A DNA stretch of 64,000 bases from a virus. The DNA is taken from IMG/VR virus record IMGVR_UViG_3300029253_000304. One strand, written 5' to 3'. The first letter of the stretch is position 1. The number at the start of each line of letters is the position of its first letter. The notes beneath the pieces were generated by a model. It had not been told where the DNA came from. It worked only from the letters and a program-made list of their open reading frames with translations, and searched no databases. Below, in pieces: positions 1 through 64,000 of the stretch. The translations under genes were made by a program, and so were the position numbers.

Positions 1-1
1 T

Positions 2-922
2 GATACGCAGCAGAACGCAGGGCTGAATCTGACCACCTGTATCGGCAAGAAGCCGGTAGGGGACAGTGCAGTCCGCAGCATTTGCGACAGAGGCATGATT
101 GGCATGAACTGCTACGAACTGCTTCGTAAAGAACGCCGCGAGAGCTTGAAAGAGGTCTTGAACCTTATCCTGGCAGAACGGAAAGGTGCGGTACAGGTTA
201 AGTACAGTTACGACAAGGTTCGTGCTGTGCATTCTGCCCGCTATGCAGCTATCGGAAACGATAAGCTCCTGAAAATCATGGACGATTATATGGACCGGAA
301 CTGGCCTGACCGTGAATTCGAAAGCGGCTATTTGTCTCACGAACTTATGAAAGTGGTCATCGACCTTGGAGCCTACAAGCAGCAGTTCTTCCGCAAACTT
401 CCTTCTGGATTTTCTGCGGGGTATACTCCGGCAGTCATGATGATTAGCTCGGATGTTGCTGCATCTGCTGTACGCCTGATTCCGTGCTTGAATATGGGCA
501 GCGGCATTGTGGCACCCATGGCTAAAGATGTGGCGATTCCGCATATCGGTGAAGACATTGCAGCACGAGTTACGAATGCTTTTGTGGCTTTGCTTGCGTA
601 TTTTGACGATGCGGCTACCGACCTGGATAAGCTGCGTAATGTTCTAATTCGCAACAGTAAAGCAGCGCTTGTTCGCGTTTTGAAAAGCGGTGGTATGCCG
701 AAGCAGGAAGCACTGGAAGCTCTCGAAGGCTTTGACGCTGTGTATGGCGATATGCCTGTAACTGCTTTGGATATCTACTTGGCAGTATGCGATGCATACG
801 CTGGTGTGGTTCGCAATCACACTCAGGATGCTAAGAAGATTTTCGCTGCCGCTGACTGCGTTGCACGCTGCGCTCGTACTCGCTGGAGCGATGTGGATAT
901 GCCTGGCAAGGAGGACTTGTAA
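2..922 (+). CDS. hypothetical protein, 5'-partial (reading frame open to window start); function unknown, possibly partner of the downstream YqaJ-type exonuclease
   Basis: ORF 95..922 continues upstream without stop codons to position 2; no recognisable motifs; same strand and close spacing to the exonuclease gene. Confidence 0.4.
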   Translation, partial: DTQQNAGLNLTTCIGKKPVGDSAVRSICDRGMIGMNCYELLRKERRESLKEVLNLILAERKGAVQVKYSYDKVRAVHSARYAAIGNDKLLKIMDDYMDRNWPDREFESGYLSHELMKVVIDLGAYKQQFFRKLPSGFSAGYTPAVMMISSDVAASAVRLIPCLNMGSGIVAPMAKDVAIPHIGEDIAARVTNAFVALLAYFDDAATDLDKLRNVLIRNSKAALVRVLKSGGMPKQEALEALEGFDAVYGDMPVTALDIYLAVCDAYAGVVRNHTQDAKKIFAAADCVARCARTRWSDVDMPGKEDL

Positions 923-1011
923 TGGTAAAGCCCAAAAATGTATTTATCCTGCTGGTTATTGCCGTACTTGTATACGGCTTGTGCCGCTGATTTTGAAAGG
1001 AGTAACAACCA

Positions 1012-2193
1012 ATGGCAAGCTATGATGGTACTAACAAATCCAGTGCGGGGTGTGCTCAGCATCTTCCGTACTGGGAAATCAATACTCCCTACACCAGGGA
1101 ACTCTACAATGAGGCAATGGCCGAGGCAAGCCCGGAAGCAGTTAAATTCTGTAACCCGGAAGGCTATAATGGCCCTGAAATCGAGGTCGATGCAAGCACC
1201 TTGACGGAGGACCAGTGGCAGGCACGGCGTGCAGACCATTTGGGCGGTTCTGACATTTCCGCTATCTTTGGCGCAAACAAATTCAAGACGAATCTTGATT
1301 TGTTCTACGCCAAGACTGGAAAGCAGCCGATTGTCCCGGAAGAAGAAACTTCTCAATCCCGGTTGAATAAGCTGTGGGGTCATATCTCGGAGGAGTATGT
1401 AGACGCTTGGCTGTCGGAACGGTATCCGTACAACGATATCATCACCGATACCAACATCTATTCCATGCCGGGAAAGCCTTATATCACGGCCAACATTGAC
1501 CGTATGATGCGCAAGCCGGACGGCTCGTATTGCTTGGTGGAAATCAAAACTACGAGCTCGTTCAACAAGGCTGAGTGGGAGAATGGCAATATTCCTATTC
1601 CGTACATCTATCAGGTTCGCACTTATATGGCGATTCTTGGCGTTTGGGAATGCGTTGTGGTCTGCATGTTTGACCGCGATACGCTTATCGCAAATACCAT
1701 CAAACGTGACCTTGATGAGGAGATGCGCATTATCCAGGGATGTGACGACTTCTGGCAAAACCATGTTGTCCCGCGTATCCCGCCCGAACCTCTTGGTGAT
1801 ACCAAAGCCCTCATGGATACCCTGCATCGTTATACCGGCGATGCCAACAAGTCTGCGCCCGGCATTTTGTTGGGCTCTGAATACGCAGAACTCTGTAAAG
1901 AGTATACGGACGCTTATGCTAAGTATAAGGCTGCCAGCGATGTAGCTAAAGGGTACGAAGCCCAGTACAAAAAGCTGGCAGTGCCTTTTGCGATGGCTAT
2001 GGGCGTTAGTACCCAAGGGACTGTCATTGGTCCAGATGGACTCAAATGGCTTGTTAAGCTCACCCCCAAGATGAGCAACGCATCCATTGACCGGCAGAAA
2101 CTCGAAGCATTGTACCCCGATGCTTTCAAAGCCTGTGACGTTCCCAGACGTGAAACGAGCCGGACATTAACGATAAAGGTGGTAAAGAAATGA
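1012..2193 (+). CDS. YqaJ-like viral recombinase-domain exonuclease (PD-(D/E)XK superfamily) with C-terminal extension
   Basis: N-terminal region has the typical YqaJ pattern (GGSDISAIFG...FKTNLDLFYAKTG, ...VEIKTT...); RBS-like GAAAGGAG upstream; 393 aa. Confidence 0.65.
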   Translation: MASYDGTNKSSAGCAQHLPYWEINTPYTRELYNEAMAEASPEAVKFCNPEGYNGPEIEVDASTLTEDQWQARRADHLGGSDISAIFGANKFKTNLDLFYAKTGKQPIVPEEETSQSRLNKLWGHISEEYVDAWLSERYPYNDIITDTNIYSMPGKPYITANIDRMMRKPDGSYCLVEIKTTSSFNKAEWENGNIPIPYIYQVRTYMAILGVWECVVVCMFDRDTLIANTIKRDLDEEMRIIQGCDDFWQNHVVPRIPPEPLGDTKALMDTLHRYTGDANKSAPGILLGSEYAELCKEYTDAYAKYKAASDVAKGYEAQYKKLAVPFAMAMGVSTQGTVIGPDGLKWLVKLTPKMSNASIDRQKLEALYPDAFKACDVPRRETSRTLTIKVVKK

Positions 2194-2420
2194 CATTACG
2201 AGAACATACTGGACGTACGGTCGAGTTCAAGTTGGTTGACCGTAATACCAACATCGATTTTGCGGAGGATTGGCTGAATGCCGGGGCTCTGCAGCGTGAC
2301 ACTGATGGAGCGTATCTTGTTGACGACATCGATTATATTCGCGATTACGCAAAAGATGCAATCAAGGGATGCAATCCAGATGTAGAAGGCAAGTTGAATG
2401 CAAATTTATTTTGCTTTTAA
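2190..2420 (+). CDS. small hypothetical protein (76 aa)
   Basis: ATGA start/stop overlap with the upstream exonuclease gene; no motifs. Confidence 0.3.
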   Translation: MTLREHTGRTVEFKLVDRNTNIDFAEDWLNAGALQRDTDGAYLVDDIDYIRDYAKDAIKGCNPDVEGKLNANLFCF

Positions 2421-2433
2421 TTCGCTTTTTGCT

Positions 2434-2461
2434 TGACAGCGTATGCGGCCGGAGTAAAATG
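2434..2461 (+). promoter_or_regulatory. sigma70-like promoter candidate TTGACA-16-TAAAAT
   Basis: hexamers read directly from sequence, upstream of the 2715 gene. Confidence 0.35.
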
Positions 2462-2714
2462 TTAATTAGTTAATAGATATCATCTTACTTCCACAGCGGC
2501 AGCTTGAAAAGTTGTCCTCCGGAACCAAATCCGGTCGTGGTTCATTTTTCATAATTCGCTTAGAAGCGGACTTCCTGTTTTCAGGGAGCCCGCTTTTTTG
2601 TTTTGAATTTCCAGTGCATTGCACTGTTTTTAATAGATGTCCGAACAGCTAACTTCAGTTAGTCTGCACAACAAATCACAATCCATACTAATGGAGAAAG
2701 GAAGGTAATCTATT

Positions 2715-2918
2715 ATGATTATCAACAATGTTAAGTATCTCACCCTGTCGGAATACTGCGAAGCAGTGAATGCTGAACGCAGCAAGACTGGTCTCAACCC
2801 GATTTCTGAGGGAGCTGTCCGCACTAAGGTCGCTCGCCATCAGATTCCGGCCGAGAAAATCGGCTGTCAGTGGATGGTAGTCTCTGGTACTCCGTGGCCC
2901 GAGAAAACCGTTCGCTAA
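2715..2918 (+). CDS. small DNA-binding protein, excisionase/AlpA-like HTH (tentative)
   Basis: 67 aa; RBS GGAGAAAGGAAGG upstream; basic C-terminal region and helix-turn-helix-like segment (LTLSEYCEAVNAERSKTGLNPISEGAVRTKVARHQIP). Confidence 0.35.
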   Translation: MIINNVKYLTLSEYCEAVNAERSKTGLNPISEGAVRTKVARHQIPAEKIGCQWMVVSGTPWPEKTVR

Positions 2919-2963
2919 CCGATTCCCGTATCCAAATCACAACCCAAACAAGAAAGGACAATC

Positions 2964-3248
2964 ATGAAAATGAAAAACTTCAAAATCAACTCCGAAAACA
3001 TAACCAAGATTGCTGCACGAATTGTCGTTGCAGTAGGCATCATCGTTCTGGTGGTTGTTGCGTTCAAACTCGCAGCATTTCTCCTGACCAAAATCCTGTT
3101 CCCTTTGCTGGGCGGTCTGGTTCAGATACTCTTCGAGGCAACTAGCTGGATTATCCCGCTGTTCCTCATCAGCCGCACCAAGACTTTCCAGAAGGCTTAT
3201 AACGCAGCTCGTGGAAAGCACGAGGAGAAGGAGAACAAAAACAAATAA
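2964..3248 (+). CDS. small membrane protein (2 predicted TM helices)
   Basis: two hydrophobic stretches (IAARIVVAVGIIVLVVVAFKLAAFLL; FEATSWIIPLFLI); Lys-rich C-terminus; RBS AAAGGA. Confidence 0.5.
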   Translation: MKMKNFKINSENITKIAARIVVAVGIIVLVVVAFKLAAFLLTKILFPLLGGLVQILFEATSWIIPLFLISRTKTFQKAYNAARGKHEEKENKNK

Positions 3249-3440
3249 CAGCACAGCCTTTGTCCGGCACGGCTCATCTGCTTAAAGCGGGTGGGCCGTT
3301 TTTTGTTGCAAAATATGAGGATGGCAAAAAAATGAATGTGTACAAAAGTACGGGATTGAAACAGGTGACATCGGAACAGGAACCCCATGTGTAGAAAGAC
3401 CCAAATGGAGAGCAGCGGTGATTCATATGCTTTTTGCTGC

Positions 3441-3468
3441 TTGCACATCTGTGCGGGTTAGGTACAAT
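3441..3468 (+). promoter_or_regulatory. sigma70-like promoter TTGCAC-16-TACAAT with TGTGCG in spacer
   Basis: hexamers and spacing read from sequence; precedes the 3575 gene. Confidence 0.4.
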
Positions 3469-3574
3469 TATAAATGTAGCATGGATACCATCTCATTTAA
3501 CTTATCATTAACACTCATGCGCTCGGTTGCTACACCGGGCGCTTTTTTGATATACAAAGGAGGATTTTTTGATT

Positions 3575-5221
3575 ATGTCATTTTATTATAAACCAGAATG
3601 GTGCTTATATGCTGCCAGCGAAGTGGAACGAAATCAGGCTGCAAAGAAGCGCTTTGTTGATGAATATGAAAGCAATGTTTGCTACCGTAAGGAAGCCAAA
3701 AACCTACTCAATGATAAAATAATGGGCTTAACGGAAGTCGTACCTTCTCGTCGTGCCGATACGGTGAAGGTGGCTGCCGTTATGAGTTATTTACTATTCA
3801 ATGAAAACAAGCCAAAATGGACAAAACTTGTACAGCTGCTGGGACGCGATTTTTCCTATATGCCTCGAATGGTAAGTGCAATGTACGCAGGTACGAAGGC
3901 AGCATACGATTTCACAGATGAAATCAACAAACCGGAGAACGTGGCAAAGAGATATCTGTTTTTCTTGTACGGATATGCCAGCCCGGAAAGCCAGCTTCCC
4001 CAAAACAAAGATGTCTATGATATCTGGACCCGAAATTTGGCAAATTCAGAAGGCGAAGACAGCGCCATCCAAAGAGAATTCTTTGCGAAACTTGGCACAG
4101 GCGTACAGAAAACAATTAGTGACCTTCAGAACAAAGTGATTGCCGATATGAACAAAGCAACTATTGATGTGAAAGTAAACGATAACTTAACAATCCAAAA
4201 GACAGAATTCAGTGATTCGAATTACTCCATCATGTGTGATGGCTATGCTATCTGTGAAGATGCTATGTGTCAGGCAGGCGTTGGCTTCAAACCAGTAGCA
4301 AACAGACCTCTAACAAAACAAGAGTTCCGTAATATGCAGGCAAATCTCGCGGAGGATGTTCAGTTTGTCTGCAAAGAGGACGATGACAGCTTTTGCTTTG
4401 GCATGCTGGAAGCCCTTGTTATGGATGGACTTATCACCGTTGATGATAAGAACAACATGCTGATTTCCCAGAAAGTATCGCAGCAGACGCTTAATCTTAT
4501 CAATCTTTATAACTTTATGCTTCCTGTTTACGCGTCAGTCTACAACTTGGCGAATGCTTACGCCGATGAAATTCGTAGAGCTGTTTCGCGTGAGCTGTTT
4601 GGACAGGATGAGGGTGCTTCGGATGAAATGTTCGTTAAGCAGATTGACGCTCTGAACAAAAAGCTGGTAGACGCAGAGGCTTGTGTAGAGCGAGCTGAAA
4701 ACAAGGCAGCTGATGCAGACAAGTTGCTGCAGCAGAGTAAGAAGCGCGAAAACGCTCTGACATCCAAGCTGGAAACGGCGTATGCGGAGATTGACGAACT
4801 GATGCAGCTGGTTCCGGAAGAGACAGAGGATGATTTGCCAGATGAGCAGGAGGCTCTTGAGGAAGAAACCTTGCAGCCTGACGATGAACCCGATGTCGAT
4901 TATAGGAAAAAGCTGGATGAACTACTTCAGAAATATTCGGTTGCTGTCGTTGGCGGCAATCAAAACCTGATGAAGCGATTCCAAGTTCTTCATCCCGATG
5001 CCATCTATGTGAGCAAAGATATGGTGGCGGCCTGTGACCAGATGATTCACGCTGCAGACCTTGTGCTCTGCAAGGTGGATTCCATGTCTCATGCACTTTA
5101 CAATAAATGCAAAGTGACATGCCATCGTTATGATGTTCAGATGAACTATCTGCCGAATGTCACATCCTGCACGCGCCTTGAAAAATGTATGTGCGAGATG
5201 ATTGAGGCACTCTCTGCTTGA
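3575..5221 (+). CDS. coiled-coil protein with C-terminal DUF2325-like domain
   Basis: ATG at 3575 preceded by AAGGAGG (the ORF track start 3569 is a TTG); central charged coiled-coil; C-terminal segment (VAVVGGNQNLMKRF...VLCKVDSMSHALYNKCK) resembles DUF2325. Confidence 0.5.
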   Translation: MSFYYKPEWCLYAASEVERNQAAKKRFVDEYESNVCYRKEAKNLLNDKIMGLTEVVPSRRADTVKVAAVMSYLLFNENKPKWTKLVQLLGRDFSYMPRMVSAMYAGTKAAYDFTDEINKPENVAKRYLFFLYGYASPESQLPQNKDVYDIWTRNLANSEGEDSAIQREFFAKLGTGVQKTISDLQNKVIADMNKATIDVKVNDNLTIQKTEFSDSNYSIMCDGYAICEDAMCQAGVGFKPVANRPLTKQEFRNMQANLAEDVQFVCKEDDDSFCFGMLEALVMDGLITVDDKNNMLISQKVSQQTLNLINLYNFMLPVYASVYNLANAYADEIRRAVSRELFGQDEGASDEMFVKQIDALNKKLVDAEACVERAENKAADADKLLQQSKKRENALTSKLETAYAEIDELMQLVPEETEDDLPDEQEALEEETLQPDDEPDVDYRKKLDELLQKYSVAVVGGNQNLMKRFQVLHPDAIYVSKDMVAACDQMIHAADLVLCKVDSMSHALYNKCKVTCHRYDVQMNYLPNVTSCTRLEKCMCEMIEALSA

Positions 5222-5388
5222 CGGATTGTGCGGCACGGATAAAATAATAAATGTACGATGGATAACATTGAACGGTTTCATACGTTTGGGACCCGTCGCA
5301 CAATTTACATTCTGCTGATATAGGCAGCCATCCTTTACCGGGTGGCTGCCTATTTTTATCGGCATATCAAATAGAAAGGAGTTTATCA

Positions 5389-5829
5389 ATGAGTAAAAAC
5401 AAGAACCAAAACAAAAATCAGACAAGTTACGAAGAGCAAAACCGACAGCTTGTCGATGCTCTCTATGAGCAAAAACTTGTAAAGCCAACATGCAGCGACT
5501 GCGATGACTATTTTGGTGCGATGGTTTCCATCTTGGCAAAACGCGGATTCGAGCAGGAATCTTTCGAGCGAGAACTTCACAAATGCGAAGGGAAAATGAA
5601 GAAAAGCCTTGAGGATAGTGGCAACCCATATTTCTTGTGGCTTGTGCATAATTGTCAGGCGTGTTGGCTATCTACGCCGGTTGATGTTGCAACGCCCGGA
5701 AGCGAGGATTACGATACATGGTCTTACTATATGTACAGTAATGACGTAAAGGCGTATCTTATCACGGTAAACGAAAAAGTCGAAAAAGTGGCATATCCGA
5801 AATGTTTGGAGGTGCTGCGAGAAAAATAA
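5389..5829 (+). CDS. hypothetical Cys-containing protein (146 aa)
   Basis: RBS AAAGGAG 8 nt upstream; no recognisable domain. Confidence 0.45.
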   Translation: MSKNKNQNKNQTSYEEQNRQLVDALYEQKLVKPTCSDCDDYFGAMVSILAKRGFEQESFERELHKCEGKMKKSLEDSGNPYFLWLVHNCQACWLSTPVDVATPGSEDYDTWSYYMYSNDVKAYLITVNEKVEKVAYPKCLEVLREK

Positions 5830-5843
5830 AGGGGTAAGCAAAA

Positions 5844-8126
5844 TTGGATAACACTACTATCACGCTAAACAAGTGCAACGTAAAGCGTGTACTGAAGGCC
5901 GTACCAACGAGCACAAATTACGCCTGCTGTATTTTTACAACTTGTGTAAAAGGGCAAGAGGATATGTTTCCTCCTGAGGTGCGCAGATACGGCGGGATGA
6001 CGGCAGAATTCAAAGCTACATCTCAGCACATTCCCGTTGAACTATTAAAGAAGATTTCTTTCCGTCTGGAAGGACATTGGGCACCGGATTCTAAAGAGGA
6101 AAACGAGAAAATCTTCGTTGCAGAAAAAGCAACCGAGATTTTGCCTGAAACCGAAAGCGAGGTTTGCAAGTTCCTGATGCGGAATTGCAGCAGTTTAGGA
6201 AAGACGATGGCAAACCATATTGTTGAACGTTTTGGGATGAACACATTGGACGTTTGCGCTCATCACTGCAAACAGCTGTTTGACATTCCAAGAATCGATG
6301 ACAAGGTCATTGCCAAACTCAACGATGCCTGCTTGTCCGCTCTGGTCCGCGCAGATGTTCTTAAACTTCTGCAAGGCGTAGACGTTTCACCATCCGCTAT
6401 CAACACATTGGTTGAGACGTACGGAAATGAAACGATTTACGTTCTGGAAAACAATCCCTATAAGCCCGTCCCGATTTTGGGCTTTGCGGTGATGGACCAG
6501 ATTGCGCTGGCAATGGGCGAGCCGGTAGATTCCGAGCGCCGCATGACCTGCGCGACAATCGAAGCATTACATATCGCCTGCCAAAAGACAGGAAGTATGT
6601 GTGCGGAAGAGAGCGCTATCTTAGCTCGGATGGCCGCGCTCACTCCACAGGTGAGTGCAGAACGTCAAAAAGAATCGCTTGATGATGTTGCCAAGGTATA
6701 TGCGATTGTCAAGCAGGGCAAATACTACTACGATAAAGACGATTTCCTGGCAGAGCGTAAAATGTCAGCTAAAATCGTTGAGCTTGCCAGTGCTGAGCCG
6801 GTGAAGGAACGTGAGATTGAGGAAGCGTTCATCAAGTGGCAGAAAGAGAATGCAATCGTTCTCTCTCCGCGACAGGCTGAAGCTGTTCGAAACCTGAAGT
6901 ACCGTATTTCTATCGTCACTGGTGGCCCAGGTACAGGCAAGACCACTTGTCTGCGGGCTATCATGGATGTGTACCATATGGTATGGCCGGAGGAACATAT
7001 TCTATTGATGGCTCCGACGGGTTTGGCCGCCAAGCGTATGGCAGAAAGTACCGGTATGAACTCATCCACGATTCATAAGGCTTGCGGCTTGGTTCCGGCA
7101 AATAATCCGAGCGGATTCACAGCGCAAGGAGACTGCACCATCTGCGGTTTCATCGGTATCGATGAGATGAGTATGGTGGGTGAACACCTATTCGCTTATG
7201 CAATCGATGCTGTTTTGAGCAGCCCATCCACCAGAATTGTGCTGCTTGGTGATACGGACCAGCTGGCTCCGGTAGCTCGCGGTGATGTTCTGCGCGATTT
7301 GATTAAATGCAAAGTGATTAAAACCGTCCGCCTTGATGTCAACTATCGACAGGGGAGTACCTCAACAATTACGGACGCTTCCATCAAGATTCGTGAGAAT
7401 CGCGCTTATACCGGAAACACCCGAAATCTTGTGTTTGATGATGAATTTCGCTTTGTTCCGGTCACTGATAAGGACAAGGAAAAAGAAGCGAATGAAATCA
7501 TGAATCATATTGTTGAGGAGTATCTGAATGGCGTGTCCAAATACGGTATGGAAGGAACGATTGTTCTAACTCCTACGCACTATGATAAAGGTACGCCGAG
7601 CGGATATCTTTGCAAGAACCGTGTCAACGCTGCAATTCAGGCAGTTGTGAATCCTAAAACGGATGATAAGCTCTGCGTTGAAATGGGCAAGCAGCTGTTT
7701 ATGGTTGGCGACCGAATCATTCAGCGAAAGAACACCGAGCAGGTCATTAACGGTGACTTGGGAACGATTCAATCAATTGCCCAGCTGGAAAGCGATGTTG
7801 CCGTTGAAATTTACTTTGACTCGAAAGGAGAAACTTTAGTTTATAACAATGAAGATATGAAAGATATTGAGCTTGCGTATGCCATTACCGTGCATAGCTC
7901 TCAGGGCTGTGAATTTCCTTGCTGCATTATTCCGGTGAGTATGACATACGGAGTGATGTTGACAAAGCCTTTGTACTATACCGGTATTACGCGAGCCAAA
8001 AAGAAATTGGTGATGATTGGCGATGAGGAAGCATTGAAATATGCGCTTCAGAATTTCCGTAAACAAACCCGCAAGTCCTTGCTTGGCCCGCGCATCATCA
8101 CGAAACTAAAAAAAGCCAAAACATAA
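5844..8126 (+). CDS. RecD2-like ATP-dependent DNA helicase (SF1B)
   Basis: Walker A GGPGTGKTT, motifs LLMAPTGLAAKRM, IDEMSMV (Walker B), LLGDTDQLAPV, VNYRQ, AITVHSSQGCEF; N-terminal helix-hairpin-helix segments and an ENNPY motif as in RecD2. Confidence 0.8.
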   Translation: MDNTTITLNKCNVKRVLKAVPTSTNYACCIFTTCVKGQEDMFPPEVRRYGGMTAEFKATSQHIPVELLKKISFRLEGHWAPDSKEENEKIFVAEKATEILPETESEVCKFLMRNCSSLGKTMANHIVERFGMNTLDVCAHHCKQLFDIPRIDDKVIAKLNDACLSALVRADVLKLLQGVDVSPSAINTLVETYGNETIYVLENNPYKPVPILGFAVMDQIALAMGEPVDSERRMTCATIEALHIACQKTGSMCAEESAILARMAALTPQVSAERQKESLDDVAKVYAIVKQGKYYYDKDDFLAERKMSAKIVELASAEPVKEREIEEAFIKWQKENAIVLSPRQAEAVRNLKYRISIVTGGPGTGKTTCLRAIMDVYHMVWPEEHILLMAPTGLAAKRMAESTGMNSSTIHKACGLVPANNPSGFTAQGDCTICGFIGIDEMSMVGEHLFAYAIDAVLSSPSTRIVLLGDTDQLAPVARGDVLRDLIKCKVIKTVRLDVNYRQGSTSTITDASIKIRENRAYTGNTRNLVFDDEFRFVPVTDKDKEKEANEIMNHIVEEYLNGVSKYGMEGTIVLTPTHYDKGTPSGYLCKNRVNAAIQAVVNPKTDDKLCVEMGKQLFMVGDRIIQRKNTEQVINGDLGTIQSIAQLESDVAVEIYFDSKGETLVYNNEDMKDIELAYAITVHSSQGCEFPCCIIPVSMTYGVMLTKPLYYTGITRAKKKLVMIGDEEALKYALQNFRKQTRKSLLGPRIITKLKKAKT

Positions 8127-8136
8127 AATTAGTTAT

Positions 8137-8178
8137 AGCGGGAGTTCCTCATGACAGGAGCTCCCGCTTTTTCGTTTT
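8137..8178 (+). terminator. intrinsic terminator after helicase gene
   Basis: stem AGCGGGAG...CTCCCGCT followed by TTTTCGTTTT. Confidence 0.6.
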
Positions 8179-8205
8179 GTGTGAATAATGCTTCAAATAA
8201 ACGAA

Positions 8206-8233
8206 TGTATGATTGTTGCACGCCTTTGCGAGG
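8206..8233 (+). promoter_or_regulatory. promoter TTGCAC-16-GATAAT upstream of pilin-like gene
   Basis: hexamers and spacing read from sequence; spacer TTTGCGAGGTGCA resembles the conserved island spacer. Confidence 0.4.
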
Positions 8234-8326
8234 TGCAGATAATAGATATTGTAGAGTTAAAGGGTTGAACAATCAGTTCACGAAGGCTCTACTACGATGA
8301 TAATCGAAGGAAGGAGGTAGTTCGAA

Positions 8327-8737
8327 ATGAATATGAAAAACAGCTTGCAGAAACGCACCCCGGTGCAGAGCCTCCAGATGGCTGTAGGTACTGCTTGTGC
8401 AATGGGTACTGCTACCATGCTGAGCACGGTTATGGCTTATGCAGATGTTAGCGAAGCTATTAACAAAGTGTTCGACGTAGGCAGCCAGGTTAGCAACTCT
8501 ATTGCTAAAGGCTTGACCAACGTCGTTGTTCCTATCGGCATCGCAGTATTCCTGTATATGCTGGTGCGTATGCTGCTGGCCAGTGACCCGAAAGACGTTC
8601 AGACTTATAAGAAACGTCTTATTGTGGTTGCCATCATCGTCGTGGCTGCTGTTGCAGTGCCCGGCCTGATGAAGGTTGCTAATGAACTCGGTGGCCAGAT
8701 TAACGGCGAGCTCGGCGGCACTAACATTGGCGTCTAA
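8327..8737 (+). CDS. VirB2/TrbC-like T4SS pilin-type protein (signal peptide plus two hydrophobic helices)
   Basis: 136 aa; N-terminal signal-like region; two long hydrophobic helices; first gene of the T4SS cluster; RBS GGAAGGAGG. Confidence 0.5.
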   Translation: MNMKNSLQKRTPVQSLQMAVGTACAMGTATMLSTVMAYADVSEAINKVFDVGSQVSNSIAKGLTNVVVPIGIAVFLYMLVRMLLASDPKDVQTYKKRLIVVAIIVVAAVAVPGLMKVANELGGQINGELGGTNIGV

Positions 8738-8867
8738 TATTCGCTTTGCGGCCAAAAGGCTCGTCCGAGTAATCGGGCGGGCCTTTTTTTATGGAAAGAA
8801 GGTGAGCAACATTAACTCTCTTATAAAATGCAGACCTGCAAACGGGAAGAAAACGGTCAAGCGTTCC

Positions 8868-11800
8868 ATGCTGGCTGTAATTCTTGCATTTGCAACGACA
8901 GGATGTATCGCACTTGCTGCTATGTCTGACCTGGTCAGTAACTTCCTCAGTATGGTCGTCATGGTCATTGCCCGTATCATTTTGCAGCTCTGTGACCTCA
9001 TTATGAATCCGCTGCTTGAAATCACACAAATGACAACAGAGGAAGTCGCCGAATACATCCCAGGTTTTGCAATGAGCGGAGACGGTGTTGGCGGCTATTT
9101 CGCAAAAGCTATTATGGTGATTGCAACGACTATTGCGGGAGCGCTGATTGCCGTCCGTATCATTTCTTATTTGCTGGAAATTGCAGATGGTGCAAGAACC
9201 GAAAGCGTGGCAAAACTGATTTGGAATGCTGTCTTTGGTATGGTTCTTACTCTTACAGGCAGTCACTTCCTTCAGTTAATGTTCGATGAAATTATTTCGC
9301 CCTTAACAAAAGCATTGAGCGAAGGCGTTTCCGGAGGAGGATTGGGCGATTTTTCATTTGAAAAGGCGGGCATGTCCATCATCGACTTAACTGAATCCGG
9401 AGATACAACAGAAACAATAATCGCATGGATGGGCGGTTTTGTGCTTGCTCAGGCTGCTGCTTTGGTTGTCAGTGTTGTACTTTTGTTTTTAATTTGGTGG
9501 AACTTGGTTAAATTGGTTCTGGAATGTGCAGAACGATATATCATTTGTGTTTTCACAATTTTGCTTTCACCTTTGGCATTTGCTACAGCAACAAACGAAA
9601 GAACAAAAGATACAGCAATCAACTGGATGCAGATGTTCTGGTCCCAATGCGTCTTGCTAATCCTAAATATTTGGGTCGTTGGTATTGCACGAACGGCATT
9701 GGATATTGGGCTGGTAGGTGCATCGATTGACAGTGTTGTAAAATGGGGCCTTATCACATACGCATACCTCAAAATCGCGCAAAAGCTGGATGACTTGCTT
9801 GCAAAAGCCGGATTTCGGATTACGAGTACAACAGGTCTTGACCCGATGAGCGAAGCGATAGGCGCATTTAGCGTCCTAAAAACTGGCGCACACGATATTC
9901 TTTCTCTTGCGGGTGGTGTTGCCGGTCGAGGCCGTGCTGCTTTTGAAGCGCTTAGCTCGTTTATCGGTGGAGCGGACAACAGCCCGCCGATTGCCACAAA
10001 TCCAGTGACGCCTGCGGGGCCTGGAGGCGCACCGAGCGGGAGCTCGAGTGATTTCAACAAATATGGCAAGGTCAGCTTTGGTGACAAAGAAAAGGCTGAC
10101 CGCTTTGTACGTAGTACGAACGCCGAACGCAGCGATATATACAAAAACCCTGGCGAAACCTTCAACTCCAATTCGAATCGTCAGGCTATGGCAAACGCTC
10201 TGGATGAGCTTGGATTTGACGGCGGTAAGGTATCTCAGGGTACGGTTGAAGACCTGGCTCCTGATAACGCTATCAAGGGCGCTGTAAACGGCAAGGTTAC
10301 TTACCGCGATGAGAATGGCAAGATTACCGGCGTTTCCGGATTCCGTTATTCCAGTGACGAATCTGGTACGACCGCAACCAAGACTTCTGACCTGGCTATC
10401 AGCCCGGATGGGCAAAGCGCTATCCTTACCACGGATAAAGGTAAGTTCCGTCTTGAAAACACCGGACGCACTGCGGCAAACGGTTCTCAGGAATGGACCG
10501 CTACCCGCATGACGGACGGGAAGGGGAGAAACCTTGGCGACGTTATCCCGGATACAAAGAATTCTACATCTTTCAGTGTTCCCGCTGGTCAGTTGAACAA
10601 GTACGGCGCAGATGGTGCAGCCGCAATTGCCGCAAGGTCCGCGATGGAAGGCAAGAACCTGGATTACCTGACTCGTACTACGGATTCTGCGCTCAACAAG
10701 CACGACCAGGAACAGGCGGCTGCTGTTGCCCGAGATGCCAAACAGGCTGAAGCACAAAAGCAGTTTGATACTGCCAAAGAAAATTACGCTGGGCGCTTCC
10801 AGATGTCCAACGAACAGCGTGCTGCAGAAATGCGCGACCCGGATTCTGCTGTCGATTACAATTCTCCGGAATCCTTGGCTGCTATGCAGGATACGCTTGC
10901 AAATGCTGACCCTGCACTGGCAGAGCAGTTTGCTAATGGCGCGAAAGTTACTGGCGTTGATATGGCTATGGGCCGTGACGATATGCCCGATGGCGCTTTG
11001 ACCGTTACGGTCGGCGATGGCAACACTACCGATACTTATATGGTATCGAACCCGAAGAGCAGCCTGACGGACGAAGAAGCTGCCCAGGTTATTGCGTCTG
11101 GACAGTTGCCTAATGAAACAGCTCAGAATGCAGAAAACGCAGATGGCGTTGCTGGCGGACCTAATAACGCTAGTGCGGCGGAGAACGGCACGGATGCGGC
11201 CAAGACCGAAGCCGCTATGCCGGATGAAGATGGCAATATAGCGTACAATTCTTTGGCTGGTGACGATAACGAGCAAGAAGTTACCGGTGAGGAAGTCGGC
11301 GATACCGTTGGTATGACATCGGAAGCTTTTGAAGCTATGCATACGCCCATGACTTGGATGGATGAGCCTGAAGCTGATGAATCTGAAGCTGGAGCGCCTC
11401 CTACTATGTGGGAATACTTTGCGGCAATGTTCAGTGGCCGTTACAGCCGTAATAATTCTGCTCAGCCCACCTACGTACATGTTGTCAACCCTGATGGAGT
11501 TAATTATAAATCCGGTGCTGCTGCTCCGAATGCTGCTAATGCCGCAAATGGCACGACAACCAATACGAATGGTACTGGCAAAGCGGCTGCTGGCAGTGGC
11601 GCACCCACGGATAAGGGCGCACCGACACCGCAGAACGCTACGGCAAGTGCAACGGGAGCAACTGGTTCTGTAAATACCGCTCAGAACGGCAATACTACCG
11701 ATGCGACCAGCACTACGATGGGTGGAGCGGTTTCTCGCTTCTTTGGCGGTGGCAATACTCAGGCTGTGCATAACCCCGATGTGAGCGGTAAAGATTCGAA

Positions 11801-14800
11801 CGCCACGACAACTGAAACCGCCACTGCTCCGAATGCTGCTAATACCACAAACGGCACGACAATCAATGCCAATGGCGCTGATAATACGGCTGTTGGTGGT
11901 ACGGCACCTCGCGCTTCTGGCGCAAACAACGTGAATGTGGTTAATCCCGATGCCGTTGGCAGCAGTTCCGGCTCCACTAAACCTACATCTACACCTGTGG
12001 GCGCACCTACCGCGAATGGTACGGCTGACAGCAAACCGATTAACGCTGCGAATGCAAACACGACTGTAACGGGAGCATCTGCACCTGGCAACGCATCTAG
12101 CGCAAGCACGAATGCACCGCAAGGTAAGTCTGGTGATGGTACACCTACCGATGCAACTGTCAAGGGTTCTGCAACGCCTCTGACCCACGAGGGTAATGCG
12201 CCTATCGACGGTAGTGGTACTGCTGCAAATAAGGGCAATGGCCCCGCTCCCACGCCCGAAGCTGTACCTACACCCAAAGCTGGTACAGCAGAAGGAAAGG
12301 TCGCTGGCCCCGCACCTACTCCCACGCTTGAAACCACGCCCGCTGGCAAGAACGGCGTTGCTCCTGAACAGGGAATTGGCCCTGCTCCTGCTGCTGGCAA
12401 TGGAACTGTACCTGCACCCACGCCCGAAACTGCACCTACAGCGAAAGGCCAGAGTAATGCTCCGTCTGCAAATGTCAATGGCGCTGGTGAAGGAAATACC
12501 GCTCCTACTGGCACTGCCGGTACTACGGCGGCAGAGGAAACTGCGCCTACACCCAGCAATGCTGGTACATTGCCCACCGAGCCTGCCGGTTCTGGCAGCG
12601 ATGCTACTGTCGCTCCTGGCGCTCAGGAACAGAATGTGTCCACAAAATCTGCTCCGAGTTCTGAATCTCAGGGCAATAGCGAAATCTATACTGGTGGTAA
12701 TGGCGTAGATGGAGAAGGCAATACGGTTGTTATTTCTTCTCCCGCTCAGGGCAGCAATGCAACTCAGGCTAAAGATACAACTCCTTCTGAGCACGTTGAA
12801 ACGGAAACCTTTGCTGATAGCAGTGCGACTTCCACCGTTACTCAATCTGCAAGTGAAGACAGCATCACCGATAGCAACGCAGGTCAAACCGAGACTGTCG
12901 TTGGTGGTGGCTCCGTTGGACCTGCAACGCAGTCCGCTACCGACAAGACCGTTACCGAAGAAGGTCCTGCACCCACAACTGCACCGGCAAGCCCCAACAA
13001 CAGCGATTCCGCAGCAAACGATTCTACCGCTTCTGTCGAGTCTCCCGCTGGCAATGCTCCCGGTGAAGAAGTTGCTGGTCCTGCAAAACAGGCTACAAGC
13101 CATGGCTCTGCCGACGCTGAATACACTGGTTCGGAAACACCTACCGGTAACGGTGCTATCAATGAAGGCTCTAGCTCTGTTGGCTCCGAAGTTCAGCTTG
13201 TGGATGACAGTTCCGATACAGTTCAGACCAATGCGCCTGCGCAAACCGAGAACGCAGCTGGGGCTGCTGCCAATGACAGTGCAACGGGTGACGCTTCTGC
13301 TGATTACGCTAAACCTCCGGCTGATGCTGGCAATGCTTCTGGCAACGGTGCTGTTACTGAGAACTCTGGCTCTGCTGATTCCGAAACTCAGTTCACGGAT
13401 GACAGCTCCGCTACGGTTCAAGCCAATGCTCCTACAAGTCATGCTGACGATGTATCTGGTGGCGGTTCTGCCGATTACGTTGAGCCTCCTGCTAACGCTG
13501 AGAACATTTCTGACGGCGGTGCTGCCCCCGTTGTACAGCATACAGACAGTGAACCGGTTGGCAATGAATCCGATGATTCGGATGCACCTTCTGGTTACGT
13601 CGGTGGTACTACGGATGTGGATGCTGGCTCTGCTGACTCTGAGGCTTCGCCCATGGATAGCAATTCTACTACAGTGGAAACTCAGGCACCTGCAAGTCGC
13701 GCTGATAGAACGGTCGATACCAATGATGAAACGGCTGGCGAAGCTGGTTTCGACTATGCTGAACCTCCTGCTGACGCTGGCGGCAATGGCGGTGGCGGCA
13801 ATTACAGCTCTGACGAAGAGACTGCACCTGCTACCCAAGGCGCAAAGGCTCCTGCCGATGAGGGTGATTCTGATATCGGTGAACCTCCTGCAAAGGGAGA
13901 AAGCTCTTCCGATGTTGGTGGTGCTGCTGGTCGTACGACATCCTCCGCTGATGATAGTGACGATTCCGACGACAGCGATGCCGGTTCCGGTTCGTTCGGC
14001 GGCAGCAACGGCAGCTCTCACGACGAGAATCCCGGCTCAGGTGCTTCCGGCAGTGGTGGTGATTCCAACGGCGGCGCTGCTGCTTCCGCAGTACAGTATC
14101 AGAGTGGCGGCGATAATTCTCCCGACGTTGGCGATTCGTTCACCGATAACGAAGGTGCTACCGCAAGCGCAACTGCTGCACCTGAAACTCAAGGCAATGA
14201 CGCAGTGAGTCTCGCAAATGCGGGCTCCGGCAATGAAAGCACTATTGGTCAGGCTGCTCCTACAAAGGCTTCCGCCAGTACGGATACAAATACTTCCAAA
14301 CGGGAAGAGAAGGCCGCACAGAACGATAGTCAAAATAGCTTCGATGGGAATGCAGACGGCTCCGATTACAGTAATAGCACCGCAGTAAAGGATAGCACGC
14401 CGGTTCATGAGCAGAGTGTGGAAAAGCCTCCTGTGGATGGCACGCAGTTCTATGCTGATACATCTCGTGGTAATTCCTTTGCCACATCTGGTAAATCCAG
14501 TACTGAACCCAGTGCATCCAGCGCTGAATACAGCGCTTCCAGTGGTCCTGAAATCCGGCCCTTGAGCCATGTGTCCATCAAGGCATTCAATGATACGAAT
14601 GGTTTTGTTGAGAGCGATGGCATTGGCCGTATTCAGGTCACTCGCGTCAGCGTAGACCCCGATACGGGTGTTACACAGTGGCGCATCATGCAAAAGCTCG
14701 ACGCCGATGGCAACGTTCCTGAGACTCCGGATGTGATGAACATTGAACGGAGTGCCAAGTACAACAAGCAGACCCGCCGGTACGAACCCGAAACGTTTGA

Positions 14801-15089
14801 AGGCATTGCCCGCCAGCTTGGCAAGGTGGATGACTACGAAAGCGTTGGGCCCGATACAGATGAGTCTTACAAACGGCGTAATCGTAACTCCAGTCAGGAT
14901 AGAACCCAATCTGCTGCTCGTTCTGATTCCCAACCTCAGCAGAAAAACGCTTATGAAGGAAAATCGTTCCGTGAACGCAACTCCCGAAATGAGCGCAATG
15001 AGCGGAACAACAGGTTCCAGCAGATGATGCAAGGGAATAAGAACCGCAGCAACGGTTCGAAAAACAAAAAGGATAAGCCGTCCAAGTAA
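8868..15089 (+). CDS. VirB6/TrbL-like polytopic T4SS membrane protein fused to a ~1,700 aa low-complexity (A/G/T/S/N/D/E/P-rich) C-terminal tail
   Basis: N-terminal ~400 aa has at least six hydrophobic helices in a VirB6-like arrangement; remainder is a compositionally biased, repeat-containing region (GPAPTPE repeats; ADY[AV][KE]PPA[DN]A ~60 aa repeats); start placed at ATG 8868 (ORF open from 8676, overlapping the pilin gene). Confidence 0.6.
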   Translation: MLAVILAFATTGCIALAAMSDLVSNFLSMVVMVIARIILQLCDLIMNPLLEITQMTTEEVAEYIPGFAMSGDGVGGYFAKAIMVIATTIAGALIAVRIISYLLEIADGARTESVAKLIWNAVFGMVLTLTGSHFLQLMFDEIISPLTKALSEGVSGGGLGDFSFEKAGMSIIDLTESGDTTETIIAWMGGFVLAQAAALVVSVVLLFLIWWNLVKLVLECAERYIICVFTILLSPLAFATATNERTKDTAINWMQMFWSQCVLLILNIWVVGIARTALDIGLVGASIDSVVKWGLITYAYLKIAQKLDDLLAKAGFRITSTTGLDPMSEAIGAFSVLKTGAHDILSLAGGVAGRGRAAFEALSSFIGGADNSPPIATNPVTPAGPGGAPSGSSSDFNKYGKVSFGDKEKADRFVRSTNAERSDIYKNPGETFNSNSNRQAMANALDELGFDGGKVSQGTVEDLAPDNAIKGAVNGKVTYRDENGKITGVSGFRYSSDESGTTATKTSDLAISPDGQSAILTTDKGKFRLENTGRTAANGSQEWTATRMTDGKGRNLGDVIPDTKNSTSFSVPAGQLNKYGADGAAAIAARSAMEGKNLDYLTRTTDSALNKHDQEQAAAVARDAKQAEAQKQFDTAKENYAGRFQMSNEQRAAEMRDPDSAVDYNSPESLAAMQDTLANADPALAEQFANGAKVTGVDMAMGRDDMPDGALTVTVGDGNTTDTYMVSNPKSSLTDEEAAQVIASGQLPNETAQNAENADGVAGGPNNASAAENGTDAAKTEAAMPDEDGNIAYNSLAGDDNEQEVTGEEVGDTVGMTSEAFEAMHTPMTWMDEPEADESEAGAPPTMWEYFAAMFSGRYSRNNSAQPTYVHVVNPDGVNYKSGAAAPNAANAANGTTTNTNGTGKAAAGSGAPTDKGAPTPQNATASATGATGSVNTAQNGNTTDATSTTMGGAVSRFFGGGNTQAVHNPDVSGKDSNATTTETATAPNAANTTNGTTINANGADNTAVGGTAPRASGANNVNVVNPDAVGSSSGSTKPTSTPVGAPTANGTADSKPINAANANTTVTGASAPGNASSASTNAPQGKSGDGTPTDATVKGSATPLTHEGNAPIDGSGTAANKGNGPAPTPEAVPTPKAGTAEGKVAGPAPTPTLETTPAGKNGVAPEQGIGPAPAAGNGTVPAPTPETAPTAKGQSNAPSANVNGAGEGNTAPTGTAGTTAAEETAPTPSNAGTLPTEPAGSGSDATVAPGAQEQNVSTKSAPSSESQGNSEIYTGGNGVDGEGNTVVISSPAQGSNATQAKDTTPSEHVETETFADSSATSTVTQSASEDSITDSNAGQTETVVGGGSVGPATQSATDKTVTEEGPAPTTAPASPNNSDSAANDSTASVESPAGNAPGEEVAGPAKQATSHGSADAEYTGSETPTGNGAINEGSSSVGSEVQLVDDSSDTVQTNAPAQTENAAGAAANDSATGDASADYAKPPADAGNASGNGAVTENSGSADSETQFTDDSSATVQANAPTSHADDVSGGGSADYVEPPANAENISDGGAAPVVQHTDSEPVGNESDDSDAPSGYVGGTTDVDAGSADSEASPMDSNSTTVETQAPASRADRTVDTNDETAGEAGFDYAEPPADAGGNGGGGNYSSDEETAPATQGAKAPADEGDSDIGEPPAKGESSSDVGGAAGRTTSSADDSDDSDDSDAGSGSFGGSNGSSHDENPGSGASGSGGDSNGGAAASAVQYQSGGDNSPDVGDSFTDNEGATASATAAPETQGNDAVSLANAGSGNESTIGQAAPTKASASTDTNTSKREEKAAQNDSQNSFDGNADGSDYSNSTAVKDSTPVHEQSVEKPPVDGTQFYADTSRGNSFATSGKSSTEPSASSAEYSASSGPEIRPLSHVSIKAFNDTNGFVESDGIGRIQVTRVSVDPDTGVTQWRIMQKLDADGNVPETPDVMNIERSAKYNKQTRRYEPETFEGIARQLGKVDDYESVGPDTDESYKRRNRNSSQDRTQSAARSDSQPQQKNAYEGKSFRERNSRNERNERNNRFQQMMQGNKNRSNGSKNKKDKPSK

Positions 15090-15236
15090 TTCTTAGACGA
15101 TACCCTTTTCCCGACTTTCGAAAGAAAGTCGGGTGTCTCACAAAAAAAGCCAGCACCTCCACGGGGTGTGAGATGGAAATGTGCAAAATCTTCTGCACAG
15201 CTGAGACTGGCTCGATTCAGGAAGGAGTGGTGTAAA

Positions 15237-16961
15237 TTGAGCAATTTAACCGATGAAGCGGTCCACGACGCAAAACAGGGAGCTAAAGCGGTTTCATCAA
15301 CAGTACGCGCTGTAAAACAAGGTGTGAAGGACGCCAAAGTCATTGGTGAGGCGGCAGGACAAGCTGCAACAGGTAACTTTGTCGGTGCCGCTACTACAAT
15401 GGTTACACATCCTAAGACGCTGATTAAAGTTATCGCGGCGGTCATTGTTATTGCGCTCATGCCGGTGCTTTTGCTGCTTTTTGGATTTGCGTTTCTCACT
15501 CAAATTCCAGGAACGATTGCGGAAACAACAATGACTGCATTGGGCGAAACAGTTGATGAGGTTGTACTTGACTGGGAAGAACTCAAGGCTCAGCTATCTA
15601 ATGGTATCGATGACTTTTTGACCTGGATTACAACGGGTGAAAAAGGTGATGCCTCACAAGCGTATCAGGATGATATTGCGATTGCATCGGATGAAATATT
15701 CCAATCTTATATGGGAACGTCAAATGTGATTGTTGCGGTTCTGAATAACTACTTTAGAGATGCGTACAATACATATTCGGAAAATATGAGGTCAAAAGCC
15801 CAGGAAAAAGTTGATGAAGCCAAAAATGCTGCTATTGCAAATGGCGTTGCCACGGACAATATTACTTACACCATCACAAAAGACTTGTACGACGGCAAAA
15901 ATTATCTCAACTGGACGTTCTACATTATGGCTGGAGACAGTTATGCGGCTCGTACAGAAGAAGGACTCCATTTCCGAGTTCCTAAAATGGTAGAGGCGGC
16001 CCGAGAACTTGTCGGAGACAAGGTCTGGAAAACTGAAACCACAACAAATACAACTTATGGGAAAAAGACCGTCACCAAAATGGAGCCCAAGATGGATGAA
16101 GACGGAAATCCGGTTTTTGATGAAGATGGAACGATTGTGATGGAACGCGTAAGTGAAGTGGTAAAGACCGCAACCATCACATGTACCTACAAAGTTTCCC
16201 CTACGGAAGCAGCCAAAAAGGTAATCATGAAGCACTTCAACGTCCCAGAAGATGAAGATACAGTTGAGAGCGATACTTCCGAAGCCGACCTTTTCGATGA
16301 AGAAGCTGCGACAATGCGAAAGCTGTATAACGCCGCTGAAGCTGATTTTGAAGGAGATTCGTCTTTGAATATCGGGGCTGGTGATAGCACTGGTGGCGCT
16401 GGTACTGGCACAGTCATCAGCGGTTCTATCAAACAAATGATTGAACAGTTCTACGCCACCCATTCCGACGAACTGTTTGAGTGCCCGGCTTCGGGCCTTC
16501 TCCCTGGACCGTGGAGCGGCTGGAAGGCCAAGGTTACATCCAGCTGGCAATCGCCTCGTGGCAATACGAAGCACAATGGCACTGATATTGTTCCCCCTCA
16601 TTCGATATATCCAATGAGTGCGCCGTTTAAGGGTATCATTGTTGGTAAACAGGATGGTTATTCAAACGGTGTGCTTGTTACGGAAGGGAATGGTCAACGC
16701 GGTAACATGCTGATGATTTATTACGGGGAACGCGGTGGCGTAGTTCCGGGCGAAAAGAATGGCGTTTTCATTCTGTATCAGCATTTGAGCCCGGGCCTTT
16801 CGTACAATGTTGATGATACAATTTCTGCTGGCGCAACAATCGCTTCCACCGGCTACAGTGGCTATTGTCTTAGTAGTCATGGTGGTACAGGTGAACATTT
16901 GCACCTTGAACTTTATTACGGCGAAACTCAAAAGGACCCCGAAATTGAAATGAGTAACTAA
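15237..16961 (+). CDS. membrane-anchored M23 (LytM-type) peptidoglycan hydrolase, conjugation-associated
   Basis: C-terminal M23 signature HNGTDIV...HLHLELYYGE; N-terminal TM helix; TTG start at 15237 with RBS GAAGGAG (the ORF track start 15168 lacks an RBS). Confidence 0.7.
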   Translation: MSNLTDEAVHDAKQGAKAVSSTVRAVKQGVKDAKVIGEAAGQAATGNFVGAATTMVTHPKTLIKVIAAVIVIALMPVLLLLFGFAFLTQIPGTIAETTMTALGETVDEVVLDWEELKAQLSNGIDDFLTWITTGEKGDASQAYQDDIAIASDEIFQSYMGTSNVIVAVLNNYFRDAYNTYSENMRSKAQEKVDEAKNAAIANGVATDNITYTITKDLYDGKNYLNWTFYIMAGDSYAARTEEGLHFRVPKMVEAARELVGDKVWKTETTTNTTYGKKTVTKMEPKMDEDGNPVFDEDGTIVMERVSEVVKTATITCTYKVSPTEAAKKVIMKHFNVPEDEDTVESDTSEADLFDEEAATMRKLYNAAEADFEGDSSLNIGAGDSTGGAGTGTVISGSIKQMIEQFYATHSDELFECPASGLLPGPWSGWKAKVTSSWQSPRGNTKHNGTDIVPPHSIYPMSAPFKGIIVGKQDGYSNGVLVTEGNGQRGNMLMIYYGERGGVVPGEKNGVFILYQHLSPGLSYNVDDTISAGATIASTGYSGYCLSSHGGTGEHLHLELYYGETQKDPEIEMSN

Positions 16962-17018
16962 ACTAATTGAAGAAAGGAGTAAGGCCCCACTTGAGATAGA
17001 AGTGGGGTCATTTTTATT

Positions 17019-18434
17019 ATGGACAACTTTATGAAAAGTGCCGCTATTTTGGGCGCTTGCCTTTGCTGTCTGACTGCTTGTAAAGGAAACAGCGGAAACA
17101 GCGACACGAATGCTAACAGTTCCACCGCGCCGACCCCGTCCATTCAAAGTACATCGGAACCGTCATCAAATCCTGATATCGGTGGTGAAGTGGATACATC
17201 AGGCGGCACCCAAATGAAAGACGGTGAAATCGTTTTGACTAAACTGAACGTCAAGAGCCCGAACAACCTCGATTGCAACGGATACAAGGAAGTGAAAATG
17301 GGCGATGGTTCTCCTTTATATAAGGAGAAGGCTCAAGTGATTGAAAGTATGGGTTTGATTCCGTATACGGATGAAAACGGAAACGGCCTTGAAATTTTCA
17401 GCGGTCATACCGTGTATCTGCGTCCGAACCCGGAACATATGGAGCCTGCTGAAACTCCTGTGCCTGATGATGGAACCTCAGAAAGTGAGACTGTGGATGG
17501 AACGAATACTTCTTCCGATGACTCTACGTCAAGCGAAGAATCTGATGGCACAATTTTGGGCGTCGATGAGAAGGATATCGTTTCGGAATCCGGACACTTT
17601 GATGCTGATGGAAACTTTGTTATCGATAGAGTGAGCACAACTGGATATGACGATTCGAACGGCTATAGCGTTGACGACGAATACTTGAAGTGCATTGTTT
17701 CCGGCGAGGAAGTTTATGAGCTTGATAAGGATTCGCTTGTCATTGATTATCCAACAGATTTTTCACAGCTTCGAAAAGAAGGTTCTTGTGAGCGACTTTA
17801 CGTTTTCAATTCTCAGGAAGATTACGACCAGGCAATCAAGAATCGAGAAGATGGTCAGGCTATCCTGAAAGGTGAAAAGACTGCTCCTACGAAATGCGTT
17901 ATCTTGAACGGTTCTTTGGTGCCCGGGATGCACTTCTCCATCAATAGCGATGGCCGCTTGTGCGTTTCGGTTCGCGCGTTGGCTGAGGCTTATGACAGCA
18001 ATACGCAGTATGCGGAAGACGCGGGTCTTCTCTATGTTCCCATCACTTATGGGCATTGGGAATATGTGCCGTCCGCAAGAGCTTTGACCAAAGCAAGCGA
18101 GTATTTTGAAATCCACGGTGACAGGAAAACCTTCAAATATACGTCGCGCAATACATCGTATGCCTGGACCGATACGATGACGCTGGCCCAAGATAATACG
18201 TTCGCAATGCCGATTGAAGACGTTTCGAGAATCTTTGGCTGGGAATTCTGGTACAACGATAATATTTTGAAGGTCGTCACGGATTCTCTTGACGATACAA
18301 ACCCTGACAACTTTATCTTGCAGGAAGTGGATACGACCGTTACAGAAGGAGAAGTTGAGAATTTGGATACTTCCGACAGCACAGAAAATACCGATGATAC
18401 CAGCGATACCAGCAGTGAGGTGGATGGACAGTGA
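17019..18434 (+). CDS. acidic lipoprotein of unknown function (T4SS cluster)
   Basis: signal peptide with lipobox LTAC; Asp/Glu/Ser-rich; stop overlaps the start of the coupling protein gene. Confidence 0.5.
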   Translation: MDNFMKSAAILGACLCCLTACKGNSGNSDTNANSSTAPTPSIQSTSEPSSNPDIGGEVDTSGGTQMKDGEIVLTKLNVKSPNNLDCNGYKEVKMGDGSPLYKEKAQVIESMGLIPYTDENGNGLEIFSGHTVYLRPNPEHMEPAETPVPDDGTSESETVDGTNTSSDDSTSSEESDGTILGVDEKDIVSESGHFDADGNFVIDRVSTTGYDDSNGYSVDDEYLKCIVSGEEVYELDKDSLVIDYPTDFSQLRKEGSCERLYVFNSQEDYDQAIKNREDGQAILKGEKTAPTKCVILNGSLVPGMHFSINSDGRLCVSVRALAEAYDSNTQYAEDAGLLYVPITYGHWEYVPSARALTKASEYFEIHGDRKTFKYTSRNTSYAWTDTMTLAQDNTFAMPIEDVSRIFGWEFWYNDNILKVVTDSLDDTNPDNFILQEVDTTVTEGEVENLDTSDSTENTDDTSDTSSEVDGQ

Positions 18435-20599
18435 CGAAATGGAACGAATTCAAAACGAAAATTCTGATGCTGTCGAAGGGTGAAAAGCTCGTACTTTTGT
18501 TCTGCTTTTCCTTTCTTGTCAGCCTTTTCCCGGCAGGATGCATTGCGAAAGTTTTTGTCGGGGAATGGGATGCGGGGCTTTTGCGGGGCTTTGTGCTTGC
18601 CCTGACGACCGGTTACGGAATTGTGACGGCACTTGTCTTTGCGTGTGCCATTACATTCGTTATTATCCGGTTTTCAGTTAATAACACAGACCTTAACGCA
18701 ACCAAAGAAGTGGATGACCGTGGCGTTGCAACGTCTATGGCGGGCACATACGGCACGGCTCGTTGGATGAACGAAGCAGAAGCCAAAAAAGTCTATGAGG
18801 TCGGACCGGTTGAAAACGTAACGGGCACGATTCTAGGACAGTTCACGCAAGACGGTGAAGAAGTCATTGCGCTGCCTTTTGAACCTACCGGCAACCGGAA
18901 CCTTATCCTTATCGGACCTCCGGGTTCAGGTAAGTCTTTTGGCTATGTCAGAACGGCGGTATTCCAATCTATTGTGCGTGGCGAATCGGTTGTGGTCACT
19001 GACCCGAAAGGCGAAATCCACAACGATATGCGTAAACTTCTTGAATCCCGTGGTTATAAGGTCAAGGTCTTTAACCTTATCAATCTGGACCTTTCTAATG
19101 CATGGGATTGTGTTCAGGAAATTTATGACCCGATTACCGGCAACATTGATGACCAGCGTGTGATTACCTTCTGTAAAACCGTTATTGCGAACACCGGGGG
19201 CGGCGCAAACAGCAAGGGCGACCCGTTCTGGGAGAGCTCGGAAGAGAACCTGTTCCGCGTTGCGGTTTCTTATTGTGCTTATATCCGTGAGAAGAGCCTG
19301 ATTGAGATTTATGAGCGCCGTGCAAAAGAGCTTTTGACGCAGTTGCCGTACATCACTCGGGAAGATGAGCAATCTCTGATTGAGATTGTAAAGAATCCGG
19401 AATCCGCAATGGTGGATAGACGCCGAGTTGTCGAATACCTTGCTCATTCGTTCTATGGCGATGAAGAAGGGGACAGGAAACTCTCTGAATGGGAGGAGGA
19501 TGCTCCGACCTGTAACATCTCTGATATCTATGACGCTCTGCTTCACAACGACCTTGATAAGTGGGAAGCAAACTTCAAGTATGTGCCGTTGAGCCATCCT
19601 GCTGCATCTGCCTGGGCAGTGTTTAAGGGTATGGGTGAACGTGTACAGCCCAACATTGTTGGCGGCTTGAATACTCGACTCCAGCTGTTCATGACCTACA
19701 AGGTGCGCCGTGTTATCAGTAACGATGATATCCGCCTTGCAAATCTTGGCGCAGAAAAGACTGCACTGTTCCTTATCATCTCGGACGATAACGCTTCTAT
19801 GCAGCTGCTTTCCTCTCTGCTTCTGAGCTTCCTGTTCAAGGACCTGAAAGAGGCTTTTGATGCAGTTGGCGGCGAAGGACGCATCCCCGTCAACGTTGTT
19901 GCGGACGAGCTAGCAAACACCGGTGTCTGGCCGAACTTCGAAAAGACGATTGCTACTGCACGTTCTCGTAAGATTGCAGTTTCTCTTATCTTGCAGAGCT
20001 TACCGCAGTTGACTCAGCTGTACGGCGAGGAAAACGCCGAAACTATCATCGGCTGCTGCAATACAATGCTGGTTCTGGGTTGTAACGATAAGTATACAGC
20101 CGAATACATCTCTGATAAGAGCGGCATCGTTACGATTCGCGCCAAGAGCGTCAGCGATACTCGCGCTTCTTCTGCCGGAAATCGCGGTGTGATGCAAGGG
20201 TATTCGCTCAGTGAAGGCGACGGCAAACGAAACCTTGTGAACCCGGATGAAGTTCAGCATTTGGAAAAGGAACAGATTTTGATTATGACGAATGGCCAGA
20301 ACATGCTGGAAGCCAAGCGTTTCGGATTTATTCATCATCCTCTGTTCAATGACCCGCATTTCGTTCCGACCAAATGGGCAGAGCTTCCGAAAACCGCAGA
20401 CCTTTATCCTAATGCCCGCAAACATGACGCGATTGAGTCTCGTGAATCGTCGTTCGGTGATATCCAGCGCCAGAAGGAAATCAATACAGACATTACACAA
20501 AAGCGCTCCGAAGAGCGCATGAAACCGCGTTTGTCCAAGAAAGATTTACTGGCAACGGATGAACCCGCACCTAAAAAGAAAAACGCCTTCAAAAAATAA
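18431..20599 (+). CDS. VirD4/TraG-family type IV coupling protein (T4CP)
   Basis: N-terminal TM helices; Walker A LILIGPPGSGKSF; TraG/VirD4-like conserved blocks; 722 aa. Confidence 0.85.
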   Translation: MTKWNEFKTKILMLSKGEKLVLLFCFSFLVSLFPAGCIAKVFVGEWDAGLLRGFVLALTTGYGIVTALVFACAITFVIIRFSVNNTDLNATKEVDDRGVATSMAGTYGTARWMNEAEAKKVYEVGPVENVTGTILGQFTQDGEEVIALPFEPTGNRNLILIGPPGSGKSFGYVRTAVFQSIVRGESVVVTDPKGEIHNDMRKLLESRGYKVKVFNLINLDLSNAWDCVQEIYDPITGNIDDQRVITFCKTVIANTGGGANSKGDPFWESSEENLFRVAVSYCAYIREKSLIEIYERRAKELLTQLPYITREDEQSLIEIVKNPESAMVDRRRVVEYLAHSFYGDEEGDRKLSEWEEDAPTCNISDIYDALLHNDLDKWEANFKYVPLSHPAASAWAVFKGMGERVQPNIVGGLNTRLQLFMTYKVRRVISNDDIRLANLGAEKTALFLIISDDNASMQLLSSLLLSFLFKDLKEAFDAVGGEGRIPVNVVADELANTGVWPNFEKTIATARSRKIAVSLILQSLPQLTQLYGEENAETIIGCCNTMLVLGCNDKYTAEYISDKSGIVTIRAKSVSDTRASSAGNRGVMQGYSLSEGDGKRNLVNPDEVQHLEKEQILIMTNGQNMLEAKRFGFIHHPLFNDPHFVPTKWAELPKTADLYPNARKHDAIESRESSFGDIQRQKEINTDITQKRSEERMKPRLSKKDLLATDEPAPKKKNAFKK

Positions 20600-20613
20600 A
20601 TAATTTGTTCCTT

Positions 20614-20656
20614 AGCCCCCGGTTACTGATTGTGTGACCGGGGGCTTTCTTTTTCC
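20614..20656 (+). terminator. intrinsic terminator after T4CP gene
   Basis: 10 bp perfect stem AGCCCCCGGT...ACCGGGGGCT followed by TTCTTTTTC. Confidence 0.6.
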
Positions 20657-20802
20657 CTGATTCGCTCCATGCGGGTCAGGAACCACACAAATCGACAGCC
20701 TCCGCGCGGCGTGTGGTGGACAGTGCCCGAATCCTGCTACCGGGCAGCGACGAATGTCGATAATCTCATATTTCTTTTTTTAATACAAAGGAGACAAATA
20801 CC

Positions 20803-21939
20803 ATGAACGAAAACGAAATGCTGAATCCCACTGCCGTTGAAACCAATGAAGCTGCTGTCGCCGCTGCACCCGAAGAAAATGTAAACGCCGCGCCGGTATC
20901 TGAACCGCAGGAGGCAAAAGAAGCACCTGAAGCCGCCTCCGCTGATGAGGGCATTGATGAGGACGGCAGCGAGGCTCCTCGCGCAACTCGCCGTTTCAAT
21001 GACGACGACCTGGCGATTGGCGCTTTCATCGATGACGGCAATGATATGCTGCATGTCGATATGCCTGAAGACCGCCGCGCTCGTGACCTGGCTGAGATGC
21101 GCCGCTGCATTGCTGACAACAAGCGTGGCCCTCGCCGTTTCCTGCAGGGCAAGGTCTTTGGCGTTCGCCCGGTTCAAAATGGCAGCGCTGTGGTTGAAGT
21201 GAGCCGTGGCACGCTGCGCGTCATGATTCCCGCTGAGGACTTCTTCTACTTCAGCCTTATGAAGGGCATTGAAGAGAACGATGCGACTACTCGTCAGCGC
21301 CGCTATCTGCGCAAAGCAAAGCTGATGAATGGCGCTATCATCAACTTCTGCCCGTACATGGAAGCCAAGTCCGATGACGGCGAGGTTGTGTTCGCTGGTT
21401 CTCGTCAGGATGCTATGCAGCTCCAGCGCAACCGTCACTTCTTTGGCCGTAATGCCGATGTTCAGAACGGCTCTCGCGCTATCGCTTCTATCCTGTCCAG
21501 CGGCCCTGATTACGTCATCGCTGAGGCTCTGGGCGTTGAGACCAGCATCGGTGCTGGTGCTCTGTCCGCTTATGAGTACATCGACGATGTGTCCAAGAAG
21601 TTCCATGTTGGCGAAGGCATTCCCGTTGTCATCGAAGACCTGAATGTGGATAATGAGAACGGCACTGTCAGCCTGCGTATGAACCGTGCTATTCTGGAAC
21701 GCCGTGCGAATCCCGCTATGAATATCCACAGCCTGGCCCGCAACGGTGCTTACGGTGCTACTGTGACTTCCGTTCAGGATAACTACTACCGCCTGATTGT
21801 GGATGTCGGCAACATCCAGGCCCGCGTTGCCCGTACCGCTTCCGATGAGCTGCTGACTCGCGGCGACCGTGTGACGCTGCTTGTCTACGGTTACGACGAT
21901 AAGCGCAACTACGTTTGGGGCGCTTGCCATAAGGCGTAA
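20803..21939 (+). CDS. hypothetical protein with acidic disordered N-terminus and repeated S1/OB-fold-like segments
   Basis: RBS AAAGGAGA; GC-rich; repeated G-x-V/I...V-x-V-x-R-G segments; the long antisense ORF 20737..21954 is judged a shadow. Confidence 0.4.
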   Translation: MNENEMLNPTAVETNEAAVAAAPEENVNAAPVSEPQEAKEAPEAASADEGIDEDGSEAPRATRRFNDDDLAIGAFIDDGNDMLHVDMPEDRRARDLAEMRRCIADNKRGPRRFLQGKVFGVRPVQNGSAVVEVSRGTLRVMIPAEDFFYFSLMKGIEENDATTRQRRYLRKAKLMNGAIINFCPYMEAKSDDGEVVFAGSRQDAMQLQRNRHFFGRNADVQNGSRAIASILSSGPDYVIAEALGVETSIGAGALSAYEYIDDVSKKFHVGEGIPVVIEDLNVDNENGTVSLRMNRAILERRANPAMNIHSLARNGAYGATVTSVQDNYYRLIVDVGNIQARVARTASDELLTRGDRVTLLVYGYDDKRNYVWGACHKA

Positions 21940-22094
21940 CTGAATCCCGGCCACTTGCTTTTTCCGGCAAGTGGCCGGATACCGCGCATGTCATCAGCCT
22001 TCTCGCGGCGCGTGGTGAGCAACTGCAAAAATTGCAGGCCAATGATGACTTTAGTTGAAAATGAATTTATTAAGTGGTGACGAGGTGATTCTTT

Positions 22095-22436
22095 GTGAGT
22101 AGGTGTGCGAATATGCGGTCGGGAATGTTTCATACGACAATGAATGACACGGACATTTTTGTTACGTGTAGTATAAATGGACCGTGCGTCAAGCTGACGG
22201 TTTCTGCGTTCTTTGAAAGTGATTTGTCTGATATGTGTAATCTGATGCGAAAAGTGAAAAGCAAGTCGGTCTTACTTTCAATGGATATCTACAAAAATGG
22301 CGCGGTGGTAAATATCAGTGATATTGGACTTTTGTCTGAACAAGAAAAAGCGAGCCAGGATATGCTAATGCAGTTATATCGTAATTGCTGTGCCGCAATG
22401 CTTGTATTGGCTCGGCAGGAGGGGGAAGAAGCATGA
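22095..22436 (+). CDS. small hypothetical protein
   Basis: ORF only; start uncertain (ATG 22113 possible). Confidence 0.3.
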   Translation: MSRCANMRSGMFHTTMNDTDIFVTCSINGPCVKLTVSAFFESDLSDMCNLMRKVKSKSVLLSMDIYKNGAVVNISDIGLLSEQEKASQDMLMQLYRNCCAAMLVLARQEGEEA

Positions 22437-23737
22437 GTAAAGAAGAGCAGAAGCCAAATATTTATCAAATCCCAAAAAACTCGTTTGATACCGGGTATGT
22501 GCTGAACGGACAATTCAAAACCCGAAACTTTGTGGAAGGCATCATCCTGGCGATTCCGTTTCTGGCACTCTTCATTTACGGCTGGCATGATTTGGGATGG
22601 GATGTGCAAAGCACCGTTGCCTATTGTGCAATACTTTGTGCTGCTGCTTTTCTTGGCGCGGCTCATGGCGTTGGCGGCGATAGCTTGTTTGAGTTTATTC
22701 AGCGTGTCATCCGGTTCCGGCAAAGCCGCAGAATCTCAAAATACAATCCTCGTATTAAGACTGAGTTGGAGCCTGAGTATTTGATTCAGGATGGCCGGAT
22801 GCTCCCGAAGGAAAAGCTCAAACAAATGTTTGGTACTGTAAAGGGGAAGGTACTCGGTGAAGAGAACGGCCCTATCAGCTCTGACATTACGGACGAAGAG
22901 CTCAAGGTTTTTTATGACGATGACTATGGGTTCTTGGAAAAGCCTGATGCCCTCAAATCTAAAGCAGAACTCCGTGCTGAAGCAAAACAGCGTGCGAAGG
23001 AAGAAAAGGAATATATCAACTCTTTGCCCCGTTCTGAACGCAAGGCTGCCAGAGAGGAAATTAAGCGTAAGCGTGAGCAGGAAGAGGCTGAGAAGAAGGC
23101 AAAAGAAGCTGAGCGCGAGCGCATTATTAACGAAGCTATCAAGAAGCGTCTGGATAAAGCCGAGCGTGTCAAGACCGCGCAGTATTATGAGAAGTTCATG
23201 GAACCCAGTGATGAACAGGAAACCGACAAGCCGGAAGAGAACGGCGCTGAACTGAATTCTCAGGCTGTAGAGTTCAAGCCTGTCACTGTAGGACCGAGCG
23301 ATAATGCGGTCCAGGATGATATCGATATCTTTGACAGCGAAAAGGATATCAGTACCGACGAAGTAGATGTGAATGCGGATACAGAACTGTTTGAGAACGA
23401 CGCCGATACTGATATCCAGGCACCTCAGTTTGACGAAGTGGTCCTTGACGTCGATGATGACTCGGATGACTTGTCGGTTGATATCGAGGACATTCAACCC
23501 GCACAGCCCACACAGCAGAGCAGGGGACAGGCTGTAGTCAGTGATGGCGATGTCAGCCTGGATGACGTAGACCTTTTCGATGACAGCAAGGTCAGCCGCA
23601 CAGAGGTAAGAGTCCAGAACGTCAAGGCTCATGGAAAGATGATGAACCCGCAAAAGCAGCCGCAAGCCACACAGGGCAACAGTGATATTGATTATATGTC
23701 CTTGAATGACATTTCTATCTTTGATGATGAGGAGTGA
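22433..23737 (+). CDS. VirB3-like two-TM membrane protein with long charged C-terminal extension (tentative)
   Basis: ATG 22433 after GGAGGGGG; two TM helices near the N-terminus; sits directly upstream of and overlaps the VirB4 gene, as VirB3 homologues do; the 300 aa Glu/Lys/Asp-rich tail is atypical. Confidence 0.4.
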   Translation: MSKEEQKPNIYQIPKNSFDTGYVLNGQFKTRNFVEGIILAIPFLALFIYGWHDLGWDVQSTVAYCAILCAAAFLGAAHGVGGDSLFEFIQRVIRFRQSRRISKYNPRIKTELEPEYLIQDGRMLPKEKLKQMFGTVKGKVLGEENGPISSDITDEELKVFYDDDYGFLEKPDALKSKAELRAEAKQRAKEEKEYINSLPRSERKAAREEIKRKREQEEAEKKAKEAERERIINEAIKKRLDKAERVKTAQYYEKFMEPSDEQETDKPEENGAELNSQAVEFKPVTVGPSDNAVQDDIDIFDSEKDISTDEVDVNADTELFENDADTDIQAPQFDEVVLDVDDDSDDLSVDIEDIQPAQPTQQSRGQAVVSDGDVSLDDVDLFDDSKVSRTEVRVQNVKAHGKMMNPQKQPQATQGNSDIDYMSLNDISIFDDEE

Positions 23738-26403
23738 AGCCTATGTTTCGATTCAAAAAGGGCGGAGAAATCCCCCATGGTGTTGTGGAACAGAGTATCG
23801 GTACAATTCCGCTGACGAAAAAGGAACGCGATGAAATCGCCAAAGAAGAGCGGCGGCGGATGAATCAAAAGCTGGAAGCTCAGAATGACCGCTATCAAAT
23901 CATTCGAAGCACACAGCGTATTATCCCTATCGAAGATATTTACGGCGGCATTGTTGTGACGAAAGACCACCGTTATATCAAAATCATGGAGTTCCGCCCT
24001 ATCAACTTTGCCTATATGGACGCGGAAACTCAAAACCGTATTATTTCGCTCTTCTATCAAACGTTCAAAGCAACCCCCTGCAATATCCAGTTTAAGACCT
24101 TTTCCCGTAAAGCTGATGTTGAGAATTCAATTGCGGCCGTAACGGACTATTATAAGGCAGAAAAGAATCCGAGTCGTAAGCGGATGCTGCAGGCATACAT
24201 TGGCTTGCTTCGTAAAACCGCTTTGTCCGTTGGTATTACCCGCCGCTTCTTTGTGGTTGTAGAATTCCAGCGCACTATCAGCAACGATGGTTCTAAGTTT
24301 GAAATGGTCGTGGCGGACTTGAATGCTGTTGCGGCAAACGTTCGCTCTCACATGGAACAGTGCGGCAATATCTTCATTCCGGCGCTTGGCAACCCTGATG
24401 GGAACGAGGACGCAGGTCTGCACCAGCTTTTCTATCAGCTCTTGAACCGTAGAAAGAGCGAAACCGTCACGTTTAAGCAGCACATGGACCCTATTGTAGA
24501 CCGTTATTTTGAAGCCGAAAAGAACGGCGTCAAAACTTCTTTGCAGGCAACGGAACTGATTGCTCCAGACTGGATTGACTTTACGCATCACGATTACATT
24601 GTCATTGATGGCAAGTTTTATACTTTCGCTTACATTCCCTCGAACGGGTTCAGCCAGCGTGTCTATGCGGGCTGGGTGGCTACGTTCGTAAATGCTGGTG
24701 AAGGCATTGACGTCGATATGTTCTTTGAGCACATGTCCCGTGAAGCTGTCTTCAATAAAATCAGTACACAGCTTCGTCTGAGCCGTGCAAACGCCATGGA
24801 CAGTCACGATACTGACTCTGACTATCAGGCGCGTATGGAAAAAATTTCGTCCAGTGAATATATGCTGCGCGGCCTTTCCAGCGGCGAAGAGTTCTATTAC
24901 CTGTCAATGCTCATCACTATCGTGGCAGATACAAAGAAGGAACTCGATTATAAGTTCGATGCTTTGAAAAAGCGTATCGAAGGTCAGAGCATGAAGATTC
25001 GCCGTGCGGATTTCATGATGGAAGAATGCTTCGATTCCTGCCTGCTTCCTCTTGCGAAAATCAATAAGGAGCTGGCAAAGAAATCTCATCGCAATCTTCT
25101 GACTTCGGGTGTTGCATCCTGCTATCCGTTCATCTCGTTTGAAATGCAGGACCCGGGCGGCGTTATGGTCGGTACAAACCATGTCAACAACTCTCTGGTC
25201 ACCATCGATATGTTTGATACCCGTGCTCATGCAAACGCAAACGCCGTTATCCTGGGCTCTTCCGGCTACGGCAAGACTTTCACCGCACAGCTGTTCGCAC
25301 TACGCTTGTCTGAGATGGACACGCAAGTGTTTATCATCTCTCCTCTGAAAGGTTTGGAGGACTACGGCGGCGGTTGTAAGGCAATCAATGGTCAGTTCGT
25401 CTCCATGGACCCCTCTTCGGACAACAACATCAACATCATGGACATTCGCGCTCCTGACGATGAGGACGCAAAACTGCTGGATGATTATGAGGCTTCTGGC
25501 TCCTTCTTGACCAAAAAGATTCACACGATTCTTTCGTTCCTGCACCTGGTTGTTCGCAATATGACGCAGGAAGAAGAGCAGCTGATTGACGGCTGCCTGT
25601 ATGCGACATACGCAAAGTTCGGCATTACCCGTGATAACAACTCTATCTACGATAAAGATGGCAACTATAAGGTGATGCCGCTGTTGGAAGATTTGCAGGA
25701 AGAAATGAGAAAAAAACCTGAACTGCATACCGTCTGCAACATCTTAAATCCGCTAATTAACGGTTCTATGGCTTGCTTCAATCACCACACCAACGTGGAC
25801 CTTGACTCCAAGTACATCGTATTTGACTTCAATGGCATGAAAGGCTCTTTGCTTACCATGTCTATGTTCGTGGTTCTGGACTTTGTCTGGACGAAAATCA
25901 AAGAGGACCGTACACAGCGCAAAGCCGTATTTATTGACGAATGCTGGAAATTGATTGGTACTGACTCCAACGAGCAGGCAGCTGAAGACGTTGTTGAAAT
26001 CTTCCGTACGATTCGTGCTTATGGCGGTTCCGCTTTTGCTATGACTCAGGATATTTCTCAGTTCTACGAATACAAGGGCGGCAAATACGGCAAGGCAATT
26101 ATTGGTAACGCCGATACCAAAATCATCATGCACCTGATTCCGTCCGAAGCAAAAGCCCTTCAGGAAGCCATTCAGCTGACCAGCGTTGAGATGGAAGCGG
26201 TATCCAGCCTGCCGCGTGGTCAAGGTCTGGTTTGCTCTGCATCCGCAAAACTGTTCGTTGATTTTGTGGCCGATGACTATGAAGCCAAGGAAATCACAAC
26301 CGATGCTAAGTCCTTCTACGAACGCCGCAAGGCTCTGGAAAAGAAAAAGCGGGAAGAAGAAGAGAAGGCGGCGGAAAATACCGTCATCGATGTTGAAATG
26401 TGA
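23734..26403 (+). CDS. VirB4-family T4SS ATPase
   Basis: Walker A ILGSSGYGKTF; Walker B VFIDECWKL; ~890 aa typical of VirB4/TcpF/ConE-like proteins. Confidence 0.85.
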   Translation: MKPMFRFKKGGEIPHGVVEQSIGTIPLTKKERDEIAKEERRRMNQKLEAQNDRYQIIRSTQRIIPIEDIYGGIVVTKDHRYIKIMEFRPINFAYMDAETQNRIISLFYQTFKATPCNIQFKTFSRKADVENSIAAVTDYYKAEKNPSRKRMLQAYIGLLRKTALSVGITRRFFVVVEFQRTISNDGSKFEMVVADLNAVAANVRSHMEQCGNIFIPALGNPDGNEDAGLHQLFYQLLNRRKSETVTFKQHMDPIVDRYFEAEKNGVKTSLQATELIAPDWIDFTHHDYIVIDGKFYTFAYIPSNGFSQRVYAGWVATFVNAGEGIDVDMFFEHMSREAVFNKISTQLRLSRANAMDSHDTDSDYQARMEKISSSEYMLRGLSSGEEFYYLSMLITIVADTKKELDYKFDALKKRIEGQSMKIRRADFMMEECFDSCLLPLAKINKELAKKSHRNLLTSGVASCYPFISFEMQDPGGVMVGTNHVNNSLVTIDMFDTRAHANANAVILGSSGYGKTFTAQLFALRLSEMDTQVFIISPLKGLEDYGGGCKAINGQFVSMDPSSDNNINIMDIRAPDDEDAKLLDDYEASGSFLTKKIHTILSFLHLVVRNMTQEEEQLIDGCLYATYAKFGITRDNNSIYDKDGNYKVMPLLEDLQEEMRKKPELHTVCNILNPLINGSMACFNHHTNVDLDSKYIVFDFNGMKGSLLTMSMFVVLDFVWTKIKEDRTQRKAVFIDECWKLIGTDSNEQAAEDVVEIFRTIRAYGGSAFAMTQDISQFYEYKGGKYGKAIIGNADTKIIMHLIPSEAKALQEAIQLTSVEMEAVSSLPRGQGLVCSASAKLFVDFVADDYEAKEITTDAKSFYERRKALEKKKREEEEKAAENTVIDVEM

Positions 26404-26657
26404 TATTTGAAACGTCAAAATGAGGCGAAGGAGCGCTGATTATTATAAAGAATGATACATTTTGAGTAAAGCTGTGAATGTACACGTTAAAATGTGTTCA
26501 TTTTGCACTTTCAAAATGTGTCATTCTTTTTCTTTTATCCATAAAAAGGCACAATTCAATTTCACGTAAGCACAACGCTAATGCGTTTAATTTATGGTTC
26601 ACAAACGGCAAAAGAACACATTGGTTCATTTTGCTAGAAATGAAAGGAGACATTTGT

Positions 26658-27248
26658 ATGTCTGAGATTCACAATTCCGATATCCGCGAACTGCTGGATG
26701 CCATCCCCGTTATTCCCAATGAACTGATGGCCGAGTATCTCACTCGTCAATATCAGGTCAGCAAAAATATGGCACAGGAAATCATTTACAACGCCTGCCG
26801 TAAAGGCTCCAACCGCCGTCCGGCTTGCTATCCTACCAAAGAAGGGTTGGCGAAAGCCGATTACATCACGATGACGAGCAGTATCCGCAAGCGCTGCCGT
26901 GCTTTCCGCGTTGCATGTGAATTTTTGCCGGAGAGTCGTAATTTTACGATTCCCAGCGGCACTCCCTGGCTGTTGAGCTTCTGCTTCGATGGCAGTGTCT
27001 ACTATGTTTGTGAATTTGAACGTGGCAACGAACTTATTTTGGGAGACACGATTCGGAGCCTTGGCATTCGTGAGGATATGATGCCGGTCACTTCCCGTAT
27101 CGCAATCCTGGCCCCCGGCGCAAATCGAAAGCTTCTGAGTGAATGCGGGATTCGTTATTTCTGCATGGTCAGCGACAACTATGACCTGAATGTGACGGAA
27201 CAAATTGACGACGAGGATGTTTGGAATGGCGTTCCCATCATTAAATGA
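26658..27248 (+). CDS. hypothetical protein
   Basis: ATG 26658 preceded by AAAGGAGA; no motifs. Confidence 0.4.
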   Translation: MSEIHNSDIRELLDAIPVIPNELMAEYLTRQYQVSKNMAQEIIYNACRKGSNRRPACYPTKEGLAKADYITMTSSIRKRCRAFRVACEFLPESRNFTIPSGTPWLLSFCFDGSVYYVCEFERGNELILGDTIRSLGIREDMMPVTSRIAILAPGANRKLLSECGIRYFCMVSDNYDLNVTEQIDDEDVWNGVPIIK

Positions 27249-27993
27249 TTATAAACGTTGCATCGATAAAAACGATGTCAAACGCAACGCCGGTGATGAT
27301 GCCCCTGAAGCCGAATATCAAGCCCCGGTTTTGTACAATGCATCGACAAAGTTCGTAAAAAGCAAGCTCAAAAAGGCAGTGGATGCTTTGAAATCGGTTC
27401 CGGATGATGTTCCCTTGAAAAAGCTGCCGGATTCCATTCGCAATGATGTCTCGATTGAGATTCTTAAAGCCGAGCGGTCAATCCTTGTCTCATTTGAGAG
27501 TGATGAAGCCCCTGCACCGTATCAGCGGAAAAACATTGCAACGTTAATTCCAAACGATTTCTGTATGGTTTCTATCCCTCAAAATGGCTTTCTCAAGCTC
27601 CGGTTTTCTTCCTTTTTGCCGCCTTTTCAGCATGAGTGGTACAGCCGCAAGGCAAAGGCGAAAGACGCTGCTGGGCAGTATTATCTTGATGCCGAATTCG
27701 ATTACATCACGGAGGCTGCTATCAAGGCATTTATCGCTCAAAATGGGCCAATCAACCTGCCTTCCGAACAGCTTTTTCTCGTGTTTTGTCGCGGCGTTTC
27801 ACCCGCGAAAAAGACCCCGATTGACAGCAACAATGTCTATACGGGAGCCATCACAAACGCCATTTGTAGGGTGCTCCAACACGGTGATGGATGGGATATG
27901 ATGAGTTTCCTTTACACTGCAATTCCAACCGAATCTGACCCGTATTTGGAAGTGATTCTTTGCTCAAAAGCCGACCTCTTCCATTGGCTTTAA
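27226..27993 (+). CDS. hypothetical protein
   Basis: start/stop region overlaps the previous gene; no motifs. Confidence 0.4.
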   Translation: MAFPSLNDYKRCIDKNDVKRNAGDDAPEAEYQAPVLYNASTKFVKSKLKKAVDALKSVPDDVPLKKLPDSIRNDVSIEILKAERSILVSFESDEAPAPYQRKNIATLIPNDFCMVSIPQNGFLKLRFSSFLPPFQHEWYSRKAKAKDAAGQYYLDAEFDYITEAAIKAFIAQNGPINLPSEQLFLVFCRGVSPAKKTPIDSNNVYTGAITNAICRVLQHGDGWDMMSFLYTAIPTESDPYLEVILCSKADLFHWL

Positions 27994-28004
27994 CATAGTC
28001 CGGT

Positions 28005-28076
28005 AGTAACATTTTTAGGGATATAAAAGAGTAACATTTTTAGGTGTCAAATTTTCGTTCCCTAGAAATGTTACTC
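28005..28076 (+). promoter_or_regulatory. iteron/operator-like repeats: two direct AGTAACATTTTTAGG copies 25 bp apart plus one inverted copy
   Basis: 28005-28019 and 28030-28044 are identical direct repeats; 28062-28076 is the reverse complement with one change. Confidence 0.4.
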
Positions 28077-28165
28077 TTTCTTTTTGATTTTACGCGGTAC
28101 GATATGAATTTCAGCCCTGCGATTCGTATGAGGTACGGAATCGAACGGACAACTTTGGTGGTACT

Positions 28166-29443
28166 ATGACGAACGAACAAAAGCTTCTCGTATATCTCTA
28201 TGGCGTTGATTCTATCCAGCACAAGCAGCTTGCCATTGCTCTCTCTGACATCCCATATCAATGCGTTACCAAAGCTCTGAGAGCGGCCAAAAAGCATGGG
28301 TATGTTGAGGTCTTTATGAGAGATGAATCGCGGTATGTGCGTATCTCTCCGGACGGTCTGAAATACATTCGAAGCACTCAAAAAGACGCTCTGGATGTAG
28401 ACAAGCGGACGGCTATGAAGCGGCGAATCAAAGGCGAACAAGGACGGCTCACCAGGGTGGAAACGACACTCTGCATGTGCCGAGCAGCGGGAATTCAGCC
28501 TGCCAAGGAAGCTGGTATCAAGTTAATCGATGTGCTTGACCCCGAGCAGGATGCGACCCAAACTTTCATGAATGACTTCTTCTATGACAAAGGACTTCTT
28601 TTCCTGTCCGATGAAATCTCTGCAACTATCAAGACGAGCACCACAATGGGCGAAGAGTACACGCTCGGTCAAAGCCGTCTGGTAGGTATCGTAATCAACC
28701 GTACAGGCATTTCTTTTCTCTACTGTACGCTCGATAAGCTGATGCGATGGGTTGTGTCTTACGAACAGCGGCGTGTAAGTGCAGTGATGGAACTCTTGAA
28801 ATCCAGCTCACTTGCGGCAACGGACGAGGACTTCGCAACAATCTGCAATATGTCTCCTAAGTGCATCGTTATCGGCAAGACCTGCGCTATAGTTCCAAAA
28901 ATCATTACTGGCGATAAGTATGGCAAAGCAATCGACAGCACTGATATTATCAAAACCCATAACGCAACAAGGCTCTTGACGCTCACGAATCTCGAACAAG
29001 TCTACAAGTACAGCTATTTCGTTCCAACAAGTTCTATCGGCGTGGAACTTCTTGCTCGAACAGCAGCTTTAACACGAAACGAACTCAATGAAATGATTTC
29101 CGTGTGGCTGGATGAGATGGCTGAAAGCCATACAACCGTTACTACTGGGCGATATGTTGAAGCATACATCAATGAACAGAAATGCAAAACCATAACGCTG
29201 CCGGTCATTGAGTTTGAAGAACTCGAATATCAAAAAAACGGACGAGTGCCTTATCATGTCGTTTGTGAGCGAGGAACGCAAGACGGTATCAGCCGGGCAC
29301 TAGGAAGCAAAGTTCTCGATTTCAAGGATTTTGACAACATCCCAATGCCAGCACATAAATACGACGACGACGGAATTCGCCGCGATGGGATTAACCCATT
29401 GACGCATAATGGATACAATGAAGAGGAGATGGATGACCAATGA
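28166..29443 (+). CDS. protein with N-terminal winged-helix-like DNA-binding domain (possible replication initiator or regulator)
   Basis: N-terminal ~70 aa resembles wHTH (LLVYLYG...HKQLAIAL...VTKALRAAKKHGYVEV); rest unrecognised; preceded by the repeat set above. Confidence 0.45.
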   Translation: MTNEQKLLVYLYGVDSIQHKQLAIALSDIPYQCVTKALRAAKKHGYVEVFMRDESRYVRISPDGLKYIRSTQKDALDVDKRTAMKRRIKGEQGRLTRVETTLCMCRAAGIQPAKEAGIKLIDVLDPEQDATQTFMNDFFYDKGLLFLSDEISATIKTSTTMGEEYTLGQSRLVGIVINRTGISFLYCTLDKLMRWVVSYEQRRVSAVMELLKSSSLAATDEDFATICNMSPKCIVIGKTCAIVPKIITGDKYGKAIDSTDIIKTHNATRLLTLTNLEQVYKYSYFVPTSSIGVELLARTAALTRNELNEMISVWLDEMAESHTTVTTGRYVEAYINEQKCKTITLPVIEFEELEYQKNGRVPYHVVCERGTQDGISRALGSKVLDFKDFDNIPMPAHKYDDDGIRRDGINPLTHNGYNEEEMDDQ

Positions 29444-29742
29444 TAGCGATTCGAGTATGTCCAACCTGCAAGCGCAAGTTTGAAGCTCGTGTGGGAGAAC
29501 CCCAAACTTATTGTGAAGAGTGTCTTGAACTCAAAACCATGAGTGAATCGTCCGTGTGCTCTTGGTTCTTTGATGACGATGACTTCGATGACGATTTCGA
29601 TATCTCGGAAGCCGGAAAAGAAGAAAAGGCGGAGACACAAGAGAGAAAGCAGAGTAGACAAGTATTTGACTTGATTCCGCCGCACAAGGAAAAGACAAGA
29701 CGCATGGACAACGCTTTCTTCCAGGAAGCATTGAAAGGCTGA
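29440..29742 (+). CDS. small zinc-ribbon protein with acidic tail
   Basis: CPTCK...CEEC motif; ATGA overlap with the upstream gene. Confidence 0.4.
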   Translation: MIAIRVCPTCKRKFEARVGEPQTYCEECLELKTMSESSVCSWFFDDDDFDDDFDISEAGKEEKAETQERKQSRQVFDLIPPHKEKTRRMDNAFFQEALKG

Positions 29743-29830
29743 CAGAAGGGTTGATGGAGCTACTTCCACCTCTCGTCTGGCAGGCTGGCAACACTTTAAC
29801 CGCTAATCGTGAACTTTCATTTAACAAACC

Positions 29831-29859
29831 GGCTTCCAAATTGAGAAAAAGTGCAATTT
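29831..29859 (+). promoter_or_regulatory. strong sigma70-like promoter TTGAGA-17-TGgTATAAT (extended -10)
   Basis: read directly from sequence. Confidence 0.5.
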
Positions 29860-29973
29860 ATGGTATAATGCAAATATAGGAAAGAAAAATTGTACATACC
29901 TCTGACCACAAATCATTCAGATGCAATCTAATCAAAGTTTGAGGTTATCTAAATCAAATCGGAAGCATGTCCT

Positions 29974-30642
29974 ATGAAAAGAAAGTTTTTAATTCCATAC
30001 GCTGCAGCAACACTGGCAATGGCAGCCGCAATCTGCACTGCCGGAATACCTTCCGTTGCTTTAGCAAGGACCTATGAGGGCTATAATGGAATGAAGCGTA
30101 GCTCGACGGCGGAAGAGACATTCCAGAAAATCAAAGTTCCTGCCTTTGCCTCCATCAAAGAAGTGACGGCGGAGGAAGCACGAAGCGTAGCTGATGGCAT
30201 TATCGTTTTTGCATTTCCTACCTGCCCTTATTGCCGGAACCTGATACCGGAACTTATCGAGACCGCAAAAGAGGAGGGAAAGACCCTCTACTATTGCCAG
30301 ATTGATAACTACCGCGACAAGTATGAATTTGATGAGACTCTGAATGGCCCGGTCATGACCGTGGCTCCCGGAAAAGGGTATTATGAGCTTCTTGACTGGC
30401 TGAGCGATTATCTCATCGACTATACTGTGAAAGACGAGAACGGCGAAAGCATCAGTATCGGTGAAAAGAGAATCGGAGCGCCCACCATAATTACAGTCCA
30501 GAACGGGGTTCCTGTATCCTCCTGGAAGCTGAGCATGGTAGAGAATGCCGAGTTCCCTGACAATGCGTATACTCGTTGGAGCCAGGAAACGCAGGAAATC
30601 GTATCGGAGTCACTGCATCAATATTTTGCTGAGGAGGCATAA
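29974..30642 (+). CDS. secreted thioredoxin-fold protein with CPYC active-site motif
   Basis: N-terminal signal peptide; FAFPTCPYCRNL motif in a thioredoxin/glutaredoxin-like context. Confidence 0.6.
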   Translation: MKRKFLIPYAAATLAMAAAICTAGIPSVALARTYEGYNGMKRSSTAEETFQKIKVPAFASIKEVTAEEARSVADGIIVFAFPTCPYCRNLIPELIETAKEEGKTLYYCQIDNYRDKYEFDETLNGPVMTVAPGKGYYELLDWLSDYLIDYTVKDENGESISIGEKRIGAPTIITVQNGVPVSSWKLSMVENAEFPDNAYTRWSQETQEIVSESLHQYFAEEA

Positions 30643-30645
30643 ATC

Positions 30646-30870
30646 ATGTCGAATATCACTGTTGGTCGAATCTTGCTTCTGGACCTTGTGTTCCTTGTTA
30701 ATTCTGCTTTAACTCTTGTTGTTTTCAAGTTCGTTGGTCTTTTGGATGTTATGACTACACCGGCCTTGTTCTTTCATTTTGTTGGTTCTTATATTATCCT
30801 GGCATATTTCATGTTTTGGATTTATCCGCAGATTCTGGAAGACCGGGAAAACAACGACGACGATAAATAA
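30646..30870 (+). CDS. small membrane protein (2 TM)
   Basis: hydrophobic helices; acidic C-terminal end. Confidence 0.4.
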   Translation: MSNITVGRILLLDLVFLVNSALTLVVFKFVGLLDVMTTPALFFHFVGSYIILAYFMFWIYPQILEDRENNDDDK

Positions 30871-30877
30871 CCTGGTC

Positions 30878-31085
30878 GGAACCGTAGGCACTTGAAACCG
30901 TAGGTACTTGCCTAAAGTTGAGCGAAATGTACTTGCGGGAAGCGTAGCCGCAATAGACTACTCCGAAAGTACCGTAGGCCCGCATACCGTAGGTCATACA
31001 ATGAAGCGTAGCTGTTTGTAAAGAAATGAAAGACGGATGACGGAAGCGTAGCCGCTGCCCGGTAACAGGCTGCCGGTTGCGTAGC
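30878..31085. repeat. array of eight short repeats with core CGTAG (4x ACCGTAGG, 4x [AT]GCGTAGC) in a 208 bp intergenic region
   Basis: copies at 30881, 30897, 30941, 30971, 30986, 31005, 31045 and 31079, with irregular 15-44 bp spacing. Confidence 0.55.
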
Positions 31086-31122
31086 TGCCATTCGTCTTTT
31101 TTGGTTTAGAGGAGAGACGAGA

Positions 31123-31356
31123 ATGGTATATGAGGTAATCAGTCCACGCCCACATGGTTCAGAAACATTCGTGGGATTGCATACAGAATACCCGGAATGC
31201 ATCGACCCGTTGAGTGTGCAGGAAGCGATGCTCAGCGGCGGCAATAAAATCATATTCAAAGGCACAGAAAAGGAATATGAGGCAGTTAAGAAAAAACTGG
31301 CGGCCAAAGTCAAGGTGACCATCATTAAAGAACAGAAAACGAAGAAAGGAAAATGA
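31123..31356 (+). CDS. small hypothetical protein (77 aa)
   Basis: RBS GGAGAGA; ORF only. Confidence 0.35.
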   Translation: MVYEVISPRPHGSETFVGLHTEYPECIDPLSVQEAMLSGGNKIIFKGTEKEYEAVKKKLAAKVKVTIIKEQKTKKGK

Positions 31357-31357
31357 T

Positions 31358-32107
31358 ATGACAAAGACTGATTTCAAGAACATTTATGAAGCGTTTATGC
31401 ATTGCGATACAAATAAGCTGAAGAAAGAATTTGCTGCCATGTATTCCGATAACGAGGAACAGGCGGCAACAGTTAAGGAAGTCGATAGAGCATTTGCAAG
31501 AATGGAGACCGTCACGCCGAAAGCGGTGAACCCGGATGAACAGAGTATCATTGTGGTTTGCAAGGGATTTGGCGATGAGGGGGATGACACTGTCTGCATC
31601 GAAGTGGAAGACCTCCGTAAATGGAGAAAAGAGCACCTGAAAGAATCTGAGCCCATCAGTGATGAGATGCTGACCTTTATGAGCACGGACGAAATCGAGA
31701 ATGCAGTGATGAAACAGGACCTTCCCACGAAATATGCTTTTGAGCTCAGTGCTTGGAATGAAATTCTTAGCTGGAAACTGGCACCATCCAGCATCTACAT
31801 CTATGGCCTTGAATTCTGCCTGTCCCGTGTGTTATGGGAAATGACCTTCTTTGGTGTAGATGCATCCGGCGTTGAGCTGGAAAAGGAAAAGCTCGATACG
31901 AGATTTGAGGAAGCGCAGAGGGCTTTTGATGAAAACAAGGAACCTCGAATCGGATTCTCGATTGAAGACATTGCCAAGAAACTTCTCGGTGATGACTATA
32001 CCGATGACTGGTATCCCGAAGAGGAGCAGGAGCGCGACCGCCGGAATATGGTTATTTCCTCCTATAAGGACAACAATGAAATGGAACGGCTGCTCATGAT
32101 GCTTTAA
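31358..32107 (+). CDS. hypothetical acidic protein
   Basis: ATGA overlap-type coupling with the upstream gene; no motifs. Confidence 0.45.
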   Translation: MTKTDFKNIYEAFMHCDTNKLKKEFAAMYSDNEEQAATVKEVDRAFARMETVTPKAVNPDEQSIIVVCKGFGDEGDDTVCIEVEDLRKWRKEHLKESEPISDEMLTFMSTDEIENAVMKQDLPTKYAFELSAWNEILSWKLAPSSIYIYGLEFCLSRVLWEMTFFGVDASGVELEKEKLDTRFEEAQRAFDENKEPRIGFSIEDIAKKLLGDDYTDDWYPEEEQERDRRNMVISSYKDNNEMERLLMML

Positions 32108-32126
32108 GAGAAAACGAGAAGGGGAG

Positions 32127-32972
32127 ATGAGGATGAGCGAAATCTTCGTGGCGGGAGATATCCATGGAAACTATCAAGGATTGATGGAATCTCTCAATGC
32201 AGCAGGCTGGCAGGAAGGCGATACCATCATCTGCGTGGGAGATGTCACCGACCGTGGAAAAGATAATGCCAGAACGGTGTCTTTTCTGCAAGAGCATGAA
32301 TGTGATGTGAGATTGGTTCAGGGCAACCATGAGCTTCAACACAGGAAGATGCTTCAGTACTATCATGTGTTAATCAAAGTCCCCCAAATTCGGTTGTTTG
32401 CGGCAGGAATATTCAGAACATACAAGGAAGGATATACTTATCCCAAAACAAAAGAAGAACTCAAAGAGTATGAGTGCAGTGCCGATAAACGAATCGAAAT
32501 CATTCAGGGAAAGCCTAAGACCTTCCATGCTTTTGTTCGAGCCTTTATCGCTTATACATTAGCATGGGAAGACGATAGCCTTTGGAAGATTATTCTGTAC
32601 TTGCTGGAAGTGATGTGCGGTAATCCCTATAATGCTGAAAGAACCATCTATGAATATCTCTCTTGTACAAGAAAACAAAGAGCATTATTTGAATGGCTTT
32701 GGAATCAGACGGTTACGGAGGTTAATATAGATTATACAGAGCCATATAGATATCAGCATATAGTGATTACGCATAACAATCCTTTTGGAAGATATTACAG
32801 TTACGACCTGGATGAGTTACGACCTGGACACGATAAGACGCTCTATGTGTTTGGGCACATCCCGCATTCCGAAATCGTCAGGTTTGACAGGGCTTGTTCC
32901 GGATGCACTTATCTGGACATTGACACATCCCTGAATTCGGTCGGCGTCATTAAGCTGAGTGATTATCTCTAA
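32127..32972 (+). CDS. calcineurin-like metallophosphoesterase (PPP-family Ser/Thr phosphatase or ApaH-like)
   Basis: GDIHG, GDVTDRG and GNHE motifs in canonical order. Confidence 0.8.
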   Translation: MRMSEIFVAGDIHGNYQGLMESLNAAGWQEGDTIICVGDVTDRGKDNARTVSFLQEHECDVRLVQGNHELQHRKMLQYYHVLIKVPQIRLFAAGIFRTYKEGYTYPKTKEELKEYECSADKRIEIIQGKPKTFHAFVRAFIAYTLAWEDDSLWKIILYLLEVMCGNPYNAERTIYEYLSCTRKQRALFEWLWNQTVTEVNIDYTEPYRYQHIVITHNNPFGRYYSYDLDELRPGHDKTLYVFGHIPHSEIVRFDRACSGCTYLDIDTSLNSVGVIKLSDYL

Positions 32973-32982
32973 GAAAGCATAA

Positions 32983-33025
32983 GCACCATAGGGGCGCAGA
33001 GCCTCTGTGGTGCTTTTTCTTTTTG
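32983..33025 (+). terminator. intrinsic terminator after phosphoesterase gene
   Basis: stem GCACCATAG...CTGTGGTGC followed by TTTTTCTTTTTG. Confidence 0.5.
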
Positions 33026-33068
33026 CATGGGTAAAGTTTCCTTGCTCACACGGAAACAATGCACAGGC

Positions 33069-33101
33069 AAAAAAAGAAAGGAGCCACCCGAAGGTGACTC
33101 C
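33069..33101 (-). terminator. minus-strand intrinsic terminator (convergent)
   Basis: stem GGAGCCACC/GGTGACTCC with CGAA loop, followed on the minus strand by a T-run. Confidence 0.45.
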
Positions 33102-33136
33102 AATAGTTTAGGTTCCTGTTTTAGCCGTGAAAAGCA

Positions 33137-33358
33137 TCAGGCGGCAGACGGGGTATCCGTTGCTGCGTCAAAGAGCAGTGTGCCTTCGCCGTTATAGCTT
33201 GCGTCGTTCAGAGCGGCGTAGATGTAGTCAATGAAATAGCCATCATCACCATTGTAGGTGGACTTCATGGAGACAAGATTGCCGTTGTCATCATAGGTGT
33301 TCTCGAAGGTCTGTTCGAAGTTGCCCATCGTAGCATCTTTGCCCTGCTGTTTGGTCAT
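33137..33358 (-). CDS. small ORF with YD/RHS-repeat-like segment (possible gene fragment)
   Basis: YDDNGNLVSMKSTYNGDDGYFIDYIY resembles RHS/YD repeats; only 73 aa. Confidence 0.25.
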   Translation of the reverse strand: MTKQQGKDATMGNFEQTFENTYDDNGNLVSMKSTYNGDDGYFIDYIYAALNDASYNGEGTLLFDAATDTPSAA

Positions 33359-33501
33359 ATTACCATCGACATTGTGCGCATCCGTGCTATGACGAACTGC
33401 TGCCGCAAGTTCAAGACGATGTAACTACAAGCCGTCTGCTTTCGGATGGTCGCTGCTTTTTTATTACAAGCCTCGAAAATACGAGGAGAAAGAGAAAAAT
33501 T

Positions 33502-35061
33502 ATGAATGCTTTTATGAATGTTATGCACACCACCACCTGCAACTGCACTGCTTGCACGACTGTTCCGACTCTTGGCATTAAGATGCCGTATGAGGAAGAG
33601 GAAAAGAAAGCTACTAAAACTAGAAAGACTCGCCAAAAACTGATTGTTGGAGAAAACGATTTGGCTACGGTCGCTCCTGAAGTTGCCGCAATGCTGAGTG
33701 AGAAAGATAAGCACTTTGCTTTTGAAGTTACTGCTGGAAGCAACAGGAAACTTACTTTTGTCTGCCCTGACTGCAAGAAAGAGTTTGAGGCTAAAATTTG
33801 CAGTGTCACAATAGCAGTTTGCCCATGTCCTTATTGCCGCAAAGTAAAAAAAGCGCGTCGCAATCCGAAACCTATTGTTGGAGTTAATGATTTGGCTTCG
33901 CAATGCCCGCAGGCTGTAGCAATGTGGAGTGAAAAGAATAAATGCTACCCAACAGAAGTTTTCGCCCAAAGCACTAAGACTGCAATTTTCAATTGCCCAA
34001 AATGTAAGCACGAATTTGAGACGACTGTCACATCCTTTGTGAAAAGCATCAAAAAATCGAAAGGCAATACTACTGGCTGCCCTATCTGTAATGGGACTAA
34101 AGTTGTTGTTGGCTACAATGATTTAGCTACGACCTGCCCCCAAGTAGCTGCTATGTTAAGCAAAAAAAACGCTGACTTTGCAACAAAGTACACTATGGGA
34201 AGCAATGCGGTTGCAAGTTTTACTTGTCCTGATTGCAAAAAAGAGTTTGAGGCTAAAATTTGCAAAGTCACAAATGTAGTTTACCCATGTCCTTATTGCC
34301 GCGATACGAAAATTCTCGCTAATCATATGGATTTGGAAACTTACTTAAAGAAAAATAATCGAGAGGATATTCTTAACTGTATTCGTCCAGATAGTCCGTA
34401 TCAGGCAAGTGAAGTTTCTTATTCCAGCAACAAAACATTATTTCTTAATTGCCCTGAATGTGGTAATAAATGGGTGATTTCAGCCAATTATCTGACTGCA
34501 CAAGGCATTAGTTATATGTGTGGTAATTGTAATCAAACGACAAATTTTATTTCCAAGCCAGAGCAGTATGCTGTTCGTATTGCAATGGGTTTTGCAAGGG
34601 AAAACGGAGTTCCAAATGCATTCGATGAAGTTCGTCACATTTTTGGCTATAACAACAAATATGGTGTAGATTTTGTCGATAACACTCGCAAGGTTTGCAT
34701 GGAGTACAATGGTGTATATTGGCATAAAGACAAAAAAAGAGTTGATTGCTATAAATTCATCAAAATCCATAATGCCGGATATACTTTTATTCGTATACTG
34801 GAACCGGGCTTAAAAGCTTTTGACAAAAAATATGACATTGTATTGCCAAAAAACTACAAACACGGTAACGAGTATGAATCAAAAATCATGGAGGACCTTG
34901 GCTATAAGCTTATTTCTTTATTTGAGGAAATCTATAATTACAAGGCCACTCCTGAAATTCAAAAATTAGTCGATTTTAAAGAATTCGAAAAGTGGTACGA
35001 TATTCATCGCAAAAGAATTTCTGCAAAAGCTACCGAAAACGCAGCAAAGAAAGCTGCCTGA
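33502..35061 (+). CDS. multi-zinc-ribbon protein (four C-x2-C...C-x2-C modules) with C-terminal PD-(D/E)XK-like nuclease-type domain
   Basis: repeated FxCPDCKKEFEAKI...CPYCR modules; C-terminal VDFVD...CMEYNGVYWHK resembles a restriction-endonuclease-like fold; markedly AT-rich versus neighbours. Confidence 0.55.
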   Translation: MNAFMNVMHTTTCNCTACTTVPTLGIKMPYEEEEKKATKTRKTRQKLIVGENDLATVAPEVAAMLSEKDKHFAFEVTAGSNRKLTFVCPDCKKEFEAKICSVTIAVCPCPYCRKVKKARRNPKPIVGVNDLASQCPQAVAMWSEKNKCYPTEVFAQSTKTAIFNCPKCKHEFETTVTSFVKSIKKSKGNTTGCPICNGTKVVVGYNDLATTCPQVAAMLSKKNADFATKYTMGSNAVASFTCPDCKKEFEAKICKVTNVVYPCPYCRDTKILANHMDLETYLKKNNREDILNCIRPDSPYQASEVSYSSNKTLFLNCPECGNKWVISANYLTAQGISYMCGNCNQTTNFISKPEQYAVRIAMGFARENGVPNAFDEVRHIFGYNNKYGVDFVDNTRKVCMEYNGVYWHKDKKRVDCYKFIKIHNAGYTFIRILEPGLKAFDKKYDIVLPKNYKHGNEYESKIMEDLGYKLISLFEEIYNYKATPEIQKLVDFKEFEKWYDIHRKRISAKATENAAKKAA

Positions 35062-35388
35062 TAGATTACAAGACCTCTGACGTATCAGTCGTCTTTTTAC
35101 ATAGATAGCATTTCCTGCCGTTCACTCCTAACCGGGTGGACGGCTTTTTCTTTTGCCAACTACTTGCCATACGTCAATTTCATGCATGAATTACAAAATA
35201 GTAACCGTTCCATACAACCGCTGGCGATAACTACCAGTTGTAGTGTATTTGATTGGACTTCCAAATTCTATTTTATCCGCACATATTGCAACTTACGGTT
35301 GTATTTGCTATACTATTAACAACCAATTACAACCAGCAGAACATAAATAACAACCAACAGGTGTTGCAGCGGACGGAGGAGGCCAATC

Positions 35389-36690
35389 GTGGCGAGTGAA
35401 CGAATCATTCTTCATTGTGACATGAATTGCTTTTATGCAAGCGTGGAGATGGCCTATAACCCAAAGCTGCAGGGGAAGCCGATTGCAGTATGTGGTGACC
35501 CGGAAAGGCGAAACGGCATTGTGTTGACTGCCTCGTATCCGGCCAAACGGATGGGCGTGAAAACCGGGATGGCACTCTGGGAAGCGCAGCAGCATTGCCG
35601 TGACATCATCTTTGTTCCGGCTCATTATGACCTATATACCAGGTACAGTGGGTATACCAGAGAGATATTCCTCAGATACTCTGACATGGTCGAACCGTTT
35701 GGCTTGGATGAAGCATGGCTCGATTGTACCGCAAGCCGGTCTCTCTTTGGAAGCGGGGAAGAGATAGCCAAGAAAGTATCTGATACCGTGAAGAATGAAC
35801 TGGGCATTACCTGTTCCATCGGAGTGAGCTGGAATAAAGTCTTTGCCAAGTTGGGGTCTGATTACAAGAAGCCAGATGCCACCACCGTTATATCAAGGTC
35901 AAACTGGAAAGATATCGTATTCCCGCTGCCTGCCACGGACCTTTTGTATGTTGGGTCCAGAACGGGAAAAAAGTTATCAAGCTACTGTATCCATACAATC
36001 GGTGATTTGGCGACTGCCAATCCAAACTTTCTGAAAGAAAAACTCGGGAAAATCGGCCCGATGCTTTGGGGATTCGCCAATGGCCTTGACACGGGAGCAG
36101 TGGCGAAATACGAGGGAAGGGAAGCTCAGGCACCTATCAAGAGCATCGGAAACAGCTGGACAACGCCACGGGACTTGAAGACTAACCGGGATGTCTGGAT
36201 TGTTATTTATCTGCTCGCGGAAAGTGTCGCTGCGCGGCTCAGAGAGAACCATTTCCGATGCCGAGGCGTAGAGGTGAGTCTCCGGGATTCCAGCCTTTTC
36301 TCTTTTGAGAGACAGTGCAAGCTCGGCCAGCCAACGATGCAGGAAAAGGATATTGCGGAGGCAGCTTACCAGCTGTATAAGAAGAACTACCGGTGGAGTG
36401 AGCACCTACGCTCAGTTGGCGTGCGTGCCATTGACCTGCGGCCAGATACGGAACCAAACCAGATATCTTTTGAGTACAGCGCCGAAAAGCAGGAAGAGAC
36501 CGAGCGGCTTGAATCCGCGATTGACGGGATACGGAACCGGTTCGGATACTATTCCGTACAACGAGCCGTCATGTACAAAGACCGGTTTCTCTCTCATTGT
36601 GACGCCAAGGGAGACCACACCATACACCCACACGGGTATTTGCAGGGAAGCACAGGGGAGCATCTAATCTATGTCAGAACCAAGAATTAA
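35389..36690 (+). CDS. Y-family DNA polymerase (DinB/UmuC-like, translesion synthesis)
   Basis: N-terminal HCDMNCFYASVE (the DMDAFFASVE-type catalytic motif); GTG start after GGAGGAGG; 433 aa. Confidence 0.85.
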   Translation: MASERIILHCDMNCFYASVEMAYNPKLQGKPIAVCGDPERRNGIVLTASYPAKRMGVKTGMALWEAQQHCRDIIFVPAHYDLYTRYSGYTREIFLRYSDMVEPFGLDEAWLDCTASRSLFGSGEEIAKKVSDTVKNELGITCSIGVSWNKVFAKLGSDYKKPDATTVISRSNWKDIVFPLPATDLLYVGSRTGKKLSSYCIHTIGDLATANPNFLKEKLGKIGPMLWGFANGLDTGAVAKYEGREAQAPIKSIGNSWTTPRDLKTNRDVWIVIYLLAESVAARLRENHFRCRGVEVSLRDSSLFSFERQCKLGQPTMQEKDIAEAAYQLYKKNYRWSEHLRSVGVRAIDLRPDTEPNQISFEYSAEKQEETERLESAIDGIRNRFGYYSVQRAVMYKDRFLSHCDAKGDHTIHPHGYLQGSTGEHLIYVRTKN

Positions 36691-36943
36691 GAAATATGTC
36701 GAGGTCATTGCCGATTTCTCTCCTGAAGGCATATTAACGCCTCAGACAGTCATCTGGGACACGGGCCAGAGATTCGATATCACCTGCATCTCGGAAGTGT
36801 TGCCCCGGAAATACTCGAAAACTGGCGGAGTAGGAGTTCGCTATACCTGCCAGATAGGAAGAGCCAAAACATATCTGTTCTTTGAGGAGGACAGGTGGTT
36901 CGTGGAAGCAAAGGAAAATGCTGCAGCCGGAGACCCCTGCTAA
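36671..36943 (+). CDS. small hypothetical protein overlapping the 3' end of the Y-family polymerase gene (possible polymerase accessory factor)
   Basis: 90 aa; 20 nt overlap with the upstream gene. Confidence 0.35.
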   Translation: MSEPRIKKYVEVIADFSPEGILTPQTVIWDTGQRFDITCISEVLPRKYSKTGGVGVRYTCQIGRAKTYLFFEEDRWFVEAKENAAAGDPC

Positions 36944-37329
36944 AAATCGAAGAAATAATCACCCGTCAAGACTCCACCAACTTCCATGGTCGAGTTTGGG
37001 TCGGGCTTGCAACCAGATTTGCAGCAGAATGACTCCATTTCGGGCGTCAACACAGATTGGATAATAATGCGGTGTACGCCGTTTTCTTCGCAGATTTTCT
37101 TTAAGGCAAAAAGTATCGCTGTCATCGTACCACAACGTTTGTGAGCAAACTCAACGCGAGAAAGAACCAATGCAAAATTTCCAAGGAAAGCAACACGCAG
37201 CTCATTTTCCCCGTCGCTAGAAGTAATCCAAATAGTACGCATACTGTTGGAAACACTGCAATGACAGTCTTGCTTGCTCTCGATAGTATCTACAAGTTGT
37301 TGTATTTGCTCTTTCGTAAGCTCAAGCAT
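36940..37329 (-). CDS. GNAT-like acetyltransferase (tentative)
   Basis: start refined to ATG 37329 (GGAGG 7 nt upstream; TGGTATAAT -10 on the minus strand further up); HKRCGTMTAILFALKKICEENGV resembles GNAT motif A. Confidence 0.35.
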   Translation of the reverse strand: MLELTKEQIQQLVDTIESKQDCHCSVSNSMRTIWITSSDGENELRVAFLGNFALVLSRVEFAHKRCGTMTAILFALKKICEENGVHRIIIQSVLTPEMESFCCKSGCKPDPNSTMEVGGVLTGDYFFDF

Positions 37330-37424
37330 ACCTAAAGCCTCCATCATTTTTTGGTTGTAAAAATTATACCACAAACAGTGTCAAGCAGACGAAGTGATTT
37401 TGCAACGAAAGGAGAAGAAACAAG

Positions 37425-37955
37425 GTGAATAGCAAATACCGAGAGCAAACCTGCTGCTTTGTTGGGCACAAGGATATCCCACCGGGCGAGCAGCTCAAAA
37501 TATTGGCCAGGGTGGAACACCGGCTTATTCCACTTATCCAGCAGGGAGTCACTTACTTTGGTATCGGCGGTTCTTTAGGTTTTGATACTCTTATGGCGGA
37601 TATGCTGGTTTCGTTGAAAGCAGCACATCCCCGAATTCGCGTTATTGAGGTTTTGCCTTTTGAGGGATACCGTTCTAAATGGAGCTTAGAACAGCAGCGG
37701 CATGCCGAGAAAATAGACAAGCAGGTAGACAAAATAGTATATGCTGCGAAAGAACCAGGCAGGGGAGTATACCTTCTAAGAGACCGACATCTAGTCGATT
37801 ACTCTGCTTATTGTATCTCCTATTGCACAAGGACTACCGGCGGCACGGCATATACGGTGAAATACGCTCTGGAACACGGCATAACGGTGTACAACGCCTC
37901 CAGTTTCGATGTGAGCGCCTTGCTTCAGGCCCGACCGCTTGCGAAGAACGGATGA
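37425..37955 (+). CDS. DUF1273/YpsA-like (SLOG superfamily) protein, a type common in prophages (tentative)
   Basis: CFVGHKD...GIGGSLGFD pattern resembles the Rossmann-like glycine-rich loop of YpsA/YoqJ. Confidence 0.35.
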   Translation: MNSKYREQTCCFVGHKDIPPGEQLKILARVEHRLIPLIQQGVTYFGIGGSLGFDTLMADMLVSLKAAHPRIRVIEVLPFEGYRSKWSLEQQRHAEKIDKQVDKIVYAAKEPGRGVYLLRDRHLVDYSAYCISYCTRTTGGTAYTVKYALEHGITVYNASSFDVSALLQARPLAKNG

Positions 37956-38042
37956 AAAAACGCCCTTGCACAAAACATGAGGGAGATTTCCGGGCGTTTG
38001 GAGAAATACCCATAGGACTTTGAGCTTTGCTGCACAAAAACA

Positions 38043-38080
38043 AGCCTCCGCTCTTTGGCGGGGGCTCTTCTTGTATTCTC
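38043..38080 (+). terminator. intrinsic terminator
   Basis: stem AGCCTCCGC/GCGGGGGCT followed by a T-rich run. Confidence 0.4.
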
Positions 38081-38084
38081 AAAA

Positions 38085-39500
38085 ACGGTCAACAACCCCC
38101 ACCTGAAGGAGGGGGCTTGAAACCCCGCAGGATTCCAATGATTCTCACTCAATGGATTTTTACAGCACGGTTCCGTCCGTGCGACCAAGTATCTATGAGC
38201 TTTCACCGCTGTTGCGGGCGGAATAGCGGGAGTGAGAAAATTGGATTTATGTGGGATATAATCCCAACAATCCAACATTACGTATGTTTATAGCGGCATT
38301 GTGGTCGCGGTTATGTGTTGTACCGCAGCTGCTGCATGTCCAGTTTCTGTCTGCCAGTGTGAGGTCATCTTTTATGAGACCACAAACGCTGCAAGTTTTA
38401 CTGGATGGATACCACTTATCGATTTTGGCAAAAGTCTTTCCTTGCGATGTGAGCTTATACTCAAGCATCGTGCGAAACATACCAAAACCATTGTCGTTAG
38501 TGGATTTGCCAAGCTTCAGAGAGCCAGCCATACCACGAAGGTTTATATCTTCCACAAACACGGCATCATACTGCTTGGCTATCGCAGTACTCAGCGTATG
38601 GCAGAAGTTCTTTCTCTGGTTGGCTGTATGCTCTTGCAGAAGGCGAACCTTATGCAGTTGCTGGTTATAGTTGTTGGAGCCATACTTCATATGAGACAGC
38701 TTACGCTGTTCTTTAGCAAGTTTGGCCTCGGCTTTACGGTAGAAACGTGGATAATTAGCCACATCACCGTTGCTGTCTACATAAAAATTATGGGAGGAGT
38801 AATCCAAACCAAGAGATTTTTCTTTCGTGGCAGCAACAGGCTGGATGTCTTCCCTAAACTCGTACAGCAAGGAAATAAAGTACTTACCGGTACGGGTGCA
38901 GCTGACAGTAGCAGCTTTTAGCGTCCAGCCAGCCTTTGGCAAACAGTGTTTGCTGATTCTTACTTTCCCTATTTTAGGAAGCAAGATAGTGTCATGCCCA
39001 AGCGCAATGGTTTTAGCTGTACGCCCATCCTTTGTTTTATACGAATGAATGTTTGTAGTATAGGACATCTTGCTCTTGTGTTTGGATTTTAGTTGCGGCG
39101 CACCAGTCTTTTTCTCAAGATGCCGTTTATTGGCATCTTTCAAGTCAAGCTGGGTATTGCATAATGCACCACTGTCTATTTCCTTTAAAAAAGGAAATTC
39201 TTTCTTGTATTTAGCAGGAGTAGGAATAAAAAATATCCCTGCCTCGTTCAAGAATGTTTGCGCATCAGTAAGCATGTGATTCCACACAAAGCGTACACAG
39301 CCAAAAGTTTTGGCAAGCAACACTGTCTGCTCTTCAGTAGGATACGCTCTATATTTTATTGCACGGTTTAGTTTTACAGTCGGCACTGCTTGTCACCACC
39401 TTTATTATTAGTATACTAACTTCGCAACACTTAGCAAGGTGTGGCAATTCCTCCCCCACATGAATGAGGGGGAATCCTTGCCACTACTTCTTGAATTCAA
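38085..39500 (-). mobile_element. IS1341-like (tnpB-only) IS200/IS605-family element, approximate bounds
   Basis: tnpB plus structured 3'-flank (hairpins CCCCCACC...GGAGGGGG) compatible with an omega-RNA at the right end; bounds not precisely determinable. Confidence 0.4.
38247..39386 (-). CDS. tnpB: TnpB (IS200/IS605-family OrfB, RuvC-like RNA-guided nuclease), IS1341-type solo copy
   Basis: N-terminal KYRAYPTEEQ; RuvC-like blocks; C-terminal CSVCG...CSSCG zinc finger and DHNAAINI motif; GTG start after AAAGGTGGTGA. Confidence 0.85.
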   Translation of the reverse strand: MPTVKLNRAIKYRAYPTEEQTVLLAKTFGCVRFVWNHMLTDAQTFLNEAGIFFIPTPAKYKKEFPFLKEIDSGALCNTQLDLKDANKRHLEKKTGAPQLKSKHKSKMSYTTNIHSYKTKDGRTAKTIALGHDTILLPKIGKVRISKHCLPKAGWTLKAATVSCTRTGKYFISLLYEFREDIQPVAATKEKSLGLDYSSHNFYVDSNGDVANYPRFYRKAEAKLAKEQRKLSHMKYGSNNYNQQLHKVRLLQEHTANQRKNFCHTLSTAIAKQYDAVFVEDINLRGMAGSLKLGKSTNDNGFGMFRTMLEYKLTSQGKTFAKIDKWYPSSKTCSVCGLIKDDLTLADRNWTCSSCGTTHNRDHNAAINIRNVGLLGLYPT

Positions 39501-40286
39501 TTTCACTGAATTCCGATTCAACATTATTTGGCGTGGCTCAGCTTGGCCCGGTAGCACGATACCATGGCGGCCAAACACAATGATTCTCCAGAACGGAATT
39601 CTCGACATTCGGTGCGAATCGTATATAATCTAAATAATAAAACAGTATAGGAATATAGCTAAGCCGCCAAGCGAGTGAAATCGTTTGGTGGCTTTTCTTT
39701 TTGCTACGGAAAAGTAGATATTGTACTTGTCATGAGCTTGTTGCATACTTGCTAAGCACTTGCTACGCTTCACCTCGAAGCAAGTTCATTTTTTTTGCGC
39801 GAAAGAATATCGGATAAGTGACGCTTCCTACTCGTATGACCGAAAGAAAACATGCAAAGACTCTACCATTCTGGTAGGGCTTTTTTGCTGCCCAAAAAGT
39901 TGGAAAAATGTCGCAAGCGAGCCGCTGAAACCTCGGAATTTTGTCGCAGCCTTTCCGAATATGAGATGTATCTCACAAAAGCGAAATGCGCTGCTTCGTA
40001 TCTGTGGTGAGACAATCGGAACAGGCGAATAGCAAAATCTCAGCTGCCGCAAATGCTGTCAAGTTCAAATCACAACTCCCAAAAGTTTCGTTTGGGAAAG
40101 CCTGCATTAAAAGTTTCGTTCTGGAAAATGCAGAGGGGAAAGGAAAATGCCGAAGCATATATGCACTGATTTTCTTCTTGCTATTTGTGCAATCCGCTCA
40201 AATTGGCGATAAATATTCCCAAAATAAATAAGTCAAAGTGCTTTTGGTGTATAATGGCTCTGACAAACAGAAAAAAGGAGAACACT

Positions 40287-41369
40287 ATGAAAAAGGTTGT
40301 ATCATTAGCACTTTCGACTTTGCTCGTCCTCTCGTTGGCTGCCTGCGGCAAGGCGAATAGTTCCGCTGCAACAGCCGCAAGTGAATCCAAGTCAAGTGCT
40401 TCGTCAAATAGCACTTCCAATAGCACGCAAGATTACAGCCCTGACGGGATTAAAGTAGGAGAGACATATACTACAGAAGACGGCAAAACATATGAAAGGG
40501 TGTGGAACGGCACAGGCAGCGATTTACCTACGCCGTCCCCCGAACCAAAAATTACATACGATAATGATTTCCAGGCACAGACACTTGTTGATAATGAAGA
40601 ATGCATCATTATCTTGCAGAGCGTTGGTTACGATGATGATTACGGCTATTATTGGAAGCTTTATTTCAAGAATAAGACATCAGATAAAAAACTCGGTTAC
40701 TCGTTTGATGACTGCACATTGAATGGCGTGGGTGCGAGCCTTTGGCTTACGAGTGTTGAACCTGGTCAAGAGGAAACGGAGATTCATCATTGGGAAAGTT
40801 CCGGGCTTAAAATTTATAACATCAATCCGCAGGATATCAATACGGTAAGTTTTTATCTCGATGTCTATAACGAATTAGATTATGATGTTATCCCACGGCA
40901 TGACTTTGTTGATGACGATTTTGTGGTTTATCCAAAAGGGGAAGAAAACGCAACCGAGCCAAAGCATGAAACCCAACCCACAGACCTCGTACTGGCCGAC
41001 AATGACGCTTGCACTCTGATGATTTGTGGATTTGACCCCGATGGCCTGCACGGTTATACGACCAAAGCTTACATAGAAAACAAGACGGATAAAGAAATCA
41101 TGTTTGCCTTTAGAAGCGGAGGCTCTATAAACGGTTTTGAGTGCTTCCCTGAAACAGATACAATGGGAATTGATGCGCACACTAATGCCTATGTAGACAT
41201 CTACTATTACGATTATTTAGATACTTATGAGGCCAACGGTAAAGACCCCACCTCTATCACCGAAATGGTGATGCCAATCGTTATAAACAATTCCAGCACT
41301 CGGGACATCTATGTAGATGAGACTTTCACTATTAACCCTCAGACAAATTCCGTGACAACACCGGAATAA
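40287..41369 (+). CDS. lipoprotein with internally duplicated ~120 aa domain (paralogue A)
   Basis: MKKVVSLALSTLLVLSLAAC lipobox; two copies of D-N-D-x-C-x-[IM]...GYDD..YGYY / G-F-D-x-D-x-x-x-G-Y-T segments; extended -10 TGTATAAT upstream. Confidence 0.6.
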   Translation: MKKVVSLALSTLLVLSLAACGKANSSAATAASESKSSASSNSTSNSTQDYSPDGIKVGETYTTEDGKTYERVWNGTGSDLPTPSPEPKITYDNDFQAQTLVDNEECIIILQSVGYDDDYGYYWKLYFKNKTSDKKLGYSFDDCTLNGVGASLWLTSVEPGQEETEIHHWESSGLKIYNINPQDINTVSFYLDVYNELDYDVIPRHDFVDDDFVVYPKGEENATEPKHETQPTDLVLADNDACTLMICGFDPDGLHGYTTKAYIENKTDKEIMFAFRSGGSINGFECFPETDTMGIDAHTNAYVDIYYYDYLDTYEANGKDPTSITEMVMPIVINNSSTRDIYVDETFTINPQTNSVTTPE

Positions 41370-41727
41370 TTTGACGCCCTCCTGCGATTAAAATTATTAA
41401 CTTTCCCGGGCTTCGTTTGCAACTTTGTAAATAAAAGTTTCGTTCTGGAAAACACGGTGGAAAATTGACACCTCCCACGATTGAAATCGTGGGATTCCTG
41501 GGCGGCGCGGCAAGGTTCATCGCCAAATCGTGTCTGAAACAGCGAGTTATGCGGTTTCCCATCATCCGCTACGGGTGTAGCGCATGACGAGCATCCAGCC
41601 AAAATGGTTGACCAACATACTTGTCTGCATTCCCAGTTCTTTTAAGTGCATCCTCCGAAGGGAGTTTCACCTCTTGCGAGGCAGCTCTTTAACGAGGGAG
41701 TGTCGAGCCCCCGGGAAACTATTATTT

Positions 41728-43464
41728 TTAGAACCCTACGCTTGCAGGAAGGTAGCTTTTATCCTTCTGCAAGCGCTTTATTGTATTTTCGTGCATCACT
41801 AAGAATGCAGGAAAAGCTGAGTTAAGAGCTTTTGTATTGTATTCCAAAGATTCAGTATCTATATATTCAAGCAGAAAAGCGGAATACAGGTCACGCTGAA
41901 CTATATCGCCGCTGCGGAGACGAGCCATTCGTTCGGAAAGCCTCTTCTTGGTGTAGCTTTCATCTGTATGGTCAAATTGCGAGGCTTTTGTTTCAAAGGT
42001 GCTGACTTTGATAACACTGCCGTCATAACGATTGGCTTTTTTGTTCAGGATGGAAATAAACATTGCGGGGGCGCAACGGCTCAACGATTTGCCAAACCGT
42101 TTTTTTGTATGTGCTCTACCGGTTTTTGGATTGACTTTCGTTTCCTTGCTGCGCTTTTGCAAGGCTTTGTAGTTCATATCTTCAACCACGAACTCGTCGC
42201 CATGCTGCAGCAATTCGTTGGCAAGGATGTTGTGCTCCATCTTGCGGATATCCGCCAATCGGCGGTTTAAGTCACGCAGTTTTGCTTTCAAACGGAAATA
42301 GCGCTTGCTGTACTTCCAGTCACGCCTTTGTTTGTGACCATGCTTGCGCTTTAACCGTTTTATTGTACCATCAGAATTAAAATATTGCGGGTTTGTAGCG
42401 CGGCGTGAACGGTCCATTGCTCGCTGTGTACGAGCGATTTCGTTCACGAGGCTTTTGGCTTGCGCTCTTGCTGATGGCGCAAGAACTCTCAAATCGCAGA
42501 TATCTTTACCACTAATGGCAAGCGTTTGCGTGCCGATATCAAGACCTATGCGCCCTTGATTGACAGGATGCTTCATCACGCCGTTGCTATCGCATTTGAC
42601 GGGAGGATACCCTTCCAAAACAAGTTGAGCATAATACTTCCACTTATTGCGAACCCACTTACGAGTAATGCGGCAGTATTTTACTCCACATTTGAGAGCT
42701 TCCTGCTGATATTTTCCTGTCTGAGTTTTAGGATTACGCAACACAACAGGAAATTCATGCTTTCCGTACACAATGCGCAGGTTGCCTTTTCCGATAGTGG
42801 GTTTTATTTTTGCGATAGCGGCAGCAATTTCAGCTTCCATTTGTGGTTTTACCTCATCAGGAAGAACGACTTTCTTATCGTCTTTAGGGTCAGGCCGCCC
42901 GTACATATCATCGTATCGCTTCTCAACGGCTTTTTGCGCCTTGCGCTTAGCCGACTCTATATTGCTTGTAGTGAGGTTTGCCGGGCGAAGCACGATACCG
43001 GTAGCATTATTCTTACCGGAAATCGAAGCTACATCTTCCAGCTTTTTATAATGGACAGCCTTCCCTTTGCTGAAGAAAAAGCCTTCCCAAGCCGTCCAGA
43101 CGGCGGATGCAACATTCTGTGCTACATGAGAATTGATGGCAAAGTGCTTCGCGTACGGCACAACCAACTTATGAAGAGCATCTTCAGAAAAACGATATTC
43201 TTTAAGCATCTTTTCGCGTTGCTTAAAGAGTGTTTTTTGCTCATCGCTGTCGGGAGTTGCTTTTGCAATAGCTGCCATCAACTCACGATACTTGCGCGTC
43301 TTGCGCAATTGATGCCACATTTTTGTAGTCACACTCACAAGCTGATTGTAGATGACACCACACTTCTTGAACTCCTTATACAGATAGTCTTGCTCGTTGA
43401 GACTTATATCAAGAGGCAATGTCAATACAAATGATGGCGTGCTATTCTTGCTCCCAAAAGCCAT
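41728..43464 (-). CDS. tnpB: long TnpB-like RuvC nuclease (578 aa) without a canonical zinc finger
   Basis: RuvC-I GLDIGTQ, RuvC-II VVEDMN, RuvC-III QRDLYSAFLL; no Cys residues where CxxC...CxxC is normally found. Confidence 0.7.
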   Translation of the reverse strand: MAFGSKNSTPSFVLTLPLDISLNEQDYLYKEFKKCGVIYNQLVSVTTKMWHQLRKTRKYRELMAAIAKATPDSDEQKTLFKQREKMLKEYRFSEDALHKLVVPYAKHFAINSHVAQNVASAVWTAWEGFFFSKGKAVHYKKLEDVASISGKNNATGIVLRPANLTTSNIESAKRKAQKAVEKRYDDMYGRPDPKDDKKVVLPDEVKPQMEAEIAAAIAKIKPTIGKGNLRIVYGKHEFPVVLRNPKTQTGKYQQEALKCGVKYCRITRKWVRNKWKYYAQLVLEGYPPVKCDSNGVMKHPVNQGRIGLDIGTQTLAISGKDICDLRVLAPSARAQAKSLVNEIARTQRAMDRSRRATNPQYFNSDGTIKRLKRKHGHKQRRDWKYSKRYFRLKAKLRDLNRRLADIRKMEHNILANELLQHGDEFVVEDMNYKALQKRSKETKVNPKTGRAHTKKRFGKSLSRCAPAMFISILNKKANRYDGSVIKVSTFETKASQFDHTDESYTKKRLSERMARLRSGDIVQRDLYSAFLLEYIDTESLEYNTKALNSAFPAFLVMHENTIKRLQKDKSYLPASVGF

Positions 43465-43468
43465 AAAG

Positions 43469-43870
43469 TTACCCTCCTCTCTTTTTTTGCTGTTCTACAT
43501 AGTGTTGAATCGTAGCGGTAGACACATCTCCGGCAGTGCTTACAAAATAGCTGCGTGTCCACATTTGCATAACCGTGTCAGGAAAAAACTCTTGCTTGAG
43601 TATCCTGCCGGTGGTTCCTTTAATAATTTTCATGATTTCTGCAGCACTTAATGTAGGCGGAGCATTCACGAAAAGATGACAATGGTCTATATGACATTCC
43701 ATTGCCAGTATCACAATGTCGTTTTGCTCACAAATTTGAGTTACAAGTTCCTTGAAACGAGCTTCAAACCCATCCACCAGAAATAATTTTCTCCGATAGC
43801 GTGGGCAAAACACAAAGTGATAATTTATCATAGAAACGGTTGCTTTTGTGCGCCTATAATCTTTTTTCAT
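43469..43870 (-). CDS. tnpA: IS200/IS605 TnpA (HUH Y1 transposase)
   Basis: HUH motif HIDHCHLFV; catalytic Tyr region TRSYFVSTAG; 133 aa; 4 nt from tnpB. Confidence 0.85.
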   Translation of the reverse strand: MKKDYRRTKATVSMINYHFVFCPRYRRKLFLVDGFEARFKELVTQICEQNDIVILAMECHIDHCHLFVNAPPTLSAAEIMKIIKGTTGRILKQEFFPDTVMQMWTRSYFVSTAGDVSTATIQHYVEQQKKRGG

Positions 43871-44077
43871 GTATCTATTATATCATATTTTAGATGCCAT
43901 GTTGTTGCAAACACATGAATATATACAAAGTTGTCTTGAAATTTCTCCCAAAGTAACTCTAAGGTGCGGCCTTTCATCCCACGATTGAAATCGTGGGCTT
44001 TCCCAGCCTTCATTTTGTAAAATGTCGAAGCGCTTTTGATGTATAATAGCCTTATACAAAGAAAAAAGGAGAAAATC

Positions 44078-45100
44078 ATGAAAAAGGTTGTATCATTAGC
44101 ACTTTCGGCTTTGCTTGCCCTTTCCCTGGCCGCCTGTAGCAGCTCTAACACTACCAGTACTGCTGCCAGCAGTGCAGCTACATCTGATGCTGCATCCTCC
44201 GAGAAAAGCACCAGCGACTCTTCAACGAGTACTGCAAGTAGTGCTGCCGATAATGCAACGGCTGAACCCGACATCCAGTTCGATGAGAGTTTCCAGCCAC
44301 AGACGATTGCCGACAACGATACCTGTACCATCATCTTGCAGAACGTGGGTTATGATGACAGCTATGGCTACTACTGGACCGTTGATTTCCAAAATAAAAC
44401 GGATGACAAAACTCTTTGCGCTATCACAAGCAGCTCGTCCTTGAATGGAATCCCGGCAGATACCAGTTGGTTCCCGGAAATTGGACCAGGAGTGAAAACC
44501 ACCGAGGTCGTTTCGTGGGATAAAGCAGGACTGGAAATCTATGGAGTGAAACCGCAAGACATCGATACCGTCAAACTTCACATCGATGTCTATGATGAAG
44601 CAGAATGGGATGTGTCGAATCGTGATGACCCTGTCGATGATGACTTTGTGATTTATCCGAAAGGTGAAGAGAAAGCGACAGAACCAAAACACGAGATTCA
44701 GCCCACGGATATTGTGCTGTTCGACAATAATGCCTGCAGCATGGTCGTTTGCGGATTTTATTCTGATAGTTTCATGGGCTATACGGCAAAAGCCTACTAC
44801 GAAAACAAAACCAACGACCGTATCGATGTCATTCTGGACAAAGGCTCTATCAATGGTTTTGAGTGTACCCCGGAAGGGACAACGCTGCTGGAACCACATT
44901 CTAACGCCTATATTGATATTCGTTGGCAGGAATATGCCGAAACCTACGCAGAAAATGGCAATGACCCAACATCCATCACAGAAATTGTAATGCCAGTTTT
45001 TGTGAGAAAAGACACAGGGAGCAATACGGTATACATTGACGCCACTTATTCCATTGACCCACAAGCAAGAACAGCAACGCCGATAGTGAATCCCCAATGA
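44078..45100 (+). CDS. lipoprotein with internally duplicated domain (paralogue B of 40287..41369)
   Basis: MKKVVSLALSALLALSLAAC lipobox; collinear similarity to paralogue A including the promoter/RBS region. Confidence 0.6.
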   Translation: MKKVVSLALSALLALSLAACSSSNTTSTAASSAATSDAASSEKSTSDSSTSTASSAADNATAEPDIQFDESFQPQTIADNDTCTIILQNVGYDDSYGYYWTVDFQNKTDDKTLCAITSSSSLNGIPADTSWFPEIGPGVKTTEVVSWDKAGLEIYGVKPQDIDTVKLHIDVYDEAEWDVSNRDDPVDDDFVIYPKGEEKATEPKHEIQPTDIVLFDNNACSMVVCGFYSDSFMGYTAKAYYENKTNDRIDVILDKGSINGFECTPEGTTLLEPHSNAYIDIRWQEYAETYAENGNDPTSITEIVMPVFVRKDTGSNTVYIDATYSIDPQARTATPIVNPQ

Positions 45101-45272
45101 TAGCCGCATAATTTTCCAAAGCCAAAAACTTCTGGAATAGCAGCAAAACTTTTCTGAGTTCAGAAAACTTTTGGTACTTTGGGGAAAAGTTTTCTGGAAT
45201 GGGAAAACTCTCCGACTTTTTTGGAATAAAAAAATAAAAGCGCTCACCATTTTTCGGTGGGCGCTTTCGTGT

Positions 45273-46802
45273 TTATTCTTCAGTTTTCTTTTTCAGCCAC
45301 TGCCTTCTAACGAACGGTGTTACATAGGTTTCATCACTCTTCAGCTCATAGCCATAGCTTTCAGCTATCATGGTAGCACGTTCACTCGCTTTCTGCCCGG
45401 CAGGCAGGCGACGAATAAAACCATTGATGTTCTTGGACGAAGCATCATACTTGGACTTGTCGAACACTCGCAGCGGCTCATCGTCTTCATTGTCTTTCTT
45501 GCGATAATCGCGGGGCTTGCCGCCAATCATCAGGCAGCGAATGCCAAATGGGGCATCCGCGTGTGTCACAAACGAAGACCGGAACGACGCATCAGTGGGC
45601 AGGACATCCGGCAAATCACAGGCGAGAGAAGTGTACAGCCAGAGAATCAGATTCGTGACGCTGTCAACCAGCTCTGGAAATTGAGCTCGGTCAGTCAAAA
45701 TATAAAACCACTCGGTGCTTGTGTTATAGTATCCGGCCAGGTCACCGAACTTGGTTACGATTTTATACAGACACACAATCTCGTTGTCGCGGCAAGTCTC
45801 TTTCAGCTTAATTTCCTGTATCAGCTGGCAGGCATCAAACTGAAACAATGCACCGTTGGCGGAAAGAGTTCTGCGGCGATGGTGCAGCGTATCTTTCAGA
45901 AACTCTGTCGTATATTTTGGTGAGATGGGCTTTGGCCACCAGGACCACATGTACGGCGTATTCGCAGTCAACGGTTTATCCGGAAGCATATCCACGGTAT
46001 ACTCGTTCACATAGGTGGCCATCGAAAGAACCGTGTTTGTATACAAATGCGAGAGCAAAGCGAGGTCGTTGATGCTATCGAAATCTGCTACATTCTCATA
46101 GCCATAACGCTTGTAGTACGAAAAGACCATATCCAGGCGTCTATCTTCAGAAATCTGAAAATCGCATTTATCGTATGGCCGATTATTGAAAAGGGCTTCA
46201 CTATAATAGACTGGAACATCCGCAAGGGGATAGGGGTCCCGAATGATGATAGGCTCATTCTCAGTCGAAATGCCAACAATGTTGTTCACAATGTCAAATT
46301 CCTGAGGCTTGAGGTATTCGCTTCCCTGCATCAGCATATCGATTACCGCGTACAGGACAGAATCATTACGTTCCATAACTCCGTCAATGGATAATCCTGA
46401 ATGAACACATTCCTGCGCATAAGCAATAGCCTTGAAATACAGAGCATAGTCCTTATTCTTCTTGATGGGCTTTGTGAGCCCCTGCAAAAACTGATGATAG
46501 CCTTTAATGAACTTGTCGGGGTTTGCCATGGCAAGCTCTACCTGAGAGCTGACGGCCTCAATGATGGGTTTGCACTCCTCAGCTTCACGGACCAGGTGAA
46601 AGAGGAAAGTAGATGCTTTCCCAAAATCCATGTCATGCAATGTCGTCGCAACCTGGCAAGCGCTGGACAAGGTTCTTCTCTGAAATACCCAGATGGACTC
46701 GCCTTTGCTCCGATACTTCTTATCCCATACCGGTGCGTATTTATCGACTAAGGCATTACCGAAATCTTCCTGCGCTGCCAAAACACCATTTTCGTTCTGC
46801 AC
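45273..46802 (-). CDS. large uncharacterised protein (509 aa), second gene of a two-gene operon with the HD-domain protein
   Basis: GTG start 10 nt after the HD gene stop, with GGAGGA RBS; no recognisable motifs. Confidence 0.55.
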   Translation of the reverse strand: MQNENGVLAAQEDFGNALVDKYAPVWDKKYRSKGESIWVFQRRTLSSACQVATTLHDMDFGKASTFLFHLVREAEECKPIIEAVSSQVELAMANPDKFIKGYHQFLQGLTKPIKKNKDYALYFKAIAYAQECVHSGLSIDGVMERNDSVLYAVIDMLMQGSEYLKPQEFDIVNNIVGISTENEPIIIRDPYPLADVPVYYSEALFNNRPYDKCDFQISEDRRLDMVFSYYKRYGYENVADFDSINDLALLSHLYTNTVLSMATYVNEYTVDMLPDKPLTANTPYMWSWWPKPISPKYTTEFLKDTLHHRRRTLSANGALFQFDACQLIQEIKLKETCRDNEIVCLYKIVTKFGDLAGYYNTSTEWFYILTDRAQFPELVDSVTNLILWLYTSLACDLPDVLPTDASFRSSFVTHADAPFGIRCLMIGGKPRDYRKKDNEDDEPLRVFDKSKYDASSKNINGFIRRLPAGQKASERATMIAESYGYELKSDETYVTPFVRRQWLKKKTEE

Positions 46803-46812
46803 AGTATCCTCC

Positions 46813-48273
46813 TCATAGTTTCAGCTGCCCTACACAGCTCTGCGCAGTGGGCAGTAGTTTGTGGGCCATCTCGTTGCGGAAATACTTAGGGTCTACGGCT
46901 CGCATCCCGAACCGCACACGGTCTAAAGCATCTGCGTCTTTCAGAATCGTATACAGCAGCCACACCCGTTCTTTGTCCCGGATATTGGATACTTTGAGGT
47001 CTGCAAGAGCCTTGCGGTCATCCAAGCAATGGTACTCGATGAGGAAAGCAGTTGCCGAATTGCAGTCGGGGGCTGTGTCATAATAAATGTCCCTAGACTT
47101 TGCTCCGTGACTGTCATCGACATCATCGTTTGTCCGCCCAATATCATGATAAAGAATCGCATCACATAGCTGGTGGGATTCTTTTTTTGTTAAGGCAATG
47201 CCCTGAACCTGAACCAAAAGCAGCGCATCAAAGAGAACTCGCAGCGTATGCTCGGCGTTGTGCTCCTCATCATTAGCCCGGCCATAAGCATCATACAGAG
47301 TGGAAATGCGGCTCCGGTAGCGCTGGTAGAGAGGGTAGAACTCCTGAATTTCATCTGTCAGAGCGTTAATGCCGTATAGTGTATCGACCTTTCTATCTTT
47401 TACGGCAGCCGGTGGGACAAGGACCTCTTTTTCTTCATCATTCGGAAAATACTCGATGATGTCACATTTGCTGACATGGGCAGTGATGATTCTGCTGTTC
47501 TCGAGACTCGGGATGCGGCAGGCGAAGAAACAGGCTGCCTTGTAGCTTGTGGTCCAGGAGAAAGATTTCTCGTATGGAGTTGACTTACTCCCTTCCCCGC
47601 GATAGATGGTCACAACATCCGGCAGGCTGGATAGCCTCTTTATAGTATCCTGCTTTTGCTTCTGAGATTTTCCGGCAAAGACTTTTTGGAGGTCATCCTC
47701 CTTGAGAGCAGAGAAACCAAAGTCGCTGGTACGATAAAGGTCCAGAAAGAGTGAGTACAGGTCCTCGTCAGGGTTAGACAACTCAATGTACCTGGAAAGA
47801 ACAGACACACGAAGGCTGTCTTCCAGGGAGAAAAGGTAACTGCGGATAAAGGGGGCATTTCCCGTTGAAATGTTTTCAGCTGCGCCTAAAACTCTCTGCT
47901 GGAATTTCTCATCCGATTCGCTGTTCACAGCCAGACGCTTGTCCCCGTAAATGTTCAGAGAGAGAACAATGGGAACGGTCGTGCTATCGAGCTCGCAATA
48001 ATAAAGAGGAGCAAGCATATTGTGCGCAGCATAAATCTTGTCGACGGGGAGTCTCGGATACTTTTTAGCGAATTCAGTGGCCGTTATACCGATACTGTAG
48101 CCTTCTTTGTAGTACCGTTCAATGTCAGCACTTGTCTGCACTGCAGTGAGGGGTAACATCGTCTCGAGACTTGCTTGGTTGATGCTTACAAGAATATCCC
48201 CGACCGTCATTGTTTTTCGGACTTCCAACTTTTCACGGGTTGCCCCGTTACTCAGTATGGATTTCTGCTTCAT
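46813..48273 (-). CDS. HD-domain phosphohydrolase with ~330 aa uncharacterised N-terminal region
   Basis: C-terminal H...HD...H...D pattern (HTLRVLFDALLL...LYHDIGRTND...HGAKS...LKDADALDRVRFG). Confidence 0.65.
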   Translation of the reverse strand: MKQKSILSNGATREKLEVRKTMTVGDILVSINQASLETMLPLTAVQTSADIERYYKEGYSIGITATEFAKKYPRLPVDKIYAAHNMLAPLYYCELDSTTVPIVLSLNIYGDKRLAVNSESDEKFQQRVLGAAENISTGNAPFIRSYLFSLEDSLRVSVLSRYIELSNPDEDLYSLFLDLYRTSDFGFSALKEDDLQKVFAGKSQKQKQDTIKRLSSLPDVVTIYRGEGSKSTPYEKSFSWTTSYKAACFFACRIPSLENSRIITAHVSKCDIIEYFPNDEEKEVLVPPAAVKDRKVDTLYGINALTDEIQEFYPLYQRYRSRISTLYDAYGRANDEEHNAEHTLRVLFDALLLVQVQGIALTKKESHQLCDAILYHDIGRTNDDVDDSHGAKSRDIYYDTAPDCNSATAFLIEYHCLDDRKALADLKVSNIRDKERVWLLYTILKDADALDRVRFGMRAVDPKYFRNEMAHKLLPTAQSCVGQLKL

Positions 48274-49640
48274 AGAGCGAGCTTACCGCAAGCCGCAGCT
48301 CTTGATAGAGGCTCGCTCTCCACAGACTTTAAGATTCGGTCGTCCTGACCGTACTGTTCGCCTGTGGTTATGAGGCGGCTGGCGTAGCCAGCATGTCCAT
48401 TCCTTTCTTTAGAATGTTTTCTGCTGCATTTTTATCCCTATCGTGTGATGTGTTACATTTCGGACAGACCCAATGCCGAACATTGAGGTTTTTTACCTCT
48501 TTGTTTTGGTAGCCGCAGCAAGAGCAGGTCTGGCTGCTTGGATAGAAGGTTGGTATTTTTACAACTACTCTTCCTGCCCAACTGGATTTATAATCAAGTT
48601 GTCGGAAGAACTCTCCCCAAGAAACATCGGAAATACTTTTAGCAAGGTTATGATTGCGAACCATACCATTTACATTGAGGTCTTCTACACAGATGATTTG
48701 GTTTTCTTTCACCAGTGTGGACGACAACTTATGTAGGGTATCTTTTCGTTTGTTGGTTATTTTTTCGTGGCAGCGAGCCACCTTGATGCGCTGCTTTTCC
48801 CAGTTGGCAGAGCCTTTCTTCTTGCGTGACAGTTTTTTCTGCTCACGCTTTAGTTTAGCTTCCGCTTTCTGTAGATACTTATGGTTTGGATGTTCATTTC
48901 CATTGCTGTCAACAGCAAAAGATTTGATGCCAACATCCAAGCCGATAGCGACATTCTTAACAGGAAGCGGTGCTACTTCTACTTCGCAAAGAATGCTTAC
49001 ATAGTATTTTCCGCTTGCTGAACGACGGATTGTTGCCTTGCAAATACGACCTTCAATGTTGCGGCTTTTGCGATAGCGCACCTTTCCAAGTGTAGGAAGC
49101 TGAATGTACTTATCGTCAACTTTAATGCTTTTTGCTTTAGTAGTTGTATAACTTTCTTCTCCTCTTTTTCGTTTGAATTGAGGGAATCCTTTACCGTCTT
49201 TGAAAAAGCCTTTATAGGCATTATCTAACTGACGACAGCTATATTTGAGTGCTTGGCTATCCGCTTCAGCAAGCCGAGGAAGATAGGTCTTCATCTGAGG
49301 AAGTAGATTTTGCGTATCAATATAGCTCATGCTTTCGCCGCGCCGCCTATAGGCTTTTATTCGCCTATCTAATATAGAGTTATATATAAAGCGGCAGCAG
49401 CCGAGCGTTTTATTGATTTTTACTTCCTGCTCTTCTGTAGGCTCTAGCCGAAATTTATAGCCTTTATGTACTTTCAAGGTGATTCACCTCCTTTATGGAT
49501 TTTTGTACTTGTGAATTGGTCAAACCCCCGGAAAAAGTTGAATAGCCTGTTTTTCTCCTCCCACAATTCTTTCTAACATAATTATATCATATTTTACAGA
49601 TGGACGGGCCAAAATCGCAACTTTGTTCATGAATACTTAA
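48270..49640 (-). mobile_element. IS1341-like tnpB-only element, approximate bounds; its right end abuts the HD-domain gene start
   Basis: tnpB with a 9 bp-stem hairpin (AGAGCGAGC...GCTCGCTCT) in the 94 bp between the tnpB stop and the HD gene start. Confidence 0.35.
48368..49477 (-). CDS. tnpB: TnpB (IS200/IS605-family OrfB), IS1341-type solo copy
   Basis: [12 protein letters not shown]-terminus; RuvC blocks; CSCCG...CPKCN zinc finger; [10 protein letters not shown]; RBS AAGGAGGTG. Confidence 0.85.
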
Positions 49641-49838
49641 ACTTTATGCACGAGATTTATTGTTGCCCTAATATATAAAACTAGAGCCCCGTCATCTTGG
49701 ATGGGGCTCTTGAGTTGTAACTGGAGGTGTATCTCATTTTGTGCCAGGGGTATTGTATGGTAGTTTTCGAAAATGAGTGCAAAAAAACAAACACCAGAAG
49801 TCGAACTCAAAAATATCTTAGTCTTGGCAAGTTTACCC

Positions 49839-49866
49839 TTGCGCCGCTGTGCGAACTTCGTACAAT
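49839..49866 (+). promoter_or_regulatory. conserved-spacer promoter (a): TTGCGC-cgcTGTGCGAACTTCG-TACAAT
   Basis: member of the seven-copy TTGCnn-16-xAxAAT family with TGTGCGAAYTG in the spacer. Confidence 0.5.
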
Positions 49867-49969
49867 AAGAATTGTACAAGAGAAACGGCAAGAGACATTT
49901 GTAGTGATTGTAGTTGGTCGCCACGAATCGATGCCGTGTCTGCTTGCGCATAATTACCTCTTTTCGAAG

Positions 49970-50004
49970 CCCACAGGCCATTCTCTCACCTGTGGGTTTT
50001 GTTT
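49970..50004 (+). terminator. intrinsic terminator ~105 nt downstream of promoter (a)
   Basis: stem CCCACAGG...CCTGTGGG followed by TTTTGTTT. Confidence 0.5.
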
Positions 50005-50015
50005 ATTGCGAAATC

Positions 50016-50043
50016 GTGCGAATTGCAGACAATTAAAGACAGA
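50016..50043 (+). promoter_or_regulatory. conserved-spacer promoter (b): TTGCGA-aatCGTGCGAATTGCA-GACAAT
   Basis: same family; lies ~60 nt upstream of omega-RNA-like copy 1. Confidence 0.5.
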
Positions 50044-50094
50044 GCGATTGTGAGATGGGGCGATACCGATGCAGTAGGGATGAGAATCTTAGCA

Positions 50095-50410
50095 GCTAAA
50101 AGAGTCAACAACCCCGCCTAAACCGGTTCGCCGGTTATAGACGGGGCTTGCGGGGCAACCTGTAAGCCCAGTTGATTAGCCTAAGCCCATTGCTCCGGCA
50201 GTGGGGAAAACTACGTTGTGTACTAATAATATAGGCACCTTATCCATGCTCCACAAGTGGTGAGCTCTGCAGGCGTTTCGTTAAACATCTCCGAGGGGAG
50301 GAGAAGTGCGAGCGTCATGTCGAAAGGCTAAAACAGTGCATAACATTGGCGAAGTGGACCACAGGACGCAAGTCCTGACTTATAGTTTTATTACTATTTT
50401 ACGAATGGAG
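50095..50410 (+). ncRNA. IscB-type omega-RNA (HEARO-like) scaffold, copy 1, with no IscB gene downstream (flotillin gene instead)
   Basis: ~85% identical in blocks to 63180-63545; a compensatory pair change inside a GNRA-capped hairpin (CAGGAC-GCAA-GTCCTG here, CAGGGC-GCAA-GCCCTG in copy 2); shared 3' end carrying an RBS. Confidence 0.5.
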
Positions 50411-50421
50411 AAACAAAAATT

Positions 50422-52065
50422 ATGGTATATGTGATTGGAATTGTAGCAGCCCTGATTATTCTCTTTGGATTTCTCTGCTACAAGAAAGCTCCGCCCACGG
50501 AGGCTATCGTTGTAACTGGCTTTGGCCTGTCTAAGCCTAAAGTGGTTTGCGGAAAGGGTACATTTGTTCTGCCCGTTCTTCAACGGGCTGACCGACTGAA
50601 TATGCGCCTTTTGAAAATCGATGTCAAGACTCCTGAAACAGGTGTTAAGACGAAGAACGGCGTAAGTCTCTGGATTGACTCTGTTGTCACGATTCAAGTC
50701 TACAGCGAAAACTCTACCGTTCTGGATGAAGAAGTGAAGGCATCCGGTCTGAAAGACGCCAAGGCGTACATCATGTCCCGACAACAGGCAGCCATCTCGA
50801 ACTTTCTGGGCATGAACGAGCAGGGCATCAATGAGAAAGTTAATGACGTTCTGCAGGGCAATTTGCGTGAGATTGTCTCTGACATGACCGTTGACCAAAT
50901 TCTGACGAACCGCAAGCAGATGGCTGTGAGCGTTATCGAGAATGCTCGCCCCGACCTTGCTAAGATGGGACTTGAGGTCGTGACTTTTAATGTCCAGGAC
51001 ATCAGGGATGCAGTGGATGTTCAAGGCCACAATCACGGCGTTATCGAAGCTATCGGCATTGAACAGGAAGAGCTTGTGAAAAAACAGGCTGAAATTGCCC
51101 GTGCTCAGGCTGCCCGTGATGTAGCCTGCGCGAAGGCCGATGCTGAGATGGCTGCAAATGCCAAGGAAGTTGAAGCGCAGACTGCGATTGCAAAACGCAA
51201 CAATGAATTGCAGCTCGCCAAGGCAAAGCTGAAAGCTGAAGCTGATAAAGCTGCGGCTGACGCAGATGCTGCCGGTCAGATTCAGATGAATCTCCGCGCC
51301 AAAGAAATCAAAGAAGCGGAAGCGGATGCTGAAATCGCCAAGCAGAAGAAAATGGTAGACCTTGCCGCACAGGAAGCCGAGGTCCAGCAACGCAAACTGG
51401 ATGCGGAAGTCCGCAAACAGGCAGATGCTGACTTGTACCGCCGCCAGAAAGAGGCAGAAGCCAAGAAATATGAGGCGGAACGTGCAGCTGAGGCACAGAA
51501 GTTCTCCAAGCAGCAGGAAGCAGAAGGCATTGAGCTTGTCGGTAAGGCAGAAGCTGAAGCGATTCGTCAGAAAGGCTTGGCTGAAGCGGAAGCCATGAAA
51601 CAGAAAGCAGAGGCATATAAGCAGTATAACGATGCGGCTGTGGCTGAAATGCTCATCAAGGTTCTTCCTGACATTGCCAAGAGCGTGGCTCAGCCTTTGT
51701 CCAGCATTGATAAGGTTTCTATCATTGGCGGTGATGCCTCCGGCGTATCCGGCGTTTCCGGGAACGTTCCTATCCTGATGGCTCAAACCATGCAGACGGT
51801 GAAAGAAGCGACTGGCATTGACATGGGCGAAATTGTCCGTGCCAACAGCATCCAGGCAAAGACAAACCGCAACATCAACATTATGACTCAATGTGAACAG
51901 CCTGAGAATAACAAAGAGAAAGGAGGTGCCAAGGCAATGGAACGCGTAGAAGGCGGCTATCTGATTCATGAGAAGAATCTCAACGGTGAGGAAGTCACTC
52001 ATTTTCGACCGGATGTGACCGAAGAAGAGAAGGCTATCATGAAAGACAAAAAGGCCAAAGATTAA
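50422..52065 (+). CDS. flotillin-like SPFH/band-7 protein (FloT/YuaG-like)
   Basis: N-terminal TM then SPFH domain; long AEAEA-rich coiled-coil; 547 aa. Confidence 0.85.
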   Translation: MVYVIGIVAALIILFGFLCYKKAPPTEAIVVTGFGLSKPKVVCGKGTFVLPVLQRADRLNMRLLKIDVKTPETGVKTKNGVSLWIDSVVTIQVYSENSTVLDEEVKASGLKDAKAYIMSRQQAAISNFLGMNEQGINEKVNDVLQGNLREIVSDMTVDQILTNRKQMAVSVIENARPDLAKMGLEVVTFNVQDIRDAVDVQGHNHGVIEAIGIEQEELVKKQAEIARAQAARDVACAKADAEMAANAKEVEAQTAIAKRNNELQLAKAKLKAEADKAAADADAAGQIQMNLRAKEIKEAEADAEIAKQKKMVDLAAQEAEVQQRKLDAEVRKQADADLYRRQKEAEAKKYEAERAAEAQKFSKQQEAEGIELVGKAEAEAIRQKGLAEAEAMKQKAEAYKQYNDAAVAEMLIKVLPDIAKSVAQPLSSIDKVSIIGGDASGVSGVSGNVPILMAQTMQTVKEATGIDMGEIVRANSIQAKTNRNINIMTQCEQPENNKEKGGAKAMERVEGGYLIHEKNLNGEEVTHFRPDVTEEEKAIMKDKKAKD

Positions 52066-52185
52066 AGACAACATGAAAAGAGGGTGACTCGAAAGAGCCA
52101 TCCTTTTTTCTGTTGTGACGCAAACGAAAAGTTCATGGTAGCCATCCAATTTGGGTGACTGTCTTTTTTGCATGTTAAGGCTTTG

Positions 52186-52213
52186 TTGCTGAATTGTGCG
52201 AATTGAAGATAAT
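52186..52213 (+). promoter_or_regulatory. conserved-spacer promoter (c): TTGCTG-aatTGTGCGAATTGAA-GATAAT
   Basis: same family. Confidence 0.5.
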
Positions 52214-52267
52214 TAAAAACAAAAGATGCTTTGTATCAAATCGATTGAAACCGAAGAGGTGAAGTTA

Positions 52268-53071
52268 ATGCTCGGCGTGAGTTTGATTATCATAGCAGCG
52301 GCTATAGTCTACATGGTCGAAACCTATATCAGCACCTATTACACTATCGAATACATGCACGGAACATCGCTGTTCCTTATCCTCCTTGCGAAATATGGCA
52401 CGCCAGTCCTGTTCCTGCTGCTCTGCGCCTACATTGCATATCGCAAATTCCTCAAAAAGCAGAAAGCTGCGGCTTCTGCTGCATCTGAACGGCCTACAAG
52501 CAAAGAAGAGCTGTATACCAACAAAATTCAAACGGCAGTAAAGACAAAAAGCGTCTTCTCAGAGCAGGCTGACCAAATGCTGTATCAGGTACGGCGCTTC
52601 GGGCAAAAAATGGCCGTTGCCTACAGCATGACCCAGGATAGCAAGACATCCGGGGAACAAGCCAAGTGCCTAACGTTATTGGAATCCGCAGAACGTATCT
52701 TCTATGACCGACTGGATGACGCGATTCGCTCGGCTTCAATGTTTGATGAAACGGAATACAAGGCTTTCTGTCAAGGCTCTATCTCGTTTGGAAACAAAGA
52801 AGAAGCGCAGAAAAAGAAAGAAATCTACAATGGTATCGTAAGTACCGTGGATAAGGTAGTTCATGACAATGAGCGCTTAATCCTCCGATTGGATTCTTTA
52901 GCATACGCTCTGAACCAACGTTCTGCCCAGAATCCGTGGGATACAGAGGTTGTGCTCGCAATGTCAAAGCTCGATGCTGTCATTAACAAGACGACGCAGG
53001 ACATCGAGCAGGATGAAGTAATCAGCCGCGAGGCTATGAAGCAATATGATATTTTGAAAGGAGAGTCTTAA
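52268..53071 (+). CDS. membrane protein with two N-terminal TM helices and a coiled-coil cytoplasmic region, unknown function
   Basis: ATG 52268 with GAGGTG RBS (the ORF track start 52226 lies only 6 nt from the predicted TSS). Confidence 0.45.
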   Translation: MLGVSLIIIAAAIVYMVETYISTYYTIEYMHGTSLFLILLAKYGTPVLFLLLCAYIAYRKFLKKQKAAASAASERPTSKEELYTNKIQTAVKTKSVFSEQADQMLYQVRRFGQKMAVAYSMTQDSKTSGEQAKCLTLLESAERIFYDRLDDAIRSASMFDETEYKAFCQGSISFGNKEEAQKKKEIYNGIVSTVDKVVHDNERLILRLDSLAYALNQRSAQNPWDTEVVLAMSKLDAVINKTTQDIEQDEVISREAMKQYDILKGES

Positions 53072-53072
53072 C

Positions 53073-54767
53073 GTGACGAAGAAAAATATTTTCCCTGTAG
53101 TTGCAACCATCGCCGTGGTGGGTGTTGTTCTCGGAGTATTTTCGATGACGGTGATGAGGGACTCGAATGTCAGCATCAGCACGATGACTTCCGAGCAGGC
53201 ATATGCCAACTTGAGCAGCAAGATGAAACGTATCGGGGTGCAGGAAGTATCCGTCAATCCGCAGCAGCTTGATGTATCGGAGTTTCTGGACGCAAAGGAT
53301 GAACTGCCCGACATTGAATCCTCCTACCCATTCGTGGTGGAGGGGAACGGTGATGTCAACATTGAAGTCTTCTCTTCCGGCGAGAAAGCAGCAGAATCCG
53401 GCTCCGATTCTTTCCTGACAAGCATGGCAAAAAAGTTCAATGCCCAGCACAACAAGACTTCCGGAGACAAGACTATGAGTGTCTCCCTGCGCTCCGTTCC
53501 GTCCGGTACGGCGGCTGAGTACATCTCGACGGGAAAGTATCAGCCCGAGTGCTATACCCCCTCAAATACGCTCTTTGGCGAGCTGGTGAAGAACGAGGGC
53601 GTAGAATTGACCGTTGAGGCTGACCGTCTGGTCGGCAATGTGGCGGGTATTCTCGTATCAAAGAAGACAGGGGATATGCTTCGCTCTGAATACGGTGAAG
53701 CGTCTGTTTCTTCCGTTCTGAACGCAACCATCGATGGCAAACTCATGATGGGATACTCGAACCCCTACACAAGTGCTACGGGTCTTAATTTTCTGCTTGA
53801 GGCTCTTGCGAGCAGCGGCAGCGATACGATTGTCGATACGGCTGCTGTTGAGAATTTCCAGAAATTTCAAGCGAACGTCCCTCTCGTATCCTTCACGACC
53901 CAGCAGATGGTCCAGTCGGCAGACAAGGGCATCGTGGACGGCGTTGTCATGGAGTATCAGTCTTATCAGAATGACCCGACCTTACAGCGCAACTACGAGT
54001 TCATCCCGTTCGGTGTGCGGCATGATAACCCCCTGTATTCTATTGGAAGCATCTCGGCCGAAAAGAAGGAAGTTATTGCTGCGTTCGTTTCCCTCTGCGC
54101 CCAGAATCAGGCAGAAGCGACGAAGGACGGGTTCAATGGTCTTGACGACTATGCTTATACAGGCAAGGCATACGACGGCAACACCATCGCACAGGCTCAG
54201 AGTGTCTGGAAAGAAGAGAAGGATTCCGGTATTCCTATTGTGGCAGAGTTCGTTGTCGATACTTCCGGCTCGATGCGCGGCGAACCCCTGAATGCCCTGA
54301 AAACCGCGATGATAAACACCATCCAGTATATCAATGACGACAACTATATCGGCATCATTGGCTTTGATTCAGATGTCAGGGAATACCTGCCCATTGACCA
54401 GTTCTCTCTGACCCAGAAAACTCTGTATAAGGGTGCCGTGAACTCCCTCGATGCGAACGGCAGCACCGCAATGTACAACGGTCTTTGCGTTGCTATGGAC
54501 CGCATCTACCAGAAATCTCAGGAACTGGGTGGGAATTGCACGCCCATCATCTTTGTGCTCACGGACGGTGACAACAATACCGGATATGACTTCTCCGATA
54601 TGAAGAACATCATTGCCGGTATGGATATCCCTATCTATACCATCAGCTACAACTACGCGGCAGACAGCCTCTCGGAACTCGCGTCAATCAATGAGGCGGC
54701 TGCTATCGTTGGTAACAGCGAGGATATCACCTACAAGCTCCGCAACTTGTTCAACGCGGAGATGTAA
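53073..54767 (+). CDS. membrane-anchored von Willebrand factor type A (vWA) domain protein
   Basis: N-terminal TM; C-terminal vWA with MIDAS DTSGSM...T...D and the later block IIFVLTDGDNN. Confidence 0.7.
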   Translation: MTKKNIFPVVATIAVVGVVLGVFSMTVMRDSNVSISTMTSEQAYANLSSKMKRIGVQEVSVNPQQLDVSEFLDAKDELPDIESSYPFVVEGNGDVNIEVFSSGEKAAESGSDSFLTSMAKKFNAQHNKTSGDKTMSVSLRSVPSGTAAEYISTGKYQPECYTPSNTLFGELVKNEGVELTVEADRLVGNVAGILVSKKTGDMLRSEYGEASVSSVLNATIDGKLMMGYSNPYTSATGLNFLLEALASSGSDTIVDTAAVENFQKFQANVPLVSFTTQQMVQSADKGIVDGVVMEYQSYQNDPTLQRNYEFIPFGVRHDNPLYSIGSISAEKKEVIAAFVSLCAQNQAEATKDGFNGLDDYAYTGKAYDGNTIAQAQSVWKEEKDSGIPIVAEFVVDTSGSMRGEPLNALKTAMINTIQYINDDNYIGIIGFDSDVREYLPIDQFSLTQKTLYKGAVNSLDANGSTAMYNGLCVAMDRIYQKSQELGGNCTPIIFVLTDGDNNTGYDFSDMKNIIAGMDIPIYTISYNYAADSLSELASINEAAAIVGNSEDITYKLRNLFNAEM

Positions 54768-55188
54768 TCCAAAAGCGCGGTTTTGTCCGCGCAGCTGCTC
54801 CAAAAGACAGCCTCCACACGGCGAGCAGCGGGAACATGCTGGTCGGAAACGGCACGGTCGTCAGCTGCCAGTGCCACTCGATGGATGAGACGGTCGATAT
54901 GGTCGCCGCCTTGTACAATGGCAGAAGCAGCGCAAGCATAACCATCCTGCAAAAATATATGCCGTTCATCTTTTTGGGTGGGCGGCTTTTTGTTTTGTGA
55001 ATACAGCGATTCAGTGGCGAAGCGAGCCGATTTTACCAGCAGTTTGATATTCTGCGGCATCGGCGTTTTGCGGCATCCAGCGAGAGAATATCGTTTGCTT
55101 CGATGACGAGGCGGCATTTTCGCATTATAAGGTCCTGTTCGAGACCTTCAAGGAGACCTGCTCCGACAATGTCTCCTATAAGGCAGTC

Positions 55189-56625
55189 GTGAACACCATG
55201 AACCAGGAAGATTATCTGAAAGAGAACATCAAAGAAGTGCCCGTCTTTCAGTCTATTGAAAAGCAGAAGCTTGTCTTTCTGGAACAGGCACAGCCTGAGG
55301 ATGAGGTCGAATACGAGATAGTTGCCGATGTCAAGAAAATGCAGGAACTCGTCAAGCCAATCATGCCTAAGATGCCGGTACAGGCGAATCGTATTGTAGT
55401 GGCAGCGGAACCGATGCGCGTTTTCGGGAAACGATATACCGAGGTTCGGCGTGTGGCAGCTGAGGCAGTTAAGCAGCTCCCAAAATTACATATCGACTAT
55501 GATGCCGGGACCATGACCTTCAACGACGAGAATATCGACCTCAATCCGAATCTCAGCGAGGTGGCAAAGAACATCAAGAGCATCCAGAAGTTCTTCTCAG
55601 GCATGGACTACTTTTACGGCGATGTCGAACAGGCCAAGAAGGACTACTTCAAGTACATGACCTGGTATCTGGCTACTCCGTTCATGGCGTATCTGCGGTA
55701 TTTCGCATCGAGGAACAACTACGATACGAAGCTGTTCCCGATGTACGGCGTTATATACGGCGACTCAAACGGCGGCAAGACGACATTTATAAAATTTCTT
55801 GTCAAACTCATGTGCGGTGAGACCGTTAAGATGAACACAACGGAGGATTTCACAGCCACAAGAATCGACGGCCTCAAACGAGTTTGTGAGGGACTGCCGC
55901 TGAACATCGACGACCTCGCCAAGACCCAGTTTCAGAACCATTCAGAACGGGTAATCAAGAACGATGAATGGGGTATCTCTGACAGGCTCGTGAACTATCC
56001 TGCTGTATCTATCACATCGAATAAAATTACCTCGCTGACAAAAGACCTCTCGAAACGCGCTATCATCTGTCGAATTGGTGCTAAAATCGACAACGAGCGC
56101 GGTGCCAAAAACTCGAAGCGTGTGAATGAGAGTATGTCGGAGCTGACAACCGCGTTCTATGGCGAATATGTCCGCCGAATGCTTGTTTGCATCGATGAGA
56201 TGACGACGGAAATGCGTGAAAATGCGAATGGCAAGGAATACTTCCCGGATATCTTCTACGCTTCGTCTAGTGTCATTGCAGATATCTTCGAGGCATGCGG
56301 AATCGATTTGCCGGACTATGTGCGTATCCTGTACTATAACGACTATATGGGTGATGAGAGCATTGGTCGTGCTGCAATTGAGAAAATCGAACTGGCATGG
56401 CAGGCTGACCCGAGCAAGTTCCGGGTTGATAAGAAGCAGAACAGGCTCATTTACTCCTATCCGCCGGATGGACCGTGGTACGAACTGAAATACATTGCAG
56501 ATGAGCTGCCGAACTCCCTCGAAGCAGAGATTTCTGGCGGCAACCAGCTTATCATGAACTACGAGCAGGCACAGGAATTGTTCGGCATCAAGTTTCGGCG
56601 CTGGCTGGGCATCTTTAACCTCTAA
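55189..56625 (+). CDS. P-loop NTPase of uncertain family (possibly P4/D5-type SF3 helicase-like)
   Basis: Walker A GDSNGGKTTF; Walker B-like LNIDDL; ~170 aa unknown N-terminal domain. Confidence 0.5.
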   Translation: MNTMNQEDYLKENIKEVPVFQSIEKQKLVFLEQAQPEDEVEYEIVADVKKMQELVKPIMPKMPVQANRIVVAAEPMRVFGKRYTEVRRVAAEAVKQLPKLHIDYDAGTMTFNDENIDLNPNLSEVAKNIKSIQKFFSGMDYFYGDVEQAKKDYFKYMTWYLATPFMAYLRYFASRNNYDTKLFPMYGVIYGDSNGGKTTFIKFLVKLMCGETVKMNTTEDFTATRIDGLKRVCEGLPLNIDDLAKTQFQNHSERVIKNDEWGISDRLVNYPAVSITSNKITSLTKDLSKRAIICRIGAKIDNERGAKNSKRVNESMSELTTAFYGEYVRRMLVCIDEMTTEMRENANGKEYFPDIFYASSSVIADIFEACGIDLPDYVRILYYNDYMGDESIGRAAIEKIELAWQADPSKFRVDKKQNRLIYSYPPDGPWYELKYIADELPNSLEAEISGGNQLIMNYEQAQELFGIKFRRWLGIFNL

Positions 56626-56676
56626 TATGCATGGCAGGTTCTTTTCGGAGCCTGCCTTCTTATTTCGCAAAAATAG

Positions 56677-56704
56677 TTGCCCATTTGTGCGAATTGCAGA
56701 CAAT
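56677..56704 (+). promoter_or_regulatory. conserved-spacer promoter (d): TTGCCC-attTGTGCGAATTGCA-GACAAT
   Basis: same family. Confidence 0.5.
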
Positions 56705-56784
56705 CAGAAGTAAAGCATAAAGCGAAGGAGCTGAGTACCATCTCAAAATTTGCAAGCAAAAAGTTGATTGAGCGAAATTGCAAT

Positions 56785-57231
56785 ATCATGAAAGACTACG
56801 GCAATGGCTATTCCGTTGAGGAGCTTGCCACAAAATATAGGTTGAGCGTCCGTACTTGCTATCGAGCGTTAGACGACGCGAAACAGGAGGCCAGAATTCA
56901 GTTGGCGCAGGTAGAGGATGCTAGAAAGGCCGAAATTCTTGCTGCGTACAAAGCCAGTGTCCCTCTCAAGGAAATGATTGCAAAATTCAACGTGGCAGAA
57001 GGATATTGCAGCATGGTTGCCAACGATGCGGGCCTGACTGAAAACCGTAGAAATGAGCGCATCAAAATTAGACAAAGACCGCGCAATGAGAATATCTTTC
57101 GAGAATACGAGAGCGGCGTGCCGGTGCAGAAACTATCCGAAAAATATCAGCTCTCGGTTCCTGGTATTTACAAGGTTATCCAGCGAGTGAGAAGGCAAAA
57201 GGAGGCGATGGAGTTTTGCAATGGATTGTGA
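56785..57231 (+). CDS. small regulator with two tandem HTH-like repeats (start uncertain: TTG 56761 or ATG 56785)
   Basis: two copies of Y-x-x-G-x-SV-x-x-L-x-x-KY-x-LSV-x-x-x-Y+ modules; the ORF track start 56677 lies inside the promoter. Confidence 0.4.
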   Translation: MMKDYGNGYSVEELATKYRLSVRTCYRALDDAKQEARIQLAQVEDARKAEILAAYKASVPLKEMIAKFNVAEGYCSMVANDAGLTENRRNERIKIRQRPRNENIFREYESGVPVQKLSEKYQLSVPGIYKVIQRVRRQKEAMEFCNGL

Positions 57232-57854
57232 AGCAAACCAAATCGAAAGGATATGAGTTCACCTTCGATATCGTGAAAGGCAAGGCCGTTATCGGGCAGG
57301 CACACTATATTCCGAAAGTGCTGCGGCAAGGTTATGGCATCCGGCTGAATGATTCCAAGTTCCTGCTGCAATACATGCCAGCTGCTGACGCAAGGGCGTA
57401 CATGCGCGGCATCAACACGAAAGATATTCTGAGACACCCTTTTGCTATCTGTGAGAACAACCGCAGGGTAGGCGAGATTTCCGTCATCCATACAAAAACC
57501 GGATTCCTCCAAGGATACAATTCTATCGCCATGCAACTGTATGGCGAGGAATACCAGAGCTACAAAATCGGCTTTGGAAAAGAAGGAGTATGCTGCCCTG
57601 TATTCCTTTGCGGACAGCAAATCGCCCAAATCAATAAGAGCGCGGTGGTCAAGGATAATCTGGATGAATACCTGATTTACGCAGTGAATGAAAAGGCACT
57701 GATGCCGTCCGTCATGTTCGCCATTTATATCGATGGAATATACTACGCAAACCGAGGCGTGTATGTGGATGACGCAACGACTATCAACTGCGAATACAGC
57801 TTGAACGAGGAAGTCCTGTCCCACTACGACCCGAATTTTGTCAAGGGACTATGA
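57216..57854 (+). CDS. hypothetical protein (212 aa)
   Basis: overlaps the end of the HTH gene (operon); no motifs. Confidence 0.45.
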   Translation: MQWIVKQTKSKGYEFTFDIVKGKAVIGQAHYIPKVLRQGYGIRLNDSKFLLQYMPAADARAYMRGINTKDILRHPFAICENNRRVGEISVIHTKTGFLQGYNSIAMQLYGEEYQSYKIGFGKEGVCCPVFLCGQQIAQINKSAVVKDNLDEYLIYAVNEKALMPSVMFAIYIDGIYYANRGVYVDDATTINCEYSLNEEVLSHYDPNFVKGL

Positions 57855-57887
57855 CTCCGATAACTGGTATTCACAGACAATATCATA

Positions 57888-57915
57888 TTGCGAAACTGTG
57901 CGAATCGCAGACAAT
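57888..57915 (+). promoter_or_regulatory. conserved-spacer promoter (e): TTGCGA-aacTGTGCGAATCGCA-GACAAT
   Basis: same family. Confidence 0.5.
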
Positions 57916-57954
57916 TAAAAGTGAATGAATTACAAAAGCTACAGAGGATAAACA

Positions 57955-58551
57955 ATGAGCTATGAACCCATTATCACACCGGGCAGGAATTTCTTTCTTG
58001 TCTCGACGGAGTACAAAGAGAGCTGCTCTGCCTGGTGCCGCAAGCAAATTAGAGCGACGCTGAGGACCTGTCAGGGACGAGTCATCATCATTGATGCAAC
58101 GGGCGAGTACGCGGACTTGGCGCTTGAACATGACAGATTGATTCGAGAGAAAATCCCGTCCATCATTTATCGGTATAAGCTGGTGGACGGGAAACCGTAT
58201 ATTGCTCATGTCATTGAAGTTGATACGGAAGCAAATGAAGCACCGCACCTGATTGTATACGATATCAGCCGGACCATAATCATCAGCTGGAAGGTCGGCG
58301 TGGAGGCAATTGATAAAATCCTGCAATCCTATGCCGTGATGCAGGACAGTGAAATTGCGTGGCTGTATGTTCCGCTGGACTTATATACCAATGTCAAGCC
58401 TGAAACCGAATCCTGGAACATTCTGGAACGAACCATCAAGGGCAATGAAGGAAAGCTCATGACGGTGCTGACAACACGAAAATTCAACATCGGCATGGTT
58501 CAGCGCTGTTTGCATATGACAAAAAATAAACTTCTGGAGGATAGCAAATGA
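57955..58551 (+). CDS. hypothetical protein (198 aa)
   Basis: RBS AGAGGA; first gene after promoter (e). Confidence 0.45.
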   Translation: MSYEPIITPGRNFFLVSTEYKESCSAWCRKQIRATLRTCQGRVIIIDATGEYADLALEHDRLIREKIPSIIYRYKLVDGKPYIAHVIEVDTEANEAPHLIVYDISRTIIISWKVGVEAIDKILQSYAVMQDSEIAWLYVPLDLYTNVKPETESWNILERTIKGNEGKLMTVLTTRKFNIGMVQRCLHMTKNKLLEDSK

Positions 58552-59435
58552 CCAATGAACAGCTGAGAATTGCATTGACGGCGAATGCCGTTACCAAACA
58601 GACCCGTAACCATTTTGGGTTCAGTGACCCGTGTGGGAAGACTCTGGAAGAGTACAACAAATCTTCAATGCTTTGCTGTGTGACGGCAGCGCAGAAAATG
58701 AACACGCCGGGTTTCGAGCGTGTCCTTGCTGCACAGATTTTCCCCTGCTTCACCATCGGCTGCTGGAACCAGACGAAGACGGTCTATGATTTTGACTACG
58801 AGTTCCAGAAAATTCTTATGGATACGGATGACATGGCGATTCATCAGGATATCCTGCAGCGGCTTCCGATTCGTGATTTCTTTATCCCGGTGTATGACAG
58901 CTACGACTACAACGGTATGTTCGTGCATGTGGAATTCGAAGAGAAAGAGAAGACCACTGCTTTCGGCATCGTTCTTGTCGGCCCGGCCAAAGGCAGCCAT
59001 GATGATTTCACGTTCCTGACTCTGCCTGCCTGGGCCAAAGAAAACCAGAGCTTGACGGAAGCAACTCGGAGCACGAAAGAATACCTGGAAAAGGCAGCCG
59101 GGCAGCGGCAGGTAAATGGTATCAGCGTACCGGCTGTGATGGAAGCAGTTCCTTCGGTCTTTGACGGCGGCACGCCTTATGTTCGCCTGGCAATCCTGTG
59201 TGCCTACTATCTTGCCAGTAAGAACCCTGATGTCCGCTTGGAAACTTCCAAAAAGCGTGACCGCCCGGTATTCGTGTTTCAGGGAAAGGCACAGCGAATC
59301 AACGTCAAGGCATATACCGTTGGTGAGAATGCGGCCAAAGAATACAAGAAGAACGGGGAAGGCAAAACTCCCCGCTGGCGGCATTACTGGTGCGGCAATG
59401 GCCGGGAACGTCGGGAATGCAAGTTTATTTACTGA
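58548..59435 (+). CDS. hypothetical protein (295 aa)
   Basis: ATGA overlap with the upstream gene; RBS GGAGGA; no motifs; the antisense ORF 58665..59552 is rejected. Confidence 0.45.
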   Translation: MTNEQLRIALTANAVTKQTRNHFGFSDPCGKTLEEYNKSSMLCCVTAAQKMNTPGFERVLAAQIFPCFTIGCWNQTKTVYDFDYEFQKILMDTDDMAIHQDILQRLPIRDFFIPVYDSYDYNGMFVHVEFEEKEKTTAFGIVLVGPAKGSHDDFTFLTLPAWAKENQSLTEATRSTKEYLEKAAGQRQVNGISVPAVMEAVPSVFDGGTPYVRLAILCAYYLASKNPDVRLETSKKRDRPVFVFQGKAQRINVKAYTVGENAAKEYKKNGEGKTPRWRHYWCGNGRERRECKFIY

Positions 59436-59453
59436 TGGCGGTGAGGGTGAATC

Positions 59454-60161
59454 ATGGCTCCCCATACTTATCAGGACCCGATTGGGTTCTATGAATGGTT
59501 CGATGACCTTCCTTATGCTATCCAGGATAGTATTCTGAAACACCTGCCGCATATGGAAGGCGAGGAATGGCTCATTGTCATTATCCTTGCAGCTCTTCTT
59601 CTGATGATTCTGGTTTCAGCGTATCTGGGCTTTGCAAGACATAATGTCAAAAAAACGAGTGAACGACTCAACGCTTTGAAAGAGCTGAACAACACGACTG
59701 AATTCATGCCGGTCGAGGCGCAGTACCGCTACTATCTACGTTCTGATACGAAGCTGGAATACGAGGAGTTCTCGCTCCCGAAGTTCTTTCGCCGTGAAGT
59801 GAGGGAAAACTTCAAGCTGTACAATACCCTGCTTGGCAATGCTCGGGCAAACACAGTATTGTATGAAACATACGGCCGCGAAATCCAGGAACTCCCGGAT
59901 TGGACAGAATCGGATGACGATTGCGGGCGGCATATCCCGTTCTTTCTCTACCACAACATCGAGAAAGAGTTGTACGATGAAACTGTCCTGGACTGCCCTG
60001 TAACGAACCCTGAGTTTGTCTGTACGAAAAGCTATCTGCCCAAAGATGCCAAAGAGCCGATTGAGACGGAAGAGACCTATACACTGGAGGAACTGGAAGA
60101 GTACATACGCCGCTTGAAGGTTGCAGCCGATGTCAAGAAGAACAGCCAAAACGCAGGCTAA
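59454..60161 (+). CDS. hypothetical single-TM protein (235 aa)
   Basis: one TM helix (LIVIILAALLLMILVSAYLGF); acidic C-terminal region. Confidence 0.45.
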   Translation: MAPHTYQDPIGFYEWFDDLPYAIQDSILKHLPHMEGEEWLIVIILAALLLMILVSAYLGFARHNVKKTSERLNALKELNNTTEFMPVEAQYRYYLRSDTKLEYEEFSLPKFFRREVRENFKLYNTLLGNARANTVLYETYGREIQELPDWTESDDDCGRHIPFFLYHNIEKELYDETVLDCPVTNPEFVCTKSYLPKDAKEPIETEETYTLEELEEYIRRLKVAADVKKNSQNAG

Positions 60162-60364
60162 AAGGGTAGCGGCCAAAGGCAAGAGGCAAGACTCCGTGGC
60201 TGTCAGTTGCAGAACGTCTTCACACCTGAATTCTTGAATTTTGCCAGTGCTTTGATGAATAATGAAGAGCGCACGCCCCGTCTATAGCCGTAAGGCTTAG
60301 GCGGGGTTAGCTCGTGTTTTGGAGCAGAAATCAGAAATTATTGTTTTCCGTTCTGATAAAGGTA

Positions 60365-60392
60365 TTGCCTGGTTGTGCGAACTGGATACTAT
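60365..60392 (+). promoter_or_regulatory. conserved-spacer promoter (f): TTGCCT-ggtTGTGCGAACTGGA-TACTAT
   Basis: same family; drives the TnpB-like gene. Confidence 0.5.
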
Positions 60393-60417
60393 AAAATTAT
60401 AGTAAACTGCAAGGGAG

Positions 60418-61911
60418 GTGAGTGCTTTGAATATTACATCCAGCTATCAGGTGAGAATCGTCAATTGCAGCGTAAACCTCAATGAGACTGTTCGCATTTA
60501 TCGCAAGGCACTTGCCTACCTGATTGGTGTTGTCAATGAAAACTGGGATGCCGTCAAACGCATTGATACCGGCAATCTTGAGCAGCAGCACTATATTGAC
60601 AAGCTAGTTCATGGCACCAAAAATCATGAGGCTAAGTATCCTGAATTTGATAAGCAGTTCTATAAGTACCCGTCGTATTTGCGCCGTGCAACTATTACGG
60701 CCGCCATTGGCGCGGTAAGCGGCTATCACAGCAATCTAGCTAATTGGGAAATGTCCGACAAAAAGGACAAACAGCCTACTCTTCAAGTAGATAGAAAAGC
60801 TTTTCCTACATTCTTCCGCGTTGATATGTTCCTTGTGGACGGCACACCCGAAAAGGTGAAAGTCGTAAAAAATCCTAAACCGAAGGATGAACTCACGGCA
60901 GAAGAAAAGAAAATCGAGAAAGCAAAACGCAAAGCTGCTGAATTACAGAACTCTCAAAATGAACTGACGGTTTTGAGTAATCACTGTACCGTTCGCTTGA
61001 AAGTTTTCTATAAAAACGACTGGGTGTGGGCAACTGTCACGCTGCGTAAAACGGATATTGCCTATTTACGCAAATACTGGATGCACGCTTGCTCGTCAGC
61101 CCCTATGCTCGAAAAGCGTTTCGGCAAATACAGCCTGCGCTTTGCTTTTGAGGAAAATACTACTCTTAGTGATACTCCTATCGATAAGCAGCGCGTCTGC
61201 GCCGTCGATTTAGGTCTCAATACCGATGCGGTGTGCAGCATCATGACCGCTGATGGAACTATCCTTGCCAGGAAGTTTATCAACTTCCCGAGTGACAAAG
61301 ACCATCTGTATCATGTACTTAACCGCATCAAGAAGTTCCAAAGGCTGCATGGGTCCCGGGAAGCGCATAACTTTTGGGCCTATGCAAAGCGCGTTAATGA
61401 TGAATTGTCCAAAAAGATTGCCGCCGCGATTGTAGAATTTGCGGTCCTCTATTCTGCCGATGTGATTGTTTTTGAGCACTTAGATTTCAAAGGCAAGAAA
61501 TCATCGTGCAAAAAGCAAAAAATCCAGATGTGGCGTAAAAATGGTATCCAGCGCATTGCGGAACATAAAGCGCACCGCTGCGGTATTCGTATCTCGCACA
61601 TCTGCGCTTGGGGGACTAGCAAACTTGCGTATGACGGCAGCGGCGAAGTGAAACGCGCACCAGATAACCATTCCCTTGCTACTTTTACAAGCAGCAAACA
61701 ATACAATGCGGACTTGAATGCGTGCTACAACATCGGCGCACGCTATTTCATCCGTGAGGTAACAAAACCCATGTCAAAAAAGGCATGGTCTCAATGCAAG
61801 GCTGAAGTTCCTGACATTGAGCGTAGAACCCAATGCACTTTACACTCTCTCAGACAGCTGCATGCCTTTTTGAGCACTCCAAAAGAGGCTCAGCCTGAAG
61901 CAGCCGCCTGA
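60418..61911 (+). CDS. TnpB-like RuvC nuclease (497 aa) with degenerate zinc finger
   Basis: RuvC-I AVDLGLNTD, RuvC-II VIVFEHLDF, RuvC-III YNADLNACYNIGARYF; only a partial C...C where CxxC...CxxC is expected. Confidence 0.7.
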   Translation: MSALNITSSYQVRIVNCSVNLNETVRIYRKALAYLIGVVNENWDAVKRIDTGNLEQQHYIDKLVHGTKNHEAKYPEFDKQFYKYPSYLRRATITAAIGAVSGYHSNLANWEMSDKKDKQPTLQVDRKAFPTFFRVDMFLVDGTPEKVKVVKNPKPKDELTAEEKKIEKAKRKAAELQNSQNELTVLSNHCTVRLKVFYKNDWVWATVTLRKTDIAYLRKYWMHACSSAPMLEKRFGKYSLRFAFEENTTLSDTPIDKQRVCAVDLGLNTDAVCSIMTADGTILARKFINFPSDKDHLYHVLNRIKKFQRLHGSREAHNFWAYAKRVNDELSKKIAAAIVEFAVLYSADVIVFEHLDFKGKKSSCKKQKIQMWRKNGIQRIAEHKAHRCGIRISHICAWGTSKLAYDGSGEVKRAPDNHSLATFTSSKQYNADLNACYNIGARYFIREVTKPMSKKAWSQCKAEVPDIERRTQCTLHSLRQLHAFLSTPKEAQPEAAA

Positions 61912-62147
61912 TGTAGATGTACTGTGTTGCGACAACTTTGCGGGAGACTAACCCTTATGTGGTGACCAATGCCGTCAGGCGTTGTGAGCTAAGTTTGGGC
62001 TGTATCTCTACCTTCGGGTAACGCAGAGACTTACCGTGGGGCTACAACCCACGGAGAAGCCCCGTTTAAGCCGCAAGGCTTAGGTGAGGAGGTTCACATT
62101 CTGCGGGCATTGACAAACAGCCAAAAATGTGCTTAGGTTAAAAATCC

Positions 62148-62175
62148 TTGCAAAAACGTACGATACCCATACAAT
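62148..62175 (+). promoter_or_regulatory. promoter TTGCAA-16-TACAAT without the conserved spacer
   Basis: read from sequence; upstream of the 62216 gene. Confidence 0.35.
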
Positions 62176-62215
62176 AAGCACAAATGAAATAACGAATGAA
62201 TAGGAGATACATACC

Positions 62216-62824
62216 ATGAGTGAACAGAATACCAATGCTCAGCTCGAAGCTTATCGGACTCTCGTTGACGATTTCAAGCGTTTCGTCAGTTCTGAAATTC
62301 GGGCAGAGGAAAACAGCTACCGGATTGTGGACATGACTTCCGAAGATGCCGAAATCGATGACCCGAGCGTTCCGGTGACTCAACTGGAGGACGAAAAAGC
62401 AGAGAAGCTCGCCGGTATCTGCATGGACCTGTCCAACGCTACGCTGTGGCTCTACTACAACCACGACAAGTTTGCGAACGTCGAGTTTATGCCTCTGAAA
62501 GAGGAGACTTTGAAGGAATACCAGAAGCAGGCTCAGAATGCTCTGAATGAACCGAAGAGCCCTCTGTATCTGAAATCCTGGTATCAGCTCATTGAAATGT
62601 TGAGTCAGGAATGTATCCCGCAGCGCTACGAGGACGACGGTCAGCGATATACAGACGTCTATGTGAACACCTATATGCTCATGTACCTGACCATGACCCG
62701 ACTCAAGAACGGCGGAACCTTTACACGCCTTGCAAACGGGCAGGGAAGCGATGCTGTGAAAATCACGACCATCGCAATGTACTACTTCTCCAGCCTTTTG
62801 ACGGTTCTCTGCACTGAATATTAA
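62216..62824 (+). CDS. hypothetical protein (202 aa)
   Basis: RBS AGGAGA; no motifs. Confidence 0.45.
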   Translation: MSEQNTNAQLEAYRTLVDDFKRFVSSEIRAEENSYRIVDMTSEDAEIDDPSVPVTQLEDEKAEKLAGICMDLSNATLWLYYNHDKFANVEFMPLKEETLKEYQKQAQNALNEPKSPLYLKSWYQLIEMLSQECIPQRYEDDGQRYTDVYVNTYMLMYLTMTRLKNGGTFTRLANGQGSDAVKITTIAMYYFSSLLTVLCTEY

Positions 62825-62882
62825 GAATTTTTTTCCCGTGTGAGCAGCGACGCTCATGCGGGAATTTTTTTGTAATTTTCTA

Positions 62883-62910
62883 TTGCTAATCTGTGCGAAT
62901 TGCGTACAAT
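62883..62910 (+). promoter_or_regulatory. conserved-spacer promoter (g): TTGCTA-atcTGTGCGAATTGCG-TACAAT
   Basis: same family; upstream of small ORF, omega-RNA copy 2 and the IscB-like ORF. Confidence 0.5.
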
Positions 62911-62944
62911 AGCAAATATAAAGTAGAAGTATATCGAATCGCTG

Positions 62945-62980
62945 CCCCGCATGAATTGTTTGTGCGGGGCTTTTTGTTTG
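62945..62980 (+). terminator. terminator/attenuator-like hairpin between promoter (g) and the next start codon
   Basis: stem CCCCGCA...TGCGGGG followed by CTTTTTGTTTG, immediately before RBS GGAAAGGAAA. Confidence 0.4.
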
Positions 62981-62997
62981 CGGAAAGGAAATGCATT

Positions 62998-63204
62998 ATG
63001 TACGGTTTGTCAGAAGAAAGCTTAACGATTGTTGGTATTATTTTGATTATTGTTGGTGTCGCTATGATTGGTTGGGGATTTGAATGGAATCAGGACATTA
63101 CCAATGATAAACGGGTCGGAACCGTTGTCAGAGACATTGGCGTTATGGTTTTGGCAACCGGCATCATATTTGTGATGCAGCGGGCAGTCAACAACCCCGC
63201 CTAA
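62998..63204 (+). CDS. small two-TM membrane protein; last five codons and stop lie in the conserved omega-RNA 5' region
   Basis: ATG 62998 with RBS; hydrophobic helices; C-terminal ...VNNPA* encoded by GTCAACAACCCCGCCTAA. Confidence 0.35.
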   Translation: MYGLSEESLTIVGIILIIVGVAMIGWGFEWNQDITNDKRVGTVVRDIGVMVLATGIIFVMQRAVNNPA

Positions 63205-63545
63205 ACCGGTTCGCCGGTTATAGGCGGGGCTTGCGGGGCAACCCGTAAGCCCGGTTGATTAGCCTTGGTGAACGGCAACTTCGGTTGCTGCGAACTCCGT
63301 TATGCATTTGATGAGCAATCATCTTCATAATATAGGCACCCCGATTATGCTCCACAAGTGTCGGGCTCTGCGGGCAGTGTATGTGTCAATGACGCAAGCC
63401 GTTGATATGTATTACGTTAAAAATCTCTAAGGGTAGGAGATGTGCGGCTGCCATGCCGAAAGGCTAAAACAGTGCATAACATTGGCGAAGTGGACCACAG
63501 GGCGCAAGCCCTGACTTATAGTTTCATTACTATTTAACGAAAGGA
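63180..63545 (+). ncRNA. IscB-type omega-RNA (HEARO-like), copy 2, immediately upstream of the IscB-like ORF
   Basis: conserved with copy 1; the 5' ~15 nt differ between copies (guide-like); GNRA-capped hairpins; 3' end carries the RBS of the downstream ORF. Confidence 0.6.
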
Positions 63546-63554
63546 GTGCCTTGC

Positions 63555-64000
63555 ATGAGCACTTGCGTTTGTGTTCTCAGCAACAGTGGTGAACGCTTAA
63601 TGCCTACCTTCCGTCTTGGCAAGGTACGCCGACTCTTGAAAGACGGAAAAGCAAAAATCGTTAAGCATCATCCTTTTACTATTCAACTGCTGTATGACAG
63701 CAAGACAAACACTCAACCCATCGAAATCTGCGAAGACGTGGGCTACAACTACATCGGCATCAGCGTGAAAAGCAAATCTCACGAATATGTGTCTGCCCAG
63801 TATGATACATTGCAGGATGAGAAGGAACATCACGATGATTGCCGCAAGTATCGCCGCACACGCAGAAACAGACTGCGTTACCGTAAACCGCGCTTCGATA
63901 ACCGCAAGCGCAGCGAAGGTTGGCTTGCACCTTCTCTGGAACATAAGAAGCAGCTGAATATCCGTCTTATCGAACGGTATGTATCTGTAATTCCGATTAC
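63555..64000 (+). CDS. iscB: IscB-like protein, N-terminal part (3'-partial at window end)
   Basis: N-terminal PLMP-type motif (RLMPTFRLGKVRRLLKDGKAKIVKHHPFTIQLLYD); Arg-rich segment then RFDNRKRSEGWLAPS, as recalled for IscB/Cas9-ancestor proteins; open to window end. Confidence 0.65.
   Translation, partial: MSTCVCVLSNSGERLMPTFRLGKVRRLLKDGKAKIVKHHPFTIQLLYDSKTNTQPIEICEDVGYNYIGISVKSKSHEYVSAQYDTLQDEKEHHDDCRKYRRTRRNRLRYRKPRFDNRKRSEGWLAPSLEHKKQLNIRLIERYVSVIPI

Follow-up and report, generated by a model that had tools for sequence, protein, structure and literature searches.

A mobile-element family of HD-domain proteins with a putative ADP-ribosyltransferase domain, here beside a dispensable passenger gene

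In the 64,000-nt stretch of DNA IMGVR_UViG_3300029253_000304 (henceforth the window), two co-oriented genes on the minus strand, here called A and B, were initially annotated as an operon reminiscent of two-gene anti-phage systems. We favour a different reading, in which gene A by itself encodes an NAD+-dependent modifying enzyme, i.e., a single polypeptide of a mobile-element family that serves as a conflict effector, with gene B a passenger and the flanking IS copies incidental. Taken as a whole, this reading has in our judgement about an even chance of being right; it is likely that gene A, as an NAD+/ADP-ribose enzyme made of one protein, takes part in some form of conflict.

Layout of the gene pair and its IS flanks

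The features of the region are as follows.

41453..44016, minus strand: IS200/IS605-type element with a Y1 tnpA and a divergent TnpB-like ORF, inserted after TTAC between two lipoprotein paralogues
41728..43464, minus strand: TnpB-like ORF of this element, 578 aa, with weak TnpB similarity
43469..43870, minus strand: Y1 tnpA of this element (Pfam Y1_Tnp, E 2e-33)
44036..45100, plus strand: neighbouring lipoprotein paralogue that converges on gene B but lies outside the unit
45237..45267, minus strand: intrinsic terminator ending the bicistron, common to the convergent lipoprotein gene
45273..46802, minus strand: gene B, 509 aa, GTG start with GGAGGA just before it
46813..48210, minus strand: gene A as corrected, 465 aa plus stop, ATG at 48210
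46813..48273, minus strand: ORF A as first read, 486 aa, ATG at 48273
48219..49547, minus strand: IS200/IS605-type element with tnpB only (tnpB ORF 48368..49477; Pfam OrfB_IS605, Cas12f1-like_TNB, HTH)
49548..50101, minus strand: native upstream region of gene A, contiguous with it in IS-free relatives but separated from it here by the IS

The two genes form a tight unit, as first described: 10 nt, with GGAGGA inside, separate the TGA stop of gene A from the GTG of gene B, and the terminator hairpin and T-run begin 6 nt past the gene B stop (12-bp stem with 7 GC pairs; TATTTTTTTATT comes next on the minus strand). Gene B is co-transcribed, and probably translationally coupled, with gene A here. 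The lipoprotein paralogue at 44036..45100 still adjoins gene B in L094 (89% identity), a locus where gene A is missing.

Relatives that lack the upstream IS redefine the start of gene A. Specifically, alignment to the empty sites of five loci (L099 and L101-L104) gave precise junctions for the element at 48219..49547, with GAAAAACA present at both, and placed its end directly at ATG 48210. ATG 48273 and the 21 codons that begin with it therefore belong to the IS, which leaves gene A with 465 aa rather than the 486 aa first reported; its homologues are likewise ~465 aa long. The solo tnpB had been described as abutting the operon start, and its stop at 48368 does lie 94 bp from ATG 48273, but the element goes further and splits the native Shine-Dalgarno of gene A (GGGAGGAG-AAAAACA) from its ATG. 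The native upstream region holds a predicted extended -10 (TGATATAAT) ~35 nt ahead of the original gene A ATG, supported by a promoter-like site at 49620-49591; a search upstream of gene A for an ssDNA promoter hairpin found no excess structure (z -0.5). As the IS now lies between gene A and its own promoter, expression must come from tnpB read-through or from the IS end.

The second IS (41453..44016) is absent from L097 and L099-L102, where the empty site is precise and the target is TTAC. Both flanks thus carry the marks of IS200/IS605 elements (Y1 TnpA and/or TnpB, with empty sites in relatives). The earlier description of one flank as a complete tnpA-tnpB element holds in that Y1 tnpA and TnpB copies do flank the pair, but the 578-aa ‘tnpB’ had no Pfam match and is weakly TnpB-like (pairwise E 0.011, with the RuvC D and E motifs aligned). 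Both copies are missing from relatives ~92–97% identical over the region, so that the position of the pair ‘wedged between IS elements’, as the initial annotation put it, is a strain-level accident: the copies are recent insertions without a functional link to the pair. A composite transposon mobilising the pair was also considered and rejected, the two copies being different elements, independently inserted and absent in close relatives.

Domains of gene A

The AF2 model of gene A (pLDDT 90.9) was divided into three parts:

47926..48210, minus strand: residues 1-95, small alpha/beta N-terminal domain (from model secondary structure)
47356..47925, minus strand: residues 96-285, helical lobe and beta core, a putative R-S-E ADP-ribosyltransferase (ART) domain
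46816..47313, minus strand: residues ~300-465, HD-superfamily phosphohydrolase domain

A profile of aa 96-292 recovered 4262 cluster representatives, in which the architecture is fixed (a small N-terminal domain is followed by one with invariant R / S-W / E-x-E and then by an HD domain), and nearly all of the best 150 of these 4262 are 445-505 aa long. The family amounts to thousands of 50%-identity clusters, whose members carry in NCBI only the annotation ‘HD domain-containing protein’. The first ~300 aa had no match in Pfam, NCBIfam or PADLOC, in agreement with the initial annotation of an unrecognised N-terminus; within them, residues 1-95 had no family match and conserve P20, G37, Y38, Y71 and P80. 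Across PADLOC, NCBIfam and PHROGs, the two proteins matched only PHROGs without assigned function, among them PHROG 4776 for the gene A middle domain (E 6e-14). Neither a blastn search of the 3-kb region against phage and plasmid collections, nor a genome-contig scan with a single protein as query, nor one of the viral-contig scans returned matches, loci or relatives, and in the literature we found neither ‘HD-CE’ nor the ART-like/HD family described.

The C-terminal domain was shown to be a phosphohydrolase with the HD fold, and its subfamily to be linked to NAD/ADP-ribose enzymes. Its motifs (YHDxGR, HG, YHC..D and KDADALDRVRFG) lie in the C-terminal third, where the initial annotation had placed them, and are invariant across the family; H317, H321, H355, D356, H368, H394, D398, D425, D427 and D430 are each kept in at least 90% of 121 members, and gene A has the metal-binding set H...HD...D of the HD superfamily (PF01966). 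Gene A itself scores 16.8 bits against Pfam HD, under the 22-bit gathering cut-off, while 67 of 99 family members match at E<=0.01 (best 6e-12). The model has the HD/PDE helical fold, and the best fold matches of the domain were SidE-family phosphodiesterases, with a narrow lead over ordinary HD domains (12.5 vs 12.0 and 11.5); Foldseek against the PDB with the whole model gave weak HD/PDE matches only. By sequence and PDB profile search, the domain is of the classical metal type, closest to 2pq7 and HD-GYP and not to SidE, and the SidE_PDE model (PF12252) matched a single member of 99 (E 0.008; P0119 at E 0.088).

Loci of the same HD subfamily link it to enzymes of NAD and ADP-ribose. A canonical ADPrib_exo_Tox domain stands directly N-terminal of this HD in L070 and L081 (Pfam E 4e-17 and 1e-22), and the same ART sequence precedes it in L077, where Pfam reported the HD only. 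The L070 gene follows that of an EssC/YukB homologue (E 7e-124), and the ART-HD module therefore serves as a T7SS toxin; small ORFs lie downstream of it. Other members are fused to PARG_cat_microb (L022) or to an Isochorismatase (nicotinamidase-like) domain (L024, L025), and 30 loci are Sir2-Sir2-HD-PncB(-PncA) operons.

The middle domain carries the motifs Y203-R204-G205, S218-W219 and E260-x-E262. Over 121 members at ~30% identity, R204-G205 is invariant and Y203, S218, W219, E260 and E262 are kept at 90% or more. Arg, Ser-x-Ser/Thr and Glu/Gln-x-Glu follow one another as in R-S-E ARTs, each on a predicted strand. As in C3/VIP2-like ARTs of PF03496, [IV]YRG, S-x-[ST] and [EQ]-x-E followed by hydrophobic residues come in the same order and a helical lobe precedes the beta core, and in L070 and L081 the place ahead of this HD is taken by a genuine PF03496 domain. 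Aligned to C3-like ARTs with hhalign, the family scored 28.7 (E 3.6e-4) with R, S and E in register (shuffled controls 11.8+-2.3, maximum 19.1). However, this signal comes from the R strand only, and removing the YRG strand dropped the match to background (9.1 vs 9.9+-2.2). Unlike in PF03496 ARTs, the R-to-S spacing is 14 aa (vs ~28-45) and the serine motif is S-W-T. Pfam reported an ART in none of 99 family members, ten middle-domain sub-sequences or five standalone homologues, and PDB searches with the middle-domain profile gave nothing or spurious maltose-binding-protein matches. The ART identity rests on motifs and architecture and is therefore unproven; we regard the domain as a putative R-S-E ADP-ribosyltransferase.

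The genomic setting is that of a mobile element. The pair lies in the accessory region of a conjugative element from gut Clostridia that carries a T4SS, with VirD4-like, VirB4-like and M23 genes. Gene A has an AcrVA2-like gene nearby, and such a neighbour is present in 22 of the 23 loci of the 58% clade. Proteins with the N-terminal and middle domains but no HD stand alone near ssb, sortase and FtsK/SpoIIIE genes on Bacillus and Ligilactobacillus plasmids, and also occur in phages. Among the matches listed in a scan of 185,579 species-representative genomes, the full-length protein was found in ~10 of 80 loci, and its carriers are conjugative elements, large plasmids/megaplasmids and IMG/VR contigs. 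This is not the distribution of the core-genome (p)ppGpp or nucleotide-metabolism enzyme that the initial annotation had named as the outcome that would count against it; by family model, best structural neighbours and core-genome conservation alike, gene A does not resemble a (p)ppGpp hydrolase or RelA-SpoT HD.

We propose that the gene A product probably draws on NAD+ to attach ADP-ribose to a target and afterwards trims what it has attached. In such a scheme, the middle domain (R204, S218, E260-x-E262) would move ADP-ribose from NAD+ onto the target, and the HD domain would then attack the ADP-ribose pyrophosphate. One option is that AMP would be released and a phosphoribosyl mark left, resistant to macrodomain/ARH enzymes, as the SidE PDE does; another is that ADP-ribose products would be degraded. 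The protein is likely to act as an effector in conflicts between element, host and competitor (host takeover, anti-defence or toxicity).

An alternative dispenses with the transferase: the HD domain would hydrolyse NAD-derived immune signals or ADP-ribose products (e.g., cyclic ADPR isomers, Thoeris-type) as an anti-defence activity, and the R-S-E-like domain would bind a nucleotide or regulate the HD. The ties of the HD subfamily to NAD/ADPr enzymes, the AcrVA2-like neighbour in a conjugative setting and the unproven ART identity all suit this account. We nevertheless consider it unlikely, given that the R, S and E-x-E of the ART catalytic set are invariant or nearly so at ~30% identity, that bona fide ARTs occur in fusion with this HD, and that the N-terminal and middle domains also stand alone without it.

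Distribution of gene B and its relation to gene A

Gene B had no fold or family match, and no Pfam, NCBIfam or PADLOC match anywhere along its length, which bears out the initial impression of a protein without recognisable motifs. It falls into 43 clusters among 5.8 billion proteins, a figure that, set against the 4262 representatives of the gene A family, comes from a different and larger database. It adjoins gene A in all 11 close relatives; within the 58% clade it does so in 8 of 23 loci, and none of the 35 more distant IMG/VR loci has it. In elements 96–98% identical in their flanks, gene B is cleanly deleted or survives as remnants only, with gene A intact, and it occurs without gene A in L010 and L092-L094. 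The two genes are thus not co-conserved, an outcome that the initial annotation had itself named as counting against it, and gene B is a rare, dispensable orphan passenger rather than an obligate partner of gene A. The case also illustrates how, in one window, the appearance of a ‘two-gene island’ can be produced by IS insertions together with the decay of a neighbouring gene.

These distributions bear directly on the suggested two-gene anti-phage system, in which the HD protein would be the effector (a nuclease or phosphohydrolase) and the 509-aa protein a sensor or partner, both being required. The tight bicistron with its one terminator, an adjacency that persists at 59–62% identity in L012 and 8 IMG/VR loci, and the defence genes close by in relatives (McrBC, RloB/AAA_15, NERD and HipA-like) speak for such a system. 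However, the comparison with defence models that the initial annotation had recommended gave no match of either protein to a PADLOC-DB 2.0 model (E<=1). Loss or decay of gene B beside an intact gene A, its absence from every distant locus, its solitary occurrences and the disparity in family size (across different databases) point the same way. With the genes not co-conserved and the IS flanks incidental, we judge this system very improbable.

The pair could also be read in the style of polymorphic toxins, with gene A a toxic ART-HD enzyme and gene B a downstream immunity protein. Here one can cite the T7SS-linked L070 protein, whose C-terminus is a canonical ART plus the same HD with small ORFs downstream, as well as the place of gene B immediately 3′ of gene A, at a spacing that suggests translational coupling. 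Yet gene B is missing from the majority of gene A loci, is also found without gene A, and at 509 aa is far bigger than typical immunity proteins; moreover, a lethal toxin would not permit the intact gene A seen beside gene B remnants in relatives. Toxin and immunity protein is thus a very improbable description. Finally, an ordinary NAD salvage or ADP-ribose recycling enzyme without a conflict role recalls the standalone HDs of this subfamily in Sir2-Sir2-HD-PncB-PncA operons on the chromosomes of many Bacillaceae, but is scarcely credible for a full-length form that is so sporadic in the genome scan, sits on conjugative elements, megaplasmids and IMG/VR contigs, and has T7SS toxins as related architectures.

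Comparison with known systems

We know of no demonstration of such a mART-plus-PDE enzyme outside the Legionella SidE effectors (SdeA/SidE/SdeC; also SdeD and DupA/B), which combine the two domains in phosphoribosyl-ubiquitination. In the SidE family, a catalytic His-His-Glu triad forms a His-phosphoribosyl intermediate. Gene A differs from them in several respects. Its ART-like domain precedes the HD, whereas in SidE the PDE precedes the mART (DUB-PDE-mART-CTD); it has 465 aa and neither a DUB nor a C-terminal domain, compared with ~1500 aa for SidE; its HD is of the classical H..HD..D type (closest to 2pq7/HD-GYP) and barely touches the SidE_PDE model; its ART-like domain goes unrecognised by Pfam; and it resides on an element of a gut Firmicute, a bacterial setting that offers no ubiquitin as target.

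We tentatively suggest, as a broader and rather doubtful proposition, that a large prokaryotic family joins ADP-ribosylation to pyrophosphate cleavage in one protein, performing SidE-like phosphoribosyl chemistry on bacterial targets for conjugative elements, phages and secreted toxins, with marks that resist macrodomain/ARH erasers. If so, a widespread mobile-element family would be a transferase-plus-phosphodiesterase machine, and phosphoribosyl chemistry would be widespread rather than a Legionella oddity; a direct route to finding such modifications in bacteria would open up. The ties of one HD subfamily to sirtuins, PARG, nicotinamidase and ARTs would then have an explanation, and a candidate effector class would join the arms race that plasmids, phages and hosts conduct in the human gut.

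The favoured reading of gene A as a single-protein effector also recalls polyvalent proteins and early-injected effectors (e.g., T4 Alt), in which a protein-modifying ART is combined with other catalytic domains and which are found in conjugation loci and phages. Polyvalent proteins are proposed to act on the new host, and their ARTs belong mostly to the H-Y-[ED] Tox-ART-HYD2 clade (Iyer et al. 2017, PMC5512222); the phrases ‘HD domain’ and ‘HD phosph’ do not appear in that article. Unlike polyvalent proteins, gene A encodes a small protein with two catalytic domains, whose transfer by the T4SS is hypothetical.

The closest kin of its HD outside such settings are the standalone proteins of Sir2-Sir2-HD-PncB-PncA operons (e.g., WP_149847207.1 from Paenibacillus pART37), which share the subfamily and its signature motifs and were recovered with the patterns KDADALDR and YHDIGR. 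By contrast with gene A, they are ~190 aa long, have no ART-like or N-terminal domain and belong to a chromosomal or megaplasmid NAD-salvage setting; they too are annotated only as ‘HD domain-containing protein’.

Gene pair, start site and insertion sequences

Gene A (the HD-fusion protein gene) and gene B, directly downstream of it, are real, co-oriented ORFs; the start of gene A was mis-called and has to be moved:

46813..48273, minus, gene A from the first ATG, 486 aa as first called
46813..48210, minus, gene A corrected, 465 aa, ATG at 48210
45273..46802, minus, gene B, 509 aa, GTG start
49548..50101, native upstream region of gene A, extended -10 TGATATAAT
41453..44016, second IS, Y1 tnpA plus 578-aa ORF, inserted after TTAC

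Only 10 nt, containing GGAGGA, separate the gene A TGA stop from the gene B GTG, and a 12-bp GC-rich hairpin begins 6 nt past the gene B stop, where the minus strand then reads TATTTTTTTATT. The short gap and the terminator past gene B, which a convergent lipoprotein gene shares, make the pair a single bicistronic unit.

Nearly all gene A homologues are ~465 aa long and begin at the residue corresponding to Met22 of the window protein as first called. We compared eleven IMG/VR contigs with gene A proteins 90-99.6% identical to that of the window. Contigs L099 and L101-L104 lack 48219..49547, and there GGGAGGAGAAAAACA joins ATGACGGTCGGG uninterrupted; in the window, the 8 bp GAAAAACA are present at both junctions. 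Based on these empty sites and junctions, the solo-tnpB element went in exactly between the gene A Shine-Dalgarno and ATG 48210. The ATG at 48273 is, by comparison with the empty-site relatives, IS sequence, and gene A now stands 1.33 kb from its native upstream region. The second IS is missing in L097 and L099-L102. Because they are absent from close relatives, both IS copies are recent, polymorphic and incidental, and the position "wedged" between IS elements is a strain-level accident.

Several further observations concern these elements. IS200/IS605-type RNA-guided nuclease genes adjoin the gene A 5′ end in three different lineages, and the window has three TnpB-like copies in a span of 12 kb:

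Window 48368..49477, TnpB gene
L001 (related locus) 5903..7006, TnpB gene
L012 (related locus) 6144..7439, IscB-like RRXRR+HNH gene
Window 41728..43464, minus, 578-aa ORF paired with Y1 tnpA, weakly TnpB-like
Window 50104..50364, plus, full-length HEARO RNA RF02033 (91 bits, E 6e-18)

The 578-aa ORF had no match in Pfam and PDB searches; it aligned to TnpB over the RuvC D and E motifs only, with the zinc-finger cysteines missing, and may represent a divergent TnpB lineage. HEARO, the IscB-associated omega RNA, is carried by a 304-bp segment (50102..50405) with no IscB ORF beside it. Among close relatives this segment is a presence/absence indel (missing in L098, L099, L101-L103 and L133) and may be an orphan, mobile omega-RNA unit.

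Architecture and conservation of gene A

The point of interest is gene A itself rather than the two-gene pair. Its AF2 model is confident (pLDDT 90.9) and has three parts:

Residues 1-95, small alpha/beta domain
Residues 96-285, helical lobe and six-stranded core
Residues ~300-465, helical HD domain

A profile search with residues 96-292 recovered 4262 sequences, each representing a 50%-identity cluster; 123 of them reach E<=1e-30, and almost all of the best 150 are 445-505 aa long. Conservation was counted over 121 of the best 150, at ~30% identity to the window protein. Very few positions hold across this set: R204, G205 and A226 are invariant, and at least 90% conservation was found in the middle domain for Y203, S210, S218, W219, F229, A230, E260 and E262, and in the HD domain for H317, H321, R324, H355, D356, R359, H368, G369, H394, D398, K424, D425, D427, D430, R431 and R433. 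The protein thus has two separate, strongly constrained, catalytic-looking centres, and belongs to a very large, unnamed ART-like/HD family, in which the ADP-ribosyltransferase (ART) part is the probable rather than the settled component.

The case for an ART rests on motifs and position. Y-R-G, S-W-[TS] and E-x-E with hydrophobic residues after it are invariant and fall on successive predicted strands after the helical lobe, matching the motif order of R-S-E ARTs, and genuine ARTs (in loci L070 and L081) hold the same place before the same HD. We used hhalign to compare a 99-sequence profile with five C3-like ARTs (L070, L081, Plx2A 5urp, C3larvin 4tr5 and Lmo0066 8za7). The score was 28.7 (E 3.6e-4), with R placed on R, S on the first S of STS, and E-x-E on Q-x-E; 80 column shuffles gave 11.8±2.3 (maximum 19.1), and reversed or unrelated profiles at most 15. 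Once the YRG strand was removed, the remainder scored 9.1, equal to background. No Pfam ART model gave a match in the 99 members, in ten of their sub-sequences or in the five standalone homologues, a PDB sequence search with the middle domain gave no match, and the R-to-S distance of 14 residues is short for an ART. On balance, we lean towards the middle domain being an ART.

The C-terminal domain is of the classical HD type. With Pfam HD the window protein reaches 16.8 bits, where the cut-off is 22 bits; this model matches 67/99 relatives, and HD-CE matches 9/99. In a fold search the SidE-family phosphodiesterase (PDE) came first (12.5), followed by Ppx/GppA domain III (12.0), the uncharacterised HD hydrolase 2pq7 (11.5), HD-GYP proteins and cyclic-nucleotide PDEs; the likeness to SidE is one of fold, and its lead is narrow. 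Of the solved proteins, those closest by sequence profile were 2pq7 (E 2.6e-5) and HD-GYP enzymes, with SidE not among them.

The HD clade and its probable ADP-ribose chemistry

We scanned species-representative genomes with signature peptides of the HD subfamily and read the surrounding ORFs. Among the matches listed, the HD lies directly C-terminal of a genuine ADPrib_exo_Tox ART (VYRG, STS, QxE) in L070 and L081; the L077 protein contains the same ART sequence, with Pfam giving the HD only:

L070 7646..10708, ART-HD protein, 1020 aa
L077 6146..10648, ART-HD protein, 1500 aa
L081 90..1985, ART-HD protein, 632 aa
L023, L027, L028, L032, L037, L039, L041, L046, L048, L061, L066, L067, L167 and others, Sir2-Sir2-HD-PncB(-PncA) loci, HD ORF at ~position 10000

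In L022 the HD follows a microbial PARG catalytic domain, and in L024 and L025 it precedes isochorismatase (nicotinamidase-like) domains. A standalone version of ~190 aa sits inside conserved Sir2-Sir2-HD-PncB(-PncA) rows in at least 30 species-representative loci of Bacillota and Bacteroidota (Bacillaceae, Paenibacillus, Clostridia, Bacteroidales, Flavobacteriaceae); an annotated example is Paenibacillus plasmid pART37, and our searches turned up no description of this gene row. The L070 gene directly follows an EssC/YukB homologue (E 7e-124) together with two ORFs of ~90 aa, the layout of a T7SSb toxin locus; its product thus has the look of an LXG-type T7SSb toxin armed with an ART-HD warhead. 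Since every partner consumes NAD+, removes ADP-ribose or recycles nicotinamide, we infer from this context, along several independent lines, that ADP-ribose compounds derived from NAD are what the HD clade acts on.

The closest mechanistic analogue of the gene A family is the SidE transferase-phosphodiesterase pair, whose PDE frees AMP from ADPR-ubiquitin and leaves phosphoribose (PMC10143409). By this model, the middle domain would ADP-ribosylate a macromolecular target with NAD+, and the HD would hydrolyse the ADP-ribose pyrophosphate, releasing AMP and leaving phosphoribose, or otherwise degrade ADP-ribose products. The enzyme may serve as the element's effector against host or competitors, with a benefit as anti-defence, toxin or defence.

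Gene B and the mobile-element setting

Adjacency was surveyed in 69 IMG/VR loci. Gene B is adjacent in 11/11 loci with gene A at least 89% identical, in 8/23 loci of the clade with gene A ~58% identical (being absent from at least 8 with full flanks), and in 0/35 more distant loci. L115, with gene B, and L112, without it, are 96-98% identical on both sides of a clean 1.5-kb gap; in L116 and L001 gene B is reduced to its start, an internal piece and its end, reading as a 75-aa ORF. Gene A is intact in all four. The genes lie 5.4 kb apart in L007 and ~6 kb apart on opposite strands in L011, and L010 and L092-L094 have gene B, with gene A missing from as much of the flank as is available. The two thus share an element type and sometimes an operon, and neither needs the other. 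With gene B lost or decayed beside an intact gene A, the proposed two-gene HD defence system is largely unsupported.

The window's paralogous lipoprotein genes (40185..41369 and 44036..45100, both plus) are adjacent in IS-free relatives. In L094, which lacks gene A, one paralogue is still convergent on gene B and is kept at 89% identity.

Mobile elements carry gene A as accessory cargo, and its neighbourhoods contain both defence genes and anti-defence-like ones. The window encodes a VirD4-like coupling protein (CD1115 family per the closest plasmid annotations), a VirB4/TraG-like ATPase, an M23 peptidase, a RecD2-like helicase, a Y-family polymerase, a YpsA-SLOG protein, metallophosphatases, a flotillin/vWA pair and a Mor-like regulator. 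Two further genes are:

L001 2851..3738, annotated AcrVA2-like (PF26125) gene
Window 58548..59435, plus, ORF 62% identical to the L001 AcrVA2-like gene

In the 58% clade, the AcrVA2-like gene is the most constant gene A neighbour, at most 8 kb away in 22/23 loci; in the window, the flotillin/vWA block stands between the two. Full-length members of the family turn up on Bacillus, Paenibacillus and Clostridium megaplasmids. A form with just the N-terminal and middle domains is found in Lysinibacillus and mycobacterial phages and, next to ssb, sortase and FtsK/SpoIIIE genes, on plasmids of Bacillus and Ligilactobacillus. The related contigs, 140-180 kb in length, derive from samples of the human gut (L007, Hadza; L012, HRGM MAG); no DNA-level similarity to known phages or plasmids was found.

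Loci L096-L164 (40-390 kb) are filed in IMG/VR as viral genomes. The window is 98% identical to L096 over 8 kb and carries VirD4/VirB4-like conjugation genes; these loci may be phage-plasmids, or else conjugative plasmids or ICEs wrongly classed as viral. Within the conjugation gene block lies a 2137-aa ORF (8676..15089, plus), which had no Pfam match and only trivial phage matches; it may encode a polyvalent-type or giant surface protein.

Follow-up and report, generated by a model that had tools for sequence, protein, structure and literature searches.

In the KorA/KorB system of IncP-1 plasmids and in the ArdK/StbA-type networks of IncW and IncN plasmids, the same regulatory site is fixed in many promoters of one element. 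KorA/KorB control relies on one autoregulated plasmid-encoded DNA-binding protein whose site, a palindrome of 12-13 bp, is embedded in many backbone promoters, which brings the whole element under control. The Omega repressor (inc18, pSM19035) is a global plasmid regulator in Firmicutes that reads short repeated 7-bp units over promoters; it is a ribbon-helix-helix dimer, and its 7-10 contiguous WATCACW heptads lie upstream of or over the -35 element. In Aca-repressed anti-CRISPR promoters the site, an inverted repeat private to one operon, is inside the promoter, and a burst of expression on entry is followed by shut-off. Two phage systems form element-specific promoter classes with a short conserved box and a sigma70 -10 element: the T4 MotA box, located at -30, replaces the -35 element and needs AsiA, and the Mu Mor/C site is a dyad (centre ~-43) upstream of or overlapping the -35 region in promoters devoid of a -35 hexamer. 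AlpA recognizes a 6-bp binding element between -35 and -10, together with a downstream terminator and a -10-like CACGAT that spans -1 to +5 (PMC9371919), and lambdoid Q-dependent late promoters combine a Q binding element with a sigma-dependent pause element (PMC9371919, PMC9388147). Antitermination is also established in Gram-positive conjugative elements, i.e. conAn (PMC8191782) and canT (PMC11658703).

The predicted promoters described here were found in a 64,000-nt stretch of DNA (the window) and carry a common box in the spacer. They resemble the KorA/KorB and ArdK/StbA-type promoters in having one site at many promoters of one element, but the invariant part comprises just 6 asymmetric bp, their host is Gram-positive, and the candidate regulator is a protein of three helix-turn-helix (HTH) repeats, unrelated to KorA, whose binding is putative. 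Short 7-bp units may overlap the promoters as in the Omega system, but there are at most three TGC heptads, spaced 10 and 7 bp apart, and the candidate is built of HTH repeats. As in Aca operons, an HTH protein is encoded beside anti-defence genes (an AcrVA2-like gene in the 57888 unit); here, however, one box serves all units, including those for conjugation. The candidate shares a Mor domain with Mor/C, and the subclass of promoters with an L1 leader matches AlpA PalpB and the Q promoters in the spacer element, an early xACGAT, and a nearby terminator.

An earlier note on this DNA had listed seven look-alike sites. With a corrected pattern, TTGCNNNNNYGTGCGAAYYKNRKAYWAT (TTGC-N5-Y-GTGCGAA-YYKNR-KAYWAT, 28 bases), a scan of the window yielded exactly seven matches, all on the + strand, starting at 49839, 50006, 52186, 56677, 57888, 60365, and 62883 (Table 1). 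The pattern as first written has no match when taken literally, because it contains one surplus position after GTGCGAA, and the site placed at 50016 starts at 50006, 50016 being the first base of GTGCGAA. The -35-like element (TTGCNN), the spacer of 16 nt, and the -10-like hexamer (KAYWAT) agree with the original description; exceptions among the strict sites are C at position 19 (57888) and T at position 20 (49839). Sigma-70/sigmaA promoter-like sites with a common spacer block thus occur far above chance, as had been claimed: the dinucleotide-shuffled window contains no match to TTGCNNNNNYGTGCGAAYYKNRKAYWAT versus seven in the real one, and GTGCGAAYT is found six times, always inside a strict site, against 1.5 expected. 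All seven strict sites are intergenic and oriented toward the next + strand gene. Every box site in the window is co-oriented with the next gene, with a ribosome binding site and an ORF, or an RNA, 30-170 nt downstream; the IS/TnpB genes and the - strand cargo genes of the element in the window are without a box.

Three further promoters (3441, 8206, and 62148) had been set apart as sharing only the hexamers or a fragment of the block. In a position weight matrix (PWM) they behave instead as weaker members of the same class, scoring 23 (3441), 26 (8216, the start in our scan), and 11 (62148), with no match at any of four shuffle thresholds. The window scan added weaker members at 5218 and 39602 and a faint one at 2433; the window thus holds 12-13 box sites, with the box at one fixed position within the promoter.

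Table 1. Predicted box promoters in the window and associated features
Feature	Position	Strand	Context
Faint, doubtful member	2433..2460	+	TTGACA ... ATGCGG ... TAAAAT; PWM below threshold
Region downstream of 2433			L1-like leader; terminator 2563-2599
Weaker box promoter	3441..3468	+	GTGCGGG core; degenerate L1 leader; terminator 3519-3548; DUF2325 gene from 3569
Weaker box promoter	5218..5245	+	GTGCGGC core; L1 leader from 5252; terminator 5320-5357
Genes behind 5218			5389-5829, then RecD2-like helicase gene
Weaker box promoter	8216..8243	+	TTTGCGAG core; L1-like leader; then T4SS pilin gene and long T4SS operon
Weaker box promoter	39602..39629	+	TCGACA -35-like hexamer; GTGCGAA core; transcript meets terminator 39662-39702
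Strict box promoter	49839..49866	+	Transcript ~130 nt, ending at terminator 49970-50004 just ahead of next promoter
Strict box promoter	50006..50033	+	Orphan HEARO/omega RNA 50104-50364; flotillin/SPFH gene 50422-52065
Strict box promoter	52186..52213	+	Upstream of gene without assigned function (~52271-53071) and vWA gene (53073-54767)
Strict box promoter	56677..56704	+	Top PWM score in window; upstream of three-HTH gene
Candidate regulator gene	56740..57231	+	~160 aa; three Mor/C-like HTH modules
Strict box promoter	57888..57915	+	Ahead of three genes 57955-60161, one AcrVA2-like (58548-59435)
Strict box promoter	60365..60392	+	Ahead of distant TnpB-like gene, Aq_aa04 family (60418-61911)
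Degenerate box promoter	62148..62175	+	CGTACGAT replaces YGTGCGAA; upstream of 202-aa gene 62216-62824
Strict box promoter	62883..62910	+	~60-nt leader; terminator 62944-62979
Region downstream of 62883 terminator			68-aa membrane ORF 62998-63204; second omega RNA 63187-63500; IscB start 63555 onward

The PWM identified approximately 130 distinct box promoters in human-gut metagenome and IMG/VR contigs; at a score of 12 or more, no match was found in 1 Mb of shuffled loci. In these promoters the only invariant core is the 6-bp TGCGAA, which lies within the spacer around -23 to -18 (positions 12-17, 84-100% fixed). Positions 5, 6, 8, 9, and 29 are near random, and no conserved element was found upstream of motif position 0. 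The elements keep a rigid register, with TGCGAA exactly 11 bp downstream of TTG(C) and a TAnAAT-type -10 exactly 11 bp further on: among 640 distinct TGCGAA contexts, TTG stands at -11 in 134, a -10-like hexamer at +11 in 118, and both in 110, while the neighbouring registers are at background (three each). At least 110 independent promoters therefore share one register. The spacer is 16 bp, apart from a few sites in which it measures 17 bp. In 133 distinct sites the TTG of the -35-like hexamer is present in 98-99%, with a mean match to TTGACA of 3.65/6 and a conserved non-consensus C at position 4; the -10 (TAnAAT or GAyAAT, with G at -12 in 27% of promoters) matches TATAAT at a mean of 4.89/6, A24 being present in 100% and T28 in 96%. 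The canonical extended -10 TG (TGn) of Firmicutes was detected in 3/133 sites; a TG one base upstream of that place is present in 70/133. An A occupies position 7 in 66-84% of sites without any constraint there in the search pattern. A partial palindrome, TGCGA-A-TYGCA, whose arms pair at 4-5 of 5 positions, has its right arm in 35/133 promoters and in 1/24 promoters of the leader type.

Several known regulator sites do not fit. MerR-type activation needs an over-long, palindromic spacer of 19-20 bp, and here the spacer is 16 bp. The LexA Cheo box consensus is CGAAC-N4-GTTCG and that of the Spo0A box TGNCGAA; when these consensus sequences were compared by eye with the frequency table, only CGAAY fitted the LexA site, the second half-site being missing, and TGCGAA was shorter than the 0A box by one base.

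The motif had been framed as specific to an island, which the data do not support: the same architecture, in weaker form, is found upstream of the T4SS operon and of further backbone units of the same element, in the window as well as in its upstream flank (L255). In related elements the strict pattern occurs in at least 43 unrelated downstream contexts, and the box is retained in a lineage whose proteins are merely 45-70% identical. On sequence grounds, a widespread family of large conjugative elements of human-gut Clostridia carries the 28-bp motif as its signature promoter, placed ahead of most transcription units; this recurrence suggests that a single factor encoded by the element controls all of it. 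That TGCGAA is an element-specific regulator box within sigmaA-type promoters is very probable.

The best candidate for a box-binding, autoregulated regulator is the three-HTH Mor-like protein encoded at 56740-57231, behind the promoter that scored best of all window sites in the PWM. Its gene had been proposed earlier as a tandem-HTH regulator; it remains a sensible candidate, and the model of the protein contains three HTH modules rather than two. The start codon is uncertain (ATC 56740, TTG near 56770, or ATG 56788). The box promoter 56677..56704 is read by some gene callers as a false N-terminus (CANCRQ). The protein exceeds the gathering score of Pfam Mor (1.2e-12) and also matches HTH_28, and both of its ends match PHROG "late transcriptional activator" families (PHROG 532, 836); the likeness to Mor is at the domain level only, the model having three HTH modules but lacking the Mor dimerisation domain. 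All loci retrieved via this protein (80/80) carry box promoters. Homologues at 59% and 38% identity belong to elements with the box, whereas a 31% homologue belongs to an element without it, in which ordinary TGnTATAAT promoters are found instead. Nearly all of these loci represent one mosaic element family, and the co-occurrence of protein and box is therefore not phylogenetically independent. Paralogous multi-HTH genes and promoter subclasses are also present.

We propose that a host sigmaA-type -35 (TTG plus a non-consensus C) and -10 are joined with the 6-bp TGCGAA box in the spacer, at which an element-encoded DNA-binding protein would dock and so control the backbone units together with the cargo units. 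An operator shared by all sites and read by one regulator, as the earlier note suggested, is still the single most likely reading; the full explanation, in which TGCGAA would be the operator of an element-encoded repressor, is tentative and falls somewhat short of probable. Repression is taken as the likeliest mode of action, with a protein bound on an operator between -35 and -10, as for KorA on IncP plasmids and Aca proteins on anti-CRISPR promoters; all units would fire on entry into a cell without the protein and would be damped as it accumulates. Repression fits because a protein bound at the box would stand in the way of RNA polymerase, and because the driven units include anti-defence-type genes (AcrVA2-like in the window; Lar and NADAR in relatives), which Aca- and KorA-type circuits typically express immediately after entry and then turn off. 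The repressor mode is weakened by the short (6 bp) and asymmetric invariant part, palindromic only in a subclass, since classical dimeric repressors use longer, symmetric sites. It is further weakened by the 1-bp-rigid register, which steric repression does not need; such rigidity is more typical of factors working with RNA polymerase, and it could also be explained by common descent together with a constraint on spacer length. The poor -35, the rare extended -10, and the G at -12 look more like factor-dependent promoters than strong but repressed ones, the HTH modules resemble activators (Mor/C), and the leader terminators at about 40% of box promoters are left unexplained.

The foremost alternative, a serious rival though unlikely, is an activator-dependent class like the phage middle and late promoters, in which the multi-HTH protein would bind TGCGAA and help the host sigmaA RNA polymerase at weak promoters. 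The Mor and "late transcriptional activator" matches of the HTH modules, the weak -35 conserved in non-consensus form, the lack of an extended -10, the common G at -12, the rigid register with an asymmetric core, and the paralogous genes and promoter subclasses are all in its favour. Binding might extend to three TGC heptads, TTGCnnA / GTGCGAA / TTGCAKA, at positions 1-7, 11-17, and 18-24, which equal the HTH modules in number and include the frequent A7; this heptad idea is drawn from the pattern alone. Against an activator, the box is inside the spacer (-23 to -18), whereas the Mor/C dyads are upstream of or overlap the -35 and MotA occupies its place, and TTG is kept, nearly invariant, whereas Mor/C-dependent promoters have no -35. 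MotA-type action also requires a sigma-remodelling co-factor, of which none is known in the element, and dependence on an element protein would delay the anti-defence genes after transfer.

The leaders bear on another serious though unlikely rival, placed next after the activator. A leader and an intrinsic terminator follow about 40% of box promoters: a terminator lies within 250 nt of 50/127 distinct box promoters versus 64/635 random windows, and in 41 of those 50 it precedes the first ORF. The sites with a leader terminator in the window are 2433, 3441, 5218, 39602, 49839, and 62883, only the last two being strict; the other five strict promoters lead directly to a ribosome binding site or an RNA gene. 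TAnnnT starts exactly at motif position 37 (~+2 to +7) in 25/133 promoters versus a background of 1.9, among them the backbone promoters 3441, 5218, and 8216, and is missing at most of the seven strict sites. The L1 leader gave no Rfam match. An antiterminator acting close to the promoter, as lambda Q and AlpA do, might load at the box and engage RNA polymerase paused just past the start, allowing read-through of leader and inter-unit terminators. The box lies between -35 and -10 like the AlpA binding element, a likeness of position only, and the enrichment of terminators, the TAnnnT at position 37, the rigid register, the co-directional units of the window separated by terminators, and the precedents in Gram-positive conjugative elements (PMC8191782, PMC11658703) would all fit such a protein. 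The early-transcribed -10-like element, however, is present in merely about one fifth of box promoters, and most of them, including 5/7 strict ones, are without a pause-like element and a leader terminator. No Q/AlpA homologue was found among the window proteins searched (Pfam, PHROG, NCBIfam), and the known Q/AlpA systems serve one or few promoters, whereas each element here would have at least ten. Since TACGAT also forms the 5' arm of a leader stem, RNA structure alone may explain its conservation.

Another reading, judged improbable, is that an alternative or modified holoenzyme recognises all 28 bp, TGCGAA being part of the promoter proper; its sigma would be either an alternative one of the host or a sigma-like factor encoded by the element that has escaped recognition. 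High information content over the entire promoter, the rigid register, and the distinction from the ordinary TGnTATAAT promoters in related context would agree with this, but the hexamers are sigmaA-like (TTG..., and TAnAAT with A-11 and T-7). Many chromosomal copies would be expected from an alternative sigma of the host, but the 185,579 species genomes do not show them. A phmmer search with E. coli RpoD and RpoE, which is blind to very divergent sigma-like proteins, retrieved no sigma-70-family ORF from the window or from 3.4 Mb of loci, and Pfam revealed no sigma factor among the ~50 window proteins.

It is very improbable that duplication or recombination spread a single promoter cassette, the spacer having no special function and its similarity being inherited rather than selected: a rigid register might be expected from common descent, spacer indels being rarely tolerated, but the similarity ends at the motif edges (80 nt on each side of the seven sites are no more alike than shuffled controls), the free positions 5-9 and 21 vary among the seven sites, the random and fixed positions of the ~130 promoters stand side by side, and the box outlasts the protein divergence noted above. 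Unrelated flanks and free positions point to selection, and the cassette spread raised in the earlier note is, as recent duplication, largely refuted. Least probable is a species-wide peculiarity of the host housekeeping promoters, which the same note had named as the finding that would overturn its interpretation: nothing was found in its favour, box-free IS and - strand cargo genes lie inside the element, and the reading is refuted for GTDB genomes, the strict pattern having 14 matches in the 185,579 species genomes versus ~17 expected by chance from its information content; eight of the 14, all eight on one strand, come from a single MAG, where they lie on two contigs. The check proposed in the note has thus come out in its favour.

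A tandem-HTH-repeat antiterminator or RNA-polymerase co-factor of a new kind, loading at TGCGAA with the L1 leader as its second component, is a doubtful possibility. If it were true, a whole conjugative element of 100-270 kb would be switched by read-through and not by initiation; the element would consist of co-directional promoter-leader-terminator modules, and the L1 leader would be a previously undescribed component.

The window belongs to a conjugative element and has genes for a T4SS pilin, a VirB4-like ATPase and a VirD4/TraG coupling protein, together with an M23 peptidase, a RecD2-like helicase, a YqaJ nuclease and a UmuC-like polymerase, and carries IS200/IS605 TnpA/TnpB insertions on the - strand. 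Between 49.8 and 63 kb lies a row of short + strand units, whose cargo includes flotillin/SPFH, vWA, a Mor-like HTH protein, an AcrVA2-like protein, a distant TnpB-like protein and IscB with its omega RNA. Exact-protein look-ups placed the same genes on 100-276 kb metagenome contigs in hundreds of human-gut samples, and near-identity searches of phage and plasmid reference collections gave no close match to the window. A phage origin, suggested by IMG/VR hits, was rejected, as PHROGs found no structural genes in a diverged lineage of the element and the window carries a T4SS. Many 35-250 kb contigs of this T4SS-bearing, conjugative-type family (loci L136-L254 and L260-L339) are catalogued in IMG/VR as viral genomes, mostly from one dataset (3300045988), and PHROGs detected no phage structural genes in the examined parts of these loci.

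Direct reading of seven predicted promoters in the window gave the strict pattern TTGC-N5-Y-GTGCGAA-Y-Y-K-N-R-KAYWAT, i.e., a TTGCNN hexamer, a 16-nt spacer and a TAcAAT/GAyAAT hexamer, which has exactly seven matches in the window, on the + strand only, where dinucleotide shuffles predict 0. The earlier note had listed these seven promoters, and the corrected pattern confirms all of them; the pattern as literally written has 0 matches because of one surplus position after GTGCGAA, and the site placed at 50016 begins at 50006. All seven are intergenic and oriented toward the next + strand gene or RNA, and the core GTGCGAAYT is found in the window inside these sites only. Because no copy of the core lies outside promoters on either strand, the window lends no support to RNA-guided recognition of the TGCGAA box by the local omega RNAs, and this candidate was set aside.

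A position weight matrix (PWM) trained on 43 unrelated motif instances gave 0 hits at a score of >=12 across 1 Mb of shuffled sequence and found weaker members of the class elsewhere in the window (see the table), among them three sites (one of them listed as 8206) that had been thought to share only the hexamers or a fragment; 3 further members lie within 9 kb upstream of the window. Some of these boxes precede backbone units, including the T4SS operon, outside 49.8-62.9 kb, so the clustering in that interval reflects many short units and the framing as a special island does not hold. No box was found in the gaps within the long T4SS operon, in the gap before 55189, or at the - strand IS and cargo genes of the window. 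The otherwise + strand element is interrupted at 38247-49477 by a - strand gene block without box promoters (i.e., predicted promoters with the TGCGAA box), which holds two full TnpB genes, one IS200-type TnpA and several unknown proteins (a weak HD-domain hit for one of them), and looks like later insertions or cargo with their own promoters.

Box promoters and associated leader features in the window
Feature	Position	Strand	Basis	Remarks
Strict box promoter	49839	+	strict pattern	terminator downstream
Strict box promoter	50006	+	strict pattern	
Strict box promoter	52186	+	strict pattern	
Strict box promoter	56677	+	strict pattern	best-scoring box of the window
Strict box promoter	57888	+	strict pattern	
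Strict box promoter	60365	+	strict pattern	
Strict box promoter	62883	+	strict pattern	terminator downstream
Weaker box promoter	3441		PWM	precedes DUF2325 gene; terminator downstream
Weaker box promoter	8216		PWM	precedes pilin gene and T4SS operon
Weaker box promoter	39602		PWM	terminator downstream
Weaker box promoter	62148		PWM	
Same-layout site	5218		layout	terminator downstream
Same-layout site, faint	2433		layout	terminator downstream
L1 leader	5246-5357			also at many other loci, e.g. L255 8511-8620
Degenerate L1 copy	3469-3548			
Degenerate L1 copy	2461-2599			
Degenerate L1 copy	8244-8300			
rAATATAAG short-transcript class	62911-62979			also L016, L110, L141, L144, L124, and L257 from 16349 onward

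The consensus drawn from 133 distinct promoters reads TTGC nn A w w Y K TGCGAA y y G c a K A y A A T and has an A-rich stretch after it, with the 6-bp TGCGAA as the invariant core at motif positions 12-17 (counted from TTG), about -23 to -18. TTG is conserved at 98-99% and followed by a non-consensus C (84%), while in the -10 element A24 reaches 100% and T28 96%; the mean match is 3.65/6 to TTGACA and 4.89/6 to TATAAT, -12 is G instead of T in 27%, and a canonical extended -10 TG is present in 3 of the 133. Position 7, which the search pattern leaves unconstrained, is A in 66-84% of sites. The motif contains three TGC-containing heptads (TTGCnnA, GTGCGAA, and TTGCAKA), and a partial palindrome TGCGA-A-TYGCA in only 35/133 promoters. 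The register is strict: in 640 distinct TGCGAA contexts, TTG stands 11 bp upstream in 134, a -10-like hexamer 11 bp downstream in 118, and both in 110, vs a background of 3 in each neighbouring register. The spread of one promoter cassette by recent duplication, proposed earlier to account for the similarity, is essentially excluded, since the flanks of the seven sites resemble each other no more than shuffles do and the free positions differ, which argues for position-specific selection. Sites of the sigma54, LexA, Spo0A, CcpA, CRP/FNR, DnaA and MerR types were ruled out by inspection of spacing and consensus.

Strict-pattern scans of metagenomes and of IMG/VR returned at least 119 stretches each, with human gut as the source of nearly all the matches listed; the strict instances form at least 43 groups whose downstream sequences are unrelated, and the PWM yields ~130 distinct promoters among the matches listed; because 312 of 340 related loci are connected by shared segments into one mosaic family, these counts are of distinct sequence contexts, not of independent evolutionary events. 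A separate lineage with proteins only 45-70% identical retains the same box. In 185,579 species genomes, scanned with the strict pattern only, there were 14 matches vs ~17 expected by chance from information content; eight of them come from one Clostridiales MAG, where they lie on two contigs and on one strand, with weaker sites near each. None of these genomes has a chromosome-wide distribution of the pattern, and a host-wide motif, i.e., the species-specific sigma feature considered in the earlier note, is therefore essentially excluded. Defence and anti-defence functions abound in the units behind box promoters (window 58548-59435; relatives L256-L259 and L342), e.g., AcrVA2-like, NADAR, Lar restriction alleviation, Apyc1-like lactamase fold, Eco57I, EcoRI-type methylase, and GmrSD and NgoFVII-type nuclease fusions, and their gene content differs among otherwise near-identical elements.

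We propose that these sites very probably constitute a promoter class specific to the element, whose box would bind a protein and be read in register with the host sigmaA RNA polymerase. The sole DNA-binding candidate of the window is the product of the gene behind the best-scoring box (56740-57231), which matches Pfam Mor and HTH_28, scores 54.6 bits against the NCBIfam CD3324 family (below the cut-off of 65; a literature search on CD3324 gave nothing of relevance), and at both ends matches PHROG 'late transcriptional activator' families. Three tri-helical HTH modules, in place of the two read previously as a tandem, emerge when the protein is aligned with its paralogues and in an AlphaFold model (pLDDT 74); a fold search with this model turned up local LuxR/sigma4/Mor-like HTH matches but none that was both global and significant. 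With 230 clusters among 1.84 billion representatives, the wider family is a small one; some of its members are arrays of up to 10-13 HTH modules, and the 600-900 aa relatives P0030, P0033, P0047 and P0052 of the three-HTH protein have 7-13 matched Mor-like HTH repeats in tandem. Box promoters occur in 80/80 IMG/VR loci fetched via the three-HTH protein. The box is present in elements with homologues at 59% and 38% identity and absent from an element with a 31% homologue, the single informative negative, which has ordinary TGnTATAAT promoters. This co-occurrence is consistent with the protein and the box being a cognate pair, but since all positive loci come from one element family it does not count as independent evidence. 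Public gene calls (P0004, P0006, and P0007) run this protein upstream through its own promoter (56677-56740), which turns the box into the residues ...NCANCRQSE...; translation probably starts past the AAGGAG at 56725, possibly at a non-standard ATC at 56740 or a TTG near 56770.

Many box promoters are coupled to terminators. An intrinsic terminator lies within 250 nt downstream of 50/127 distinct box promoters vs 64/635 random windows, ahead of the first ORF in 41 of the 50, and a predicted terminator closely following a box promoter accounts for the 'short terminated transcript' described earlier. The predicted transcripts of about one-fifth of box promoters (at least 18-25 independent promoters) begin with a conserved leader, L1, composed of aaTTGTACGATAGATAaC, a variable hairpin, tCGTACAATTCACA, usually an intrinsic terminator, and then the RBS. 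Within L1, TTGTACGA and TCGTACAA are reverse complements, and in the copy at 8216 the two arms have changed together (GUAGAG/CUCUAC); the variable hairpin has apparently compensating changes as well. L1 had no Rfam match at E<=1, RNAalifold on an automatic alignment of the leaders returned no consensus structure, and a 5'-arm pairing scan gave a weak signal. Identity with conAn2 RNA (260-600 nt, PMC8191782) or canT RNA (about 450 nt, PMC11658703) was rejected, L1 being only ~55 nt, and we regard it as a candidate new cis-regulatory RNA, riboswitch-like or a protein-dependent attenuator. The TACGAT of L1 sets a -10-like TAnnnT exactly at motif position 37, about +2 to +7, an arrangement present in 25/133 promoters vs a background of 1.9. 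Leader-type promoters form a subclass with T at -12 and without the TYGCA right arm. A second recurrent class has very short predicted transcripts (roughly 55-65 nt in total), with the box promoter followed by rAATATAAG, ~10-15 nt and a hairpin terminator, and might represent a small RNA, a leader or an arrangement like that of type I toxins; the window copy is followed by a 68-aa hydrophobic ORF (62998-63204).

Guide RNAs are also found behind box promoters. A HEARO/omega RNA without an IscB gene (50104-50364; 91 bits, above the gathering score) lies between a box promoter and the flotillin gene, and a second, 81% identical to it (63187-63500; 50.7 bits, E 7e-9), lies immediately ahead of the IscB start at 63555. 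In relatives L114 and L093 the omega RNA starts ~10 nt past the -10 of the box promoter, so these RNAs appear to borrow the promoters of the element. The 497-aa 'TnpB-like' protein (within 60418-62140) weakly matches TnpB/Cas12f models, and its precomputed Pfam family is Aq_aa04; the ~230 nt of GC-rich, hairpin-rich non-coding sequence 3' of its gene, up to the next promoter, may be its guide-RNA scaffold.

As to how the box might work, we tentatively rank repression first, at less than even probability, because the box lies between -35 and -10, where a bound repressor would block polymerase, because plasmid backbones are normally under one autoregulated global repressor (KorA/KorB), which here would govern the units of the whole element, and because anti-defence genes usually undergo burst expression on entry and then shut-off (Aca-type circuits), as the anti-defence cargo would under this scheme. 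The short asymmetric core, the register rigid to a single bp, the weak -35 and the activator-like protein modules count against repression and would favour a factor cooperating with polymerase. Such a factor may be an activator working with polymerase at the box, which we consider rather unlikely. Alternatively, and with almost the same probability, the box may load a Q/AlpA-type antiterminator. In the published architecture (PMC9371919) a 6-bp element lies between -35 and -10, xACGAT sits at the transcript start, and a terminator follows; the L1 subclass closely reproduces this, but the majority of the seven flagged promoters lack it. Reading of the promoter by an unrecognised sigma-like factor is improbable, and an alternative sigma factor was rejected, as a search of 3.4 Mb of loci and of the window turned up no sigma-70-family ORF and a Pfam scan found no such protein among the ~50 window proteins.

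Regulon-defining boxes in mobile-element promoters are well known, e.g., KorA/KorB, omega heptads, the MotA box, Mor/C sites and Q/AlpA elements. Compared with these, what is new here is the particular box and its strictly fixed place within the spacer, its presence in both backbone and cargo of a gut element family of very high prevalence, its association with a small family of HTH-repeat proteins, and the coupling of box promoters to leader-terminator modules. Literature searches with the motif string matched only primers, and a keyword search found no description of such an element or promoter. If the proposal is true, a very common, undescribed conjugative-element family of human-gut Clostridia has its own promoter code, recognisable from sequence, which would serve as a cheap marker of transcription units in these elements and correct gene calls in which the promoter is translated as protein. 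It would also offer a testable regulon (one box, one small protein family and ~130 target promoters), and box promoters could become element-specific expression parts for hard-to-engineer gut Firmicutes. Antitermination, if true, would carry Q/AlpA-type control over to Gram-positive plasmids and to the scale of a whole element. For the element itself, the box would link control of the conjugation genes with that of the anti-defence cargo and the IscB/TnpB guide RNAs.

What the first reader, a model, noticed from the sequence alone, without database searches (positions are those of the whole stretch)
50016..54767. Orphan omega-RNA scaffold fused in place to a flotillin - membrane protein - vWA operon
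Copy 1 of the omega-RNA-like element keeps the conserved 3' end and an RBS, as in copy 2. However, the start codon 12 nt later opens a 547 aa flotillin (SPFH) gene instead of IscB. Downstream follow a coiled-coil membrane protein and a membrane-anchored vWA protein. Either an IscB gene was replaced by this operon, or an omega-RNA scaffold has been exapted as a 5' leader or regulatory RNA for a membrane-microdomain module. Both possibilities are unusual.
Basis: partly seen in the sequence, partly recalled or inferred. Interest (0 to 1): 0.7.

Follow-up and report, generated by a model that had tools for sequence, protein, structure and literature searches.

The report
Leftover IscB guide RNA before flotillin
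A real but orphaned IscB guide-RNA (omega-RNA) scaffold lies in the leader of a flotillin operon in a large gut phage-like element. It is a recent remnant of a transposon insertion, most related genomes lack it, and such stand-alone guide RNAs are already known.

Summary
Window 50104-50404 is a full-length HEARO/omega-RNA scaffold (Rfam RF02033, 91 bits, above gathering). It has no iscB gene. The flotillin ATG (50422) follows 11 nt after a GGAG. A second copy (63187-63546) precedes a real IscB.

In 80 related sequences (79 fetched loci plus this window) from human-gut metagenomes, 57 have the same promoter, Shine-Dalgarno and flotillin gene with no omega-RNA. Another 22 carry the orphan, all with the same right junction (20 also share the left junction and 307-nt length). 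None has iscB at this site. So the operon did not replace iscB, and the RBS belongs to flotillin.

The orphan is 93% identical and collinear to an IscB-linked 306-nt omega-RNA found elsewhere in the same element family. Its left edge is a normal transposon end. Its right edge is a crossover between the iscB SD (ACGAAAGGAG) and the flotillin SD (AATATGGAG). No distal transposon end remains.

Best reading: an IscB insertion sequence landed in the flotillin leader, then an SD-to-SD deletion removed iscB and the distal end.

It may still serve the resident IscB in trans, which is a known behaviour of stand-alone omega-RNAs. No evidence supports exaptation as a flotillin regulator.

The parts
50006..50033 (+). 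Promoter-like motif TTGCGA-16 nt-GACAAT containing GTGCGAATTGCAGACAAT. It is native to the flotillin leader and is also present in empty alleles.
   Evidence: The motif GTGCGAAYTKSNNACAAT occurs 6 times on the + strand against 0.02 expected. Its context is shown. It is present in the consensus of 50 empty alleles. Promoter function is inferred, not shown.
50088..50103 (+). Guide-equivalent flank CTTAGCAGCTAAAAGA, the 16 nt immediately 5' of the scaffold. This is native leader sequence.
   Evidence: It is contiguous with the empty-allele sequence up to AAAAGA. The rule that the guide is the flank outside the omega-RNA-bearing transposon end comes from PMC10691335 and Meers et al..
50104..50404 (+). 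Orphan IscB omega-RNA scaffold (HEARO). It starts with the transposon terminus GTCAAC and the subterminal hairpin, and includes the 3' hairpin CAGGACGCAAGTCCTG (50362-50377). It ends at ...TTTTACGA.
   Evidence: Rfam 91.2 bits. It is an insertion relative to empty alleles. It is 92.8% identical and collinear to the IscB-linked omega-RNA L106:7921-8226. The hairpin was flagged as terminator-like and is kept by a compensatory change in copy 2.
50405..50424 (+). Native flotillin ribosome-binding region ATGGAGAAACAAAAATT plus ATG. This is the right junction of the insertion. ATGGA also matches the minor transposon-adjacent motif.
   Evidence: Identical sequence occurs in empty alleles of the L023/L071 type. 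ATGGA flanks the distal end of full elements in L036 and L107.
50422..52065 (+). Flotillin (SPFH) gene, 547 aa, with an N-terminal hydrophobic anchor.
   Evidence: Pfam Band_7 and Flot. NCBIfam FloT scores 269.7 bits, below its equivalog cut-off of 700. Hydropathy shows a hydrophobic stretch at residues 1-24. It is 84-86% aa identical to Gemmiger and Subdoligranulum flotillin.
52226..53071 (+). Membrane protein of unknown family, 281 aa. Relatives are called from 52268, giving 267 aa.
   Evidence: No hit in Pfam, NCBIfam or PADLOC. Two hydrophobic stretches at residues 9-38 and 47-71.
53073..54767 (+). Membrane-anchored vWA protein, 564 aa.
   Evidence: Pfam VWA at residues 393-552. PDB sequence matches cover only the VWA domain. 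Hydrophobic stretch at residues 4-31.
54794..54857 (+). Weak HDV-like ribozyme candidate 27 nt after the vWA stop codon. It may be a 3' processing site for the operon. Status uncertain.
   Evidence: RF02682 scores 27.8 bits against a gathering score of 44, E = 0.13-0.27. It is one of four such hits in intergenic gaps of the window.
63187..63546 (+). Copy 2: omega-RNA of an intact IscB element. Its guide-equivalent flank is 63171-63186.
   Evidence: RF02033 scores 50.7 bits over the full model. It is 99.6% identical to the full element in L013.
63555..64000 (+). IscB gene, first 148 codons, cut by the window end. It is 456 aa in relatives.
   Evidence: Pfam RRXRR and NCBIfam guided_IscB. The full-length 456-aa version is in L012-L016. 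It is 95% aa identical to the IscB that partners the short omega-RNA type.
43469..43870 (-). Y1 (IS200-type) TnpA transposase, the likely in-genome source of transposition for the non-autonomous IscB and TnpB elements.
   Evidence: Pfam Y1_Tnp, 2e-33. Its role in moving the IscB element is inferred from Kapitonov 2016 and Meers 2023.

Best explanation
The orphan RNA is the omega-RNA-bearing end of a non-autonomous IscB insertion sequence (ISC type, IS200/IS605 family).

The host genome is a roughly 250-kb phage-like element of human-gut Oscillospiraceae. It carries at least five OMEGA nucleases and a Y1 TnpA.

Steps shown:
1. The flotillin operon with its own promoter motif and SD existed first.
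2. About 300 nt of IscB-element sequence now replaces 6 nt (TTGAAT) of the leader.
3. The left edge is the normal element terminus. It is joined where IscB elements of this family normally insert, just upstream of an ATGAA-like motif (here TTGAA).
4. The right edge joins ...TTTTACGA, the sequence just before the iscB SD, to ATGGAGAAAC, the flotillin SD.
5. No iscB and no distal end remain.

Steps inferred:
- A complete element of the short-omega-RNA subfamily inserted between AAAAGA and TTGAAT.
- One illegitimate recombination between the two Shine-Dalgarno sequences (A[A/T]GGAG) then deleted iscB, the distal end and TTGAAT.
- That deletion put flotillin back directly behind its promoter.
- Without the distal end TnpA can no longer excise the remnant, so it is a fixed relic. 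It has spread among haplotypes by recombination.

Likely present function (inferred):
- It is transcribed as part of the flotillin leader from the upstream promoter motif.
- Its intact scaffold could be loaded by the resident IscB, which is 95% identical to the IscB that natively uses this scaffold type.
- That complex would carry the guide CTTAGCAGCTAAAAGA, which matches empty alleles.
- Its effect on flotillin expression is probably small or mildly attenuating, through the 3' hairpin.
For: - Empty versus filled alleles with exact junctions.
- All 22 filled alleles share the same right junction.
- The solo is 92.8% identical and collinear over 307/306 nt with the IscB-linked L106 omega-RNA, which continues ...TTTTACGAAAGGAG-TACCTTGC-ATG (iscB).
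- Full elements end in ...CATAATT followed by ATGAA or ATGGA at at least five different sites. This matches the N|ATGA rule (PMC4810608) and the TTCAT TAM of GstIscB (Meers).
- The element is mobile in this family. GTCAAC termini follow at least 10 different left flanks.
- No sequence resembling the distal end occurs anywhere in 50400-56000.
- An internally deleted sister element (L108) shows that such deletions happen.
- The RNA structure is intact, with compensatory differences.
- A Y1 TnpA is present in the window.
- IscB proteins that partner the short and long omega-RNA types are 95% identical.
Against: - No intermediate allele (full IscB element at this site) was found among 80 related sequences or in IMG/VR. 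The two-step history is therefore inferred.
- The insertion point is flanked by TTGAA, one base off the ATGAA/ATGGA seen at other sites. In GstIscB single TAM changes abolished cleavage. Both the original insertion and any present-day trans cleavage are therefore at a near-cognate site.
- It is a coincidence needing explanation that the deletion left the whole scaffold intact. Selection for flotillin translation explains the right endpoint but not the left one.
- There are no expression data.
Confidence: 0.75

Rival explanations
1. Guide-only homing element. The orphan is kept because, together with the IscB encoded elsewhere in the genome, it cuts co-infecting genomes that have the empty leader. 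Recombinational repair then copies the omega-RNA into them. This would give super-Mendelian spread without the orphan carrying its own nuclease.
For: - The scaffold is intact and a compatible IscB is in the same window.
- The guide-equivalent flank matches empty alleles exactly in the L008/L071 type. It has one mismatch in the common type.
- Filled alleles sit on several flotillin haplotypes interspersed with empty ones.
- Empty alleles that match the guide and carry TTGAA are rare (about 4-6 of 57), as expected if susceptible alleles were converted.
- Stand-alone omega-RNAs work in trans.
- The homing logic was shown for IscB by Meers et al..
Against: - The motif next to the target is TTGAA or CTGAA, not ATGAA or ATGGA. 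IscB is TAM-strict in the one system tested.
- Haplotype mixing is equally expected from ordinary phage recombination.
- Sequence variability is not clearly concentrated at the target site.
- Frequency is only about 22-27%.
Confidence: 0.2
2. Exapted cis-regulatory leader. The omega-RNA fold, or IscB binding to it, controls transcription read-through or translation of the flotillin-membrane protein-vWA operon.
For: - The RNA lies between the promoter motif and the SD, in the same position it holds before iscB.
- A conserved 3' hairpin followed by a U-rich stretch (50362-50400) could attenuate transcription.
- Solo alleles carry few mutations.
Against: - The leader is absent from 57 of 80 otherwise near-identical operons and from bacterial flotillin genes.
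- A single origin and young age explain the low divergence.
- An unrelated 1.8-kb cassette occupies the same spot in L027. The site is therefore simply permissive.
Confidence: 0.07
3. The operon is cargo. The flotillin operon was captured inside an IscB element in place of iscB and moves with it.
For: The omega-RNA lies directly upstream with iscB-like spacing to the start codon.
Against: - No distal-end hairpin or terminus occurs downstream of the operon or anywhere in 50400-56000.
- Empty alleles show the operon at the same locus without the RNA.
- The promoter motif lies outside (upstream of) the element end.
Confidence: 0.02
4. Assembly artefact. A repeat-induced chimera joined the omega-RNA of an IscB locus to the flotillin gene.
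For: - The omega-RNA is a multi-copy repeat.
- Two short contigs (L056, L105) show the solo RNA with a different left flank, which could be chimeras.
Against: - Identical junctions appear in 20 independently assembled contigs from different studies, many over 100 kb.
- The solo variant differs from the IscB-linked copy in the same window by 17% and two indels.
Confidence: 0.01

Closest known systems
Stand-alone (effector-less) omega-RNAs of OMEGA systems. Described by Altae-Tran et al. 2021, as summarised in PMC10691335 and PMC9581776.
   Same: An omega-RNA scaffold has no adjacent IscB, in a genome that also encodes a compatible IscB locus. Such RNAs were shown to work in trans.
   Different: The described ones are 'evidently mobilized'. 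This one lacks the distal transposon end and is seen at one site only (apart from two possible recombinants), so it is an immobile truncation. It lies inside an mRNA leader of a phage-like element. Trans activity was not tested here.
ISC / IscB insertion sequences of the IS200/IS605 superfamily (Kapitonov 2016, PMC4810608; Meers 2023, bioRxiv 10.1101/2023.03.14.532601).
   Same: It has the 5'-GTCA terminus and a subterminal hairpin doubling as the first omega-RNA stem. The guide is the outside flank. Insertion is next to an ATGA-like motif without target duplication. Orientation matches the upstream transcription. Termini are shared with antisense TnpB elements (window 38088).
   Different: It has no iscB and no distal end. 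Six nt of target are missing.
PATEs (palindrome-associated transposable elements), the protein-less derivatives of IS200/IS605 elements.
   Same: It is a non-coding derivative of an IS200/IS605-family element.
   Different: PATEs keep both ends and stay mobile. L108 in a related contig is of that kind. The window copy has one end only.
HEARO RNA, Rfam RF02033.
   Same: Full-length match above the gathering score. The two lineage-specific stem-loops of copy 2 are absent, so the orphan is closer to the family consensus.
   Different: The 'associated ORF' of HEARO (the HNH/IscB gene) is missing.

Membership tests
HEARO / IscB omega-RNA (RF02033) | Sequence and structure match to the covariance model at or above the gathering score | tested here: met
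   91.2 bits against a gathering score of 83, model positions 1-211.
HEARO / IscB omega-RNA (RF02033) | Located directly upstream of an IscB (RRXRR + HNH) ORF | tested here: not met
   The next ORF is flotillin. No iscB remnant is present, with only 17 nt between the scaffold end and the ATG.
HEARO / IscB omega-RNA (RF02033) | Stems kept by compensatory changes relative to relatives | tested here: met
   17 of 66 predicted pairs show double-sided changes across 5 sequences. Examples are CCUUAUCC/GGUGAG versus CCCCGAUU/GUCGGG and GGAC/GUCC versus GGGC/GCCC. The sample is small.
HEARO / IscB omega-RNA (RF02033) | Binds IscB and guides DNA cleavage | not testable with these tools
   Only inferred, from 95% identity between the IscBs that partner the short and long scaffold types.
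Intact ISC (IscB) transposon of IS200/IS605 | Two ends with subterminal hairpins | tested here: not met
   The omega-RNA-side end is present. No match to the distal end (…CTATAGATGGGGTG…CATAATT) occurs in 50400-56000.
Intact ISC (IscB) transposon of IS200/IS605 | Insertion next to the family's transposon-adjacent motif, with no target duplication | tested here: inconclusive
   The empty allele reads AAAAGA|TTGAAT. Other sites of this element show ATGAA or ATGGA. There is no duplication, but 6 nt are lost.
Stand-alone omega-RNA (trans-acting) | Effector-less omega-RNA in a genome that also encodes a compatible effector | tested here: met
   IscB lies at 63555 onward in the same window. Compatibility is inferred.
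Stand-alone omega-RNA (trans-acting) | Evidence of its own mobilisation (copies at several sites, both ends) | tested here: not met
   All solo copies share one right junction. 20 of 22 also share the left junction and 307-nt length; L003 shares both junctions but has a 342-nt hybrid scaffold. L056 and L105 differ on the left only.
PATE | Both transposon ends, no ORF | tested here: not met
   The distal end is missing. In contrast, L108 has both ends.
Cis-regulatory leader of the flotillin operon | Conserved with the downstream genes across orthologous loci | tested here: not met
   Absent in 57 of 80 near-identical operons and in Gemmiger, Subdoligranulum, Parolsenella and Oribacterium flotillin loci.
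Flotillin (SPFH) FloT | Band_7/SPFH domain plus flotillin C-terminal repeat region | tested here: met
   Pfam Band_7 at 78.9 bits and Flot at 38.8 bits. NCBIfam FloT equivalog scores 269.7 bits, below its cut-off of 700, so this is a family member but not the FloT equivalog.
Known anti-phage defence systems (PADLOC-DB 2.0) | Profile match of any of the three operon proteins | tested here: not met
   No hits for flotillin, the 281-aa protein or the vWA protein.

The most novel reading that the evidence does not exclude
The truncated, immobile omega-RNA is not inert. It would be transcribed from a strong phage promoter as the flotillin leader and loaded by the IscB encoded 13 kb away. The complex would cut co-infecting phage genomes that carry the empty leader. 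This would be a nuclease-less 'guide-only' gene drive in a phage population. A side effect would be to couple flotillin-operon expression to IscB occupancy of its leader.
Probability: 0.15. Interest if true: 0.65.

Novelty: new member of a known kind. Interest (0 to 1): 0.3.

Why it matters
As it stands, this is a clean natural example of how stand-alone omega-RNAs arise. A single deletion between two ribosome-binding sites removes the nuclease gene and one transposon end, and leaves a complete guide scaffold behind a host promoter.

The filled, empty and recombinant alleles, and the parent element type, can all be recovered from public gut metagenomes. This makes the locus a convenient system for two questions:
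- whether effector-less guides are used in trans by IscB during phage co-infection;
- whether OMEGA elements behave as homing drives in phage populations.

It does not reveal a new kind of regulatory RNA or a functional link between omega-RNAs and flotillin-vWA modules.

Tried and rejected
- **Distal-end search.** I searched for the IscB distal end and for any iscB fragment in the window with blastn-short. I found nothing between 50400 and 56000. The only hits flank the 497-aa TnpB-like gene at 60276-60307 and 62069-62086.
- **Full IscB element at this site.** I found none in 80 related sequences. A gapped pattern linking the distal hairpin to the flotillin SD found none in IMG/VR. A left-junction pattern in IMG/VR returned only solos.
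- **Defence-system membership of the operon.** PADLOC gave no hits.
- **INPHARED phage collection.** A distant blastn of 49500-56700 gave no match. The viral assignment rests on IMG/VR membership and a few PHROG hits.
- **Hypervariability at the guide/TAM site of empty alleles**, as a sign of nuclease pressure. Minor alleles do cluster there, but comparable variation occurs elsewhere in the 500-nt window, so I make no claim.
- **Flotillin haplotype clustering** to separate homing from descent. Filled and empty alleles are interspersed. This shows recombination but does not identify its cause.
- **'Empty site' for copy 2 (L002).** It is not a clean insertion. The IscB element replaces about 200 nt there, so I did not use it to define the TAM.
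- **Altae-Tran 2021 and Weinberg 2009.** Neither could be read. I took their content from papers that cite them.
- **TnpA-mediated aberrant excision at pseudo-sites (TCCAT / TCCTT).** I considered this as the origin of the right junction. I dropped it because no hairpin lies near the internal site.
Full report
**1. What is in the sequence**

Rfam's HEARO model (RF02033, the RNA now known as the IscB omega-RNA) matches window 50104-50364 on the + strand over its whole length. The score is 91.2 bits against a gathering score of 83. It is the only Rfam family reaching its gathering score in the 64 kb.

With a relaxed threshold a second full-model match appears at 63187-63500 at 50.7 bits.

A repeat search and a pairwise alignment show where the two copies are similar. 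Similarity starts at GTCAAC (50104 / 63187) and ends at GGAG (50410 / 63546), with unrelated sequence on both sides. Identity is 83%. Copy 2 has two extra stem-loops of 17 and 35 nt. Several stems differ by compensatory changes.

Copy 2 is followed after 8 nt by an ORF (ATG 63555) that runs off the window. That ORF is an IscB N-terminus (Pfam RRXRR 6e-41; NCBIfam guided_IscB 5e-42).

Copy 1 is followed after 11 nt by ATG 50422 of a 547-aa Band_7/Flot protein. Next come a 281-aa protein with two hydrophobic stretches and no family match, and a 564-aa protein with one N-terminal hydrophobic stretch and a C-terminal VWA domain.

**2. The genome it sits in**

The exact flotillin protein is encoded on many human-gut metagenome contigs of 160-296 kb. 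It is also on IMG/VR viral contigs.

The window carries the following:
- exonuclease V/Dda-helicase, DNA-polymerase and weak terminase matches;
- a Mor-type activator;
- a promoter-like motif TTGCnn…GTGCGAAyTGCAGACAAT, six times on the + strand against 0.02 expected. One lies at 50006-50033, 70 nt before the orphan RNA. Another lies at 62893, before copy 2.

I infer a large phage or phage-like element. There is no match in the INPHARED phage collection.

Its flotillin is 84-86% identical to chromosomal flotillin of Gemmiger formicilis and Subdoligranulum. In those bacteria it has different neighbours, and neither the omega-RNA nor the two downstream genes are present. This points to an Oscillospiraceae host and a host-derived gene.

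The window also holds the following OMEGA-type genes:
- two canonical TnpB genes, 38247-39386 (-) and 48368-49477 (-);
- two larger TnpB/Cas12-like genes, 41728-43464 (-) and 60418-61911 (+);
- a Y1 TnpA, 43469-43870 (-).

Several of these are present or absent among otherwise collinear relatives.

**3. The decisive comparison: empty alleles**

I collected 79 related loci containing the flotillin start and classified them, with the window, by what lies upstream.

| Allele | Count (of 80, including the window) |
|---|---|
| Empty: promoter motif, leader and SD, only 58-61 nt from the upstream GATGCAGTAGG anchor to the ATG, no omega-RNA | 57 |
| Orphan omega-RNA | 22 |
| Unrelated 1.8-kb two-gene cassette at the same spot (L027) | 1 |
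| iscB at this site | 0 |

At least one contig is present twice (L001 = L040). L001-L010 were selected for an identical flotillin protein. In the other 69 loci the orphan is in 15 (22%).

The closest empty allele (L071 type) reads GCAGCTAAAAGA-TTGAAT-ATGGAGAAACAAAAATTATG. The filled allele reads GCAGCTAAAAGA-[GTCAAC…TTTTACGA]-ATGGAGAAACAAAAATTATG.

Three conclusions follow:
- The operon, its promoter motif and its Shine-Dalgarno are older than the RNA.
- About 300 nt of IscB-element sequence replace 6 nt of leader.
- The 'conserved RBS' is flotillin's own.

All 22 filled alleles share the right junction, which indicates one origin.

**4. Where the 300 nt came from**

All IscB-linked omega-RNAs first recovered were of the 358-360-nt copy-2 type, at at least 10 different left flanks. 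The element is therefore actively mobile in this family.

Searching IMG/VR with copy-1-specific segments found IscB-linked omega-RNAs of a short type (L106, L107).

L106:7921-8226 is 306 nt. It is collinear with the orphan and 92.8% identical, and nearly identical over the first 166 nt. It continues …TTTTACGAAAGGAG-TACCTTGC-ATG into a 456-aa IscB.

That IscB is 95% identical to the one that partners the long omega-RNA. It is 94% identical to the 148 residues visible in the window.

The orphan is thus a member of a bona fide IscB-linked scaffold lineage. This explains its compensatory differences from copy 2.

**5. Ends and target motif**

Full elements end …CTATAGA(T/C)GG(G/T)GT…(C/A)A(T/A)AATT. 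They are followed by ATGAA (L012-type, L015, L106, L108, L008/L019) or ATGGA (L036, L107).

The distal hairpin resembles the first omega-RNA hairpin.

These features match three published observations:
- Kapitonov's ISC termini (5'-GTCA…) and N|ATGA target (PMC4810608).
- The TTCAT transposon-adjacent motif of GstIscB read on the other strand.
- Meers et al.'s finding that the omega-RNA lies at the end opposite the TAM and that IscB elements follow the orientation of upstream genes.

At the flotillin site the left junction abuts TTGAA (one base from ATGAA). The right junction abuts ATGGA.

No distal-end sequence exists between the orphan and 56000.

The right junction is a crossover between the iscB SD region (ACGA|AAGGAG) and the flotillin SD region (GAAT|ATGGAG), which share 5 of 6 nt.

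A related contig carries an internally deleted, two-ended derivative (L108: the omega-RNA 5' two-thirds joined to the iscB 3' end). This shows that such deletions occur in this family.

**6. Most likely history and mechanism**

- Shown: insertion polymorphism, a canonical left end, an SD-to-SD right junction, and absence of iscB and the distal end.
- Inferred: a complete short-type IscB element, moved in trans by a Y1 TnpA such as the one at 43469-43870, inserted between AAAAGA and TTGAAT in the flotillin leader, in the orientation of transcription.
- Inferred: one illegitimate recombination between the two SD sequences then removed iscB, the distal end and TTGAAT. This restored a short promoter-to-flotillin distance.
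- Lacking the TAM-side end, the remnant cannot be excised.

Filled alleles occur on several flotillin haplotypes interspersed with empty alleles. Mosaic scaffolds exist: L003 is copy-1-like at the 5' end and copy-2-like at the 3' end, and L056 and L105 have a different left flank. The copies therefore recombine with each other and the allele has moved between backgrounds. Some short contigs could be assembly chimeras.

**7. Present function**

No tool here measures expression.

By position, the RNA would be transcribed from the promoter motif at 50006-50033 as the first 300 nt of the flotillin mRNA. This is the same arrangement as omega-RNA then iscB.

The conserved 3' hairpin (50362-50377) followed by a U-rich tract scores as terminator-like. 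It could attenuate read-through.

The scaffold is intact and a near-cognate IscB is encoded 13 kb downstream. Stand-alone omega-RNAs have been reported to act in trans with IscB (PMC10691335, PMC9581776).

The guide-equivalent flank CTTAGCAGCTAAAAGA matches empty alleles, exactly in a minority and with one mismatch in the majority. So IscB could in principle cut empty genomes during co-infection.

Against this, the adjacent motif is TTGAA or CTGAA rather than ATGAA or ATGGA. IscB was intolerant of single TAM changes in the one system tested.

I rate a maintained homing role at about 0.2 and a regulatory exaptation at under 0.1.

**8. Comparison with the known, and verdict**

The RNA is a member of HEARO/omega-RNA by model score and structure. 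It fails the 'adjacent IscB ORF' feature.

It is not an intact ISC element or a PATE, because it has one end only.

It fits the described class of stand-alone omega-RNAs, except that it shows no sign of its own mobility.

No recurrent link between omega-RNAs and flotillin-vWA modules exists. The association is a single polymorphic insertion event.

The finding is real but largely explained: a decayed IscB insertion with a neat SD-to-SD junction, in a phage-like genome crowded with OMEGA elements. Interest is modest. Its main value is as a tractable natural case for testing trans use of orphan guides.

Noticed in passing
window 15135-15214, 20682-20761, 21981-22049, 54794-54857 (all + strand): Four sub-threshold matches to the Faecalibacterium HDV-like ribozyme (RF02682), at 32.1, 34.2, 39.4 and 27.8 bits against a gathering score of 44. 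Each lies in an intergenic gap just after a stop codon. In the first three the unmodelled P2 pairing covaries (GUCAUCA/UGAUGAC, AUCGACA/UGUCGAU, AGCCAG/CUGGCU), so they are probably real self-cleaving ribozymes that cut the polycistronic transcripts. The fourth lies 27 nt after the vWA gene and is the weakest.
   Followed up: partly
window 49849, 50016, 56687, 57898, 60375, 62893 (+ strand): A recurring promoter-like motif TTGCnnnnnnGTGCGAAyTGCAGACAAT appears six times on one strand, against 0.02 expected. In relatives, IscB elements are often inserted 10-70 nt behind such motifs. L033 and L065 are behind the 57898 copy and L008 is behind the 56687 copy. This fits omega-RNAs depending on outside transcription.
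   Followed up: partly
window 38088-39386 (-), 41728-43870 (-), 48368-49477 (-), 60276-62086 (+): Four more OMEGA-type elements are present.
- TnpB 38247-39386, whose outer end (38088) starts GTCAACAACCCCC like the IscB omega-RNA end.
- A 578-aa TnpB/Cas12f-like gene with an adjacent Y1 TnpA.
- TnpB 48368-49477, absent from L001-type relatives.
- A 497-aa Cas12/TnpB-like gene, absent from L001-type relatives. It is flanked by hairpins like the IscB distal-end hairpin (60276-60307 and 62069-62086).

   Followed up: partly
window 49849-50004 (+): One copy of the promoter motif is followed about 100 nt later by a strong hairpin plus T-run (CCCACAGG…CCTGTGGGTTTTGTTT, 49970-50004). It sits directly upstream of the flotillin promoter motif and could be a small RNA or micro-ORF unit. 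It is conserved in relatives.
   Followed up: no
L027:11480-13290: An unrelated 1.8-kb cassette of two genes (254 aa and 182 aa, not examined further) is inserted at the same point of the flotillin leader (…TTGAATATGGA|…|ATGGAGAAAC). The spot therefore accepts insertions generally.
   Followed up: partly
L108:1882-2260; L105:1108-; L056 (- strand) 1032-: L108 is a PATE-like, two-ended derivative of the IscB element in which most of iscB is deleted. L105 and L056 carry the solo omega-RNA plus flotillin with a different left flank. They are either rearrangements by recombination between omega-RNA copies or assembly chimeras.
   Followed up: partly
window 62998-63204 (+) and L002:19569-19965: Copy 2 of the IscB element is inserted in the last codons of a 65-68-aa two-TM protein gene, changing its C-terminus. 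Relative to L002 it replaces about 200 nt, including a terminator and the start of the next gene. IscB insertions in this family are therefore often accompanied by adjacent deletions. L008 is a similar case: there the IscB element, together with about 145 nt resembling window 41463-41607, occupies the place of the Mor gene.
   Followed up: partly
window 50422-52065 versus L086, L090: The flotillin is 84-86% aa identical to chromosomal flotillin of Gemmiger formicilis and Subdoligranulum, but with a 45-aa C-terminal extension. It is joined to two genes not found next to the bacterial copies. It looks like a host gene captured by the element.
   Followed up: partly
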